Source: Octopus sinensis
Taxonomy: Eukaryota
Length of the DNA: 64,000 nucleotides
Assembly (NCBI RefSeq): GCF_006345805.1
Contig: NC_042998.1
Coordinates: 86,056,001-86,120,000 of the forward strand
Direction of reading: 5' to 3'
Within the stretch, counting starts at the first letter, position 1, and each line of letters begins with the position of its first letter. The notes under the pieces are model-generated. The model was given only the letters and a program-made list of their open reading frames with translations. It searched no databases and was not told where the DNA came from. Shown here one piece after another: positions 1-64,000 of this stretch. The position numbers were made by a program, and so were the translations under genes.

Positions 1-1084
1 AATAAATAATGAAAATGAAATAAAATAAATAAAAAACAAAACAGCATTGTTGATAAGGGCATTTTCATTTATCTTTATTTATAAAACTTGTAGTCACTCA
101 GTTGAAAATGGGATGAGACATAAAATGATAAAAAGTTCATTGGTTAATTGAGAATATAGGCCCATTTGAGAGCACACTGTCTGAGAGTGGTGGTAGACTA
201 AAGTAAACACAGAAGGTTTTGCACTTGGTGACTATAAATGAGATGGGGAGGAAAGAGAATTTTGTACAAAATTTAGTCATGTCGACTGAAAAGTGTCAGA
301 TATGAGAATTCTTGGACATTAGTATAGATTTTCTTGATAACAAATGAGAAATCTCAGGTGCAATTTCGAAAGTGGAATATCTTGCAGATTGTATGAAGTC
401 ACAAGTGAAAATCAAGTGTGAAGATTTCAGCTTTCCCTTGAATTGAGTTACAGTTTGAATAATTGCAGCAACAGCCTGAACCTTGCTAAAAGCATCTAAA
501 TATCCAGAAACTGGTTTAAAATCGAGCAGCATGTTATGTTTACTATTTCAAAAGTAGACTGTTTTTATCATGATACCAGTGATAGAGAGGTTGTTTTGAA
601 GGACTTGGAACATCATCTTTCAGAGGAAGGTTCTTCATTTTTGAGTAATGAAGCATCTAGGTGGTCTGCTTTATTGTAGAGATCATGTCTCTCTTGAGGT
701 GAATCACTATTGTAGGACGTATTAGGTTTACAGTATTTCCAGAGATATAGTGTAAAACAAAGTAAACTAGAAGTGGATTTGAAAATGAACCAATATTTCC
801 TCAAGGACCAATAAAATGAATCTTAACAAATAAAGTGTTGTATTAAAGAAAAGTGGTGTGAAAATGCAAAAGTATATTGGTATAGTGTATCAGATGAAGC
901 ATCAATAGCTCAGAGTTAGCTTAAATTATTAAAAAGGGAAAAGGCAGTGAATATGATTTGATTGGTTAGAAAGAAATGGAAAATAGTTGATCAAGAGAAA
1001 GAAGCATGACAAAGACTGTAAAAATGATAAGAAACACAAAGTAGATATAATTTAACTGTAGTTCTGTAGTTGCAGGGTGTTGGT

Positions 1085-1449
1085 GAATAAAGCGTTATAT
1101 ATCATTGCCAGACAGCTGACTGGCTTCCGTGCTGGTGGCATATGAAAAAACATTCGAGCGAGGTCGTTGCCTGTGCCACTGGACTGGCACCTGTGCAGGT
1201 GGCACATAAAAAACACCATTTGAGCGTGGCCGTTGCCAGTACTGCCTGACTGGCCCTCATGCCGGTGGCACGTAAAAGCACCCACTACACTCCTAGAGTG
1301 ATTGGCGTTAGGAAGGGCATCCAGCTGTAGAAACTCTGCCGGATCAGATTGGAGCCTGGTGCAGCCATCTGGTTCGCCAGTCCTCAGTCAAATCGTCCAA
1401 CCCATGCTAGCATGGAAAGCGGACATTAAATGATGATGATGATGATGAT
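1085..1449 (+). mobile_element. Abundant SINE-like element with RTE-related 3' end and (GAT)n tail
   Basis: Contains the family core ggaagggcatccagctgtagaaac...catgctagcatggaaagcggac followed by (tga)n. The same family recurs many times in the window, and the duplicate is at about 50420-50780. Confidence 0.85.
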
Positions 1450-2374
1450 ATATTCAGTATCTAAGCAGTGTGTAAGTTGCATTTATAGCTATACAGCCAT
1501 GAATTTTACCATCATACTTTCACTAAAGAGTTGTTTAGTTCAGCAGTTTATTGTTTTAAATGAATTATTAGATTCATGGCCTTCTATTTATTTTTTCCCT
1601 TTTTTTGAGATAAGCATTATGTAATACCTACTTTGAGTATCATTATGTATGATACTAGTTAAGGCAGTGAGCTGGCAGAATCATTACTAGACCTAACAAA
1701 ATGCTTGGCAGCATTTCTTCCAGCCTCCAGATTCAAATTCAGCTGAAGTTGACTTTGTCTTTCGTCCTTTTATTATTGATGAGATAATTACCAGTTGAGC
1801 ATTGGGGTTGATGTAATCGGTTAGCCACCTTTCCCCTAAAATTTCAGGGCTTGTGTATACAGTAGGAAGAATTATGTATGATACTGGTATATGCATTATT
1901 TCTTTGTGGCTTTTATTGAGAATTTTGATTATATTTACAGAGGAGTTTTCATTTGTTTTACCCTTACTAAAGTAATGTTTGACAATTGCAAAAAGTATGG
2001 TAGGAAGATGAATAAATTTAATGTTTTGTTGGAATATTTGAAAATGTGAGCCTGAGAAGATAAAAACAGGCAAAGAAGGGGTGCTTAAAGGAAGCATATC
2101 TGAGGAGGAAGGATTTCAAAATCTGTTTTGTTTGAAGTATAGAGTAAGTTAAGTTGGATGAGGTACTTTTAGCCAACTTGGTGAGAATCAGAGAGTGTGA
2201 TATTATTAACAATGATATAGAGAGAATATAACTTGATAATTGGGAGAAGAGTATTGTTGAATTAAGGTTTTGCTTATATTTTGCCTGTATCAGATATATG
2301 TACTATTATTTATGTATTTATAATAAAACATTAATTTCTTGAATAGGAACATAATTCTTTGTATTATTTTGTAG

Positions 2375-2407
2375 AACGGATTTGTTGAGTTTACTCCTGA
2401 GTTTACG
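2375..2407 (+). CDS. Cadherin module copy A, 33-nt microexon (NGFVEFTPEFT), part of EC1
   Basis: ttttgtag acceptor and ACG|gtaaga donor, phase 0/0. It fills the gap between ...IDREEVP and DGSVGN... in frame. A paralogous exon lies at 51704-51736. Confidence 0.8.
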
Positions 2408-2454
2408 GTAAGAATATATACTTCTAATACTTAACTTTTTAAGAGTGGCCTGTT

Positions 2455-2977
2455 GTCATCATCATCTTCATTGTCATCATCATCATAATCATCGTCACCA
2501 CCACCACCACCACCTTCCTCCTCCTCCTTCTCATCATCATCATCATCATTAACATCTGTTGACCATGCTGGCATTCATATGATGGTTTGACCAGTGCTGG
2601 TAAGCTGAGGTACTGCACTAGACTCAAGTCTGATTTGGCATGGTTTCTGTGACTGGATGCCCTTCCTAAAGCCAACCACTCTGAGAGTGTAATGGGTGCA
2701 TTTATGTGCCACCAGCATGGGTGCCAGTTGCATGACACCATATCTGTCATGACTAAGATTCCACAGGACTTGATGGTTCATCTTCTCAAGCATATTGCCA
2801 AAAGTCTTGGTCATTTGTCATTGCCTCCATGAGGCCCAACACTCAAAAGGTGCTTTTTACTTATCACATGCACAGGTGCCAGTTACGTGACATCAGCATC
2901 AAACACATGATTTCACTTGGCCTGATGGGTTTTCTCAAGCACAGCATATCACCAAATGTCTCGGTTATTAGCCATTG
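2455..2977 (-). mobile_element. SINE/RTE 3'-end fragment
   Basis: (cat)n, then the ggatgcccttccta core and the RTE-type 3' segment gtcattgcctccatgaggcccaac. Confidence 0.7.
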
Positions 2978-3024
2978 TCAGTAAGGTGAGAATTAACACC
3001 TTGTAGAGTTATATATATATATTT

Positions 3025-3360
3025 CATCATCATCATCATCATCGTTTAACGTCTGCTTTCCATGCTAGCATGGGTTGGACGATTTGACTGAGGTCTGGCG
3101 AACCAGATGGCTGCACCAGGCTCCAATCTGATCTGGCAGAGTTTCTACAGCTGGATGCCCTTCCTAATGCCAATCACTCCAAGAGTATAATGGGTGCTTT
3201 TACGTGCCACCGGCACGAGGACCAGTCAGGCAGTACTGGCAACGACCATGCTCAAATGGTGCTTTTTATGTGCCACCTGCACAGGAGCCAGTCCAGCGGC
3301 ACTGGCAATGACCTTGCTTGAATGTTTTTTCATGTGCCTCCAGCACAAGTGCCAGTAAGG
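3025..3360 (-). mobile_element. SINE-like element, inverted relative to 1085-1449
   Basis: Reverse complement of 1135-1445 at roughly 90% identity over about 310 bp. Confidence 0.85.
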
Positions 3361-3399
3361 CGATGCAGGTAACGATCATATATATATATATGTATATTA

Positions 3400-4535
3400 T
3401 ATCATCATCATCATCATTTTGCATCCATTTTCTATGCTGGCATGGGTTCGACAGTTTGGCATGTAGCTGGCCAGCTGGCAGCTGTCCAGACTCCAGTTGT
3501 CTGTTGCGGCATGGTTTCTATGGCTCGCCTTTCCTTATGCCAATCACTTAACAGAGTGTGCTGGATGTGCATTTTACATGTTACCAGCATAAGTGCATTT
3601 ACACAGCACCAGCACAGGTGCTTTTTTATGTGGCCCCTGGAGGTGTCTGAAGCTTCTATGTGTGGAAGACAGCATTTTACTTAACTTGACATGTCTTATC
3701 AAGAATAGCAAATTGCTACATCTCCTTTGTCATTGCCTCAGTGAGGCCCATCTTCCAAAGATCTTTTCTCACCACTTTGTCCCACGTATTCTTGGATCTA
3801 CCCCTCCCGCAGGTACCCTTCACAATTAGAGCTTAGCACTTCTTTACACACTTGTCCTCATCCATACACATCACTTGACCAAACCAGTGCAGTCTTCTCT
3901 CTTGCACACAGCATCCGATGCCTCTTATATCCAGTTTCCCTCTTGAATCATATACACTCTGTTGTGTATGCACATTGACATGACTCATCCAGTGGGGAAT
4001 GCTAGCTTCCTTTCTTTCAAGCTTTCAGAAGTCCTCTGTAGTCAAAGTACGTTTCACTGCCATGTAACATAGCTGTACATACACAGGCATCATACAATCT
4101 GCTTTTCACTCTGAGAGAGAGGCCCTTAGTTATCAACAAAGATAGAAGCTCTCTGAACTTTGCCCAGCCTATTCTTATTGTAGCAACTACACTTTCAGAA
4201 TTTTCTCCACCACTGCTAACTTGGTCTTTTAGGTAAAAGAAGTTATCTACTACTTGTAATGAGTCCCCCGAGTGTTTGAGGGAATCTGTTGCTTGTAGAT
4301 TATTAGCGCTTATTGTACCTGCACATTTGCCTCACACAAAGACTCTATTCTCCATTAACCTTCCTGTGATGCCACTTCACTTCTTATATGTCCAAAGCTT
4401 GCACTGGGTACAACACATGGAATTTATCCCAACACCCTTCTTACATAACAAGGAGAACCATCTCCCAGACGGGACTTGTGAATTATCTGTTGAGTCAAGT
4501 AAAACCAAAATTGTAGTTGTGGCCAGTGTCCTCTA
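3400..4535 (-). mobile_element. RTE-clade LINE 3' fragment with SINE-like tail, degenerate
   Basis: Homologous to the 3' part of the RTE at 32200-33100 (Cys-rich segment, DSFxYLGD, MLHGSETW region). The duplicate is at about 55420-56555. Confidence 0.75.
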
Positions 4536-4539
4536 ACTG

Positions 4540-5120
4540 GTTCCGGTGCCAGAGGCAAATAAAATGCACCATCCAAACTTGGATCCGAACATAATCAAAG
4601 CCAGCAACACCTGACTGGTCCCTGTGCCGGTGTCACGTAAAAAGCACCATCAGAATGTGGCTGATGCCAGTACCCTCTGACTGGCTCCCTTGCCAGTCAC
4701 ACGTAAAAAGTACCATCCAAATATGGCTGATGCCAGTACCCCTGACTTGCTCCTTTGGCGGTGGCATGTAAAAAGCACTATCCTAATGTGATCAATGCCA
4801 GGACTGCCTGACTGGCCCCCATGTTGGTGGCACCTGAAAAGCACCATCCGAACGTGGCCAATGCCAGTACCCCATGACTGGCCCCATGCTGGTGGTACAT
4901 AAAAAGCACTATCCAAACATGATCAATGCCTGGCCTGCTTGACTAGCTCCTGTGTTGGTGGCATGTAAAAAGCACTCTCAGAGTGGTTGGTATTAGGAAG
5001 CGCATCCAGCTATAGAAACATTGTTAGATCAGATTGGAGCCTGGTGCTGGCTCTCTGGACCTCAGTCAAACCATCCAACCTATGCCAGCATGGAAAATGG
5101 ACTTTAAACGATGATGATGA
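4540..5120 (+). mobile_element. SINE-like element with internal degenerate tandem units of about 60 bp
   Basis: Repeated ...gtaaaaagcaccatcc...gccagtaccc units, then the family core and a (gat)n tail. The duplicate is at about 56560-57150. Confidence 0.75.
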
Positions 5121-5940
5121 TCTGTTATTCTCACTGCTGCTGTTGCTTTTGTTCAATGTCCTTTGTTTACATCTTCCTGGAAAACTTTCTTTAAAATCTT
5201 ATAACCAGCTTTGTTAGTAAAGTTTTGGATTTTGAAAAAAAATTTTGTTCTGCTCTTGCTTTTTGAAGTTAGTTTTACTAAAACATTTTCCAGATTGATA
5301 TTTGAGCACTATTTCTTAAACTTAAATGTAACATTGAAAAGTAGAGGTGGGGCATTGCCCTCCATTGCCCCTTTCTTTCCAGTGCCACCTTGGATCTTTC
5401 CACCCCACCGAGAGGAGTGGTATTGCCCATTTTGGAAACTACTGGTTTAACCAATACATTAAACAAATGATCATTAGTTTGATAGATAGATATTTAAATA
5501 ATTGACTAAGTATAAAGAAGTGGAATTGAACCTGAATGTGTGTTGTTCTTATCGGCAGATTGACTCTCCCAAGATAGAACTAAATATATTGAGAAGTAAT
5601 GTTTGTCACCACTTCAATATAGCTGTTCTGTATGAACTGACATTACTACCATTCTTTAACCCCCAAGAGGAAGTCTCCTCTAGTAATCTGCACCTAATAT
5701 AATTTGCAAGCAAAGGTGTGAACCTCTACCATCTTTATGTGACTTGACAGAACCAGCAGACTGTCTGGTTTTGGGCTACTTTTGCCTATCCTCAGTGCTG
5801 GATACCTGTCTGCTAGTGACAGCAGTAATTCCCCCCAGTTCGCAACATATAGAAAAATAAGCGACAATCAGTCACTGATCTTGCAACAAGCAAAGTAACT
5901 AGTTAGAAAATCTTTGCAAGAGATGAAATGAGTAATTATA

Positions 5941-6076
5941 CTGAGAAGTAATGTTTGTTGCCACTGCAACATGGCTGTTCCAAATGAACTGGTGTTACTA
6001 CCATTTTTAACCCCAAGAGGAAGCCCCCTTTGTGTAGAACAGCCATCTTGAAGTGGCAATAAACATTACTTCTCAG
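5941..6076. mobile_element. Tc1/mariner-type MITE, 136 bp
   Basis: Terminal inverted repeats ctgagaagtaatgtttgttgccac / gtggcaataaacattacttctcag (1 mismatch), flanked by TA. A truncated relative lies at about 5550-5690 and the duplicate at 57974-58109. Confidence 0.7.
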
Positions 6077-6389
6077 TATAGTCACTACTTTCATCTCTTA
6101 CAGAGATTTCCCAACTAGCTATTTTGCTTGTGAAAAATATATATTGTTATTCAAAATTAATTTGACTTATCCTTTATATTATTAACAGCAGTGATAAAAT
6201 AAGTTCCGATAATGTAATTTATAATGAGTTCATACAAATGATTGCAAAACTGTTGAATTATCATATGCATGCTTTTTTGTGATGTAAAAATACTTATATT
6301 GAAGAGAAGCTTACACATCAACAAGATCAAATTCATGTTCTTGAAATTGTATGGAATTATAACATTTGATATCTGTTTTTTAAATTCAG

Positions 6390-6488
6390 GATGGCTCAGT
6401 AGGTAATATATGTTTCTTAATAATTCTTGATGAAAATGATAATGTTCCAGTTTTCGGAAGTCAACGATATAAAGCAACAATACCAGAG
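6390..6488 (+). CDS. Cadherin module copy A exon, EC1/EC2 linker (DGSVGNICFLIILDENDNVPVFGSQRYKATIPE)
   Basis: taaattcag acceptor, GAG|gtaaga donor, 99 nt, phase 0/0. Contains the DxNDNxPxF calcium-binding linker and the xPE motif. Confidence 0.93.
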
Positions 6489-7020
6489 GTAAGAATTTGA
6501 CATTTTCTTTCAAAAGATTCTCTCTCATTCTCCCTCTCTCTTGTTAATGCTTCATGGAAGTGAAGTATTGAACATGACTGCAGAAGGCATAAGAATACTT
6601 GAAAGAAATGAGATGCGCATGCATGCTCTACTGGATGTGTCAGATTAATGTACATGTATGACAAAGTGCAAATGTGCTGAGAGAAAAATTGGGCAAAAGA
6701 GGTACCAGATGTGGTGTACAAAAGAGAAGACTGCTGATATGGTCTTGTGATGGGTATGGATGAGCACAGCTGCATAAAGAAGTACAGACTGTTGAATGTG
6801 GATGGAACTTATGAAAGAAGACGATTCAGGAAAACATGAAATGAAGTAGTGAAGACCAGTGTCAGGTTGTTGAACCTTGCATAAAAGACTGAGCTGATTA
6901 GAGATTCAGTGTGCTCAAGAAGCCTCATCAATCTCATAAAAAAATGAGGTCAAACAGTCAAACTGTCTAACCCATGCTAGCATGGAAAGTGGACATTAAA
7001 TGATGATGATGATGGTGATG

Positions 7021-7053
<33 letters not shown>

Positions 7054-7934
7054 GCATCAGGTAACCATCTGAGTAAGGATTATGTTGAAATCATAAGATG
7101 CAGCATGGTAGATGTGAACTATTTTGGTAGATGAACTTATTGAATCAATGATGAATATCACTGGATGGCGAGCAGAGGAACGCCCAACAAACTGACAGCC
7201 AGAATCAGTTTCCTTAGATTTTATTCTAAATACAGATTCTGCTTTGTTGACTGCTTCAGTGCACAGTCTGAATTGTTGATATGCCTACATTTAATGTTCC
7301 TTTTTAATTTTGGACATCAACTAGACAATGGCAGCCTTTAATGAAGCTACATTATTATGAAGATGGATATTAGTGTCTCTTTCATCATCATTATCATCAT
7401 CATCATGATCATCATCATCTTTCAGTGTCTGATTCCATACTGGCATGGATCGGATGATTTGACAAGAGTTGGCCTTGGCTCCATTTGTCTGTTCTGGCAT
7501 GATTTCTATTTAGCCACTTTTATATGCTTCTATATGGCACCAGCACATAGGACTGGCACAGGCACTTCTACATACCACTGGCACAAGTGCTTTTATATGA
7601 CACTGGCAATGGTGCTTTTACATAACATTGGCATGGACACTTTTACATGGCACCACCAAAGGTACTTTTATGCGAAACTAGCACCCACAAGTCTGCAAGA
7701 CTAGGATTTCTTGGCTGAGAGAGAGATGCAGAAGATATGCCTATAGGCATGGACGGCCTTAGTTTTACTTAGCTTAGCATGTTTTCTCAAGCTGGCCACC
7801 TGTCATCTCCTCTTTGAGGCCCAACATCTGAAGATTCTTTCTCACCACTTCATCCATGTCTTCTTGGATCTGCCCCTTCCACATGTTCCCTCCATAATTA
7901 GAGATCTTCACTTCTTGATGCAGCTTTCCTCATC

Positions 7935-8915
7935 CATTGCTCCAAATGTAGTGATCCATGAGATTTAAATCTGGCAAGTTTGGAGGCCACAAGTTTGGTG
8001 TTACATGATTGTAACGATTGACTGACATTCATTCTTGGGTTATATGAATTTGAAAGAAAGTGCTGAGTCTATTGAAGTACATGTGGCTTTCTATTGCATA
8101 CTTAATCCACCTAGGACTTAACAGATCTATCTCCAGCAGCTCAATGTATACTATAGTATTAACTCTAAAATCCTGTCAAAAGATGTGAGGTGGAATGACA
8201 TGGCATTCACCACTAAGCATTCCTAAATTCATCGCAATTGCTGGAAACTTGGTGTGCATCATTCAATGAAAACAGAAGGATCTGCACTTAACCATCAGGA
8301 ATTGGAATTTTTCCTGTTAGACTTTTGGCTGTGGATGAAGATTTTTTCATCAGAGAAGAATCAAAGCATGCCATATTTGTAAGGGTTTTAACCTTGTTAA
8401 GTAACCACTTGGCAAGGATCAAAGGATTTTTCTGTGTCTTTGCAGACATCAATTGGCCTCTCCTCAGTACTTGTATCGAATGTCCTCATGCACCAGTTTT
8501 GATAGTCTGTTCTGACACCTAAAGTTTTTTGGCAATAGCCCTCATAGATTTTGTGGAATCATCATCAATAATGTTTTGAACCCATTGGATGAATTGCAGT
8601 GTCGTTATAGTGTAAAAATGTTTAGAATGCTTTTTTCTCTTTGATACGTTTGAAACATCCCTGCCAGAGTCTTCCATTTCTATTTGAACTTTACGTGCAA
8701 AGATCTTGCAACATGTAGAAAGCTGGTAATTTCTACATTGATGCATTCCACATATATCGCAGCAATAACTGCATATCTTTTCATTTTTTGTGTCAGCACT
8801 TTATCTACCATGGATAATAGGAAAGAAATAAAATTCTTTTAATTGATTAAGAGAATAATAAACTGATAATTATTTAGTGTCCTGAAATACTTCTCACACC
8901 CATTGTATATTAGAT
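7935..8915 (-). mobile_element. Degenerate DD37D/maT-like (Tc1/mariner superfamily) transposon
   Basis: The minus strand encodes WPPNLPDLN-like and IIDDDSTKSMRAIAKKL segments, with stops and frameshifts. The duplicate is at about 60685-61640. Confidence 0.65.
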
Positions 8916-8989
8916 TGGTAAGGAAGCTCTGTTGCATTTCAAGATAGAAAAGTAAATAATTATTTGGTTTTAATTGATATTTTTTTCAA

Positions 8990-9870
8990 GATAGTATATT
9001 CTCTCATTCTTGATAACATAATTCCAATCATTTGGGTGAAAACTTTTCAAGTTTCATTTTTAAGCTGATCACAATTGTTAGATATTTATAGATTGTTTTC
9101 ACTCTAATAAATGTTGCAATGGTCTGAAAAGATAATAGAGGAACAAAATCGGTAGAGTAAGGATGGTGAGGTAAACTTCCATATTTAAGGCAGTAATCCT
9201 TTCATGAATGACTTCAGTAGGATATGATTTTGTGTTATTATGTTGGAGCAACACCTCTGTACATTTGATTAATGAGGAATACCTTTGCTGCAATTTTTTT
9301 GTGTGCAATGCTTCCACCTGATAACAGTATTCCTCTGCATTTTACTTTAACACTTAATAGTATAAAACATCCTTTATACCCAACCAAACAGAGCACATTT
9401 TTAGCTGTTGTAAATGTTTGAGGATGGATTCTCTTTTTTCATTTTTGTTAAATATAATTATAGAAAACCAACTTTTCACCACCTGTGATGATTCTATCCA
9501 GGAAAGGTTTTGTAGGTAGTCTACTCTTCAATAATGAGCAGAAAACAACTTTATGATTAAGCTGATAAGCAGTCAAGTGATGAGGCACCCATTAACCAAA
9601 TTTAGATACTTTTCCTAGTTCATGCAAGTGTTTTGTGATCAAAATGTGACTTCACTTGAACTGTTTTGTCAATTTTCATGTAGTTTCCCTTGGGTTTTCT
9701 CAACTATGGTTTCCAGAAGCTCAATATTGACAGAACATGGTCATGCAGATCAAGGAAATATGTGAAAGAAATATTTCCTGAGTAAAACTGGCCAAACCAT
9801 CATTGGAATGTCCAGACACTTCAAGCTTTGTTTTCACAGACAGAATGAATATTTCTTGTTTCCATTGCTT
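8990..9870 (-). mobile_element. Degenerate mariner transposase remnant
   Basis: Minus-strand LLQHNNTKSY (for QHDNARPH) and, in the duplicate at 61837-62052, EVLPHHPYSTDFVPS (for HPPYSPDLAPS). Confidence 0.7.
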
Positions 9871-10251
9871 CTTTTGAATTCATACAATATGCAGTGTCTG
9901 TTAGGGGTCTGATCTAAACTAATTTTAAAAGGTAAAATAAATCATACAAATTTAACCATTATATTATAAAGTAATCTGTGAAGAATAAAGCATTAAAGTG
10001 TAAAACTTAATGTTTATTTGACAATAAGTATTGAAAAAGTACCCTGAAGTGATTGTGTTAAAAATGTTACAGGACCTTCTTTCTGACCTAATGTTTATAC
10101 ATGTATTGCTTTCATAGCAAAGACATTTGTGGTAGGGGGGAATTGTTTTCTGAAATGTGTCATCTTTATCATAGAATGAATTAATATGAAAACTAGTGAA
10201 AAAAAATATTTGCTGAATTATATTTTCTTAATATTTTGCTTTTTTTTGCAG

Positions 10252-10338
10252 GATTTTCCAGTAAACACTAAAATACCAAATTTGCAGATAACAGCTACTG
10301 ATGCTGATGAAAATCCCAATCTAGAATATTCTTTGATA
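10252..10338 (+). CDS. Cadherin module copy A exon, EC2 (DFPVNTKIPNLQITATDADENPNLEYSLI)
   Basis: tttttttgcag acceptor, ATA|gtaagg donor, 87 nt, phase 0/0. Contains the AxDxD and Y-S-L cadherin motifs. Confidence 0.93.
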
Positions 10339-11830
10339 GTAAGGATACTGGTTTATTTTTTGCTTTATACTCACAAGTCATTCAATGTATTTTAACATGA
10401 AAGTAACTAAATTAAACCAACCTGTACTTTAGGAAGTTTCACTTTCCCAAGATGATTCTTAATACAATTTACTGAGACCAAATTCATAGGTTACTGCTTT
10501 GATACACAGCCTTCATAACTGATGTAATCATAAGAATTGCTTCATGCTTGTGTTTCGTCTAAGTTGGTCTCAATGGTTTAAGTCTACTTAACAGTAGATA
10601 GTTACCATGGACATGGGGACATGGGTTGCATTGTTTACTGGTGTAAACTGATGATTTTGTTTGTTGTCTGCAGTTCTGAGTTAATTTCCTCTGGTTAGCA
10701 GGCAATTTTAAATACAGTGGGACTTAATCCTAAAAGAGATTTAGCTTTTACCTACATAATGTTATAGAAACAACAATGGAACATTTGCTCTGTGGAGTCT
10801 TGAACTACGAAAATGAAGATGAATAATTTGCTCAGCCAAATTTTGATACACCTATCTCTGTCCCTCTATACTTTTAATCAGTCAAATGGCACAAAGCTGC
10901 ACCCAGTCAATACTATTTCTCCCAGCATGGAAAACAGACTTTGAATAATGATGATGATGATGGTATCTATGTATATGGTTCATATATGTATGTGTGTGTC
11001 TACACACACATATAATTGTCTGTAAAGTCACAAGAGGGACTGAAGGATGACAAGTTTAGTGCATGTCATATATCAGATTAACCAAAATCATGAATCCACT
11101 CTTTATATTGGAATGATTGATCAAAAATTGTTTTAAGCTGGACATTTAGACACATGCACACACTTCTATCATTTTTCTTGCCATTCCATATACCTCACTA
11201 ATTTCTTCTCTTACTAAAGCAGAAAAATAATTTCCTTCCTTGTACAGTGTTACTTTTTCTTTTTCCATTTTTTTTTCATTTCATCTCTCATTTCTCTATT
11301 AACACCATTTCACACCAATACCCTTACACACACTATTCACATTCCTCCTACCTTCTTTCCACCCTCACACTTGCACCCACTGCTACCTCCTCACTTCTAT
11401 ATTTTACTTGCTCACAATATAATTACTCATGTACACCAACCATCCGCATATCTCCGCTATCCCATGCCATTACATCCAACACTTATATTTTGCCAATATA
11501 AGAAATTATTATTAGTATAATTTTTTGATGATAACTAGATTTTGGGTTACTTGTCAAATGTCTGGTAATAACATGTTACAAAAGCTGTCATGAAGGTTTC
11601 TCAAAGTTTTTTTCAATTTTATTTAGGCCTTAAGTTAAAAACAGATTTAGTTTTGTCTTATTAAATAAGATGTTGCAGCAAATAATATTCATAACTGTCT
11701 GAAAACCAACTCTTTTAATGCACACCTCTGAGTTTCATTGTCTTAAAATATCTTCTCATCTTAAAAAATATCTTTTGTATTATTCCTGTTATTCACTATT
11801 CTTATAAATGTTTATTTGTTTCAATTTCAG

Positions 11831-11842
11831 CCTGCTGGCCAG
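11831..11842 (+). CDS. Putative 12-nt microexon (PAGQ) in EC2 of copy A
   Basis: Pyrimidine-rich tttatttgtttcaatttcag acceptor and a perfect CAG|gtgagt donor, phase 0/0. It lies in order between ...YSLI and NSKGIED.... The frame is also kept if it is skipped, so it is not strictly required. Confidence 0.6.
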
Positions 11843-11929
11843 GTGAGTTTAACTTTGATTTGATATTTATTCTAATGTCTTCCATGATGGTATCCATAAT
11901 GGTATCAAATATGCTCTTAGAATCTACTT

Positions 11930-13075
11930 GAAATCAACTCTTTGGGGAAATATAAAATTTGTTGAAGTTGAAATTTGCTGGTGATTTTTGTTCCTCTGGC
12001 AAGACCTGTGTTGTTGGTGTTTTGTAGCTACTGTGGTAGTGATTGTGGTCAACACCTCTGCTTTTGTTGGCGTTGTTGTCTTTCATGTAGTATTTGCTGT
12101 TGGTGTTTTTGCTGGAGACCTCTCTGCTTTCTTTTCTTGGGGTTACCTCTGTAGTTGGGGTTGCTTCAGTTGTTTGTGGTGTGAGTGGTGCTTGTATCAA
12201 GGGGGTAGTGTCCTCCTTCTGTTTTAGTCATGGGCAAAAGGCTTTCAGGTGGTTATTTTGTCCACATTGATAGCATCTTGGCCTTCTGTCCTCAACAGTG
12301 ACATTCAGCATAGTGCCATCTACAAGACTGAGTTGATCAGGAATTTGTTTCAAAACGTCTTGGTTTATTTGGATCATTATTTGAAATTCCTGACCAGTCC
12401 TGTTGCTTTTTCCTTATTTCTTGACTTGGATAATTCTGATTTTATCCTCCTAGTCAAGAAGGACAGCCATGATAATTCAGCAAACATTCATTTCTGATAG
12501 TATCTCCAGTATTTTTATCTTGGTGACACTCTGTCCCAAGTATGTTTGAACTAGGATAAGCTCACTGTTTCTCAGTCGGGCTGTTGAATGCTGTTTTGCT
12601 ATGCCTTCTGTAGCAAATCTGACTTCAGTTGTGTCATATTTCTTACTTCTCACCAGATAAGTTACGTCTTTTCAAATGGGTTGCAAGCATTTTTCAACTG
12701 TTTGCTTTCTGGCAGTTTCTATACATCTATTTTTTAATGATATAGTTTTGTACACTATGGCATGTTTGTTCATTTTCTCTGATGGTGTGTTTATCAAAAT
12801 GCTTCTTTTGCTTTTTCTTTTTAAAATGTTTCTGTGAGAGGTTCTACTGAAATATTTATAAACTCATTGCTTGGTTTTGCTATTGAACTGAGAAACCTTG
12901 GCTGTTTAATGCATTGGGTTGCTGTTGTTGTTGTTGGGTGTTCAATGTCTTAGAGTTAGTGGTGGTAGTGGGAGCGCTTGGATTCACAGATGTTGCGACT
13001 CTAGTAGCATCCATTAACTGAATTTCCTTGCTCTTTTCCCCTTTTTTTCTCATTTCTTTTCTTCTTTTTCCTTCT
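11930..13075 (-). pseudogene. Gag-like ORF1 of a non-LTR retrotransposon (L1/Tx1-like), with stops
   Basis: My minus-strand translation is largely open and contains the CX2CX4HX4C knuckle RPRCYQCGQNNHLKAFCP (12234-12275), followed by a Pro/Thr-rich tail. Confidence 0.7.
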
Positions 13076-13472
13076 GATGCTCAATGTTGCACATGCTAGC
13101 AAGACTTTTGTCTTCCCTCTCTCTGCCTTTTTAGGCATGGAGTGGGCAGAGACAGTTAATATTTACATTTTTTGTCTGTCTTCCAACAACAGAGGGAGGA
13201 AGTCAAAAAGAAATGAAGAGCACACACTCTTCTCCAAGGCTATTTTTACAAATTTTAAAAATCGAAAAATGAAAAATTAGAGATTTTAAACTGAAAATTC
13301 ACCCTAAAAGTGGAAAAGTCCCAGCTAACCGCTCAGCTCAGAAATGTTGGCCTGGTCACAGAAATGTTGTAAAAAATTTTCAGATACAACAATATCACCT
13401 GCAAAAATTGCACAAAAACTTACAGTTCACAAACACATGTCCTTCCTCTTTGGAATCCATGAGCAGAGTCCC

Positions 13473-13530
13473 AATAATAATAATAATAATAATAACAACA
13501 ATAATAATAATAATAACAATAATAATAATA

Positions 13531-13563
<33 letters not shown>
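13473..13563. repeat. (AAT)n microsatellite
   Basis: Direct reading; a few AAC interruptions. Confidence 0.97.
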
Positions 13564-13565
<2 letters not shown>

Positions 13566-15510
13566 GAAGAAGAATTTGAAGACCACGTGTTTGTTGAAAT
13601 GAAGCAAGAAGTTCTGAATGAGCTTGTAGTTGTAGGGCGTACAACTATGAATGATAGGGAACCACTCTATAAACTCTCAAATGCACACCAATATAAAACA
13701 CAAATAAAAATTGGCAACTGCATTACACAAGAAATCATACACCAACTAAAACCCGATCTTAATAAATTAAATGAAATTATTTACTCTGTCGCTAAGGTAA
13801 TCGAAAGATGCTGTTTAACACCCAAAAAGGCAACAATACCAAATTCGAAAAGAAAATCAAACTAGAGGAGTAGAATTGAAACTGAAATTGAATCATTGCA
13901 AAGGGAGATATCAATATTAACTGAGCTAATCTCTGGAAATGATGTAAGATCAAGAAAAAGCAGGAAGATTGTGAGAAAATATGGACACTCAACAAGAGAA
14001 CTAATGTCAATGAAAGAAACACTTAAACAAAAAGTTCAAGCAAAAGCTCAGAGAATATGCAGATTTGAGAAAAGAATCAAATTCTACAAACAAAATAAGA
14101 TGTTCAAATCCAATGCCAAATCATTTTACAGGGGAATAGGGAAAGAAAAAATAACCATTGAAAATCCACCCCTAATGGAAGAAGTTGAAAACTTTTGGAA
14201 GGGGATCTGGAGTGATGAGAAACCATACAATGAAAATGCAGAGTGGATCAAATGCACCCAAGATGACTACAAAAATCTACAAGAACAGGTATGGGAAGAC
14301 ATCTCAATCGCCGACCTAAGGAGAGCACGAACGAAGGCTCATAAGTGGAAATTCCCTGGTATTGATAGAGTACCAAATTTCTGGCTCTCATCACTCTCGT
14401 CTGCACACAAAATGTTAGTAATACTATTTAATAGTATTATGAAAGACCCGAAAAAAACGCCCCATTGGATGGCAAATGGTATTACTTACCTCCCCCCCAA
14501 ATAACAAAACAAAAGAACCAAAAAACTACTGGCCTATAACATGTTTATCTACTACCTATAAGATTTTGACATCTATTCTAGTAGAGAAAACATATACGTT
14601 TATGGAAGAGAATAACCTCTTTCCCACTGAAAAAAAGGATGCAGACGAGGCTCATACGGATGCAAAGATCAGCTCCTAATTAATCGCATGATCCTTGAGA
14701 ACTGCCATAACAAGCACAGAAATCTCAGCTCTTCATGGATTGATTATAAAAATGCCTTTGACAGCACCGCATTTGTGGATTCTGAAATCGCTGGACATTT
14801 ACAAAATTTCTCCTGTGATTTCAGATTTTTTAAAGTATAATATGTCACTATGGAACACGAAGCTCCAATTATATCATTCTAATGGAGTATTGTGCTCAAA
14901 CAACATTAGCATAAACTGTGGAATTTTCCAAGGTGACTCACTTTCACCACTAATTTTCTGCATGGCACTAATACCACTCTCAAGTGATCTGAATAGAACA
15001 GGATATGGCTACAAAATTGACAATAGGAAAATAAGCCATCTATTTTATATGGATGATTTAAAGCTATATGGCAAAAATGATGAAGAGCTTGAAGGATTAT
15101 TACATACCGTGAAAGGATTCAGTGATGATATCAGGATGGAGTTTGGCCTTGAAAAGTGTGCCAAAGCCAATTTTAAGAAAGGGAACTTGGTTAAGTCTAG
15201 TTCAATCGAATTAGATGTCGAAACAGTAATAAAGGAACTTAAGCAGGAAGAAACCTACAAATACCTAGGAATAAATTAAGGCTCTGGTATCCAGCATGCA
15301 AGCATGAAAGAGAAGGTTAGGAAGGAATGTTATAGAAGAGTTCGAGCAGTCCTGAAGTCTGAATTGACAAGATTAGTAAATATAAAGACCTGCTAATAGA
15401 AATTGAAAAAATGTGGGACCTCAAGGCGACTACAGTACCAGTGATTGTAGGATCTCTAGGAATGATAAAAAAAGGTACTGAAACCTATGTGAAAACAACA
15501 TCCATCCATG
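13564..15510 (+). mobile_element. R4/Dong-like non-LTR retrotransposon: RT region with frameshifts, internally deleted before the REL endonuclease end
   Basis: KFPGIDRVPNFWL, YWPITCLSTTYK, GCKDQL, GIFQGDSLSPLIF and HLFYMDDLKLY, then a jump to KYKDLLIEIEKMW...PVIVGSLG. Confidence 0.85.
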
Positions 15511-15659
15511 AATTTATTTATTAATTTTTAAATACATATTTTATCGGTGAATTTGCGTGTGTAATCTGGGAATGCATACAATGAGCTACTCTGCCCTAGG
15601 TGTATGGAAAACACTCGGTGAGAAACGGAAGAAAATTTGAATAAAGAAGGAAAAAACAT

Positions 15660-18335
15660 AATAATAATAATAATAATAATAATAATATGTTTCTTTATTA
15701 GCCACACAGGGCTGAACACAGAGGGGACAAAATACAAAGTAGAGCTTTTCTTTTTGGGGAGAAAAAAAAATGGGGGTAGGTTTTCGACCGAAAGGGATCA
15801 TAAAAAAAACGATCAATAGGGATCATGTATCACAGAAATATCATGATATAAAGTGTAAAGGGGGAAACAGATAAGGTTTATCCATGGAAAAAAAAGCCTA
15901 TGGAAAAGACCATGTTAACCTTGGTCAATAATGTCACATATTAACACATTTATTTGCAAGTAAGTAACTCTCTGTTTTAAATTTTCCTGGGTTCATAGGA
16001 TTATGCTCAAGGTGGCTTTGTCATTCATATGTGTCATCCTTGCTACATTCACCCATCTTTTTTTTAAACATTCGCTAGACAAAACTTGCCTCTTTACTCT
16101 CACTTTCCTTTTCAAGTGATACTTGAAGAAGTTGATGAGAGATTGACCAGAGAGGAACGTGCTTGTCTCTAATCCTTTCAGACAAGTCCACCAGATACAT
16201 TATTTCGCCATAGTCACAAGTATGATGAAAATAGCTCTTCCTTCCCATTTGAAGGAAGGAGGCGTGATGATATTGATGATAGACTTGGCTGATAAACTGA
16301 CTCATCCCACACGTGACAGCAGTCATTCGACATAAGCTCACAGGTCGGAAATGGTTGGACACTGCACGAGTGCGTGCAGAATGGTTTCATCGCTCTGACC
16401 GCATCTTGGGCTGGTTGGCCCTGTGTATCTTGAGCCATGTTTGTAGAGCTTATCCTGAACAGGTAGTGCTTTTTGGTAGCACTGCCAGGTCAGGGATCTC
16501 TGGAAGTTGTCCATAGGTCCTAGCCCAAAAGTCGTCTTGAACAGGCAGGTCAGGTATTCCTTATTGACGCCCAGGTTTGCCCTGAGATCGTCGTCGTACC
16601 TACCCTCCACTAATCCCCTATAGAATGCTTTGGTTGTATTGAAGTTGCACAAGATCGACCTGGGACGGCATAGTTGCTTGAGAGCAACGCGATACTTGTG
16701 GTGCCGTTCGCCCTTCCTTGGCCTCTTTTTGATCCATGACTGCAGTTTGGTCATGGAGATGAGCTGCGGGAAAGCGTGCTTCACAAACGGCGACCACACC
16801 TGTTCACCATCGTCTATGTAGAGCCGGCAATGTCGCAGTCTCAGCGCATGTCTGCGCATCATCAACCACGGCATGCCCAGCCCTCCTTTTAATGGGTGTT
16901 GACAACAAATGGATTGCCTGACCATCGGGATGCATCTTTTCCACAAGAAGCAGAAGAGAATGCGTTCTAGTTTGGTGATGGTAGGGTCAGGACAAGGCAC
17001 GATGGTCAGGCAGTTGTAGATGATGGATGCAATGTATGTGTTTGCCACCTCTGCCCAACCTTTTAGGGACAGTTTCCTCTCGGCCCATTGCCAGGCAAGA
17101 GTGACCACCCTACTCATTATCTTGTTCCAGTTCTTCTCCATTTGGAGGTCCGGACCAAACCAGACCTCGAGCAACTCAACCGGACCGTCAGTCCAGTGTC
17201 CCATGATGGAGACTCTGGTGGACGGCATGGGCTTGGTTCTCCAGGTACCGAGCCGCAAGCTCACTAACTTTTCTCGGATGATTGTTGCTCCTTTACCACT
17301 TTGTAGTCTTTCAGTGTCTTACCGACCAGCTCGATGTGCTTGTGACTAGACACTATGATGGTGACATCGTCCGCGTATGCAGACATGTTTGTCCCGCATC
17401 CCAATTCTCGCGGGATGCTCCTCAGAGTTACCAGCTTCTGCAGTAGTAGCTTGAGAGTCAATATGTATAGAAGCGACGAGAGAGGGGCATCCCTGACGGA
17501 CCAAATGTGCAATGTCAAAAGGTCTCGATAGATGTCCATTTACGCAAATTACCGAACGGATGTCTCTGTACAAAGCAGCTATCCAGCTGCAGATGACGGG
17601 ACCGAAACCAGCCTCTCTGAGGATAGCCTCCAAATATTGATGGTCTACCCTATTGAAAGCTTTCAATTGTTCCAAATTGATCTGGGCCCCACCCATGCCA
17701 GGTTCCTTAACTACCTTGTATATGATGTAGCGCATCAGTTGTCATGGATGATCCGGCCCGGCACGGCGCACTTTTGTGCCTTGTTGTCGAGTTTCTCGAT
17801 GCCAAGGCCAACGTCTTGGCTAACACCTTGACCAAAATTTTCAAGTCTGCATTAAGTAGAGTGATGGGCCTAAAGTTATCTATTACATACCCCTTGTTTA
17901 GATCTTTTTTCAGCAGTGTTATGGCTTCTCGGCTCACAGAACCGGGGATGCTCCCGTTTTGCTGCGAGTTGCAGTACACCGCTGCCAAGAGTCTCCAAAC
18001 AAGTCTGGCATACAACTGTAAAGCTCATAGGATAGACCATCCAAACCCGGCGATTTGTCCCTCGAGCATTCTGCCATCGTGTCCCGCACTTCCGCCACGA
18101 TGATGGCACCTTCGCAGTGCCCTGCCTCTCTTGTCAAGAGTCATGGCAGGCTATGTATGTAGGTACTGAAGTCCCCCCTGCATTCTCTCCTGCCACTCGT
18201 CCCGAACTGTTGGGCAAAATGCTGTTGAAAAGCCTCACACATTTTACTTGACTTGAGTAATTCGTGCCCCTGTTCACCTACCAGAGACCGAATGGTGGCT
18301 TTGTTACCTTGTTGCACCTCTGCCACCTGGGCCTC
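15660..18335 (-). mobile_element. L1/Tx1-clade LINE ORF2, 5'-truncated and frameshifted
   Basis: KSPGLDGLSYELY, FRPITLLNADLKILVK, AFNRVDHQYL, VRQGCP, AYADDVT, and the post-RT KLSLKG...FLW...KGGLGMP segment. Confidence 0.88.
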
Positions 18336-18364
18336 TCATGTGGTTCCAAATAATAATGACAATA

Positions 18365-18399
<35 letters not shown>

Positions 18400-19685
18400 C
18401 AACAACAACAACACCAGATATTCTGCTGAAAACCACAAATTTGCTTGTTAGTTGTTTGACCTAAATCAGGTGAGCATGTCCATAGTGGCTGACGATATGT
18501 GCATCTCTGATCACAAGCGGAGTAATGGGGGAGCATCATAAGCATGTTTTGAGAGGGATTCTTTAGCGGCTTGAATAATTCACCCCTGGAAACAAAGGTG
18601 TTTTTATTTGTCATCCTTAGACCACCCTTATATAGGAACTTTTGTGCAGGATGGACTAATTCATCTGAAGAAAATTCTAACTGGGTTCCATCTTCAAGAC
18701 CATGTACTGTCTTTTGTGAAATGAGGTCACCATGTTCCACACAATTGGTTGTGATGCATATGATTGGTGTACCCTTATCAGGTGCGTTGTCATGATGAGT
18801 ATATTGCTTTTTCCATATTTGTACTCCAGCATCACTTTGGTATATACTGTTCATCATCATCATCGCTTAACGTCTGCTTTCCATGCTGGTATGGGTTGGA
18901 CGGTTTGACTGAAAACTGGTAAGCTGTGGGGCTGCACTAGGTTCCAGTCTGATTTTTCAGGGTTTCTACTACTGGATGCCTTTCCTAATGCCAACCACTC
19001 TGAGAGAGTAGTGGGTGCTTTTTACGTGCTACTGGATGGGTGCCATTGACCTGACATCAGTATCACTCATGATTATATCTTAATTGGCTTGACAGATTAA
19101 CATAAGCACTGTATATTGCCAAGGGTCTTGGTCACCTGACACTGCCTCCATGGGGTCCAATGCATGAATGTTGCTTTTTATATGCCACCGGCATGGATGC
19201 CAGTCAGATGGCATTGGTATTGGTCACGACTATGATTTCATTTGGTTCAACAGGTTTTCACAAACACAGCATATTGCCCAGTGATTGAAGGGTGCTTTTA
19301 ATGGGCCACTTAAACGACATTGGCATCAGCCATGACTATAGTCTCACTTGGGTTTTCTCAAGCATGGCATATCGCCAAAAGTCTTGGTCATTTGTCATTG
19401 TTTCTGTGAGGCCCAGCATTTGAAGATTATGCTTCACTACCTCATCCCACGTCTTCCTGGGTCTACCACTTCCACAGGTTCCCTCCATCATTAGAGTGCA
19501 ACATTTCTTCACACAGCTGTCCTCATCCATACACATCACATGACTATATCAGTGCAATCATCTCTCTTGCACACCACATCTGATGCTTCTTATGTCCAAC
19601 TGTTATCTCAGGAGCGCTTACACTCTGTTATGCACGCACACTGACATTACACATCCAAAGGAGCATACTAGCTTCATTTCTTTCA

Positions 19686-19704
19686 ATGTTGTTATTATTA
19701 TTTG

Positions 19705-19760
<56 letters not shown>
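19686..19760. repeat. (ATT)n microsatellite
   Basis: Direct reading. Confidence 0.95.
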
Positions 19761-19762
<2 letters not shown>

Positions 19763-19921
19763 AGTGGGGGATGCGATGGCAGAATGCTCAAGGGACAAAT
19801 CGCCGGGTTTGGATGGTCTATCCTATGAGCTTTACAGTTGTATGCCAGACTTGTTTGGAGACGTCTTGGCAGTGGTGCACTGCAACTCGCAGCAAAACGG
19901 GAGCACCCCAGTTATGTGAGC
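19761..19921 (+). mobile_element. Fragment of about 160 bp from the same Tx1-like LINE, inverted relative to 17936-18096
   Basis: Encodes DAMAECSRDKSPGLDGLSYELYSCMPDLFGD; about 90% identical to the reverse complement of 17936-18096. Confidence 0.85.
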
Positions 19922-19989
19922 TGAGGAGCCAATACATATCTTTTGAGCCTATGCATGTCCTCAGCAGTCTCTGTATAACTAAACAAAAA

Positions 19990-22760
19990 AATATACAAAA
20001 AAATTTGCAATGTCTATTGACGAAAACACATACCAGATCAGTTGTCACTTGAATCAACAAGGGCTGCATCCCTCAAGGAGGAATCAGCCTGGGGTTGAAA
20101 AGTTTGCATTTGAAACAAGCTCTTCTCCAAATATGGACTTGAATAAGATTAATCTCAACCCAGTCCTTTCAGGTTCAGATGCACTAAGAAGTCAAAGATC
20201 TAAATATTACAAATGAACCTGAGAAACTTACAAGTAAGTGATATATACATTCTATTGCTCATTGGGAAAATAATCTGAATCCAAATACATGATAAATTCT
20301 TTTAAGGTATGGAGAGAAAGAAATCTAGACATTAGACCAAACATGGATGAAAACAAACTTACAAATATAAGAGACATTCTTAGAAACAAATGATTAACAG
20401 ATGCAGAATTAAATGAAATCAAGAGGAAAGTCGGAAAGATTTGAAAATATAAACACGAAGGAAGGATGAAAATGAATACATGACAGTAGAGAAACCTTAA
20501 AACTTTAAGAATATTAAGTAACTTCAAAACATGATACTCCATCAATCAAAGAGACCCTGAAACAATAAGTACTGCTGAAAGCTCAAAGAATGAGATTTGA
20601 TAAATGAAACAAACTTCACAGGCAACAGTTGTTTATGTCAGATGCAAAAGATGTTTTTACATGGAAATTGGGTTATAGACAAAAGAAACTCCTTCAATTC
20701 ATGAGATTGATGAATTTTGGAAAAAAGATAGTACAGAAAATTCCCATAATGAGAATGTAGAATGAATAAAGAACATAGAAGAAATGGTCAATAATTTAGA
20801 GAGGCTGACTTGGCCATTTCTTCAGAAATGATCATACTATTGCCTGCTTCTCCACTTCATACAAAATGCTCACCTCAATTTTGACTGAGACGATGTATAA
20901 ATTTATGAACAAAATTCATTTCCCTACTGAGCAGAAAGGTTGCCACTGTGGGTCTTATAGCTGTGAAGACCAACTTCTAATTAAACTATCATAACAAGAA
21001 TAGAAGTTTAAGAACTGCTTGGATTTATTATTAAAAAGTGCATTTGATTGTGTGCCCCATTCATGAATTTTGAAAACTTTGGGTGTTCTGAGGATTTTCC
21101 CAGTAATATGAAATTCCTGAAATACATGTCTTTATAGAATACACATCTAACTTTGTCATACACTACAACTGTTAATGTAAATTCCAGCAGCATAAGCATT
21201 AACTTTTTCAAGATAATTCATTTTCTCTTTCTTTTATTTTGAATTGCATTCAAACCACTAACTGTAGATTTCAACAAAAAATGGCTACAAAATAGATAGC
21301 AAAAACTACAACCACCTGTATTTTGTGGATGATTTGAAACTGCATGCCGAAAATGACAACATGTTGGTAAGACTGTTAAAGAGAGTTAAGGTGTTCAGTG
21401 ATGAAGCAGGGGTAGAGTTTGGGCTGGAAAAATGTGTGAAAGGCAGAATGACAAGCACATATCCAATGGATAAAGATGTGGGTGTAGTAATTATGGAACA
21501 AGATCAAACCTAAAAGTATTTAGACGTCAATGAAGGCTAAAGTATTCATTATGCTAGCATGAAAGAAACAATCAAAAGGAACGCTACAGGAGAGTATGTG
21601 CTGTCTTAAAAACAGAGCTCAACTCAAAGAATGAAATGTGTATCTGCTATAAATACCCTTACAATCCCAGTTATCAACTATGATTGCAATATCATAAAAT
21701 GGACCAATAATGAAAATGGACCAATAATGAAAATGGACTAAAAAGTTTGACCTATAATAAATTAGATCCCTCAAAAGCAGATGTGGATCACCTTTATTTC
21801 TCTGGATGAAGTAGAGTTAGAGGAATGATCGCGCTTGAGCTGCTGTGCAAAATATCAAGTGTTGGGCTCAAACAATACCTTAAAACTTCAGATTACTGGA
21901 TGTTGAAAACAGTTTCAGAATATGGAAGGAAGAAAAGTTTGCGATAAATCTTGAAAGAAAGTTGGAAGTTTGTGGAAGAGTTAGGCATCATCATCATCAT
22001 CATTATCGTTTAGCGTCCGTTTTCCATGCTAGCATGGGTTGGACGGTTCAACTGGGGTCTGTGAAGCCAGAAGGCTTCATCAGGCCTAGTCAGATCTGGC
22101 AGTGTTTCTACGGCTGGATGCCCTTCCTAATGCCAACCATTCCGTGAGTGTAGTGGGTGCTTTTTACATGTCACCCGCACAGGTGCCAGACAGAGCTGGC
22201 AAAGAGCCACGAACGGATGGTGCTTTTTACGTGCCACCGGCACGGGGGCCAGGCGAGGCAGGCAATGGACACGAACGGATGGTGCTTTTTACGTGCTACC
22301 GGCACGAGGCCAGTCGGGGCGGCGCTGGCAACGGTCACGAACGGATGGTTCTCTTACATGCCACCGGCACTGGTAACACATCTGCAACATGTACACTGAA
22401 AATTATGGTCATTCTGAAATTGAGGGTAATGTTGGTGAAAAATGGTTAACAGAAACTGTGCCCTAAATGGGAACAAAAACCACTGCACAGGTGGTATGTC
22501 CTCCATAGCAAAGAATTTTATATAAAATCAAAATTTCACCCATGTTGCTGATTTCTGGACCAAAAACTGAGTGAGGACTTCATTGTGGTTGCACAAAATC
22601 AGTTTCTTTCAACATACAACTTTCAAGTCAATGAGATCAGAAACGTAACAGACCCAAAGTGTTGATTTTGCAATGAGCAAATCGAGATCATTGAACACTC
22701 TGTTTCAGGCTGCAAAGTATTGGTTCCCCAGAAGTATAAAACTGGGTATGATTGAATAAT
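19990..22760 (+). mobile_element. Degenerate R4/Dong-like retrotransposon, interrupted by a SINE at about 21985-22385
   Basis: N-terminal WRERNLDIRPNMDENKL-like segment, VDDLKLHAEND...EFGLEKC, and C-terminal KPLH-x-W and DPKCxFC...HSVSGC knuckle region. Many stops. Confidence 0.7.
21985..22385 (-). mobile_element. SINE-like element with three internal tandem units
   Basis: (cat)n, the family core, and repeated gaacggatggtgctttttacgtgcc units. Confidence 0.85.
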
Positions 22761-22787
22761 TTTCACACACACACATACATATATATA

Positions 22788-23693
22788 AGGGGGTACCCGA
22801 AAGTAACTGGAAACATTCTCTGTGGGACAAGCCCACTGTAGTTCAGACTTCTGCCTCTAGAAGCCACTTGATGTAACCCTCAAGCACGTGTATGCTGGGC
22901 AGCGTCGTTGAGTGTAGTCCTACTGCCATGTGGTGTGTCTTTGTTTTTCAGTGCTTCTTCCCTGTGCATTAATCTTTGTGAAGGCTGAAACGAAGAACAG
23001 CATGCTCCCATGAAATTCTGTTTTCTACTGGGGAAAATGGCTGCCAAAACAGTTGTTATGCTTCAAGTAACTTACAAAGACACTGCCATGAGCAAAACAC
23101 AAGTTTATGAGTGATTTCCACTTTTTAGGAATGGTCATTTGTCACTTGAAAACCAACTTCATTCAGGGTATCCATTGACCTCCTGAATGATTAAAACCAT
23201 CATGAAAATTCATGAACCGATCTTGGAATACCATCACTGACAGTTGACAAACTTGTTGATATGATTGGTGTGTCTTGGAGCTCCTGCCAACAAATTTTGA
23301 GCAAGGAATTGCGAATGAAAAGAGTTGCAGCAAAATTTGTGCCTCACTTACTCTCGGAAGATCAAAAACAGTCACAACTGAATCCATGTCATGAACTGAA
23401 AGAATATTTGGAAACTGATCCAGACCTTTTTTTTTTTTTGAAGGTCATCACTGGTGATGAAATCTGGTGCTATGGAATTTGCAGATGTAGAAGAGGTGAA
23501 GTGAAGAACAACAGAGGTGTTAAAAGGCATCATTTTGCAAGAGTTCCAGCACTGCTTTGAACAGTGGAAAATGCATCTGGAATGATGCATTGCTTGAAAT
23601 GGAGAAGAGTTTGAAAGTGATCAAAGTGTAAACATATAGAACTGTGTGAATAAAATAATATTGCAAAATTCTGGCTTCTTTTGGGTACCCTCA
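22788..23693 (+). mobile_element. Internally deleted mariner transposon
   Basis: Imperfect TIRs ggggtacccgaaagtaactggaa / ttctggcttcttttgggtaccc; transposase fragment MKRVAAKFVPHLL...VITGDEIWCY. The middle of the catalytic domain is missing. Confidence 0.8.
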
Positions 23694-25329
23694 CATATAT
23701 TATTTTCTACTCTAGGCACAAGGCCCAAAATTGTTGAGGAAGTGGGGCAGTCGATTAGATCGATCCAAGTGTGCAACTGGTGCCTAATTTATCGTCCCAG
23801 AAAGGCTAAAAAACAAAGTTAATCTCGGCGGAATTTGAACTCAGAACGTAAAGACAAACATATATATTACAACAGCCTTCTATTTTCATCTACCAAATTT
23901 ACTCACAAGACATTGGACAGTCTGAATATTATAGCAGAAGACTAAAGTGCTGCTCAGTAGGACTAAAACCAAAATTATTTTGTTGTGAAATGAACTATTT
24001 AACTTCATAGCCATGCCTGCACCTATGCATACAAAGATCACTTAATAATCAGTTAAATCATAACTGAAAACTCTAGGATGAGAAAAAAGTGTCAGGTCTT
24101 GGCATAGGTTGATTGGTATCCAGAAGGCTTTTATAGTGTTCTCCACTCATTGATTCTTGAAACATTAACCAATCACAAGTGAATACACCAACCATGTGAA
24201 ATGAATGAGAAATAAATTTGGAGATTCAAACAGAAGAGGTAAACATAAAAATGAACTACATTGCTATTAGAAGAAGAATATTCCACGTAGACTCTCTGTC
24301 CTCATACCTTTTCTGCATGGTATTGTTCCTCTGGAATAAATGCTAAGCCAGACTGACTATGGGTATAAGTATTTCGATAACAACTTTCTGTTATATATTA
24401 ACTCTTAACATTCTATACAACATGAAACAAATAGGACCAAACCATCTTCGTTTACATTTGTTGTAAAGAAGGTTATGAACTCTCTAATCAAAGAAAATCA
24501 TTTATGTTTTGCAATGCTTGTTATTAGCATCAACTCAATGTGTTGCTGAATTTTTGTGATTTTTTCCTAGACTCTGTTTTATAGAAACTTATTTTTAAAA
24601 ATGGTTATGGCAGATAAGTTTTTGAAGGTGATAACTAGAGGAATATATCTCTTTCATGCACACTCAATATCTGACTTTGATCTGTCTAATTCTTCATTGA
24701 GTAACTTGAACAAAATATTATCTGAAGAATGTTTAGACAGTGAGCCTTTTTGTTTTGTTGAATATCTTTTCTCAATTTTTTCTTCTTGTGATTTCAACAG
24801 TACAACTAAGAAGCTATAAGGATCTATCACTTTCTTCTAATGCTTTGAAATTTGGGCAGACTTGGGTATATTTATCATTGGGCTAACAATAATGAACTTA
24901 AAAATCTGCTGGAAAATGCACGTATTTTGTTTGTGATATTTGTATGCCCATATTTATTACCAATATCTTTCTTTTCATATTTTTTTTAATATTGTAATAT
25001 TGTAATAGATTTTTTAATATCTGTTTTCAGTTAATATTATGATATTAATTAACAATCTCATTTGTATACATAAAATTCAACACAAATAAGACTAGGTCTT
25101 TACTACAATACTGTCTATTTTGACAATAATCTAGCCATAATGAAAGACTTATAAACATTTGAATAAACAAACCCATTTGCAAATATGTTCTGCTCAGTTA
25201 TTACAGCACTGAGATTTTAACTTTGAAAAGTTTCAATACAATGTTAAAAGTTAATGTACTCAAGTTGTATTCTGCACATGAAAAGCAAGAAACCTTGCAT
25301 GTGAGACATGGTGTACAGCTTTAATATGG

Positions 25330-26560
25330 AGATTAGTACAAAATACCTTTTAAAACAATGTACCAAAGCCACCTAAAAAGTGAGGGAAATATATAAAATA
25401 TAGACATACCATGTTATACCTAAATAAATGTTAAATTGAGACAGATTTATAATTAGCAGATAACTTGCTATGTACAAATGAAAGAAAATGTTAGGGTAGA
25501 ATATTACAAATTTATTAGATTAATTCTTAAAAAAGTTCATGCACATCAATACTTTTGCTGTATTGGTAATTAGTTAGAGCTTAATATTCTCAACTGGATG
25601 CTAAATGACTTGGTTAGACCAGACTGGAAATAATGATTTGTATTTAGAATATGCCACGCAAAATCTGACATACGAATATTATATTCACCATGAATACAGG
25701 GATGTAGGGGTATTATGCATGTAGAAAACTATTATAAGATATCAAATGTGGGACTACAAAAGTATTTAAGAATAAAAGGAGACTAATACAAAGGGTGACA
25801 AAAGATGAACAAGAATAAAAGCAAAACTGCTTTTTGTTTCTTATCAGATCGTTAACTACAAAATTGAGGTTGAAATAACCTTCAGCTGTGAGAATGATAG
25901 AAAAATAACAAGAGATATTGTGGAAACAAAAAGTTCAAAATGGAGATAGAGAACTAGCATGATAAAATGATGCAAAGAAAAGACACTACATGGCCAATAG
26001 ATGAAAAGGCTGAAAAGAAGAAAGAGGGCAATAAATAATAGGGAAAACTCAGGACTGGCTGAGAAGCTTAGAACTTACAGCTGAGACTAAATTATTTTTG
26101 ATTTGTGGCACAAGAACAAAGCAACACACCAGAAACTGCAGAAACTTGTAACGAAGTTGGAAATGTAAAATATGTGGAGGTTGTAAAGAAATAATTAGTT
26201 CAGTCTATGACAAAAGGGAATATATGCATACCTGACAGAGTTTGAGGGTTCATACATTTGACATTATGCCATTATTGTGAAATCATTGAAGGAAAGACGT
26301 GGTGCAAATATACACTACAAAAGGATTCTACAGAAGGTGAAAGTGACTGTACATATAGATTTACACAAGCAGTGATATTAAGTTAAATAACCCCAAGAAA
26401 GAAGAAAAAACAAAAAGCAAAAAAGGCATCCTAACAGAAAGAAATAAGGTCACTTTCCAAGTATGAAGACATACAAGAAGAGATGTCTATAAGTATAATG
26501 TGATTGAAAACAAACAATCCCCCATAATATCAGCAACCTTGAGATAATACAAAGAATAGA
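25330..26560 (+). mobile_element. Highly degenerate R4/Dong-like retrotransposon remnant
   Basis: Patchy similarity to the post-RT and zinc-knuckle regions of the other R4-like copies; no long ORF. Confidence 0.5.
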
Positions 26561-26885
26561 TGCATGATGAATACATAACCAAAACACCAGAATTCTCTCT
26601 CTCTCACACACACACACACATACATGTTCATGCTATATACAGAAATCTCACTACTATGTACTGCATACATATTATATGGAACACTTAATGCAATGTAAGA
26701 CAAATCTTAAACAAATCATTGCATGTACTTTAAAGCAACTAGGACTGTGGTTGATTGTGCCTTGAAAGCAAATTAAAAAAGACTACTGAAATATTAATAA
26801 TGATTAACAAGTAAATACACGCATTATTAAACAAATAAAAAAACAAATAATGAAACTTAAACATTTCATTTTCTTTTACTTGTAG

Positions 26886-27005
26886 AATTCAAAAGGAATT
26901 GAAGACTACATGAAAATTGAAGATAAATATAAAGGTTTCATCACAGTAGTAAAAGCACTGGACTATGAAACAAGAAACTTTTTTGAATATACAGTACAAG
27001 TATTT
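26886..27005 (+). CDS. Cadherin module copy A exon, EC2 (NSKGIEDYMKIEDKYKGFITVVKALDYETRNFFEYTVQVF)
   Basis: ttttcttttacttgtag acceptor, TTT|gtaagt donor, 120 nt, phase 0/0. Contains the G-x-I-x-V and LDYE motifs. Confidence 0.93.
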
Positions 27006-29564
27006 GTAAGTATTTAAACTTAAATTATCTTTTCGTGGGTTTCCATTCTTATTGAAATGAAATGGTAACAGTATAATATATATACACATTCATACACACA
27101 TGTCAAATCTGTAGTAAGTTCTTAAGTTTTCTATATTTATTTTATGGTTTTAAGTTGAAATTTTGTAGACCAGCCCACTCAACGGAATATTGATTTTAAG
27201 AAGGGCATCCAACCATAAAAACCATGCCAAAACAGCACACAGAAGCATAGCACAGGCTCCAGATTCACCAGCTCCAGTCAAACCGCCCAACCCATGCCAG
27301 CATGGTAAGAGGACATTGAACAATGTCTGTCTGGTCAAACAAATCAGTTCCTTTCTCTTTATTCTTTCTGCTTGCACCAAAAGTATATGAATTTCAATGA
27401 GGTGCTCAACTCTCACATATTTTCAAAGAAAATAATTTTGCAGTTTCTTTAGCAACAAATAGTTTGGACATGCTTTGCTAATGGCAGCAAAGATATCAAG
27501 AAAAAAGGAAATATGAACTCACTTCCATACATTCACACAAACACATACTTATACATCATCATCATTTAATGTTCATTTTATTTGCTGGTATAGGCTGGAC
27601 AGTTTGACAGTAAGTTCCAATGTCAACTTTGGCATAATTTCTATGGCTGGATACCCTTCCTAGTGTCAGTCACTTTACAGTGTGTATTGAGTACTTTTTT
27701 ATGGCACAACCAATGGTGAAGTTGCCAAGTAACTTGCAAGACAAAAAAGAAAAGAAAGAAAATATCTCCTCGACTGAGTGGACATGTATTTGAGAAATGA
27801 GGTGACTTTATGGCTGGTATTGGAGGCAGAAGTATGATAGAGTGACAAGCAGAGGTATTTTGCTATAGAGGAGATACATGGCTACCCTATATCACATGAG
27901 GGTGAGTGATAGTAGCTGGGAGATAAGGATGGTGGGGATGAGTGCCAGAGTATACTCTCAAAATATAAGAAGGTAAATATGAAGGAGAAAATAGGTAGTA
28001 GATCAGAAGGGAAGAGGACCAGAAGGGTAATTTCATAAGAGTATGAGAGAATATTGACAGGTAGAGATGGGGCTGGAATTAGCTGTAGTGAGTGATGAAC
28101 AAGGGTGGAGGTGTAGCTGATAGTAAATATCAGTATTGAAGTGGGAGAGTGAGAGAAATAGAAGTGGCTCAGAAAGGAAGAGTGATAAGCAGCAGCATAG
28201 GAGGTGTGGAGAGTAGCAGTATCAGAAATAGGTGGACAAATCAGAAGAAATAAGATGCTGTGCAAATTTTGAAATTGGATGAGGATGGAAGGCAAGTGAC
28301 AGTCGTAGAGATGGAGGTTAGAGGCTAAAGTGAGTGGGAAGACAGAAGTGATTAGGGTGTTGGGGCTGTCATCAATAGCAGATATAAGAAAAAGAAAAAA
28401 AAAACTGATATCACACTTGTAAAAGATGAGGAAAATCAGAGGTGGGGAAGAAAAAATTGATTGCACTGAAAAAGGGTTGATTAGTGGAAATTGTACATGG
28501 ACTGGGATGATAATGAAAATAAGGACTGGAGTTTAAAAAGAAGTGGTTCCAGAGGAAGAAGGAGGTAACTAATAGAGTAAAAGGAGGATGAAATATGTGC
28601 TGATTCTGCTCTCAAATGATTATAGTACTGAGTAGTGCTATAGAAGAGTGATGGGAGAATGGATGCAAGAAAGATGAGATGTAAGGCAATGCTTGATGTG
28701 GGTAGATTGGTTTCAGGGCCTAACGTATACAGGCATAATGCTTTTAGCATTTCATTTTCACCATGATTCACAGTTCTTGAATACAATGAACTGATGTTCA
28801 TCTTGGTCCTTTCTCATCTATTCTGTGAGGCTCAGTATCCTGAGATCAGCCTTTGCTACCTATCCCACATCTTCCTGGGTTTCCTTCTTTTATTATTTCC
28901 ATCCATTTTAAGCAATTGGCATTTCTTTATACAGCTGTCTTCATCTATATCCATCACATGACCAAACTATCACAGTCTTGTTTCTTATATGCTACTTCTG
29001 ATTCTTCTTATACCTTATTTTTCTCTTAACACATTTACTCTTTATAGTACATGCACATTGATGTAGATCCAAGGGAGCATATCCCCTCCATTCTTCTCCA
29101 GTCTTCACATGTCCTCTGTGTTCAGTGCCCACATCTCATACCAAGTAGCATTGCATTTCATGCCCAAGCATCATACAATCTGACTTTCACTCTGGGAGTT
29201 AATAGTCCTCTGATCATTCTCTGTCCTATTCTTATTCTAATAATTAAACATTCAAAATATCTTGCTTCACTGCTAGTTAGGCCACCTAGATAGCAGAAAT
29301 TATCTATGTCTCTAGAGAACCTCCTTGACATTTGAGAAAATCTGTTTCCTGTGTGCCTCAAGTGTTTATTTCCCCTGTGCATCTTCTATATACAAAGACT
29401 ACTTTTTCTAGGAATTACTGCTGAAATTCTTAAAAACTGCTCAGGATTCAAGTGTACTAACCTCTGTGGTTAATTAGATTTTACAGGAAGGTGTCATAGT
29501 CAATAGATGCTTTTGTATGTGTGTGTGGGGGGCATGTTAGATGTGTAAGTAGGTATGTATGTTC

Positions 29565-30860
29565 ATAGGGGGTAATTCAATAAATAACTCTAATCTAAGA
29601 AACGTCAAATGTATTTTAAATAAAAATTCCTGCACACATGTTCTCTCTCAACAAGCATTTTTATAAGATTATTCTAAGAACATGCCTTCAACTTTGATGA
29701 CTTTTTCAATGTAAGACTCAGATTTTTGACATATCTACACTAAATAGGCCTTTTTATTGGACATCACCTGGACAATGGCAGTATTCAGTGAAGCTGTGAT
29801 ATCTTGAGTAAATTGATTAGTCTCCCTTGCAACAATAACCCAAATGTAATCAATGGGATTTAAATCTAGTGATTGTGTATGTCACAAGATAGGTGCCATA
29901 TGACTAAAGATTGTCTAGATTGTCTGGCATTGATTCTTGGATTTTGTTAGATGGTACTGAGTCTTGTTGAAATATGCATGGCCTTTCACTGGACACTTCA
30001 CCTATCCAAAGCTTAACAAATGTCTTCCACACTTCGATGTATCCAACAGCTTTAATTCTAATATCTTGTTAAAAGATGTGAAGTTGTGTGACATGACCTT
30101 CATTACTCACCACTCCTAAAACCGTCACAGTTGCTGGAAACTTATTGTTCATTACTCAATGAATAACAGAAGGATCTGCACATACTGATGTTTTTCTCAT
30201 CAAAGAACCAAACATGCTATGTTTGTGAAGGTTTTTACCTCATTAAGTAACCACTTGGCATAGATCAAATGGTTTTCCTGTTTTCGCTGACATAAATCAG
30301 CTTCTCCTCAGTACATATGACTTGTATTAAATGTCTTTGTGGACCACGATTTTGATAATCCATTCCAACACCTATGGTTCTTTGGTGGTGAGCCTCAATG
30401 TTTTCAGAATCATCAATGTTTTGCGCCTGTTGGATGAATTATGGTATCCTTATTATGTCTGAACATTTAGAATTTTTTTTTCCTCTTTGATACAATTGAA
30501 ACATTCTGCCAGAGTCTTTCAATTCCATCTGAACTTTGTATAATAAAAAAGATTGTAAAATATATCTAAGAGTTGTTAAAGATGAGGAAATCGAAAGGGT
30601 AGGAGGAAAGAGGGCTGATCAGTGGAAAGTACATATTGATAGGGATGAGTAGTGCCATAGTTAGAAGAGTGATGGGAGGATCTTGCAACATTTGGACAGT
30701 TGGCAATTTCTAAATCACTTTGTTCTACACAATGAATGCATATCTTTTCATTTCTCATGTTAACATGTTATTTACTATGATAGATCTAGAAAAAACAACC
30801 TTTTTAACTGCTTTGAAGAAAATAATATACCGATAAGTAAATTTTCTGAAATACCCATCA
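29565..30860 (-). mobile_element. Degenerate DD37D/maT-like transposon
   Basis: Similar along its length to 7935-8915, for example the shared ttaagtaaccacttggca and cagaaggatctgcac blocks. Confidence 0.6.
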
Positions 30861-31629
30861 TGCCCTGTATATACTGCTCTCAATTATTGTAAGCACATTG
30901 AATGAAATTAACCTCATAACTTGAAGCAATCTAATGCTACTACACCCTGATATTTGCCTCAATGCATCAGAGGAATTACTGACTTCTTTGAAGTGAAGAT
31001 TAGAAAGATATACATCTTTAAGAACTTCAAAGGGCTTGAAACAACCTTTGTCATTGAAAACTACAAAAGTCCTTGTAAAGGACACTAGTGCACAATGCCA
31101 AAAGTTCAACCTTTGCTATGTAAAGTTTGAACCAGATAGTGCATTGTTTAGGTTTCAAAGGTCCATTGCACTTCACATTTTTGCCAAAAAGCTTGGGAAA
31201 TCTTTTTGGTGTGGATACAAATGTTTTTAAAAGACAACTGGATGTCTTGTAATCTGATATTCCAGATGAACCTACTTCATAGTAAAAAATGCAAATGAGA
31301 GTAGCAGCTTCAAAGAATGAAGGTTAGTTAAATTGTAGCAACATCAATGTCAGTATCCCAGTATGTACACAGATTGCAGCCAAAATGTGTCCAAGAGTAG
31401 AAGAGTAACAGAGGAAATGTGTAAATATATGTGTATGTGTGTGTGTGTGTGTGTGTGTCATTGTTCAGTTTTATTTCAAGATTTCTTGCCAATAGAGAAA
31501 AAGCCAGTTTCTAACCTAGATCCAACATCATCAACAGGGTAATTTTGTTTGTATGTATGTGTATGTGCAGATTTGTAATTCTGCCTTATGCATGTATTCT
31601 CATGCACATAGTTGCATATCTAGACATGC

Positions 31630-34600
31630 TCTTCATCATCATCATCATCGTTTAACATCCGTTTTCCATGCTGGCATGGGTTGAATGGTTTGACTGGGGA
31701 TTGGCAAGTCAGGAGGCTGCACCAGGCACCAGTCTGATCTGGCAGTGTTTCTACAGCTGGATGCCCTTCCTAACACAACCACTCTAAGAGCGTAGTGGGT
31801 GCTTTTTACATGCCACCAGCATGGGAACCAATCAGGCGACATTGGCATCGGCCATGTTCGGATGGTGCTTTTTACTTGCTACCGGCACATGATCCAGTTG
31901 GGGTGGGAGACTAGCATCAATCATGTTTGGATGGTGCTTTTTACATGCGACCAGCACAGGAGCCAGTTGGGGCAGGGAGGCTAGCATCAATCATGTTTGA
32001 ATGGTGCTTTTTACATGCCACCAGCACAGGGAGCCAGTCAGGTAGCAATGGCAATAACCCATGGTGCTTATTGCGTGCCACCAGCATGGGAGCCAGCCAG
32101 ATGGCACTGGCAGCTGCTACAACTACAATTTCCTTTTGATTGTGATTTGATTTTACTTGACTCAATAGGTCTCCTCATGCACGGAATATCGCCCAACGAT
32201 TCAAAGATACTTTTTAAATGGGCTGGTTATGCGACACTGGTGTAGGCTATGGCTGTGGTGTCACTTTACTTGCTTGGTCTTCTCAATCACAGTATCTCCG
32301 GAGGTCTCGGTCTTTCATCATTGCCCAACATTCGAAGGCCATGCTTCATTACCTCGTCCCATGTCTTCCTGGATCTCCCTCTTCCATGGGTTCCTTTCAC
32401 TCTTAGGAGGTGACACTTCTTCACTAAGCTCTCCTCATCTATATGCAGCACATGACCATACCATCACAGTGGTCTCACTTACACATCACATCTGATGTTT
32501 CTTATGTCCAACATTTCTCTAAGGGTGCTTACACTCTGTTGTGTGCACACACTGACATTATATATCGAGCGGATCATACCAGCTTCATTTCTTTCAAGCC
32601 TGTGCATGTCTTTAGCAGTCACAGCCCATGTTTCACTGCCATGTAGCATGGCAGTATGCACACAAGCATCGTACAATCTATCTTTCACTCTCAGCAAGAG
32701 GCCTTTGTCACCAGTACAGGTAGGCGTTTTCTGAACTTTGTCCAGGCTATTCTTATTCTAGTAGCAACACTGTCCGAGCATCCACCCCCACTACAGACTT
32801 GGTCACCTAGGTAGAGGAAGCTATCAACTACTTCTAGTTTCTTCCCTTGGCATGTGATGGAATCAGTTTTCTGAGCATCTGCGGTGTTTATTACCCCTGT
32901 GCATCTGCTGCACACAAAAGCTGTCTTCCTAGTTAACCTTCCTTTGATGTTGCTTCTCCACTTATGCATCCATAGCTTACACTGGGTACATCTTATGGAG
33001 TTTCTACCTACAACTTTTCTACAGATTGTGCAGATCCATCTACCTGAAGGGGTTTGTGATGTGTTCACCTTTCTACTTACTGGGACTTTGGTTTTGCAAC
33101 ATTGAATCTAAGTCCCTTCAATTCTAAATCTTGCTTCCACACCTGAAATTTCTTCTCTAGATCTTGTAGTGATTCTGCTATGAGATCAAGATCATCAGCA
33201 TAGAGGAGCTTCCAGAGGCAACTTGTCTTGAATTCCTGTGTTATTGCCTGGAGGACTATGATGAATAAGAGAGTCCTTAGGGCTGATCCTTGGTGAACCT
33301 CTACTTCTACCTGGAATTCTTCACTATGCTCATTGCCAACCCTTACCTTACTAACGGCATCCCTGTAAAGGTCCTGTACAGCTCTTATTAACCACTCATC
33401 AATCCCTTGTTTCCACATTGCCCACCCTGTCAATGGCTTTCTCTAAGTTAACAAAAGCCAAGTATAGGGGTTTATCTTTTGCTAGGTATTTCTCCTGCAG
33501 TTGCCACACCAGGAAAATAGCGTCAGCGGTGCTTCTACCTGGCATAAAACCAAACTGCAAACTCTCTCCCTAATTAGTTGGGCTATCACCCTCTCATGAC
33601 CTTCATCACCTGATCCAGCAGTTTGATACCCCTGTAGTTATTTCTATCTAAAGTATCACTATTACGTTTGTAGCAGTTGACTATGGGGCTGCTACACCAG
33701 TCATTGGGTACGACTCCTTTGTAAACTACCAGGTTTACAATACAGGTGACTAGGCCAAAATACTCAACACCAGATATTTTAAGCATCTCAGCAATGATTC
33801 CTGATGGTTTGAGTGCTTTTCTTAACTTCATATCCTTAATTTCTTTATCTACCTGGGCACTGTCGTTTCAAGTAGCTGGTCTCTCAATTTGGTCAACCTT
33901 TAGCAGACTCTCCTTCTTCCATTCCTTCTCCACATTTAGCAGTCTTTTGTAATGGCTTCTCCAAGCCTCTTTTTTGCAGAATCTTTAAAAGTAAGTGCAC
34001 CGTCATCCAAGCTGACACATTTCTCTCCTGTGACATCACAATTTTTTCTCACACACTGTCTTGCATCCAAAATACTTCAGTTCTTTGGTCCTCACATCGC
34101 TGAACATCGGAAAACCTCTTCTTTTCTGCCTCTCCCTTAGCTTTGTATACCTGTCTCTCAGCCTCCCTTCTGGCTATCTGGTACAGTTCCTTGCTACCCC
34201 CACTCTTCCAGGCTTTCCAGGCCTGTTTGTTTGCTCTAATGGCCTTGTCTACTGTATTATTCCACCACCACGTTACTCTAGGTCTGGAAGGGACTTTACA
34301 CTAGCCACAGATTTGATCTGTGGTGCTCAGTAAGCTGTCCTATGGGAATTCCCAGTTACCCTCTATGTCCAAAGTCTAGCTCTTCTTCTCTTTCATCAAA
34401 TTTCTCAATGAGGATGTCCCTAAATCTCTGAATATGTGAAGGATTCTTTAGCTTCCAAAGCCTTCTTTCCTGGATTGGTCTGCTTTTTGGCATCCTTCTG
34501 GCCTCGAGTCTATAAAGTGACTCATGACTAGTCCATGCTGGGGGGGGGGGTGCATTCTTCACCAGAAGGGTCTTTGTATTTAAGAGCAATCTTGCATCCC

Positions 34601-35231
34601 ACTGCCTGGTGAGGATAAAATCGATTTGGCTAGCAAAGTCACCTGATTGATAGGTTATCAGGTGGCTATCTGGCTTCCTGAAGTTAGTGTTGCAGATTAA
34701 TAGGTTGCATGCATCACAGAACTCTAGTAGCCTAGTTCCCTCTTCATTTCGGGAACCAATTCTATGACCCCTGGGAACACCATGGAAGATACCATATTAC
34801 CATCTGACATGCCCATTAAAATTTCCAGCCACAAAGATGAAGTCATTGCCACTCGTCTTTAAGGTAGCCTATAGAAGGGTATCATAAAAGTGGTCCTTCT
34901 GATTGTTTGGTAGGCCCACTTGTGGGGCATAGGCAGAGATAATTGTAGCTATACTATTCTGAAGAACTAGTTTGAGCTTAAGCACTCTATTGCAGGTATG
35001 ATAGAGGGGATAGGTTTTCCTGTGAGAGAAGAGTGATATCTGACGATGGTGGTAGGAGAAGAGAGAGATCCGGTAATGGTGGTGGAAGAGAGATCCCGTA
35101 ATGGTAGTGGGAGAAGAGAGAGATATCCGGTATTGGTGGTAAGAGAAGAGAGAGATATCAAGTATTGGTGGTGGGGCTGGGAATGGGTGGGCACACCACA
35201 AAAAAGCAAGGGTTAATTTAGGAGATTTCAT
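31630..35231 (-). mobile_element. Near-complete but disrupted RTE-clade LINE with SINE-like VNTR 3' tail
   Basis: APE fragment IISAYAPQVGL...FYDTL (34869-35231), NYRGIKLLDQVMK, HQGSALxxLLFIIV, LLYADDL, a Cys-rich segment, DSFLYLGD and MLHGSETW. The 3' tail is at about 31630-32200. Confidence 0.88.
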
Positions 35232-36109
35232 TTAGAAAATTACATGAAGAATTAAGGTGAAATAAACAAATTACATGAAGAATTAAGGTGGAACAAACAA
35301 GCAAGGGTTGATTCAGAGAGTTGGTATGAAAAAATATGTAGTCAACTTGAAATTTCATCAAGAAAATTACATGAAGAATTAAGGTGAAATGAAGGCTGAG
35401 GGAGAGAGATTAGGAAGTAATATATTGAACGGTCAATTGAAATAATTCTTTTCTACTCTAGGCACAAGGCCCAAAATTTTGGTGGGAGGAGTTCAGTCAA
35501 TTAAATTGGCCCCAGTGCGTAACTGGTACTTAATTTATCGGCTCCAAAAGGATGAAAGGCAAAATTGATCTCGGTGGAAATTGAACTCAGAACGTAAAGA
35601 CAGATGAACTTCTGCTAAGCATTTCATCCAGCGTGCTGACATTTCTGCCAGCTCGCTTCTTTTCATTTTAAATAATTAGCTTATGAAAGCAGGTATTAGT
35701 AAATACACATTAAAGTATTACTAGTGATGATGGATGAATGCGTGAAAAGGTCGAAAAAAAGAGAGAATATCTTAGTTTAGCAATGCATAACTGGGCATCT
35801 AAGAAACGTTTGTATTGGAAAGAGTTGTGTGAAAAGCAGGGAAGAAAACTTGTGAGTAAGTGTTTTATAGACATGCTATGGCTGGAAGTGGACATTATGG
35901 AGGGTGCTGAAGACAATAGCAATGATAGTAACAGAGTAGCATAAGAAGCCATAGTGAGTGGGAAGGAATAAGAGAATAGTACGAAAAGTACTTAGCCACC
36001 ACGAACAAGCAAGGGTTAATTTAGGAGATTCCATTTAGAAAATTAGATGATGAATTAAGGTGAAACGAAAGCTGAGAGAGAGAGAGAGATTAGGAAGTTA
36101 TATATTGAA

Positions 36110-36960
36110 GGGTCAACTACAAAGTTTTATAGATTGTTACAGTTCCAGTGATAAATTTGATCTGTAGTTTTCGAATTTGCTTTCTCCTCTCTGATTTTGA
36201 GAAGCCTAATTTCTCAAGATTGGTATTTAGGTGGTGTGTTATATATCTCAGGGCCCCAAGAATTACAGGTATAAACCTGAACTTGTAATCTGGATAGAGT
36301 AACTGCAGATTTCTCAATAGTTCAGTGCAGGTGTTCTCATTTTCACTGATTGTCAGCTTTATGTTAACATCAGCTGGGCAGCTAATTTCCACAGCTTTGC
36401 ACAGTTTCTCTTCTCTATCTCAAATCAGGTCTGCTGTGTTTACATTTTATTGAGGTCTTCACTGGAACATTCCATCAGTATTCCTTTTTATTATGAGTGG
36501 CTATGGCTTCTACCATACTGTAGGTTCTTATTTCTTTGTCCTTGGGGTTATTCTTCCAATGGATTTCATTATAGAGTGTCCTAGCTACAACATCATGTCT
36601 CATTGGTAGATAATGCCATGATGACATTTTCAGACAACTACTTATGATGTGGTTGATATCTTCTGTGTTAACTACACAAAGTATGCATTGGTTGTCACAT
36701 TTTACTGCTTTTCTTGCATCTCTATCCCTTTTGTGCATCAGGTACTTGGTTAATATTTCCTGTTCCTGGATTGCAAACACATATCCTTTAAAGAGGGAGG
36801 TAGTAATCCGGCTATTGGTCCATGATAAACTGCTTTGATGATCAATGTTACTATCATTTTGGAGCTTTCTACTAACACTCATGCATAGTCTTCTGCTCAT
36901 ACAGGCTCATCCTTTCATCCGATGATACGTTACAGTAGAATCGTGCGACTTCTTTGGGCA
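36110..36960 (-). mobile_element. 3' part of an R4/NeSL-type retrotransposon (zinc knuckle and REL endonuclease)
   Basis: FAIQEQEI, CILC...HIISSC, RHDVVA, and EISCPADVN...FIPVILGALxYI. Confidence 0.75.
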
Positions 36961-37239
36961 TGTATTCTAGGTTATGAGACGATGAATGTTGCAGAAGGAG
37001 CTGCTTTCCAAGTCTTATGACGTTATCAGTCTCATGTATGCAAACTTGGAGAGGGGATGCACTTCAACACTTGGTGTATGCATGTATGTTCTTGGATATA
37101 ATCATCATTATCATCATCATCATCATTTAACATCCAGTTTTTATGCCAACATGGTTTGACTAGTTTGACAGGATTGGACAAGCCATGGGACTATGGTTTC
37201 TATGGCTGGATACTTTCCTTAACACCAGTAACTTTATAA

Positions 37240-37489
<250 letters not shown>

Positions 37490-37495
<6 letters not shown>

Positions 37496-38172
37496 CATCA
37501 TCATCATCATCATCATTTAGCGTCCGTTCTCCATGCTAGCATGGGTTGGACGGTTCAACTGGGGTCTGTGAAGCTGGAAGGCTTCATCAGGCCCAGTCAG
37601 ATCTGGCAGTGTTTCTACGGCTGGATGCCCTTCCTAACGCCAACAACTCCGTGAGTGTAGTGGGTGCTTTTTACGTGCCACCCGCACAGGTGCCAGACAG
37701 AGCTGGCAAACGGCCATGAACGGATGGTGCTTTTACGTGTCACCGGCACGGGGCCAGGCGAGGCTGGCAACGGACACGAACGGATGGTGCTTTTACGTGC
37801 CACCAACACGGGGGCCAAACAGAGCTGGCAAACGGCCATGAAACGGTTGGTGCTTTTACGTGTCACCGGCACGGGGGGCAGGCAAGGCTGGCAACGGACA
37901 TGAACGGATGGTGCTTTTACATGCCAGGTGCTTTTACAAAGATCATGCTTCACCATCTCATATATATATATATATGTATCATCATCATCATCATCGTTTA
38001 ACGTCCGTTCTCCATGCTAGCATGGGTTGGACGGTTCGACCAGGGATCTGGGAAGCCAGAAGGCTGCACCAGGCTCCAGTCTTATCTGGCAATGTTTCTA
38101 CAGCTGGATGCCCTTCCTAACGCCAACCACTCCGTGAGTGTAGTGGGTGCTTTTTACGTGCCACCTGCACTG

Positions 38173-38227
<55 letters not shown>

Positions 38228-39109
38228 TCATCATCATCATCATCATCATCATTTAACGTCCGCTTTCCATGCTAGCATGGGTTGGACGGTTCAACTGGGG
38301 TCTGGGGAGCCCGAAGGCTGCACCAGGCCAGTCAGATCTGGCAGTGTTTCTACAGCTGGATGCCCTTCCTAACGCCAACCACTCCGAGAGTGTAGTGGGT
38401 GATTTTATGTGCCACCGACACAGGTGCCAGACGAGGCTGGCAAACGGCCATGCTCGGATGGTGTTTTTATGTGCCACCGACACAGGTGCCAGACGAGGCT
38501 GGCGAACGGCCACGCTCGGATGGTGTTTTTATGTGCCACCGACACAGGTGCCAGACGAGGCTGGCGAATGGCCACGCTCGGATGGTGTTTTTATGTGCCA
38601 CCGACACAGGTGCCAGACGAGGCTGGCGAACGGCCACGCTCGGATGGTGTTTTTATGTGCCACCGACACAGGTGCCAGACAAGGCTAGCAGACGACCACG
38701 CTCGGATGGTGTTTTTTATGTGCCACCGACACAGGAGCCAGATGAGGCTGGCGATCGGCCACGATCGGATGGTGATTGTTACGTGCCCACAGCATGGAGG
38801 CCAGTCGGTGCGGCACTGGCTACGGCCACGTTCGGATGGTTTTCTCGTGTGCCACAAAGATACAAATTCCATTGATGTTCATCTATTTTGATTTTGTTTG
38901 ATTTTTTGATTTTTTGATTTGATTTTCACTTGCCTCAACAGGTCTTCACAAGTGTCACAAGAAGGAAGGTATGCACAGGTGGACTGACTACGTCCCAGGT
39001 AGGGGCCACGGGTTATGGCCTGACTAGTCTTGCCGGGTCTTCTCACGCACAGCATACTTCCATAGGTCTCGGTCTCTAGTCATTTCCTTGGTGAGACCGC
39101 AGTACATTG

Positions 39110-39110
<1 letters not shown>
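37490..39110 (-). mobile_element. Cluster of three same-orientation SINE-like elements separated by (TA)n(CAT)n
   Basis: Three (cat)n-ttaacgtccg starts at about 37495, 37980 and 38225. Internal VNTRs include a 62-bp unit at about 38403-38830. Confidence 0.88.

Positions 39111-39112
<2 letters not shown>

Positions 39113-39198
<86 letters not shown>
39113..39198. repeat. (TA)n microsatellite
   Basis: Direct reading. Confidence 0.97.
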
Positions 39199-39205
<7 letters not shown>

Positions 39206-39594
39206 CAATAATACTATTCCACAGCCAAACCAACAAGAACTGGAGACTGGTTTATTTGAAGTATGGACAAAAATTCCTTTGGAAACAATTCAAACTTTGT
39301 AAGAGTCCAGAATTCAAGCTGTTATTACTGCCAAAGGTGGTCCTACCCCATATTAAAATAAATTTGTTTGAAATTTTAAGGTATTTCCATTATTTTGTCC
39401 AACCACTGTATAATCATCAGCATCATCATGATCATTTAATGTCTGTTTTCCATGCTGGCATGGGTTGGATGGTTCGACTGGGGTCTGGAAAGCCAGGAGA
39501 CTGCACCAGACTCCAGTCTGATCTGGCAAGAGTGTAGTGGGTGTTTTTTACGTGCTATCGGCACAGGGGCCAGAGGGGGCTGGCATCAACCACA

Positions 39595-39639
<45 letters not shown>

Positions 39640-39643
<4 letters not shown>

Positions 39644-40860
39644 GTCATAGTAAGTAACTAGATGACCCTGCTCAGTCTGTAGAAAAGGTGTAGGTAGAAA
39701 CTTCATAAGATGTACCCAGTGTAAGGTTTGGACACAAAAGGTGCAGCAACACCAGAGGAAGGTTAACAGGGAAACTAACTTTTGTGTGTGCAAGGTGCAC
39801 AGGTACAATAAATGCTGCAAATGTGCAGAAAATAGACTGCCAGGGGGACAAGCTAGAGATAGTAGATAGCTTCTGTTATCTAAGTGACCAAGTTAGTAGT
39901 GGAGGTGGATGTTCTGAAAACATAGCTGTGAGAATAAGATTAGGCTGGGCAATGTTTAGAGAGCTCCTACTCCTGCTGGCAACAAAGGGCCTCTCTCTCA
40001 GATTGAAAGGCAGATTGTTTGATAACTGTGTGCAAACAGCTATGCTGCATGGCAGTGAAACATAGGCTATGACAGCCGATTACATGCATAGACTTGAAAG
40101 AAATGAAGCCACTATGCTTCACTGGGTGTGCAACATCAGTGTGCATGTTCAACAGAGTGTACGCATTTTGAGAGAAAAGTTAGGCACAAGAGGAATCAGA
40201 TGTGGTGTGCAAGAGAGATGACTGTGCTGGTATGGTCATGTGATACCTATGGACGAGGACAGCTGAGTAAAGAAGTGCTGGTCTCTAATTGTGGAAGAAA
40301 CCTGTGTTATAGGTAGACCCAGGAAGACATGGGATGAGATGGTGAAGCATGATCTTTGAACTTTGAGCTTCACAGAGGCAATGTCTGGTGACGGAGAACT
40401 TTGGTAATGTGCTGTGCTTGAGAGGACCTGTCAAACCAAGTGCATCCATGCTGGTGGTATGTAAAGGACATCTTTTGAACATTGGGCCTCACAGAGGCAA
40501 AGTGACTGAGTTCCTTTCAAGTGTTGGGCTGCATGGTGGCAAAGTAGCCAAGTTCCTTTTGAGTGTTGGGCCTCATGGAGGCAATGATCAAGACCTTTGG
40601 CATTATGTAATGCTTGAGAAGACCCATCAAGCCAGGCAAAATTGTTGTCGTGTCAAACAAATTGGCACGTAAATGCACCCCAGCATCATGCAAATGACCT
40701 GTGCTGGTGGTATGTAAAAGCACCCATTACACTCAGAGTGGTTGGTGTTAGGAAGGGCATCTGGCTGTAGAAAACCATGCCAAATCAGACTGGAGTCTGG
40801 TGTAGCCTTCCAACGTATTACAGCATGGACAATGGACATTAAATGATGATGATGATATAT
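39640..40860 (+). mobile_element. RTE LINE 3' fragment with SINE-like tail
   Basis: KLEIVDSFCYLSDQVSSGGGC and MLHGSET; ends in a (gat)n tail at about 40845. Confidence 0.8.
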
Positions 40861-41090
40861 ATATATTTAAATCAACTTATACACATTATTTTTTAGTATC
40901 CATTGTTCCATACTGGCCTATTGCACAGCTTATCATATCACCATTCATTTTAGTTTCCTTTGTTTCCTCACCTGGGATGTGCAACGTACTAAAAGGAATG
41001 TTAGGGAAATAGAAATGTAATAGCGTGTACCTAAATTATATTCTACAATGAATTGAAGATAGAATGAAATAATTTTAAACTTAATTTCAG

Positions 41091-41207
41091 GATGGAAAGT
41101 TTACAACAAATGCTTCTGTATGGATCCAAGTTGAGGATGTTCAAGATATGCCACCAGCATTTACAAGTTCCGGCTTTGTTGAAAAAATCAAGGAAAATTC
41201 AAACAAG
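41091..41207 (+). CDS. Cadherin module copy A exon, EC2/EC3 linker (DGKFTTNASVWIQVEDVQDMPPAFTSSGFVEKIKENSNK)
   Basis: ttaatttcag acceptor, AAG|gtaata donor, 117 nt, phase 0/0. Contains the DVQDxPPxF linker and the EN motif. Confidence 0.93.
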
Positions 41208-41594
41208 GTAATACATTACATTTCCAGTTCAGTTTTTATTGTTAGTTTTGGTGAAAAATAATCACAAAAAATGTTTAAAAATTATATATGCATATTTAAT
41301 TGTTCTGTATGTATGTCTGCGTGTTTGTATATTATGTATACATGCCCACACCATCATTTGATCTTCACATTTCCATGATGAAATTTATGGAGGTAGATTT
41401 TTTTTTACAGCCAGATACTCTTCCTGATACCAACCTTCACCTGTTTCCAAGTGAGGTGATATTCCCTGTGGCCAGACATGTTTTTCTGTTGAAGATTGGA
41501 AACAACTACATGGCTTGTATGATGGTGTTGATCATTTACAATCTTCATGTGATGTCAGGACAAGGGTACACACATACACACACATGAAGATACG

Positions 41595-41640
<46 letters not shown>

Positions 41641-41643
41641 ATG

Positions 41644-42385
41644 TATTCAATACACATAAAGGGCGAAATATAATTAATTTAATAAAATTAATAAATTTCA
41701 CCTAGTAGTTTTTTCGGTATGGAAATGACCATATTTGGTAAGGATTATATTAATTATAATAAAGGGTTAATTGCAACAAGTTGCTCAAAACCACATACTG
41801 AAAATATTAGAAATAGTAGCCAAATAGGTCACTATTTCTACTACTAGTAAAAAAGTCTCCACAAACAAACAGAATTTGTAACCCGTATATGGTTATTAAA
41901 TTAATTATATTTCACCCTTTATGTGTATTGAATACTATTACTCCCATACAATGAATCTGCGAAACTTCATTTCGTTGGTAAAGTTTTTGTAACTCACGTG
42001 GTAATTTTGAAAGGAGATACGAATTCGCCTGTCTATATAAATGTGGAGATGCTAGCGGACTGTTATATCGTTCGATGTCACCTGTTCGAGTTGATGTAAT
42101 GGGTGAGTTATTTTTCTAGCATTTCTAGATTTATAGGAAATATTATGTTGACAAGGAAATGAACTTTCGATTCTAATCCAGAAACGAATTCGTCCATAAT
42201 TAATCCAATAGGCTGGGATTTCGTTGTCTTCTTTCTCTTTACCATATATGGGTTACAAATTCTGTTTGTTTGTGGAGACTTTTTTACTAGTAGTAGAAAT
42301 AGTGACCTATTTGGCTGCTATTTCTAATATTTTCGGTATGTGGTTTTGAGCAACTTGTTGCAATTAACCCTTCATTATAATTAAT
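41644..42385. mobile_element. Unclassified 742-bp element with two interleaved inverted-repeat pairs
   Basis: A 41644-41684 pairs with A' 41894-41934 (1 mismatch); B 41749-41893 pairs with B' 42241-42385 (4 mismatches). Flanked by (TATG)n. Confidence 0.75.
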
Positions 42386-42878
42386 ATGTATGTATGTATA
42401 ATGGTCTTTTTTCAGCTTCTATCTACCAAATCCACTCATAAGGCTTTGGTCAGACTTTGGCTACTGTAAAATAATTTGCTGATCACGAAGGAAACTAAGT
42501 GTACAAGCTACATACAAAGATGCTTTGCATGGGGCCATTGTGAGGAATGCATGCACCAAATTCCAGAGCCTTCTTGAGGCATTGGTAGAAGTTGAGAGTG
42601 GCTACTTTGAATACCGATAATCTAATATTTTTTGATGTTTTAAAATAGTTTATTTTTTGATGTTTTAAAATAATTTATCTTTTGATTGGATACTGTGTTT
42701 TCTTTACTTTTTCCCTCACTGACTTCACCACAGTTTCTATGCCTCTCAAATGCCCTTATCTTCCTCACTCTCTGACCTACCTGCATGGCCCATTCACACC
42801 TCTCTTGCCTTCAATGACTCTGGATTTCTCTATCTTTGTGACTTCTTTCTGTTCTATATTTTAAAGATGAGGTATTCT

Positions 42879-44122
42879 GTACATTATTTACATTATTGGA
42901 TGGATGTGTCTTCATCTTGTTTGTTGTTATCACAATGTTTTGGCTGATTTACTCTCCAGCCTGGTGTAATTTTGTCTGTTGTCCTGGTGGAATTTTGAAC
43001 CCAACCCTGGTATTTTCTGCTGGTGTTATTATTATTTATTCAAGGCACTGCCTGGAATTGAACTTGGAATCTTGGAGTTAGTAGCCAATGCTCTTAACTA
43101 TTTTGCTATATGCCCGTGGGCAATTACAGAGTAAATTTTAGGGCTTATAAACTTAATATTTTCCTATCCTTCTTTAATACCAATATCCATATTCTACTCA
43201 TATCTGCACTAGGTTTGCTTAGGAGGTTATTGTGTCCTAGCATATGTGCTGCTTCTTTTAGGAAGAGGAGAGAGGATGAAACCTATAAACTGACCACAGT
43301 CTGTCTCCCCTGTGTGAAAGACCTCTCGGAAAAGATACAAAAGATATGTGGTTCATATGACATTAGGACAGTATTCAAAAGTTTAATAAAACACTTAGCA
43401 AATATCTCTTTTGAGTAAAACCACCAATAGAAAAGAATATGACCAAAGATTGTGTGTACTCCATCCCATGCAGTTGTGGTCGGTTATACAAAAGCAAAAC
43501 ATATCGCCCACTCAAAATAAGAGTAGAGGAACATTGTAAAGCTGTGACATGAGGAGATGTTGAAAAATAAAAGAAGCAGCACATATGCTAGGACACAATA
43601 ACTTCCTAAGAAGCAGCACATATGCTAGGGCTCAATAACTTCCTAAGAAGCAGCACATATGCTAGGACACAATAACCTCCTAAGCATACCTAGTGCAGAT
43701 ATGATCATGTATGGAGAAACGGAGACCACCTTCACCTGTGGGATGAAGTTAAAATAATAGACAGAGAACACCACTGGAAAATATGAAAACTAAAAGAAGC
43801 AGCATATATACTAGGACACAATAACCTCCTAAGCAGACTTAGTGCAGATACGAGTAGAATATGGGTACCAGTATTAAGGAAGGATAGGAAAATATTAGAT
43901 TTATAAGCCCATATAGTGAAATAGTTAAGACTAACCCCAATATTCCAAGTTCAATTCCAAGCAGTGCCTTGAATAAATAATAATAACACCAGCAAAAAAT
44001 TCCAGGGTTGGGTTCAAAATACCACCAGGACACCCGATGAAGGCAGGAGAGTAAATCAGCCGAAACATTGTGGTAACAACAAACAAGATGAGGACACATC
44101 CGTCCAATGTAAATAATGTACT
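42879..44122 (+). mobile_element. Penelope-like element: GIY-YIG endonuclease remnant between inverted pseudo-LTRs
   Basis: LPCVKDLSEKI...CVYSIPCSCGRLY...LKIRVEEH...KLKEAAYI. About 42879-43262 is the reverse complement of about 43790-44122. Confidence 0.82.
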
Positions 44123-44790
44123 TCTTTCTCGTCCCCTGTCCCGCACACATGTTCATTGCTCTAGACCCCAACCCATTACATAAAGTTGGAAAAGGCTATG
44201 ATACATGAAATAGTCACTCATTTTCCCATAGCACAGGAATATTTCAAAATGTTCTCTCTCTATGCACTTGCAGAGGAAAACACAAGCACATTACCATTGA
44301 TTTGAATGAAACTTACATCAATGAAAATATCCTTTACTTCCCTCTTTTTAAAGCCTAGGATCTTTATTTCTATTGAAAAGAAACCCATATATATTGCTAA
44401 TGATGCTTTTTTGGTTTAGCCTATAGTCATCCCCAGTTCAACAGACCAATGAGTAAAGCCATGGCCATTCCATCATAACTTCAGAAGTAGTATAACTTGG
44501 ACTAGTTTATCTAATGTGTCCTTCCATTTTTTTTTGTAAGATGTTAGTATGAAACTCGAAGGTGATTTGGTTGCTCTTTCTTGCAGACCAAATGACAGGG
44601 TTGAGTATCTCTTTTTTGCTTATCTATTGCCTTGGTTTTAGGAAAGGCATCAGTTTAACAAGTTTTGATTTTTTTGTTTGTAACATTTTACATTTTCACA
44701 AAAACTCAGAGGAAACCATTATTATAACCTTTTAATACATTTTGAAATTGTTTTTGTTCTTTAATCACTTCAGTTATTTTCATTTCACAG

Positions 44791-44869
44791 GGAACTCTCA
44801 TCACTACAGTGACAGCTGAAGATCAAGACAGAGGCATACCGAATGATATTGGTTATGAAATTATTAAAG
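44791..44869 (+). CDS. Cadherin module copy A, last visible exon, start of EC3 (GTLITTVTAEDQDRGIPNDIGYEIIK+G)
   Basis: ttttcatttcacag acceptor, AAAG|gtataa donor, 79 nt, phase 0/1. Contains the AxDxDxG and Y-x-I motifs. Confidence 0.9.
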
Positions 44870-45260
44870 GTATAATTTCTAAGATTTATTCTCTAAATCT
44901 TGAAATAAAACAAAAATGCAATACTGTGCTGTATTTATTCAAAGTATTTAGTATATATGTACATATATGTATCCATGTGCCTACATGCATACCAGAATAT
45001 ATATATATATATTTAAAGAGATGATGAGCGATTGCTAGAAGAATATTGAGCTTTATTTGATAATCAGTTGGTCTAGCAAGCAGGGCCTCATATTAGTGAG
45101 TGGGGCCTGTGCACGTTGATGCTGTCGAGAGGTAGGCCCCCAAATGGCATGCATTCTCTCTTGATGACCCCATACACTTGCTGCCTTCTGGTATGCAGAG
45201 TTCTCGACTGGTAGCACTTGCATGTGTATGTTGTTTGCAAGACATATATATGTATGTATG

Positions 45261-45289
<29 letters not shown>

Positions 45290-45293
<4 letters not shown>

Positions 45294-45550
45294 GACGCAC
45301 ATAAAAAACACCATTTGAGTGTGGCCATTGCCAGTACCGCCTGACCGGCCCTCGTGCCAGTGGCACATAAAAGCACCCACTACACTCTCGGAGTGGTTGG
45401 TGTTAGGAAGGGCATCCAGCTGTAGAAACTCTGCCAGATCATGATTGGACCCTGGTGCAGCCATGTGGTTCGCCAGTCCTCAGTCAAATCGTCCAACCCC
45501 TGCTAGCATGGAAAGCGGACGCTAAACGATGATGATAATGATGATGATGA
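45290..45550 (+). mobile_element. SINE-like element
   Basis: Same family as 1085-1449, with a (gat)n tail. Confidence 0.85.
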
Positions 45551-46148
45551 TATATATATATATATATATCAATTTAATAAAGTTACAACATGGTCTGGTT
45601 TTCATGTTTTTTATTATTGTATTTTTAAAATGTTCTTTTTACAATGTTGTAGTGTGTTAAGCATTAAAAAAATATTTTGTAATGTTCATAAAGTCAAATT
45701 AGTGCTTCTATATTTTGAGTTGAGTGCTTGATAATTGTAGTAAAATGACTGGCTTCTTGCTTTTTATACCTTCTAGAAGGCTCCAACAAGCTGAATTTTT
45801 GGAATATGGTTTTGACCAATCAGCATGCCACTTAAATGTCATGGTATGCCAGGCACACCGATATTACTAGCATAGATCCCACTTTTATTTTAAACAATTA
45901 GCTTGTGGTTTACATGTAATGGCTTCACAAGTGAGCAAACCTAGCTGATTTTGATTGTTTTTATATAAGTTGGTGGGAGTCTTCTGTAATTTGTTTATAT
46001 TTATATGTTAAAGATATTTTTTAATCCACATCACTAACTGGTTGTTATTATTGAAGTCTTTATTATTTTTTTTATCTTCTGCTGGTCTTAAACTATAAAA
46101 AGTTCTACATATCTAAATTAAAAATAATTTTAAAAAATTGATCAAATA

Positions 46149-46289
46149 TTAGGTTGTCCCAAAAGTTCGTAAATACTTGCGAAAATTGAATTTTTACTCG
46201 CCAAGTACTAACAAAAACAACAAAAATTATTCCTCAAAATAAAGACCATTATTTTCCAAGACTTTCTACGAACTTTTGGGACAACCTTA
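46149..46289. mobile_element. Mariner-type MITE, 141 bp
   Basis: Perfect 21-bp inverted repeat aggttgtcccaaaagttcgta (46151-46171 / 46267-46287) with a TA target duplication. Confidence 0.85.
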
Positions 46290-46481
46290 TAGAAATTGAA
46301 TCAAACTTTCTGTTTGTTACTTGTGTTTATGGTACATTTACTTTTCAGCAAGCTAAATAGTTTATTATAGATTTGATCATAAAAGAATTATACTACTTTA
46401 TATTTCTATTTCATTGTTTCAACCAATGCTTCATATGCCATACCAGATACTTCAATATGAATATTTCTTTTGTTATGTCAG

Positions 46482-46535
46482 CTACCACCAGTGATTTGCC
46501 TCAACAAATAGAAGTAAAGGAAAATCAAAACGCTG
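46482..46535 (+). CDS. Cadherin module copy B, first visible exon, start of EC1 (x-TTSDLPQQIEVKENQNA-G)
   Basis: tttcttttgttatgtcag acceptor, GCTG|gtaagg donor, 54 nt, phase 1/1. The V-x-EN-xxx-G motif joins in frame to 49118. Confidence 0.8.
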
Positions 46536-46662
46536 GTAAGGAAATTTTTGTTTAATAGATCAAGTTAATTTTGCATCTTTTAAAAACACGATATAAATTT
46601 ATTTCATAGGAAAACATCTAGAAAAGAGAGATAAGAATGATTAACTTCAGCTACACTATTAC

Positions 46663-46705
<43 letters not shown>

Positions 46706-49117
46706 GAGGAAACATCAAGGAATATGTAAGTCTTCTATATGAGATGTGTCTTGAATACCAACCCAGCTATAAATACTAAATACTGTCTCATAATACACCA
46801 GATTAACAAGGCAGAAAGCTACCTGCAAGACAGTCATGATACCAATTCACTAGAATAACTCTCTGACTTTAATCCATCCAAATCAGTTGCTTTTATCTAA
46901 TAAGTGAGAAACCAAGTTTGTTTACATTCAGAATGTAAATATGGAAGCATTGAGAATTATGTAAACAAGTCTTCTATCAATAATGTATCTCAAATGCCAC
47001 TTCACCCATAAATGATAGCTCATAATACATAAATGTGTGACATTGTATATGGCTAAATCAAAACTTACTACAAGCCTGTTGCAACATCCAAATAGTTTCC
47101 GTAAGAGATTTTTAAATAGAACTTCACACAGATATATTGCTTTTTCAATCCTTCATTATTCAATTTAGGCAAACTGTGAAATGCACAGAAACAGACAATC
47201 ATTCTAGCATGTGTAGATTAATGACTAACTGATGTGACTATATCAGATTTAAAGTCAAGGTCATTCATGCATGACATGATAAGTATGATGTTTAAAAATT
47301 TGGGTTTACCCTTATCATCATCATTGTCGTCGTCATCATCATCATCTTTTTCATGCTCCCATGGATTGGATGATAACCTCTCACCCTTCAGCACTTGCCA
47401 TGACCCTTCACTTGCCAGGATACATGTACCAGAAGGGAAAGCTATCATGGGCTAATTTTTATTGTAGAAGTGAATGGGTGCATTCTTATTGCACTGCCAG
47501 CATTATAGGGATTTTCAGCCAGGACTACAGAATTCTCTCTATCCTATATCTGATGTTAGTCAAAGTTACTGCTCACCTTGGTAGGTTGACTTCACTGTCA
47601 CTTGTGGAGATCACATATTCATTTCCTTTTATGTTTTTGACATGGTTTTTATGATCAAATGCCTTCCCACTGCCATCTATTTGACAGCATTGGTTGGGTG
47701 CATTTTATTATGCTACCAGTACCAGGGCATTTATCTACCAATACTAAAGAGTCCCTCATCACACACACAAACATGTACATATGTATGTCTCTATAAAGAT
47801 ATGATACTGGATTATTTATTCATAAATCTTGAGTTCAGTGCAACAAAGAGCATTTCATTATTTATTTGGACACTAAGTTTTAAATAATAGACTCTACATA
47901 TCTCAGTTCAACATCAAGATTATCTGTTTGATTATCTGATAATCTTAACTGCAATATACTATAGTCCTTCAAAGGGAAAATTTATTTCTTGTCTGCTAAT
48001 GCCATAAAATCTGAAGCCTATTTTCAGTCATGTAGAAACAATATACCCATACACAAAAGGGAAAATAAACTACACAAACAAGTTCATACAATATTCATCA
48101 GAAAGACCACAAATTTTAGCCAGATGACAGTAGTTGAAGCAGTCTTTATACCAAATATCAAACCAGTTGCACAATAGAAAAGTATCAAATGAGGCATGGT
48201 AGTTGAATATTTTTCATCTACATCTGTCACATGCATAACTTGTTTTTTTTAATGTCAACTGAAATGAAGGTTGTTGAAAATCAGTCATAATAATATTCGA
48301 AACAAAAGGCTTTAAATGTCTATGAGTTGTACTAGAATCAATAGCACAATAAACTGAAACCTTCAAAAATGACTAAAGCAGAACGAAAATACTCAGTGTA
48401 CACATTGTGATCTTGGCTCAGTGTAATTCAGAAAACATTATTTTTTGGTAATTTAAGAAATGACTTATAAAAATGCAGTTAGCCAAAATACATGCTAATG
48501 TTTTTATGTTTTTGATTCATAGTACTCAAAATAGTTTATAATCTTTAATCAATTAGAGAAGCACAGTGACTGTGCTGTGGGGTTAACATCCTGGACTAAT
48601 GACTGCTTGTATATGATTTCAAAATCTTCCTACCAGAACCATTTTCTTATTTCCTTAAACATTTGCCTGTCTTATGAATCACATGACAAACACAGGACAT
48701 ATTTTTCCTATAGCCCATACATCATATTTTATACATATCCCCAATTTTTTCATTCACTAGAGTAGCTTGGGACTTTGGAAAAGAGTGTTTTATATTACTC
48801 AGAATATATGAAGCAGAGATTAGCTAAAAGTCTGAAAACAATCGTAGACATTTAGGACAAACTTATGCAAATGCTTTTGACAGGTAAAGGGTTAAGCAAG
48901 GCACAAAGTGTGTCTTGTTCCAGTTTGCTTGACTGGTAAAATCATTCTAGTAAGGGCATCCAGTTACAAAAAGAAATGTTTTCAATAAATGCCATCTTAT
49001 CTTTTCTAGTATGCAAAAATTGATTATAAAACAGTAAAAATGAAAGAAAAACAAAATGCTGAGTATACCATGAATTTAATGCTATCATTTTTACTCATAG
49101 TAAATTTTCTTTTTCAG

Positions 49118-49290
49118 GCACTGTTGTTGTAACTGTTGAAGTGACTGGAAACAATTTCCCTAAATTAATTTTAGTGGGAGATATACTGAACTATTTAAAA
49201 GTAGTAGATAATCCTTCTTGTACTAATACTGCATCATGTAACAAGTTTGATTTGGTTACCATAAAAAAAATTGACAGAGAAGAAGTTCCG
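49118..49290 (+). CDS. Cadherin module copy B exon, EC1 (GTVVVTVEVTGNNFPKLILVGDILNYLKVVDNPSCTNTASCNKFDLVTIKKIDREEVP)
   Basis: ttttctttttcag acceptor, CCG|gtatgt donor, 173 nt, phase 1/0. Contains the GTVV and IDRE motifs. Confidence 0.9.
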
Positions 49291-51703
49291 GTATGTACAA
49301 AACTTCTTGAAATAATTTCCACATGCTGACATTAATAAATAATGAAAATAAAATAAAATGAATAAAAAACAAAACAGCATTGTTGATAAGGGCATTTTCA
49401 TTTATCTTTATTTATAAAACTTGTAGTCACTCAGTTGAAAATGGGATGAGACATAAAATGATAAAAAGTTCATTGGTTAATTGAGAATATAGGCCCATTT
49501 GAGAGCACACTGTCTGAGAGTGGTGGTAGACTAAAGTAAACACAGAAGGTTTTGCACTGGTGACTATAAATGAGATGGGGAGGAAAGAGAATTTTGTACA
49601 AAATTTAGTCATGTCGACTGAAAAGTGTCAGATATGAGAATTCTTGGATATTAGTATAGATTTTCTTGATAACAAATGAGAAATCTCAGGTGCAATTTCG
49701 AAAGTGCAATATCTTGCAGATTGTATGAAGTCACAAGTGAAAATCAAGTGTGAAGATTTCAGCTTTCCCTTGAATTGAGTTACAGTTTGAATAATTGCAG
49801 CAACAGCCTGGACCTTGCTAAAAGCATCTAAATATCCAGAAACTGGTTTAAAATCGAGCAGCATGTTATGTTTACTATTTCAAAAGTAGACTGTTTTTAT
49901 CATGATACCAGTGATAGAGAGGTTGTTTTGAAGGACTTGGAACATCCTCTTTCAGAGGAAGGTTCTTTTTCATTTTTGAGTAATGAAGCATCTAGGTGGT
50001 CTGCTTTATTGTAGAGATCATGTCTCTCTTGAGGTGAATCACTATTGTAGGAAGTATTAGGTTTACAGTATTTCCAGAGATATAGTGTAAAACAAAGTAA
50101 ACTAGAAGTGGATTTGAAAATGAACCAATATTTCCTCAAGGACCAATAAAATGAATCTTAACAAATAAAGTGTTGTATTAAAGAAAAGTGGTGTGAAAAT
50201 GCAAAAGTATATCGGTATAGTGTATCAGATGAAGCATCAATAGCTCAGAGTTAGCTTAAATTATTAAAAAGGGAAAAGGCAGTGAATATGATTTGATTGG
50301 TTAGAAAGAAATGGAAAATAGTTGATCAAGAGAAAGAAGCATGACAAAGACTGTAAAAATGATAAGAAACACAAAGTAGATATAATTTAACTGTAGTTCT
50401 GTAGTTGCAGGGTGTTGGTGAATAAAGCGTTATATATCATTGCCAGACAGCTGACTGGCTTCCATGCTGGTGGCATATGAAAAAACATTCGAGCGAGGTC
50501 GTTGCCTGTGCCACTGGACTGGCGCCTGTGCAGGTGGCACATAAAAAACACCATTTGAGCGTGGCCGTTGCCAGTACTGCCTGACTGGCCCTCATGCCGG
50601 TGGCACGTAAAAGCACCCACTACACTCCTAGAGTGATTGGCGTTAGGAAGGGCATCCAGCTGTAGAAACTCTGCCAGATCAGTTTGGAGCCTGGTGCAGC
50701 CATCTGGTTCGCCAGTCCTCAGTCAAATTGTCCAACACATGCTAGCATGGAAAGCAGACGTTAAATGATGATGATGATATATTCAGTATCTAGGCAGTGT
50801 GTAAGTTGCATTTATAGCTATACAGCCATGGTTTTTACCATCATACTTTCACTAAACAGTTGTTTAGTTCAGCAGTTTATTGTTTTAAATGAATTATTAG
50901 ATTCACTGCCTTCTATTTATTTTTTCCCTTTTTTTGAGATAAGCATTATGTAATACCTACTTTGAGTATCATTATGTATGATACTAGTTAATGTAGTGAA
51001 CTGGCAGAATCATTACTAGACCTAACAAAATGTTTGGCAGCCTTTCTTCCAGCCTCCAGATTCAAATTCAGCTGAAGTTGACTTTGTCTTTCGTCCTTTT
51101 ATCATTGATGAGATAATTACCAGTTGAGCATTGGGGTTGATGTAATCGGTTAGCCACCTTTCCCCTAAAATTTCAGGGCTTGTGTCTACAGTAGGAAGAA
51201 TTATGTATGATACTGGTATATGTATTATTTCTTTGTGGCTTTTATTGAGAATTTTGATTATATTTACAGAGGAGTTTTCATTTGTTTTACCCTTACTAAA
51301 GTAATGTTTGACAATTGCAAAAAGTATGGTTGGAAGATGAATAAAGTTAATGTTTTGTTGGAATATTTGAAAATGTGAGGCTGAGAAGATAAAAACAGGC
51401 AAAGAAGGGGTGCTTAAAGGAAGCATATCTGGGGAGGAAGGATTTCAAAAACTATTTTGTTTGAAGTATAGGGTAAGTTAAGTTGGATGAGGTACTTTTA
51501 GCCAACTTGGTGAGAATCAGAGAGTGTGATATTATTAACAATGACATAGAGAGAATATAACTTGATAATTGGGAGAAGAGTATTGTTGAATTAAGGTTTT
51601 GCTAATATTTTGCCTGTATCAGATATATGTACTGTTATTTATGTATTTATAATAAAACATTAATTTCTTGAATAGGAACATAATTCTTCGTATTATTTTG
51701 CAG

Positions 51704-51736
51704 AACGGATATGTTGGGTTTACTCCTGAGTTTACG
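51704..51736 (+). CDS. Cadherin module copy B, 33-nt microexon (NGYVGFTPEFT)
   Basis: ttttgcag acceptor and ACG|gtaaga donor. Paralog of 2375-2407. Confidence 0.8.
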
Positions 51737-52469
51737 GTAAGAATATATACTTCTAATACTTAACTTTTTAAGAGTGGCCTGTTGTCATCATCATCTTCAT
51801 TGTCATCATCATCATAATCATTGTCACCACCACCACCACCTTCCTCCTCCTCCTTCTCATCATCATCATCATCATTAACATCTGTTGACCATGCTGGCAT
51901 TCATATGATGGTTTGACCAGTGCTGGTAAGCTGAGGTACTGCACTAGACTCAAGTCTGATTTGGCATGGTTTCTGTGACTGGATGCCCTTCCTAAAGCCA
52001 ACCACTCTGAGAGTGTAATGGGTGCATTTATGTGTCACCAGCATGGGTGCCAGTTGCATGACACCATATCTGTCATGACTAAGATTCCACAGGACTTGAT
52101 GGTTCATCTTCTCAAGCATATTGCCAAAAGTCTTGCTCATTTGTCATTGCCTCCATGAGGCCCAACACTCAAAAGGTGCTTTTTACTTATCACATGCACA
52201 GGTACCAGTTACGTGACATCAGCATCAAACACATGATTTCACTTGGCCTGATGGGTTTTCTCAAGCACAGCATATCACCAAATGTCTTGGTGATTAGCCA
52301 TTGCTTCCATGAAGCCCAGTGTTTGAAAATCATGCTTCACCACCTCGTTCCATGTCTTCCTGGGCCTACCTCTTCCACAGTTTCCCCCCACAGTTAGAGG
52401 TCAGCACTTCTTTACACAACTGTCCTCGTCCATACACATCTTAAATTTTTGTTAATACTTGGAGGTCTA

Positions 52470-53738
52470 CGAGGGGCGTTCAATAAGTAATGCCCCTGAC
52501 CCACTTCCCATAGCAGTAGAGCAACGACACTTGGCACAGTTATTAGTCTTTTCCTACATAGGAACTACCCAGAGTTATGCATTTCTCCCATCGTTTGATA
52601 CAGCTCTGGAGACCGTTTTTGTAGAAGACCCCAGCTTGGTCCTCCAACCACGACGTGACTTCAGAAATCAAGTCTGCATCATCTGGGAAATGCTTTCCTT
52701 TCAAAATCAACTTCATGGCTGGGAAGAGGTGAAAATCAGAGGGTGCAAGGGGAGGAGTTCATAGCTGCATGCCTGTGCTTCTGATCTGGCGACACGCGAG
52801 TTGTGGACCGGAGCGTTGTCCTGCAGGAGGAGGATGCCTTTGCTGATCTTGCCCCGCCTCATGATTTTGATAGCTTCTCTTAATTTCCTCAAAAGTGAAG
52901 AATAATAGGCTCCTGTAATTGTGGTACCCTTTGCCAGGAAATCTGTCATCACTACTCCGTCCTGGTCCCAGAAGACTGTGAGCATAACCTTGCCAGCGGA
53001 GGGCTGCACCCTTGCCTTCTTTGGAGGAGGTGAGTCACGGTGCTTTCACTGCATTAACTGGGCTTTGGTCTATGGATCATAGTGATGGACCCAGGTTTTA
53101 TCCTGTGTGATCAGTCTTTTGAAAATTTTGACTCATCTTCTTGGCACATCTCCAAATTCATCCTCGAGCACTCAATGCGTTCTTGCTTCTGGAAAGGTGT
53201 GAGCAACCTGGAAATCCATCTGGCAGACACCTTTTGCATATGCAAATGGTCATGAATGATAGTTTCCACAGACCCAGTACTAATCTTGACCTTATGGGCT
53301 ATTTGGCGAATAGTTATGTGTTGACCTTCCAAAATGGCAGCCTCAACTTGACGGACAGACGTCTCATCAACGGCAGAAGGGGGCGACCAGATCTGGGAGC
53401 TGTTTCCACAGAGTTCCGACTATGTTTGAATTCACAATGCCAGCGTTTTACAAGTTCATATGATGAGGCATCATCACCATAAGTTACTTTCATTTCATCA
53501 AAAGTCTCCCGTGGTGTGCATCCTTTCAAATACAAAAACCAGATCACTGCTCGACACTCAACAGGCTCCATTTCACACTTGACTCAGTTCAAACACCTGT
53601 AAATCAGAAACCACAATAAGTTCAGAGCTGTAATTCGCCACTTAATCTATAGCAGTATAAATAAGTGCACATGCAAAATTTCAGCTAGATCAAACAACTG
53701 CAAGTGGGTGGGGAGCATTACTTATTGAACGCCCCTCG
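52470..53738 (-). mobile_element. Near full-length mariner transposon (1269 bp) with frameshifted transposase; copy B only
   Basis: Perfect 24-bp TIR cgaggggcgttcaataagtaatgc with TA on both sides. ORF pieces read MEPVECRAVIWFLYLKG, SARWISRLL, KVMLTVFWD and LLQDNAPVH. Confidence 0.92.
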
Positions 53739-56700
53739 TATGATGAACAAGAGGGGGCTGAGGACTGATCCTTGGTGAACCCCTACTTGTACTCTGAATT
53801 CATTGCTATACTTGTTGCCAAACTTCATCTTACTGGCAGCATTCCTGTACATAGCTTGTACAGCTCTCATAAACCACTAATCTACCCTTAGATAAGGAAG
53901 CAGGAGACTCTGTCAAAGGTACAGATGTTTATTTTTGGCTAGATATTTCTGCAGTTGCCTAACCAGGAATATAGCATCAGTCATACCCCTGCCTAGCACA
54001 AATCTGAACTATATCTCATCTACACTGACTCAATCCCTAATCAATTGATCTATTACCCCTTCTGTGACTTCAATCACCTGGGCCAGTAGTTTAATGCCTT
54101 TGTAATTATTCCTGTCCAAGGTGTCACCTTTGCATTTGTAGCAGTTGACTATAATGCTGTTACAATTGATGGGTATGACTCCCTTGTAGACAACCCGGTT
54201 AACACATAAAAAGAAAGCTGAATTCCTTATATTCAATTTCAAATGTATGATCAGAAAGTAATGGGAGAATATATGGTCGTAACTTCATTGAAATTGAAGG
54301 GAACTCAACTGAGAAAAAATAAGTCTAGTTTTTCTGGTCTCATATTCTCTCCTTTAAGATTTAAAAACCTTAAGTTACTTGAAAACAACTCTAAATGTAC
54401 CAGCAGAAAATCCACCCAGTGAGCAGTTTCCTGCTAGTCATTATGATAATGATATGCATTTCGTTTGTGTGTTTATTAATTCTTATTTATTTTTCCATGC
54501 TGCCATGGGTAAGGTGAACAAGTTATTGAAGCATTAATTTTTAGCTGGATGTTTTACCTGATACTAATCCTTACATGTTTTTCAAGGAATCTCATATGTC
54601 ACATGGCTTTGAAGACATGAAGCTAGCAGAGAAATGCCAACAAAAATACAGCTTGGATGTTGTGACTTTCGATTAAGCAAGTGCAGATGTAAATAAACTG
54701 AGACACACACACCCCTGCATGTATGTGTGCATGTACACACAGGCACAGGCACATGACTAGCTTCTTTCAGTTTCTGTCCACTGAATCCACTCCCAAAATT
54801 TTGATTGGCTCAGAGTTAGCCTGCAAAACTTCGTTCAGCTCCATTTCTTCCCTCACTAAATATAAAACTTCAATTATCCGCACTAAGGCACGGTTGCGAT
54901 ACCCCATGGTCGTAACCTCAACCGTGATTTTTCAGTTGTGATTTTTGCTACCCAGGTATCGGTTATAATTTGAATAATCCGTAACAAGATAATTCATTTA
55001 TCCATTTCATTAAATAAATATATATATATATATATATATATATCATCATCATCATCATCGTTTAACGTCTGCTTTCCATGCTAGCATAGGTTGGACGATT
55101 TGACTGAGGTCTGGTGAACCAGATGGCTGCACCAGGATGCAATCTGATCTGGCAGAGATTCTACAGCTGGATGCCCTTCCTAATGCCAACCACTCCAAGT
55201 GTATAATGGGTGCTTTTACGTGCAACCGGCATGAGGGCCAGTCAGGCAGTACTGGCAATGGCCATATTCAGATGGTGCTTTTTATGTGCCACCTGAACAG
55301 GAGCCAGTCCAGTGGCACTGGCAACAACCTTGCTTGAATGTTTTTTCATGTGCCTCCAGCACAAGTGCCAGTAAGGCGATGCAGGTAACGATCATATATA
55401 TATATATGTATATTATATCATCATCATCATCATTTTGCATCCATTTTCTATGCTGGCATGGGTTCGACAGTTTGGCATGTAGCTGGCCAGCTGGGAGCTG
55501 TCCAGACTCCAATTGTCTGTTGCGGCATGGTTTCTATGGCTCGCCTTTCCTTATGCCAACCACTTAACAGAGTGTGCTGGATGTGCATTTTACATGTTAC
55601 CAGCATAAGTGCATTTACACAGCACCAGCACAGGTACTTTTTTATGCGGCCCCTACTATTACCCTGGAGGTGTCTGAAGCTTCTATGTGTGGAAGACAGC
55701 ATTTTACTTAACTTGACATGTCTTATCAAGAATAGCAAATTGCTACATCTCTTTTGTCATTGCCTCAGTGAGGCCCATCTTCCAAAGATCTTTTCTCACC
55801 ACTTTGTCCCACGTCTTCTTGGATCTACCCCTCCTGCAGGTACCCTTCACAATTAGAGCTTAGCACTTCTTTACACTCTTGTCCTCATCCATACACATCA
55901 CTTGACCAAACCAGTGCAGCCTTCTCTCTTGCACACAGCATCCAATGCCTCTTATATCCAGTTTCCCTCTTGAATCATATACACTCTGTTGTGTATGCAC
56001 ACTGACATGACTCTTCCAGTGGGGAATGCTAGCTTCCTTTCTTTCAAGCTTTCGGAAGTCCTCTGTAGTCAAAGTACGTTTCACTGCCATGTAACATTGC
56101 TGTACATACACAGGCATCATACAATCTGCTTTTCACTCTGAGAGAGAGGCCCTTAGTTATCAACAAAGATAGAAGCTCTCTGAACTTTGCCCAGCCTATT
56201 CTTATTGTAGCAACTACACTTTCAGAATTTTCTCCACCACTGCTAAATTGGTCTCTTAGGTAAAAGAAGTTATCTACTACTTGTAATGAGTCCCCCGAGT
56301 GTTTGAGGGAATCTGTTGCCTGTAGATTATTAGCGCTTATTGTACCTGCACATCTGCCTCACACAAAGACTCTATTCTCCATTAACCTTCCTGTGATGCC
56401 ACTTCACTTACTTCTTATATGTTCAAAGCTTGCACTGGGTACAACACATGGAATTTATCCCAACACCCTTCTTACATAACAAGGAGAACCATCTCCCAGA
56501 TGGGACTTGTGAATTGTCTGTTGAGTCAAGTAAAACCAAAATTGTAGTTGTGGCCAGTGTCCTCTGACTGGTTCTGGTGCCAGAGGCAAATAAAAACCAC
56601 CATCCAAACTTGGATCCAAACATAATCAAAGCCAGCAACACCTGACTGGTCCCTGTGCCGGTGGCACGTAAAAAGCACCATCAGAATGTGGCTGATGCCA

Positions 56701-58246
56701 GAACCCTCTGACTGGCTCCCTTGCCAGTCACACGTAAAAAGTACCATCCAAATATGGCTGGTGCCAGTACCCCTGACTTGCTCCTTTGGCGGTGGCATGT
56801 AAAAAGCACTATCCTAATGTGATCAATGCCAGGACTGCCTGACTAGCCCCCATGTTGGTGGCACCTGAAAAGCACCATCCAAATGTGGCCAATGCCAGTA
56901 CCCCATGACTGGCCCCATGCTGGTGGTACATAAAAAGCACTATCCAAACATGATCAATGCCTGGCCTGCCTGACTAGCTCCTGTGTTGGTGGCATGTAAA
57001 AAGCACTCTCAGAGTGGTTGGTATTAGGAAGCGCATCCAGCTATAGAAACATTGCCAGATCAGATTGGAGCCTGGTGCTGGCTCTCTGGACCTCAGTCAA
57101 ACCATCCAACCTATGCCAGCATGGAAAATGGACTTTAAACGATGATGATGATCTGTTCTTCTCACTGTTGCTGTTGCTTTTGTTCAATGTCCTTTGTTTA
57201 CATCTTCCTGGAAAACTTTCTTTAAAATCTTATAACCAGCTTTGTTAGTAAACTTTTGGATTTTTAAAAAAATTTTTGTTCTGTTCTTGCTTTTTGAAGT
57301 TAGTTTTACTAAAACATTTTCCAGATTGATATTTGAGCACTATTTCTTAAACTTAAATGTAACATTGAAAAGTAGAGGTGGGGCATTGCCCTCCATTGCC
57401 CCTTTCTTTCCAGTGCCACCTTGGATCTTTCCACCCCACCGAGAGGAGTGGTATTGCCCATTTTGGAAACTACTGGTTTAACCAATACATTAAACAAATG
57501 ATCATTAGTTTGATAGATAGATATTTAAATAATTGACTAAGTATAAAGAAGTGGAATTGAACCTGAATGTATGTTGTTCTTATCAGCAGTTTGACTCTCC
57601 CAAGATAGAACTAAATATATATTGAGAAGTAATGTTTGTCACCACTTCAATATAGCTGTTCTGTATGAACTGACATTACTACCATTCTTTAACCCCCAAG
57701 AGGAAGTCTCCTCTAGTAATCTGCACCTAATATATTTTGCAAGCAAGGTTGTGAACCTCTACCATCTTTATGTGACTTGACAGGACCAGCAGACTGTCTG
57801 GTTTTGGGCTACTTTTGCCTATCCTCAGTGCTGGATACATGTCTCCTAGTGACAGCAGTAATTCACCCCAGTTTGCAACATATAGAAAAATAAGTGACAA
57901 TCAGTCACTGATCTTGCAACAAGCAAAGTAACTAGTTAGAAAATCTTTGCAAGAGATGAAATGAGTAACTATACTGAGAAGTAATGTTTGTTGCCACTGC
58001 AACATGGCTGTTCCAAATGAACTGGTGTTACCACCATTTTTAACCCCAAGAGGAAGCCCCCTTTGTGTAGAACAGCCATCTTGAAGTGGCAATAAACATT
58101 ACTTCTCAGTATAGTCACTACTTTCATCTCTTACAGAGATTTGCCAACTGGCTATTTTGCTTGTGAAAAATATATATTGTTATTCAAAATTAATTTGACT
58201 TATCCTTTATATTATTAACAGCAGTGATAAAATAAGTTCCGATAAT

Positions 58247-58577
58247 GTAATTTATAATGAGTTCATACAAATGATTACAAAACTGTTGAATGATTGCAAA
58301 ATTGTAATTTATAATGAGTTCATACAAATGATTGCAAAACTGTTGAATGATTGCAAAATTGTAATTTATAATGAGTTCATACAAATGATTGCAAAACTGT
58401 TGAATGATTGCAAAATTGTAATTTATAATGAGTTCATACAAATGATTGCAAAACTGTTGAATGATTGCAAAATTGTAATTTATAATGAGTTCATACAAAT
58501 GATTACAAAACTGTTGAATGATTGCAAAATTGTAATTTATAATGAGTTCATCCAAATGATTGCAAAACTGTTGAATT
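58247..58577. repeat. 57-bp minisatellite, 5 full units plus 1 partial; copy B only
   Basis: Units start at 58247, 58304, 58361, 58418, 58475 and 58532. Copy A has the sequence once (about 6215-6259). Confidence 0.95.
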
Positions 58578-58590
58578 ATCATATGCATGC

Positions 58591-59004
58591 ATATAGGTGC
58601 AGGAGTGGCTGTGTGGTAAGTAGCTTGCTAACCAACCACATGGTTCCGGGTTCAGTCCCACTGCATGGCATCTTGGGCAAGTGTCTTCTGCTATAGCCCT
58701 GGGCCGACCAATGCCTTGTGAGTGGATTTGGTAGACGGAAACTGAAAAAGCCTGTCGTATATATGTATATATATATGTGTGTATGTGTTTGTGTGTCTGT
58801 GTTTGTCCCCCTAGCATTGCTTGACAACCGATGCTGGTGTGTTTACGTCCCCGTCACTTAGCGGTTTGGCAAAAGAGACCGATAGAATAAGTACTGGGCT
58901 TACAAAGAATAAGTCCCGGGGTCGATTTGCTTGACTAAAGGCGGTGCTCCAGCATGGCCGCAGTCAAATGACTGAAACAAGTAAAAGAGTAAAAGAGTAA
59001 GAGT
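58591..59004 (+). mobile_element. tRNA-derived SINE inserted in copy B only
   Basis: tRNA-like head with A/B boxes (gtggctgtgtggtaag; ggttcagtccc), a central (TA/TG)n stretch, a (gtaaaaga)n tail and a short atgc target duplication. The empty site is seen at about 6262-6272. Confidence 0.9.
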
Positions 59005-59125
59005 ATGCTTTTTTGTGATGTAAAAATACTTATATTGAAGAGAAGCTTACACATCAACAAGATCAAATTCATGTTCTTGAAATTGCATGGAATTATAACA
59101 TTCGATATCTGTTTTTTAAATTCAG

Positions 59126-59224
59126 GATAACTCAGTAGGTAATATATGTTACTTAAAAATTCTTGACGAAAATGATAATGTTCCAGTTTTCGGAAGTCAT
59201 CGATATAAAGCAACAATACCAGAG
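59126..59224 (+). CDS. Cadherin module copy B exon (DNSVGNICYLKILDENDNVPVFGSHRYKATIPE)
   Basis: taaattcag acceptor and GAG|gtaaga donor. Paralog of 6390-6488. Confidence 0.93.
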
Positions 59225-62200
59225 GTAAGAATTTGACATTTTCTTTCAAAAGATTCTCTCTCGTTCTTTCTCCCTCTCTCTTGTTAATGCTTCATGGAAG
59301 TGAAGTATTGAACATGACTGCAGAAGGCATAAGAATACTTGAAAGAAATGAGATGCGCATGCATGCTCTACTGGATGTGTCAGATTAATGTACATGTATG
59401 ACAAAGTGCAAATGTGCTGAGAGAAAAATTGGGCAAAAGAGGTACCAGATGTGGTGTACAAAAGAGAAAACTGCTGATATGGTCTTGTGATGGGTATGGA
59501 TGAGCACAGCTGCATAAAGAAGTACAGACTGTTGAATGTGGATGGAACTTATGAAAGAAGACGATTCAGGAAAACATGAAATGAAGTAGTGAAGACCAGT
59601 GTCAGGTTGTTGAACCTTGCATAAAAGACTGAGCTGATTAGAGATTCAGTGTGCTAAAGAAGCCTCATCAATCTCATAAAAAATGAGGTCAAACAGTCAA
59701 ACTGTCTAACCCATGCTAGCATGAAAAGTGGACATTAAATGATGATGATGATGGTGATGATATATATATATATATAGCATCAGGTAACCATCTGAGTAAG
59801 GATTATGTTGAAATCATAAGATGCAGCATGATAGATGTGAACTATTTTGGTAGATGAACTTATTGAATCAATGATGAATATCACTGGATGGCGAGCAGAG
59901 GAATGCCCAACAAACTGACAGCCAGAATCAGTTTCCTTAGATTTTATTCTGAATACAGATTCTGCTTTGTTGACTGCTCCAGTGCACAGTCTGAATTGTT
60001 GATATGCCTGCATTTAATGTTCCTTTTTAATTTTGGACATCAACTAGACAATGGCAGCCTTTAATGAAGCTACATTATTATGAAGATGGATATTAGTGTC
60101 TCTTTCATCATCATTATCATCATCATCATGATCATCATCATCTTTCAGTGTCTGATTCCATACTGGCATGGATCGGATGATTTGACAAGAGTTGGCCTTG
60201 GCTCCATTTGTCTGTTCTGGCATGATTTCTATTTGGCCACTTTTATATGCTTCTATATGGCACCAGCACATAGGACTGGCACAGGCACTTCTACATACCA
60301 CTGGCACAAGTGCTTTTATATGACACTGGCAATGGTGCTTTTACATAACATTGGCATGGACACTTTTACATGGCACCACCAAAGGTACTTTTATGCGAAA
60401 CTAGCACCCACAAGTCTGCAAGACTAGGATTTCTTGGCTGAGAGAGAGATGCAGAAGATATGCCTATAGGCATGGACGGCCTTAGTTTTACTTAGCTTAG
60501 CATGTTTTCTCAAGCATAGAAAACCCTTAGAAGTCTTGGCCACCTGTCATCTCCTCTTTGAGGCCCAACATCTGAAGATTCTTTCTCACCACTTCACCCA
60601 TGTCTTCTTGGATCTGCCCCTTCCACATGTTCCCTCCATAATTAGAGATCTTCACTTCTTGATGCAGCTTTCCTCATCCATTGCTCCATGAGATTTAAAT
60701 CTGGCAAGTTTGGAGGCCACAAGTTTGGTGTTACATGATTGTAACGATTGACTGACATTCATTCTTGGGTTATATGAATTTGAAAGAAAGTGCTGAGTCT
60801 ATTGAAGTACATGTGGCTTTCTATTGCATACTTAATCCACCTAGGACTTAACAGATCTATCTCCAGCAGCTCAATGTATACTATAGTATTAACTCTAAAA
60901 TCCTGTCAAAAGATGTGAGGTGGAATGACATGGCATTCACCACTAAGCATTCCTAAATTCATCGCAATTGCTGGAAACTTGGTGTGCATCATTCAATGAA
61001 AACAGAAGGATCTGCACTTAACCATCAGGAATTGGAATTTTTCCTGTTAGACTTTTGGCTGTGGATGAAGATTTTTTCATCAGAGAAGAATCAAAGCATG
61101 CCATATTTGTAAGGGTTTTAACCTTGTTAAGTAACCACTTGGCAAGGATCAAAGGATTTTTCTGTGTCTTTGCAGACATCAATTGGCCTCTCCTCAGTAC
61201 TTGTATCAAATGTCCTCATGCACCAGTTTTGATAGTCTGTTCTGACACCTAAAGTTTTTTGGCTATAGCCCTCATAGATTTTGTGGAATCATCATCAATA
61301 ATGTTTTGAACCCATTGGATGAATTGCAGTGTCGTTATAGTGTAAAAATGTTTAGAATGCTTTTTTCTCTTTGATACGTTTGAAACATCCCTGCCAGAGT
61401 CTTCCATTTCTATTTGAACTTTACGTGCAAAGATCTTGCAACATGTAGAAAGCTGGTAATTTCTACATTGATGCATTCCACATATATCGCAGCAATAACT
61501 GCATATCTTTTCATTTTTTGTGTCAGCACTTTATCTACCATGGATAATAGGAAAGAAATAAAATTCTTTTAATTGATTTAAGAGAATAATAAACTGATAA
61601 TTATTTAGTGTCCTGAAATACTTCTCACACCCATTGTATATTAGATTGGTAAGGAAGCTCTGTTGCATTTCAAGATAGAAAAGTAAATAATTATTTGGTT
61701 TTAATTGATATTTTTTATCAAGATAGTATATTCTCTCATTCTTGATAACATAATTCCAATCATTTGGGTGAAAAATTTTTCAAGTTTCATTTTTAAGCTG
61801 ATCACAATTGTTAGATATTTATAGATTGTTTTCACTCTAATAAATGTTGCAATGGTCTGAAAAGATAATAGAGGGAACAAAATCGGTAGAGTAAGGATGG
61901 TGAGGTAAAACTTCCATATTTAAGGCAGTAATCCTTTCATGAATGACTTCAGTAGGATATGATTTTGTGTTATTATGTTGGAGCAACACCTCTGTACATT
62001 TGATTAATGAGGAATACCTTTGCTGCAATTTTTTTGTGTGCAATGCTTCCACCTGATAACAGTATTCCTCTGCATTTTACTTTAACACTTAATAGTATGA
62101 AACATCCTTTATACCCAACCAAACAGAGCACATTTTTAGCTGTTGTAAATGTTTGAGGATGGATTCTCTTTTTTCATTTTTGTTAAATATAATTATAGAA

Positions 62201-62988
62201 AACCAACTTTTCACCACCTGTGATGATTCTATCCAGGAAAGGTTTTGTAGGTAGTCTACTCTTCAATAATGAGCAGAAAACAACTTTATGATTAAGCTGA
62301 TAAGCAGTCAAGTGATGAGGCACCCATTAACCAAATTTAGATACTTTTCCTCGTTCATGCAAGTGTTTTGTGATCAAAATGTGACTTCACTTGAACTGTT
62401 TTGCCAATTTTCATGTAGTTTCCCTTGGGTTTTCCTCAACTATGGTTTCCAGAAGCTCAATATCGACAGAACATGGCCATGCAGATCAAGGAAATATGTG
62501 AAAGAAATATTTCCTGAGTAAAACTAGCCAAACCATCATTGGAATGTCCAGACACTTCAAGCTTTGTTTTCACAGACAGAATGAATATTTCTTGTTTCCA
62601 TTGCTTATTTTGAATTCATACAATATGCAGTGTCTGTTATGGGTCTGATCTAAACTAATTTTAAAAGGTAAAGTAAATCATACAAATTTAACCATTATAT
62701 TATAAAGTAATCTGTGAAGAATAAAGCATTAAAGTGTAAAACTTAATGTTTATTTGACAATAAGTATTGAAAAAGTACCCTGAAGTGATTGTGTTAAAAA
62801 TGTTACAGGACCTTCTTTCTGACCTAATGTTTATATATGTATTGCTTTCATAGCAAAGACATTTGTGGTAGGGGGGAATTGTTTTCTGAAATGTGTCATC
62901 TTTATCATAGAATGAATTAATATGAAAACTAGTGAAAAAAAAATATTTGCTGAAATATATTTTCTTAATATTTTGCTTTTTTTTGCAG

Positions 62989-63075
62989 GATTTTACAGTA
63001 AACAATACAATACCAAATTTGCAGATAACAGCTACTGATGCTGATCACAATCCCACTCTAAAATATTCTTTGATA
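62989..63075 (+). CDS. Cadherin module copy B exon (DFTVNNTIPNLQITATDADHNPTLKYSLI)
   Basis: ttttttttgcag acceptor and ATA|gtaagg donor. Paralog of 10252-10338. Confidence 0.93.
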
Positions 63076-64000
63076 GTAAGGATACTGGTTTATTTTTTGC
63101 TTTATACTCACAAGTCATTCAATGTATTTTAACATGAAAGTAGCTAAATTAAACCAACCTGTACTTTAGGCAGTTTCACTTTCCCAAGATGATTCTTAAT
63201 ACAATTTACTGAAACCAAATTCATAGGTTACTACTTTGATACACAGCCTTCATAACTGATGTAATCATAAGAATTGCTTCATGCTTGTGTTTAGTCTAAG
63301 TTGGTCGCAATGGTTTAAGTCTACTTAACAGTAGATAGTTACCATGGACATGGGGACGTGGGTTGCATTGTTTACTGATGTAAACTGATGATTTTGTTTG
63401 TTGTCTGCAGTTCTGAGTTAATTTCCTCTGGTTAGCAGGCAATTTTAAATACAGTGGAACTTAATCCTAAAAGAGATTTAGCTTTTACCTACATAATGTT
63501 ATAGAAACAACAATGGAACATTTGCTCTGTGGAGTCTTGAACTACAAAAATGAAGATGAATAATTTGCTCAGCCAAATTTTGATACACCTATCTCTGTCC
63601 CTCTATACTTTTAATCACTGAAATGGCACAAAACTGCACCCAGTCAATACTATTTCTCCCAGCATGGAAAACAGACTTTGAATAATGATGATGATGATGA
63701 TATCTATGTATATGGTTCATATATGTATGTGTGTGTCTACACACACATATAATTGTCTGTAAAGTCACAAGAGGGACTGAAGGATGACGAGTTTAGTGCA
63801 TGTCATATATCAGATTAACTTAAATATTATGAATCCACTCTTTATATAGGGATGAATCACAATTTCTTCTGGAATGATTGATCAAAAATTGTTTTAAGCT
63901 GGACATTTAGACACATGCACACACTTCTATCACTTTTTCTTGCCATTCCATATACCTCACTAATTTTCTTCTCTTACTAAAGCAGAAAAGTAATTTCCTT

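What the first reader, a model, noticed from the sequence alone, without database searches (positions are those of the whole stretch)
2375..10338. Exons diverge faster than introns between the copies: 14 of 15 exon changes are non-synonymous
Counted from the sequence. The 33-nt exon has 2 changes (F>Y, E>G). The 99-nt exon has 6 (G>N by 2 nt, F>Y, I>K, Q>H, and one silent GAT>GAC). The 87-nt exon has 7 (P>T, T>N, K>T, E>H by 2 nt, N>T, E>K). Total: 15 of 219 nt (6.8%) and 12 of 73 amino acids. By eye, introns differ far less: about 3 substitutions plus 1 indel in about 500 bp at 40-540, and about 6 plus 1 indel in about 330 bp around the 87-nt exon. The calcium-binding motifs (DENDN, PE-D, DAD) and all splice GT/AG dinucleotides are unchanged. 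Inference: diversifying selection on a recognition surface at EC1-EC2, as in self/non-self or immune-type receptors. Caveats: the 14:1 ratio alone is only modestly above neutral expectation, so the exon-versus-intron excess carries the signal. Exon-limited gene conversion from a third paralog could mimic it.
Basis: partly seen in the sequence, partly recalled or inferred. Interest (0 to 1): 0.85.

Follow-up and report, generated by a model that had tools for sequence, protein, structure and literature searches.

The report
Fast-evolving octopus protocadherin adhesion domains
Two tandem copies of the front end of an octopus cell-adhesion (protocadherin-like) gene differ about four times more in their exons than in their introns, almost entirely by amino-acid changes. 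This is a clear but familiar sign of selection for new binding surfaces.

Summary
Copy A (window 1-11237) and copy B (49334-64000) differ at 15 of 219 exon bases (6.8%) against 173 of 10,976 non-exon bases (1.58%; p=3e-6). Of the 15 changes, 14 are non-synonymous, and all splice sites and Ca-binding motifs are intact.

The DNA comes from the Octopus vulgaris/sinensis complex. The three exons encode EC1 strands F-G, the EC1-EC2 linker and the first half of EC2 of a protocadherin-like receptor.

Four more copies fetched from O. sinensis and O. vulgaris show the same pattern. Over three independent sister pairs pN=6.2%, pS=1.3% and intron divergence=1.1% (omega 4.7, p=5.5e-4). Every exon indel in the window and its closest relatives is a multiple of 3. 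Positive diversifying selection is therefore the best explanation. Short conversions or recurrent hits may account for about 6 of the 15 changes.

The repeated unit is not a whole gene. It is a 49-kb block of exons 1-8, with no signal-peptide exon and no 3' exons between the copies. How B is expressed is unknown.

Selection of this kind is known for vertebrate clustered protocadherins. I found no report of it for octopus.

The parts
1..11237 (+). Copy A of the duplicated segment. It is cut by the window start and is the 5' part of cassette A from within intron 2 onward.
   Evidence: Aligns to 49334-64000 at 97-98% identity in three blocks. It is 98.35% identical to O. vulgaris L006 51838-64158.
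49334..64000 (+). Copy B of the duplicated segment, cut by the window end. Start-to-start period is 49,333 bp.
2375..2407 (+). Cassette A exon 3 (33 nt, NGFVEFTPEFT), encoding the EC1 F strand. Two changes relative to B (F>Y, E>G).
   Evidence: AG/GT sites and frame. Matches P0001-P0004. Strand assignment comes from the AF2 model of P0002, residues 99-106.
6390..6488 (+). Cassette A exon 4 (99 nt), encoding the EC1 FG loop, the G strand, the DENDNVPVF linker and the start of EC2. Six changes relative to B, five of them non-synonymous.
10252..10338 (+). Cassette A exon 5 (87 nt), encoding the EC2 A-B loop, B strand, the DAD Ca-binding loop and the C strand. Seven changes relative to B, all non-synonymous.
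11831..11842 (+). Cassette A 12-nt microexon (PAGQ).
   Evidence: Context is TTTCAG|CCTGCTGGCCAG|GTGAGT. PAGQ is present in the homologue models P0001-P0005.
26886..27005 (+). Cassette A exon 6 (120 nt), encoding the second half of EC2, including the LDYE motif.
41091..41207 (+). Cassette A exon 7 (117 nt), encoding the end of EC2, the DVQD linker and the start of EC3.
   Evidence: homologous to L005 92988-93104
44791..44869 (+). Cassette A exon 8 (79 nt, ends in phase 1), encoding EC3 strands B-C. Its natural partner, exon 9 (DSCSAFSISND...), is not in the window.
   Evidence: The exon 8 to exon 9 junction is seen in P0017 and in the O. sinensis chromosome.
44968..46051 (.). Junction between cassette A and cassette B. 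Homology to the exon 8 flank stops at 44968, and homology to the exon 1 upstream flank starts at 46051-46323. The interval contains a SINE (45297-45581) and no signal-peptide exon.
46482..46535 (+). Cassette B exon 1 (54 nt, phase 1 to phase 1, (A)TTSDLPQQIEVKENQNAG), encoding the start of mature EC1.
49118..49290 (+). Cassette B exon 2 (173 nt), encoding EC1 strands B-E.
51704..51736 (+). Cassette B exon 3 (33 nt, NGYVGFTPEFT).
59126..59224 (+). Cassette B exon 4 (99 nt, DNSVGNICYLKILDENDN...).
62989..63075 (+). Cassette B exon 5 (87 nt, DFTVNNTIPNL...DADHNPTLKYSLI).

Best explanation
The window is octopus genomic DNA from the O. vulgaris/sinensis complex. It lies in a protocadherin-like gene family of the form signal peptide, six cadherin repeats, one transmembrane helix and a short tail. 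A 49.3-kb block holding exons 1-8 (EC1, EC2 and the first third of EC3) has been duplicated head-to-tail.

Since the duplication, introns and synonymous sites have drifted at the neutral rate of about 1.1-1.6%. Amino-acid-changing substitutions have been fixed 4-5 times faster at a limited set of positions:
- alternate residues of the EC1 F and G strands and the FG loop;
- the start of EC2;
- the EC2 A-B loop;
- the loop around the DxD calcium site.

Calcium ligands, core hydrophobic residues, splice sites and the reading frame are held constant. The most likely mechanism is positive diversifying selection for new binding specificities of the membrane-distal adhesion domains. Occasional very short conversions or recurrent hits reshuffle a few variants among copies.

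Shown: the duplication, the exon structure, exon divergence above intron divergence, dN above dS and above intron divergence in three independent pairs, in-frame-only exon indels, and the cadherin fold.
Inferred: that the variable residues are exposed and determine binding, and that cassette B is expressed.
For: - Exon 6.85% against non-exon 1.58% divergence between A and B, p=2.7e-6; empirical p=5e-4. Nd=14, Sd=1.
- The same pattern appears in copies C (L001), D (L002), D' (L005) and E (L006): flanking introns are nearly identical and exons carry clustered changes.
- Independent sister pairs A-B, C-E and D-D' sum to Nd 59.5/953, Sd 3.5/265 and intron 817/72,149. Omega is 4.7; Fisher p=5.5e-4 for pN>pS and 3.5e-25 for pN>intron; pS against intron p=0.55.
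- Counting each codon as one event gives 51 amino-acid-changing codons against 2 silent-only codons, p=2.8e-4.
- Exon indels in C are +3, +3, -12 and -3 nt. Only 4 of 24 A/B intron indels are multiples of 3.
- B carries 7 unique exon changes in 219 nt against 19 in 2,540 intron nt, p=0.0014.
- Variable positions recur across paralogues, with up to 4-5 residue states at the FG loop.
- Pfam Cadherin E=7e-15. The AF2 model has pLDDT 82-95 across EC1-EC2. Foldseek hits are to protocadherin, CDH23, CELSR and FAT EC pairs.
Against: - For A-B alone, pN>pS is not significant (p=0.12).
- At 6 of the 15 A/B differences B's base is shared with another copy, and AC|BD and AD|BC patterns coexist within 87 nt. 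Some differences may therefore be imported rather than new.
- No signal-peptide exon lies upstream of cassette B, and exon 9 onward is absent from the window. Expression of B as protein is unproven.
- No model coordinates were available, so surface exposure was not computed.
- No likelihood codon model was run.
- The window's species and the true copy number are unknown.
Confidence: 0.75

Rival explanations
1. Exon-limited gene conversion without selection. Short tracts copied from other cassettes or paralogues replace patches of exon sequence, because only exons keep enough homology across the family. This would inflate exon divergence between A and B.
For: At six of the 15 A/B sites B's state occurs in D/D' or C/E. 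Incompatible partitions occur within exon 5. Copy D is mosaic in intron divergence: about 2% around exons 2 and 5 but about 10% around exon 4, so conversion or recombination does operate in this family. Published work also invokes conversion in cephalopod PCDH arrays (PMC9068888).
Against: Synonymous divergence equals intron divergence (1.3% against 1.1%), whereas donors old enough to differ by 6-10% should bring silent differences too. Six to eight of the A/B changes are unique to B among six copies. B's exon 5 would need at least three separate micro-tracts in 70 nt. Conversion reshuffles variants but does not create them, and the orthologue pairs C-E and D-D' show the same excess of amino-acid changes.
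Confidence: 0.1
2. Old duplicates with homogenised introns. A and B are ancient paralogues whose non-coding DNA is kept similar by concerted evolution, while selection stops conversion from erasing exon differences.
For: A, B, C and E are all about 1.4-1.7% apart in introns whatever the species of origin, a star-like pattern that homogenisation could produce. The mosaic divergence of D points the same way.
Against: This predicts high synonymous divergence in exons. Observed pS is 2.1% for A-B and 1.3% over three pairs, the same as introns. Copy A has only one unique exon change, so the exon differences look recent and lineage-specific.
Confidence: 0.07
3. Assembly artefact. A and B are two haplotypes of one cassette stacked in tandem, so the differences are allelic. 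The exon excess would then reflect balancing selection on alleles.
For: A-B divergence (1.6%) is no greater than the between-species orthologue divergence (0.9-1.5%). The O. vulgaris and O. sinensis references have assembly gaps exactly where cassette homology breaks. Copy C sits on an unplaced 41-kb scaffold.
Against: The window has no N. The A-to-B junction is ordinary sequence containing a SINE. B carries a private 2.7-kb transposon and a private tandem array. One O. vulgaris chromosome already holds two distinct cassette types 620 kb apart. This rival would not remove the exon-over-intron excess in any case.
Confidence: 0.08

Closest known systems
Vertebrate clustered protocadherins (Pcdh alpha/beta/gamma). 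Diversifying selection on membrane-distal EC domains with gene conversion elsewhere: Wu 2005 Genetics and Noonan 2004 Genome Res, both as cited in PMC6339937 and PMC7811963; Xenopus analysis in PMC4978886.
   Same: Tandem head-to-tail arrays of closely related cadherin-repeat receptors. Adaptive amino-acid variation is concentrated in N-terminal EC domains, with homogenisation of other parts. Calcium-binding linkers are conserved.
   Different: Not orthologous; the octopus expansion is independent (PMC9068888). Here EC1 to part of EC3 is split over nine small exons spread across 49 kb, rather than one 2.4-kb variable exon. The fast-evolving region is EC1 plus the first half of EC2, not EC2/EC3. 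No constant-exon splicing has been shown.
Cephalopod protocadherin expansions (Albertin 2015, cited within PMC6339937; Albertin 2022, PMC9068888; Styfhals 2019, PMC6339937).
   Same: Same organism group and family type. The genes are multi-exonic and lie in same-orientation arrays of very similar copies, with recent duplication and gene conversion invoked. 'Fragmentary reading frames' have been noted in these clusters.
   Different: Those papers describe full-gene duplications and state that cephalopods do not splice alternative first exons to shared final exons. The unit here is a partial, exon 1-8 block. I found no dN/dS or exon-versus-intron analysis of octopus PCDHs in the searchable library.
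Chelicerate sDscam genes with tandemly arrayed multi-exon 5' cassettes (Yue et al. 2016, PMC4835542).
   Same: Tandem repeats of multi-exon cassettes that encode the variable N-terminal adhesion domains of a neuronal recognition receptor, lying upstream of a single set of 3' exons.
   Different: Ig domains, not cadherin repeats. Each sDscam cassette has its own promoter and its use is documented by RNA-seq and RACE. Here no promoter or signal-peptide exon was found for cassette B, and there are no RNA data.

Membership tests
Cadherin superfamily (extracellular cadherin repeats) | Sequence match to the Cadherin domain profile | tested here: met
   Pfam PF00028 E=7.1e-15, 55.6 bits (cut-off 28.8), on residues 114-208 of the spliced cassette. 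EC1 matches only weakly, which is usual for N-terminal repeats.
Cadherin superfamily (extracellular cadherin repeats) | Calcium-binding motifs at repeat junctions (PE, LDxE, DxNDN, DxD) | tested here: met
   IDRE, DENDNVPVF, IPE, DAD, LDYE and DVQD are read directly in the exons. D101/E120/D139 are invariant in a 43-sequence alignment.
Cadherin superfamily (extracellular cadherin repeats) | Two tandem seven-strand beta-sandwich repeats | tested here: met
   AF2 model of homologue P0002, 10-residue block means of pLDDT 82-95 over residues 21-210. Foldseek probability 1.00 to CDH23, CELSR1, Pcdh-gamma, PCDH10 and FAT4 EC pairs.
Protocadherin (non-classical cadherin: 6-7 EC repeats, one TM helix, no catenin-binding tail, no Trp2 strand swap) | Six or seven EC repeats followed by a single transmembrane helix | tested here: inconclusive
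   The 3' part is not in the window. In O. sinensis, exon 8 is followed by exon 9 onward. These exons encode further cadherin repeats and a hydrophobic segment, ITTVTVVLVFIFIITMLL (P0043/P0044). The count of six repeats is made by eye from motifs.
Protocadherin (non-classical cadherin: 6-7 EC repeats, one TM helix, no catenin-binding tail, no Trp2 strand swap) | No Trp2 or HAV classical-cadherin adhesion motif in EC1 | tested here: met
   Mature EC1 starts ATTSDLPQQIEV... and EC1 contains no Trp.
Vertebrate-type clustered Pcdh locus | The whole ectodomain, TM and proximal tail lie in one large variable exon, each with its own promoter, spliced to three constant exons | tested here: not met
   EC1 to the first part of EC3 is split into nine exons of 12-173 nt over about 49 kb. 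No first exon was found for cassette B.
Tandem 5' cassette array used alternatively (sDscam-like) | Two or more tandem cassettes upstream of one shared set of 3' exons | tested here: inconclusive
   Two cassettes are adjacent. Exon 8 of A is 1.6 kb from exon 1 of B, with exon 9 absent in between. The shared 3' exons lie outside the window.
Tandem 5' cassette array used alternatively (sDscam-like) | Each cassette is preceded by its own promoter or first exon, and cassette use in mRNA is mutually exclusive | not testable with these tools
   No RNA data. The signal-peptide exon seen in L002, L005 and L006 is absent upstream of cassette B.
Genes under positive diversifying selection | dN significantly above dS and above a neutral non-coding rate | tested here: met
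   Omega 4.7, p=5.5e-4; pN is 5.5 times intron divergence, p=3.5e-25; three independent pairs. The codon-event count is 51:2.
Genes under positive diversifying selection | Selected sites cluster on an exposed functional surface | tested here: inconclusive
   Variable sites follow an i, i+2 pattern on the F strand (99, 101) and G strand (116, 118) and include charged residues. They also fall in the FG, A-B and B-C loops. Solvent exposure could not be computed because coordinates are not returned.

The most novel reading that the evidence does not exclude
The octopus locus holds a tandem array of multi-exon 5' cassettes (EC1-EC2-part of EC3, exons 1-8). These cassettes share one upstream signal-peptide exon and one downstream set of exons (rest of EC3 to EC6, TM, tail) and are used alternatively. 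This would be a cadherin counterpart of chelicerate sDscam and vertebrate clustered Pcdh. It would contradict the published statement that cephalopods make PCDH diversity only by full gene duplication (PMC9068888). The selection signal on a cassette with no signal-peptide exon of its own, the tight duplication breakpoints around exon 1 and exon 8, and the matching phase 1 at both ends are all compatible with this reading.
Probability: 0.2. Interest if true: 0.8.

Novelty: new member of a known kind. Interest (0 to 1): 0.6.

Why it matters
Octopus protocadherin expansion is a textbook example of convergence with vertebrate neural recognition genes, but what the many copies do is unknown. This locus gives direct sequence evidence that very young copies are being pushed apart by selection. 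The changes fall in the membrane-distal domains EC1-EC2, and EC1-EC4 are the domains that set homophilic specificity in vertebrate protocadherins (my own knowledge of the structural literature, not checked here). That supports a recognition-code role and names specific residues to test.

The finding also flags a partial-gene (exon 1-8) tandem duplication. Current annotations split or miss this structure, and reference assemblies break at it. If the cassettes are used alternatively, the accepted view of how cephalopods generate protocadherin diversity would change.

Tried and rejected
- A 73-aa query made of the three exons found no homologue. A 309-aa spliced query was needed.
- Exact look-ups of P0001 and P0002 failed. 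Their longer isoforms P0073 and P0074 worked.
Coordinates are not returned, so no exposure calculation was possible.
- MAFFT alignments of fixed 300-nt flanks gave inflated intron divergence where the flanks are not homologous (A-B 5.7%, D pairs about 20%). I discarded them and used block alignments and BLAST-HSP chains.
- BLASTN without the dust filter flooded the output with microsatellite hits.
- I considered retro-conversion from A-to-I edited mRNA as a source of exon-only changes and rejected it. Only 4 of the 15 changes are A<->G, and 10 are transversions.
- I considered relaxed constraint or pseudogene decay and rejected it. Decay cannot exceed the intron rate, and frames and splice sites are intact.
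- I first read exon 8 of A joining exon 2 of B as one long EC domain of a giant cadherin. I rejected this once the homologue models showed the signal peptide and EC1 start.
- A search for a signal-peptide exon upstream of cassette B found nothing.
- Albertin et al. 2015 is not held in the library.

Full report
WHAT IS THERE. A self-comparison of the window and block alignments show one large direct duplication. It runs 1-2977 = 49334-52303, 3010-6258 = 55027-58291 and 6269-11237 = 59005-64000. Both window ends cut it, and the start-to-start period is 49,333 bp. Copy B carries a private 2.7-kb insertion (52304-55026) and a private stretch (58292-59004) that begins within a 57-bp tandem array. 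The two copies differ by 188 substitutions in 11,195 aligned bases.

THE OBSERVATION. They are 2375-2407 (33 nt), 6390-6488 (99 nt) and 10252-10338 (87 nt). In copy B they lie at 51704-51736, 59126-59224 and 62989-63075.

- Exon divergence is 15 substitutions in 219 nt (6.85%), giving 12 of 73 amino-acid differences.
- Nei-Gojobori counts are 14 non-synonymous and 1 synonymous.
- Everything else differs at 173 of 10,976 positions (1.58%), a 4.3-fold contrast (binomial p=2.7e-6).
- Three random non-exon intervals of the same sizes reach 15 substitutions in only 0.05% of draws.
- Exon changes are mostly transversions (5 transitions to 10 transversions). Non-coding changes are mostly transitions (115 to 58; p=0.02).
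- The main non-coding stretch of similar density is a SINE at about 3050-3310; smaller clusters lie near 1300 and 4450-4550.

WHAT THE GENE IS. A spliced query found Octopus sinensis and O. vulgaris 'protocadherin gamma-like / Fat-like' models at 74-83% identity. The window's non-coding DNA is 96-98% identical to loci from both species. The window therefore comes from that species complex.

Aligning those models to the window gives the exon map.

- Cassette B: exon 1 at 46482-46535 (54 nt, start of mature EC1) and exon 2 at 49118-49290 (173 nt), followed by the 33-, 99- and 87-nt exons.
- Cassette A: the 33-, 99- and 87-nt exons, then a 12-nt microexon at 11831-11842 (PAGQ), exon 6 at 26886-27005, exon 7 at 41091-41207 and exon 8 at 44791-44869.

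All of these have canonical splice sites and one continuous reading frame.

Pfam calls EC2 as a Cadherin domain (E=7e-15). An AlphaFold model of homologue P0002 is confident across both repeats (10-residue block means of pLDDT 82-95 over residues 21-210). It matches protocadherin, CDH23, CELSR and FAT EC pairs in the PDB.

- the 33-nt exon is the EC1 F strand;
- the 99-nt exon is the FG loop, the G strand, the DENDN linker and the start of EC2;
- the 87-nt exon is the EC2 A-B loop, the B strand, the DAD loop and the C strand.

THE REPEATED UNIT IS NOT A WHOLE GENE. On the O. sinensis chromosome the gene runs: signal-peptide exon, exons 1-8, then exon 9 onward. Exon 9 onward encodes the rest of EC3, further cadherin repeats, a transmembrane segment and a tail (P0043 and P0044). 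The annotation splits this into two 'genes'.

In the window, exon 8 of cassette A is followed only 1.6 kb later by exon 1 of cassette B.

- Homology to the exon 8 flank stops at 44968.
- Homology to the exon 1 upstream flank begins at 46051-46323.
- No signal-peptide exon and no exon 9 lie between them, or anywhere in the window.

Exon 8 ends in phase 1 and exon 1 starts in phase 1. Splicing exon 8 of A to exon 1 of B would therefore stay in frame, but it would place half an EC3 in front of a second EC1.

How cassette B is expressed cannot be decided from sequence. The options are a read-through, alternative cassette use with a shared signal-peptide exon and shared 3' exons, or no expression at all.

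REPLICATION IN OTHER COPIES. I fetched four further copies:

- C = L001, an O. sinensis scaffold;
- E = L006, O. vulgaris chromosome, 127.9 Mb;
- D = L002, the same O. vulgaris chromosome, 127.2 Mb;
- D' = L005, O. sinensis chromosome.

Four- and six-way alignments show the same picture everywhere. Intron flanks are nearly identical. Exon changes cluster at recurrent codons, with up to 4-5 residue states in the EC1 FG loop.

Exon indels in C are +3, +3, -12 and -3 nt, so the reading frame is preserved. Only 4 of 24 A/B intron indels are multiples of three.

Among A, B and C, intron divergence is 1.4-1.6% and exon divergence is 7-8%.

THE FORMAL TEST. A-B, C-E and D-D' are three non-overlapping sister pairs. 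The last two are orthologues between the two species. Summed over the three pairs:

| Class | Differences / sites | Divergence |
|---|---|---|
| Non-synonymous (pN) | 59.5 / 953 | 6.2% |
| Synonymous (pS) | 3.5 / 265 | 1.3% |
| Intron | 817 / 72,149 | 1.13% |

- Omega is 4.7 (Fisher p=5.5e-4).
- pN exceeds intron divergence 5.5-fold (p=3.5e-25).
- pS is indistinguishable from intron divergence (p=0.55).
- Counting each codon as a single event, to guard against multi-nucleotide mutations, gives 51 amino-acid-changing codons against 2 silent-only codons (p=2.8e-4).

Polarising the A/B differences with the other copies shows that A is the conservative copy, with 1 unique exon change. B has 7 unique changes in 219 nt against 19 in 2,540 intron nt (p=0.0014).

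INTERPRETATION. Relaxed constraint cannot push exons above the neutral rate. Ancient paralogues with homogenised introns, or conversion from distant paralogues, would both raise synonymous divergence, and that is not seen. Positive diversifying selection on amino-acid sequence is therefore the best explanation (confidence about 0.75).

Conversion or recurrent mutation does contribute. At six of the fifteen A/B sites B's base also occurs in D/D' or C/E. Both AC|BD and AD|BC partitions occur within the 87-nt exon. Copy D is mosaic in intron divergence.

The variable residues fall in these places:

- alternate positions of the EC1 F and G strands, including E/G/V/L at one position and I/K at another, which implies the exposed face;
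- the FG loop;
- the first residues of EC2;
- the EC2 A-B loop, where NTK, NNT and NIT variants gain or lose N-glycosylation sequons;
- the loop around the DxD calcium site.

That these residues form a binding surface is an inference. I could not compute exposure, and no assay exists.

COMPARISON WITH WHAT IS KNOWN. Adaptive diversification of membrane-distal EC domains, with conversion elsewhere, is established for vertebrate clustered protocadherins. The sources are Wu 2005 and Noonan 2004, as cited in PMC6339937 and PMC7811963, and PMC4978886.

The octopus PCDH expansion, its arrays of near-identical multi-exon genes and possible gene conversion are also published (PMC6339937; PMC9068888). 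I found no selection analysis of octopus PCDHs in the searchable library.

The finding is therefore a new member of a known kind. One feature departs from the literature. The duplicated unit is a partial exon 1-8 block, whereas PMC9068888 states that cephalopods diversify PCDHs by full gene duplication and not by splicing alternative 5' units to shared 3' exons. The nearest precedent for multi-exon 5' cassettes is chelicerate sDscam (PMC4835542). I give the alternative-cassette reading about 20%.

CAVEATS.
- The A-B pair alone does not give a significant dN/dS (p=0.12).
- I could not run likelihood codon models.
- The species of the window and the copy number are unknown.
- Both reference assemblies have gaps at this locus. 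A stacked-haplotype artefact therefore cannot be fully excluded, although it would not remove the exon-over-intron excess.

Noticed in passing
window 52304-55026: A 2.7-kb insertion present only in copy B. It carries decayed mariner/Tc1-like transposase ORFs on the minus strand: an HTH-like ORF at 53314-53571 and a DDE-like ORF at 52713-53009. Related copies occur in L003, L004 and L006.
   Followed up: partly
window 58246-58576 (and 58292-59004): A 57-bp tandem repeat of 5.8 copies at 98% identity, lying in the intron upstream of exon 4 of copy B. About 0.7 kb here has no counterpart in copy A (6259-6268).
   Followed up: partly
window 12298-18232: About 5.9 kb absent from the otherwise collinear O. 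sinensis scaffold L001. It contains reverse-transcriptase-like ORFs in both orientations (13896-15279 on the plus strand, 16338-17735 on the minus strand) and is GC-rich (0.49). It is probably a nested non-LTR retroelement insertion.
   Followed up: partly
window about 3050-3310 (copy B about 55070-55330): The main non-exon stretch where A and B differ as densely as in the exons, about 12 mostly transition substitutions in 100 nt; smaller clusters lie near 1300 and 4450-4550. It lies in a SINE-like repeat that has more than 10 copies in the window (for example 1129-1449, 37480-38550, 45297-45581 and 50465-50778). The cause may be CpG decay or exchange between SINE copies.
   Followed up: no
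window 44869 to 46482: The exon 8 donor of cassette A and the exon 1 acceptor of cassette B are both phase 1. The whole exon 1-8 unit is 774 nt (258 codons), so a read-through transcript would stay in frame (...GYEIIK|ATTSDLPQQ...).
   Followed up: partly
L005 about 75,520 (O. sinensis chromosome CM016860.1): Exon 6 of copy D' has a 1-nt deletion in a T6 run. This explains the frameshifted C-termini of the NCBI models P0001 and P0073. It is either a real pseudogenising change or a homopolymer assembly error.
   Followed up: partly
L006 84686-84785; L005 92844-92943; L003 1042-1141: Both reference assemblies have 100-N gaps inside this cassette. In L006 the gap sits where homology to the window stops. 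In L005 and L003 it sits just upstream of exon 7. The repeats are probably collapsed or misjoined there.
   Followed up: partly
window 46457-46481: The polypyrimidine tract and acceptor upstream of exon 1 read in frame as MNISFVMS(A). NCBI used this ATG as the start of model P0003. It could act as a weak alternative start or signal peptide, or it may be a by-product of the T-rich tract.
   Followed up: no
window 41747-41893 / 42241-42387 and 42879-43261 / 43790-44121: Two pairs of inverted repeats (97% and 87-90% identity) in the intron between exons 7 and 8 of cassette A.
   Followed up: no
window 37233-37516 and 39112-39218: Long microsatellite-like low-complexity arrays that cross-match each other and similar arrays in L002 and L005.
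   Followed up: no

What the first reader, a model, noticed from the sequence alone, without database searches (positions are those of the whole stretch)
44791..46535. Module is phase-1 symmetric and breaks off inside EC3: possible variable-cassette / constant-region splicing
Seen: copy A ends with a phase-1 donor after ...GYEIIK-G, about one third into EC3, and copy B begins with a phase-1 acceptor at the start of EC1. I found no exon continuing EC3 in the 1.6 kb between them. Direct A-to-B splicing is in frame (EIIK-A-TTSDLPQQ) but would leave an incomplete beta-sandwich in the middle of the protein. Inference, three models. (1) Alternative whole-module choice: each cassette splices to shared downstream exons that finish EC3, analogous to vertebrate clustered Pcdh or chelicerate sDscam but with multi-exon cassettes. 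(2) In-frame read-through, lengthening the ectodomain. (3) A truncated or secreted partial paralog.
Basis: inference. Interest (0 to 1): 0.75.

Follow-up and report, generated by a model that had tools for sequence, protein, structure and literature searches.

The report
Duplicated exon block in octopus cadherin
Two consecutive copies of a nine-exon block encoding the fast-evolving tip of an octopus adhesion protein sit head to tail, and whether cells use them as interchangeable tips, string them together, or ignore the second copy cannot be settled from sequence alone.

Summary
Exon E10 (44791-44869) ends in a phase-1 donor about 38% into cadherin domain EC3. Exon E2 of the next copy (46482-46535) starts with a phase-1 acceptor 1,612 nt later, and the join is in frame. 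The block E2-E10 is 774 nt.

The gap holds only repeats. The window contains neither a leader (signal-peptide) exon nor the exon that completes EC3.

Related Octopus sinensis and O. vulgaris loci show the intact gene: leader, E2-E10, then E11 (DSCSAFSIS...), which finishes EC3, followed by more EC domains, a transmembrane segment and a tail. So the window holds a partial tandem duplication with breakpoints in introns 1 and 10, both phase 1 in the intact gene.

Across the family, E2-E8 diverge 2-5 times faster than their introns, and dN/dS exceeds 1 in all 15 pairs. E10-E12 are almost invariant. That is a sharp variable/conserved boundary.

Copy B, however, has no leader exon and changes at the intron rate. 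It therefore fails the promoter-per-cassette hallmark of clustered protocadherins and sDscam.

No transcript evidence was available. My ranking: leaderless by-product 0.40, alternative cassettes 0.27, read-through 0.20, artefact 0.07.

The parts
1..11237 (+). Part of copy A (intron 3 to intron 6) that matches copy B 49334-64000 at about 97% identity, introns included
   Evidence: Self-blastn: 1-2977/49334-52303 at 97.9%; 3010-6261/55027-58294 at 97.0%; 6269-11237/59005-64000 at 97.1%.
2375..2407 (+). E4 of copy A, a 33-nt micro-exon encoding NGFVEFTPEFT (tag acceptor, gtaaga donor)
6390..6488 (+). E5 of copy A (DGSVGNICFLIILDENDNVPVFGSQRYKATIPE): end of EC1 and the EC1-EC2 linker. Holds hypervariable codons 6, 7 and 9.
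10252..10338 (+). E6 of copy A (DFPVNTKIPNLQITATDADENPNLEYSLI): start of EC2. Holds hypervariable codons 18, 20 and 23.
11831..11842 (+). E7 of copy A, a 12-nt micro-exon encoding PAGQ. It is identical, with identical flanks, in all five copies that reach it.
26886..27005 (+). E8 of copy A (NSKGIEDYMKIEDKYKGFITVVKALDYETRNFFEYTVQVF): middle of EC2
41091..41207 (+). E9 of copy A (DGKFTTNASVWIQVEDVQDMPPAFTSSGFVEKIKENSNK): end of EC2, the linker and strand A of EC3
44791..44869 (+). E10 of copy A (GTLITTVTAEDQDRGIPNDIGYEIIK + G): EC3 strands B-C, ending in a phase-1 donor AAAG|gtataa. It differs at 1 of 79 nt from the intact O. sinensis gene, against 52 of 394 in the flanks.
44870..44968 (+). First 99 nt after E10, homologous to the start of intron 10 of the intact gene (93% to L005/L002). 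Homology ends here.
44969..46050 (.). Duplication junction interval. It contains (TA/CA)n microsatellites, a SINE-like repeat at 45297-45569 with many copies in the window, and 180 + 480 nt not found in any other fetched locus except L001 (from 45937 on). No exon-like feature.
46051..46481 (+). Last ~430 nt before E2, homologous to the 3' end of intron 1 of leader-bearing copies (90-93% to L004/L005). It is interrupted by a MITE at 46147-46291 (25-nt terminal inverted repeats, TA duplication). The polypyrimidine tract and AG are conserved in all copies.
46482..46535 (+). E2 of copy B ((A)TTSDLPQQIEVKENQNA(G)): phase-1 acceptor and phase-1 donor. It encodes the mature N-terminus and strand A of EC1.
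49118..49290 (+). E3 of copy B (GTVVVTVEVTGNNFPKLILVGD...IDREEVP): body of EC1
51704..51736 (+). E4 of copy B (NGYVGFTPEFT)
59126..59224 (+). E5 of copy B (DNSVGNICYLKILDENDNVPVFGSHRYKATIPE)
62989..63075 (+). E6 of copy B (DFTVNNTIPNLQITATDADHNPTLKYSLI). The rest of copy B lies beyond the window.

Best explanation
What is shown. The window comes from an octopus of the O. vulgaris/O. sinensis group. It holds two consecutive copies, A and B, of a nine-exon 5' block (E2-E10, 774 nt) of a multi-exon cadherin gene. The intact gene reads: leader exon, E2-E10, E11 and onward (rest of EC3, EC4-EC6, transmembrane segment, tail).

How it arose (inferred). Unequal recombination between intron 1 and intron 10 of such a gene produced the copies. 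Both introns are phase 1 in the intact gene. The 'phase-1 symmetry' and the in-frame A-to-B join are therefore inherited accidents of where the breakpoints fell, not a cassette design. The native partner of the E10 donor is E11, which lies outside the window.

Family evolution (shown). The family's N-terminal exons E2-E8 are under strong diversification. Variation is a mosaic of patches plus hot codons with several states. E10-E12 are held constant.

Use (inferred). Copy B has no leader exon of its own and changes at the intron rate. I therefore read the A|B junction as a by-product of birth-and-death duplication in a dynamic cadherin array, with copy B a leaderless passenger. If the locus is transcribed through, default splicing E10(A)->E2(B) across the short 1.6-kb intron would give an in-frame mRNA carrying an orphan EC3 fragment.
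For: - Duplication: about 97% self-identity including introns.
- Exon map and canonical splice sites for every exon.
- Intact gene in O. sinensis: L005/L002 has the leader at 17077-17151, E2 at 20268, E10 at 98289-98367, E11 at 107144, then exons up to the TM and tail. E11's acceptor is cag|AT, phase 1.
- The E10->E11 junction is present in P0005.
- Breakpoints: homology to intron 10 stops 99 nt after E10; homology to intron 1 starts about 430 nt before E2.
- No leader exon or E11 anywhere in the window.
- Lineage-unique substitutions in copy B: exons 7/431 (1.6%) against flanks 47/2308 (2.0%).
- Family-wide diversification: exon divergence exceeds flank divergence (4.8% v 1.4% for wA-L006; 4.8% v 1.0% for the orthologues L004/L005; Fisher p 4e-7 to 5e-3). 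dN/dS is 1.3-6.2 in 15 of 15 pairs.
- Conserved remainder: E11+E12 0/320 against introns 36/1431 (p 0.0015); E13-E19 13/1089 against 51/3454.
- Other partial or truncated copies exist. L006 loses homology after E8 and carries unrelated tail exons; L001 is another copy.
Against: - E10 of copy A is far better conserved than its flanks (1/79 v 52/394, p 7e-4). That suggests it is still translated in a context where EC3 must fold, meaning it is joined to an E11-type exon.
- All exons of A and B keep open frames and canonical splice sites.
- Five of six exon indels across the copies are in frame, four of them in L001, which shares copy B's upstream sequence.
- The duplicated block matches the hypervariable region almost exactly, as a true variable cassette would.
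- With only about 2% unique divergence, 'neutral' and 'mixed selection' cannot be told apart for copy B.
- No transcript data were available in either direction.
Confidence: 0.4

Rival explanations
1. Alternative N-terminal cassettes. Each mRNA carries one E2-E10 module, chosen by promoter or leader use or by block skipping, and its E10 donor joins a conserved E11-type exon downstream. This would give one cadherin many different EC1-EC2 tips.
For: - Sharp evolutionary boundary: E2-E8 are hypervariable (dN/dS >1 in 15/15 pairs; exon divergence exceeds intron divergence), while E10-E12 are invariant.
- The duplicated block equals the variable part plus E10.
- E10(A) is conserved at 1/79.
- Donor and acceptor phases match E11.
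- Some modules do have their own leader exon (L006, L005, L004).
- In O. vulgaris, a module with a leader (L006) lies about 690 kb upstream of the intact gene on the same strand.
- A half EC3 followed by EC1 is structurally implausible, so selection should favour one module per protein.
Against: - Copy B has no leader exon, and its first exon has a normal, fully conserved acceptor only 1.6 kb from the E10(A) donor. That acceptor should out-compete any distant E11.
- No complementarity between the conserved E10-downstream segment and intron 10 beyond what shuffled sequences give.
- Copy B shows no excess of unique exon changes.
- The database holds no gene model or protein with a second module joined to E11.
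- The downstream exons are themselves duplicated.
Confidence: 0.27
2. In-frame read-through. All modules between the leader and E11 are included, giving a longer ectodomain with repeated EC1-EC2-(partial EC3) units.
For: - The block is 774 nt with phase 1 at both ends, and the A+B ORF is intact.
- The E10(A)->E2(B) intron is short (1,612 nt), with good canonical sites and no competing exon in between.
- This is the default outcome of the splicing machinery.
Against: - It would leave a 41-residue A-B-C strand fragment of EC3 with no partner strands before each internal EC1. The junction falls inside a predicted beta-strand.
- Diversification of EC1-EC2 is hard to explain for domains buried mid-ectodomain.
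- No protein in the database carries an E10-E2 junction.
Confidence: 0.2
3. Assembly artefact. Two haplotypes, or a collapsed and re-expanded repeat, were wrongly placed in tandem.
For: - About 97% identity over more than 14 kb.
- The junction is made of microsatellites and a SINE.
- An unplaced O. sinensis contig (L001) starts exactly inside this junction, showing that assemblers struggle here.
Against: - The window contains no Ns.
- Copy A is closer to sequences from two other assemblies (L001, L006: 1.4% flank divergence) than to copy B (4.4%), so A and B are not two alleles of one locus.
- Relative to A, copy B carries a 2.7-kb insertion and an expanded minisatellite.
- The junction keeps 99 nt of intron 10 and 430 nt of intron 1 in the expected order.
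Confidence: 0.07

Closest known systems
Vertebrate clustered protocadherins (Pcdh alpha/gamma): variable exons spliced to constant exons
   Same: Tandem, same-strand array of cadherin N-terminal coding units. Each unit ends in a donor whose natural partner is a shared type of downstream exon. The variable units diversify while the downstream part is conserved.
   Different: A Pcdh variable unit is one large first exon with its own promoter and no acceptor, and it encodes the whole ectodomain plus the TM. Its constant exons encode only the cytoplasmic tail (own knowledge; summarised in PMC5775551). Here the unit is nine small exons covering EC1-EC2 and 38% of EC3. Copy B starts with an acceptor and has no leader. 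The 'constant' part would include most of the ectodomain.
Chelicerate sDscam-beta 5' cassette arrays (PMC5775551)
   Same: Multi-exon 5' cassettes that encode the N-terminal one or two adhesion domains, duplicated in tandem and lineage-specific, upstream of shared exons.
   Different: Each sDscam cassette is transcribed from its own alternative promoter (PMC5775551). No leader exon or first exon precedes copy B here. sDscam cassettes also encode whole Ig domains, whereas this block ends inside a domain.
Mutually exclusive exon clusters born by tandem exon duplication (Dscam1 type)
   Same: Tandem duplicates with compatible phases lie between shared flanking exons, and including both copies would damage the fold.
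   Different: Known clusters are mostly single exons and rely on steric, spliceosomal or RNA-pairing mechanisms (own knowledge). Here the unit is about 50 kb with nine exons. A simple search for pairing found nothing above shuffled controls.
In-frame multi-exon tandem repeats that are all included (human LPA kringle IV-2 type; own knowledge)
   Same: A phase-symmetric multi-exon unit repeated head to tail, so that read-through stays in frame.
   Different: The LPA unit is a complete domain. This unit ends 38% into a beta-sandwich.
Octopus protocadherin expansion by tandem gene duplication (Albertin 2015, as summarised in PMC6339937)
   Same: An octopus-lineage, tandemly duplicated cadherin-superfamily locus.
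   Different: The literature describes whole-gene duplicates, not leaderless partial blocks. The nearest non-octopus proteins share only about 30% identity. Nothing on this locus was found in the literature searches.

Membership tests
Cadherin superfamily | Extracellular cadherin (EC) repeats with calcium-binding linker motifs | tested here: met
   Pfam PF00028 matches full length at module residues 114-208 (E 2.3e-17). Four stretches match once E11 and later exons are appended. Linkers LDENDNVPVF and VEDVQDMPPAF are present. PDB hits are CELSR1, Pcdh-gamma, Pcdh15 and Cdh23.
Clustered-Pcdh / sDscam type variable-constant locus | Tandem same-strand array of variable units | tested here: met
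   Copies A and B lie head to tail in the window. Further copies are L001 and L006.
Clustered-Pcdh / sDscam type variable-constant locus | Every variable unit has its own promoter and first (leader) exon, without an upstream acceptor | tested here: not met
   No leader-exon homologue occurs in the 1.6-kb gap or anywhere in the window (tblastn, blastn, nhmmer). Copy B begins with a conserved acceptor. Promoter activity itself is not testable here.
Clustered-Pcdh / sDscam type variable-constant locus | The terminal donor of each unit is spliced to shared constant exons | not testable with these tools
   The donor is present and phase-compatible with E11. The E10->E11 junction is seen only for single-module genes or models. 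No transcript data were available.
Clustered-Pcdh / sDscam type variable-constant locus | Variable units diversify while constant exons are conserved | tested here: met
   E2-E8: exon divergence exceeds flank divergence, and dN/dS is 1.3-6.2. E10: 1/79. E11+E12: 0/320 against 36/1431. E13-E19: 13/1089 against 51/3454. Caveat: copy B itself shows no lineage-specific excess.
Clustered-Pcdh / sDscam type variable-constant locus | The unit encodes whole domains (Pcdh: whole ectodomain plus TM) | tested here: not met
   The unit ends 41 residues into the ~107-residue EC3, inside a predicted strand.
Dscam1-type mutually exclusive splicing | Docking and selector RNA pairing, or another exclusion mechanism | tested here: inconclusive
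   The longest reverse-complement match between the conserved 99 nt after E10 and intron 10 of the intact gene is 13 nt, the same as for shuffled sequences. The thermodynamic scan timed out. The true downstream intron for this locus is not in hand.
In-frame included tandem repeats (LPA KIV-2 type) | Phase-symmetric unit whose length is a multiple of three | tested here: met
   774 nt with phase 1 at both ends; the read-through ORF is open.
In-frame included tandem repeats (LPA KIV-2 type) | The unit corresponds to complete folding domains | tested here: not met
   The unit ends inside EC3.

The most novel reading that the evidence does not exclude
Octopuses of the O. vulgaris group may carry a cadherin locus in which several ~50-kb, nine-exon modules encode hypervariable EC1-EC2 tips and are used one at a time, each spliced through its conserved E10 donor to shared conserved exons (rest of EC3, EC4-6, TM, tail). 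That would be a splicing-based adhesion-diversity system. It would be a cadherin counterpart of sDscam and clustered Pcdh that evolved independently in cephalopods, with cassette boundaries inside a domain and at least some cassettes lacking their own leader exon.
Probability: 0.25. Interest if true: 0.85.

Novelty: new variant of a known kind. Interest (0 to 1): 0.55.

Why it matters
Cephalopods are the textbook case of expanding protocadherin-like diversity by whole-gene duplication rather than by splicing. A locus where a hypervariable N-terminal block is duplicated on its own, upstream of conserved exons that it needs in order to fold, is the raw material from which a variable/constant system could arise, and it may already work as one.

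Independently of how the copies are spliced, one result stands. The EC1-EC2 exons of this octopus-specific cadherin family change several times faster than their own introns; between the sister species O. sinensis and O. vulgaris, dN is 0.061 against dS 0.010. Exons from E10 onward are frozen. That pattern is typical of recognition molecules under diversifying selection, such as self/non-self, gamete or pathogen recognition. It marks the family as a candidate recognition system worth expression and binding studies.

Tried and rejected
- Leader exon in the gap or elsewhere in the window. I searched with tblastn (PAM30, word size 2) using three leader peptides, blastn with the L004 leader exon and flanks, and an nhmmer profile of three leader exons. 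None gave a hit. The in-frame ATG just before E2 (MNISFVMSA) is only the translated polypyrimidine tract and is identical in all copies, including those with a leader.
- An EC3-completing exon in the window. tblastn with P0005 and nhmmer with E11 found nothing.
- Transcript or protein evidence for E10->E2 or for alternative modules joined to E11. Three searches of the 5.8-billion-protein database returned only six octopus models, none decisive. No octopus transcript-derived proteins appeared among the Logan or ENA hits.
- RNA pairing between the conserved E10-downstream segment and intron 10. The RNAduplex scan timed out. The exact reverse-complement search matched shuffled controls.
- Rfam on the gap gave only sub-threshold repeat-like miRNA hits.
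- Literature. Nothing was found on this locus.
- Haplotig explanation. I rejected it as the main reading because A is closer to copies in other assemblies than to B.
- Array extent. I could not fetch chromosome sequence beyond the protein-anchored loci, so the number of modules and what follows copy B remain unknown. The source species could only be narrowed to the O. vulgaris/O. sinensis group.
Full report
**Source and large-scale structure.** The window is AT-rich, repeat-rich animal DNA. Its coding pieces match short gene models from Octopus sinensis and O. vulgaris named 'protocadherin gamma-like' or 'Fat 4' (P0001-P0004). Long stretches are 96-98% identical to loci from both assemblies. 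The source is therefore an octopus of the O. vulgaris/O. sinensis group. Self-comparison shows that 1-11237 matches 49334-64000 at about 97%, introns included. The offset grows from 49.3 to 52.7 kb because copy B carries a 2.7-kb insertion and an expanded 57-bp minisatellite.

**Exon map.** Using the octopus proteins, exact splice-site inspection and two micro-exon searches, I mapped one repeated block of nine exons on the + strand. I number them E2-E10; E1 is the leader (signal-peptide) exon seen only in related loci.
- Copy A: E4 2375-2407, E5 6390-6488, E6 10252-10338, E7 11831-11842 (12 nt, PAGQ), E8 26886-27005, E9 41091-41207, E10 44791-44869.
- Copy B: E2 46482-46535, E3 49118-49290, E4 51704-51736, E5 59126-59224, E6 62989-63075.

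All sites are canonical AG/GT. The block is 774 nt (258 codons). E2 opens in phase 1 and E10 closes in phase 1. The spliced A(E4-E10)+B(E2-E6) sequence is one open frame reading ...GYEIIK-A-TTSDLPQQ....

**Where the module ends in the protein.** Pfam places a full-length Cadherin domain at residues 114-208 (EC2). EC1 is divergent. EC3 starts at PPAF, and the module ends 41 residues later. An AlphaFold model of P0005, which starts with E10, puts the E10/E11 junction inside a beta-strand spanning residues 19-27 (mean pLDDT 72).

**The gap (44870-46481).**
- The first 99 nt are homologous to the start of intron 10 of the intact gene.
- The last ~430 nt are homologous to the end of intron 1.
- Between them lie microsatellites, a SINE-like element (45297-45569), a MITE (46147-46291) and sequence unique to this junction.

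Neither the leader exon nor the EC3-completing exon has a homologue in the gap or anywhere else in the 64 kb.

**The intact gene.** O. sinensis chromosome CM016860.1 (loci L005 and L002) carries, in one copy each, the leader (MLSIIFIGLLLMLGTVE|A), E2-E10 spread over 81 kb, then E11 8.8 kb after E10.
- E11 has acceptor cag|AT (phase 1) and encodes DSCSAFSISN...EIRIESDNLDRED..., the rest of EC3.
- It is followed by exons for EC4-EC6, a transmembrane segment and a cytoplasmic tail (P0014, P0016).
- The E10->E11 junction is also present in protein P0005.

RefSeq splits this gene in two because the assembly has a 1-nt deletion in a T-run of E8. L004 is the O. vulgaris orthologue.

**Other related loci.**
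- L006 is a second O. vulgaris locus about 690 kb upstream on the same strand. It has its own leader and E2-E8 and is 98.3% identical to copy A. It loses homology at window position 36667 and carries unrelated tail exons.
- L001 is an unplaced O. sinensis contig and a further copy (E2-E8). It begins inside the junction sequence that precedes copy B.
- O. sinensis has at least two loci with the downstream exons: L002, and L003/L007.

The window therefore shows a partial tandem duplication with breakpoints in introns 1 and 10, inside a dynamic family of whole and partial paralogues. The phase symmetry is inherited from the intact gene.

**Evolutionary pattern.** Across the six copies, exons E2-E8 diverge faster than their own 250-nt flanks:

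| Pair | Exon divergence | Flank divergence |
|---|---|---|
| wA-L006 | 4.8% | 1.4% |
| wA-L001 | 4.8% | 1.4% |
| wB-L001 | 9.0% | 3.2% |
| L004-L005 (orthologues) | 4.8% | 1.0% |

- Fisher p ranges from 4e-7 to 5e-3. The exception is wA-wB, at p 0.12.
- dN/dS exceeds 1 in all 15 pairs (1.3-6.2). For the orthologues, dS is 0.010 and dN is 0.061.
- Variation is a mosaic of shared patches plus hot codons with three to five states: E5 codons 6, 7 and 9, and E6 codons 18, 20 and 23.
- Five of six exon indels are in frame.

The later exons behave differently.
- E10 differs at 1 of 79 nt between copy A and the intact gene, against 52 of 394 in the flanks (p 7e-4).
- E11+E12 are identical between two paralogous loci whose introns differ at 36 of 1431 sites (p 0.0015).
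- E13-E19 show 13/1089 differences against 51/3454 in their flanks.

The family thus has a sharp variable/conserved boundary close to the end of the duplicated block.

**Limits of that evidence for the window itself.**
- Counting only substitutions unique to one copy, copy A has 0/332 in exons against 0.38% in flanks.
- Copy B has 1.6% in exons against 2.0% in flanks. The excess is carried by L001 and L004.
- Copy B is also the most divergent of the upstream copies.
- Copy A is closer to L001 and L006 than to its neighbour B. This argues against a haplotig artefact, but it also means that A and B are not a fresh pair.

**Interpretation.** The structural conclusion is secure: a partial duplication of E2-E10, with E11 as the native partner of the E10 donor and no leader for copy B. 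How the copies are used is inference. I rank four readings.
1. **By-product (0.40).** The junction comes from birth-and-death duplication and copy B is a leaderless passenger. This fits the missing leader, the neutral-looking rate in B, the other truncated copies and the lack of any gene model.
2. **Alternative cassettes (0.27).** One module per mRNA is joined to conserved E11-type exons. This fits the variable/conserved boundary, the conservation of E10(A) and the structural absurdity of an orphan EC3 fragment. It lacks a mechanism for bypassing the conserved E2(B) acceptor 1.6 kb away, and a simple search for RNA pairing was negative.
3. **Read-through (0.20).** This is the default of the splicing machinery but is structurally unattractive.
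4. **Assembly artefact (0.07).**

**Comparison with known systems.** The locus shares the tandem array, the terminal donor and the variable/constant evolutionary split with clustered Pcdh and sDscam. It fails their defining feature of one promoter and first exon per cassette (PMC5775551) for copy B. It also fails the whole-domain rule. I therefore do not file it as a member of either kind.

**Searches that found nothing.** Three database searches returned only six octopus models and no transcript-derived proteins. Literature searches found no description of this locus.

Noticed in passing
window 11831-11842; L001 18565-18576; L004 52310-52321; L005 57065-57076; L006 63695-63706: A 12-nt micro-exon (CCTGCTGGCCAG, PAGQ). 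The exon and at least 25 nt of flank on each side are identical in all five copies, even though the neighbouring exons are hypervariable.
   Followed up: partly
L005 about 75500-75520 (E8 of the intact O. sinensis gene): A 1-nt deletion in a T-run (T6 to T5) shifts the frame. It explains why RefSeq models XP_036370914/919 end in a nonsense tail and why the downstream half is annotated as a separate gene (P0014). It could be an assembly homopolymer error or a real inactivation.
   Followed up: partly
E5 codons 6, 7, 9 (window 6405-6416 and 59141-59152); E6 codons 18, 20, 23 (window 10303-10320 and 63040-63057): Hot codons with three to five different amino acids among six copies, lying next to invariant calcium-binding motifs. 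The flanking introns are nearly identical. The pattern looks like targeted diversification or patchy gene conversion.
   Followed up: partly
window 58246-58576: A 57-bp minisatellite of 5.8 copies at 98% identity in intron 4 of copy B. Copy A has about one unit at the matching place. This accounts for part of the length difference between the copies.
   Followed up: no
window 52303-55027: A ~2.7-kb insertion in copy B relative to copy A. Part of it (52468-53740) recurs at 91-92% identity in L002 and L006, so it is a dispersed repeat.
   Followed up: no
window 46147-46291: A MITE with 25-nt terminal inverted repeats and a TA target duplication. It is present upstream of E2 in copy B and in L001 but absent from intron 1 of L004 and L005. 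It gives weak sub-threshold mir-548-like Rfam hits.
   Followed up: partly
window 41747-41893 and 42241-42387: A 147-nt inverted repeat at 97% identity, with arms about 350 nt apart, in the intron between E9 and E10 of copy A. It could form a long hairpin in the pre-mRNA.
   Followed up: no
window 13896-15279 (+), 16338-17735 (-), 32691-33433 (-): Long ORF fragments that look like reverse-transcriptase or retrotransposon remnants, inside introns of copy A. I did not scan them against any family library.
   Followed up: no
L006 87532-87651 and 88664-88723: O. vulgaris models CAI9718147/8 splice E8 to two unrelated exons encoding a tail that ends ...LEDWLDSVLDD, which would give a short two-EC secreted-type product. 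These exons have no counterpart in the window.
   Followed up: partly
P0004 (O. vulgaris, locus L004): This model joins the leader exon directly to E3 and skips E2. E2 is 54 nt with phase 1 at both ends, so it could be a cassette exon in its own right.
   Followed up: no
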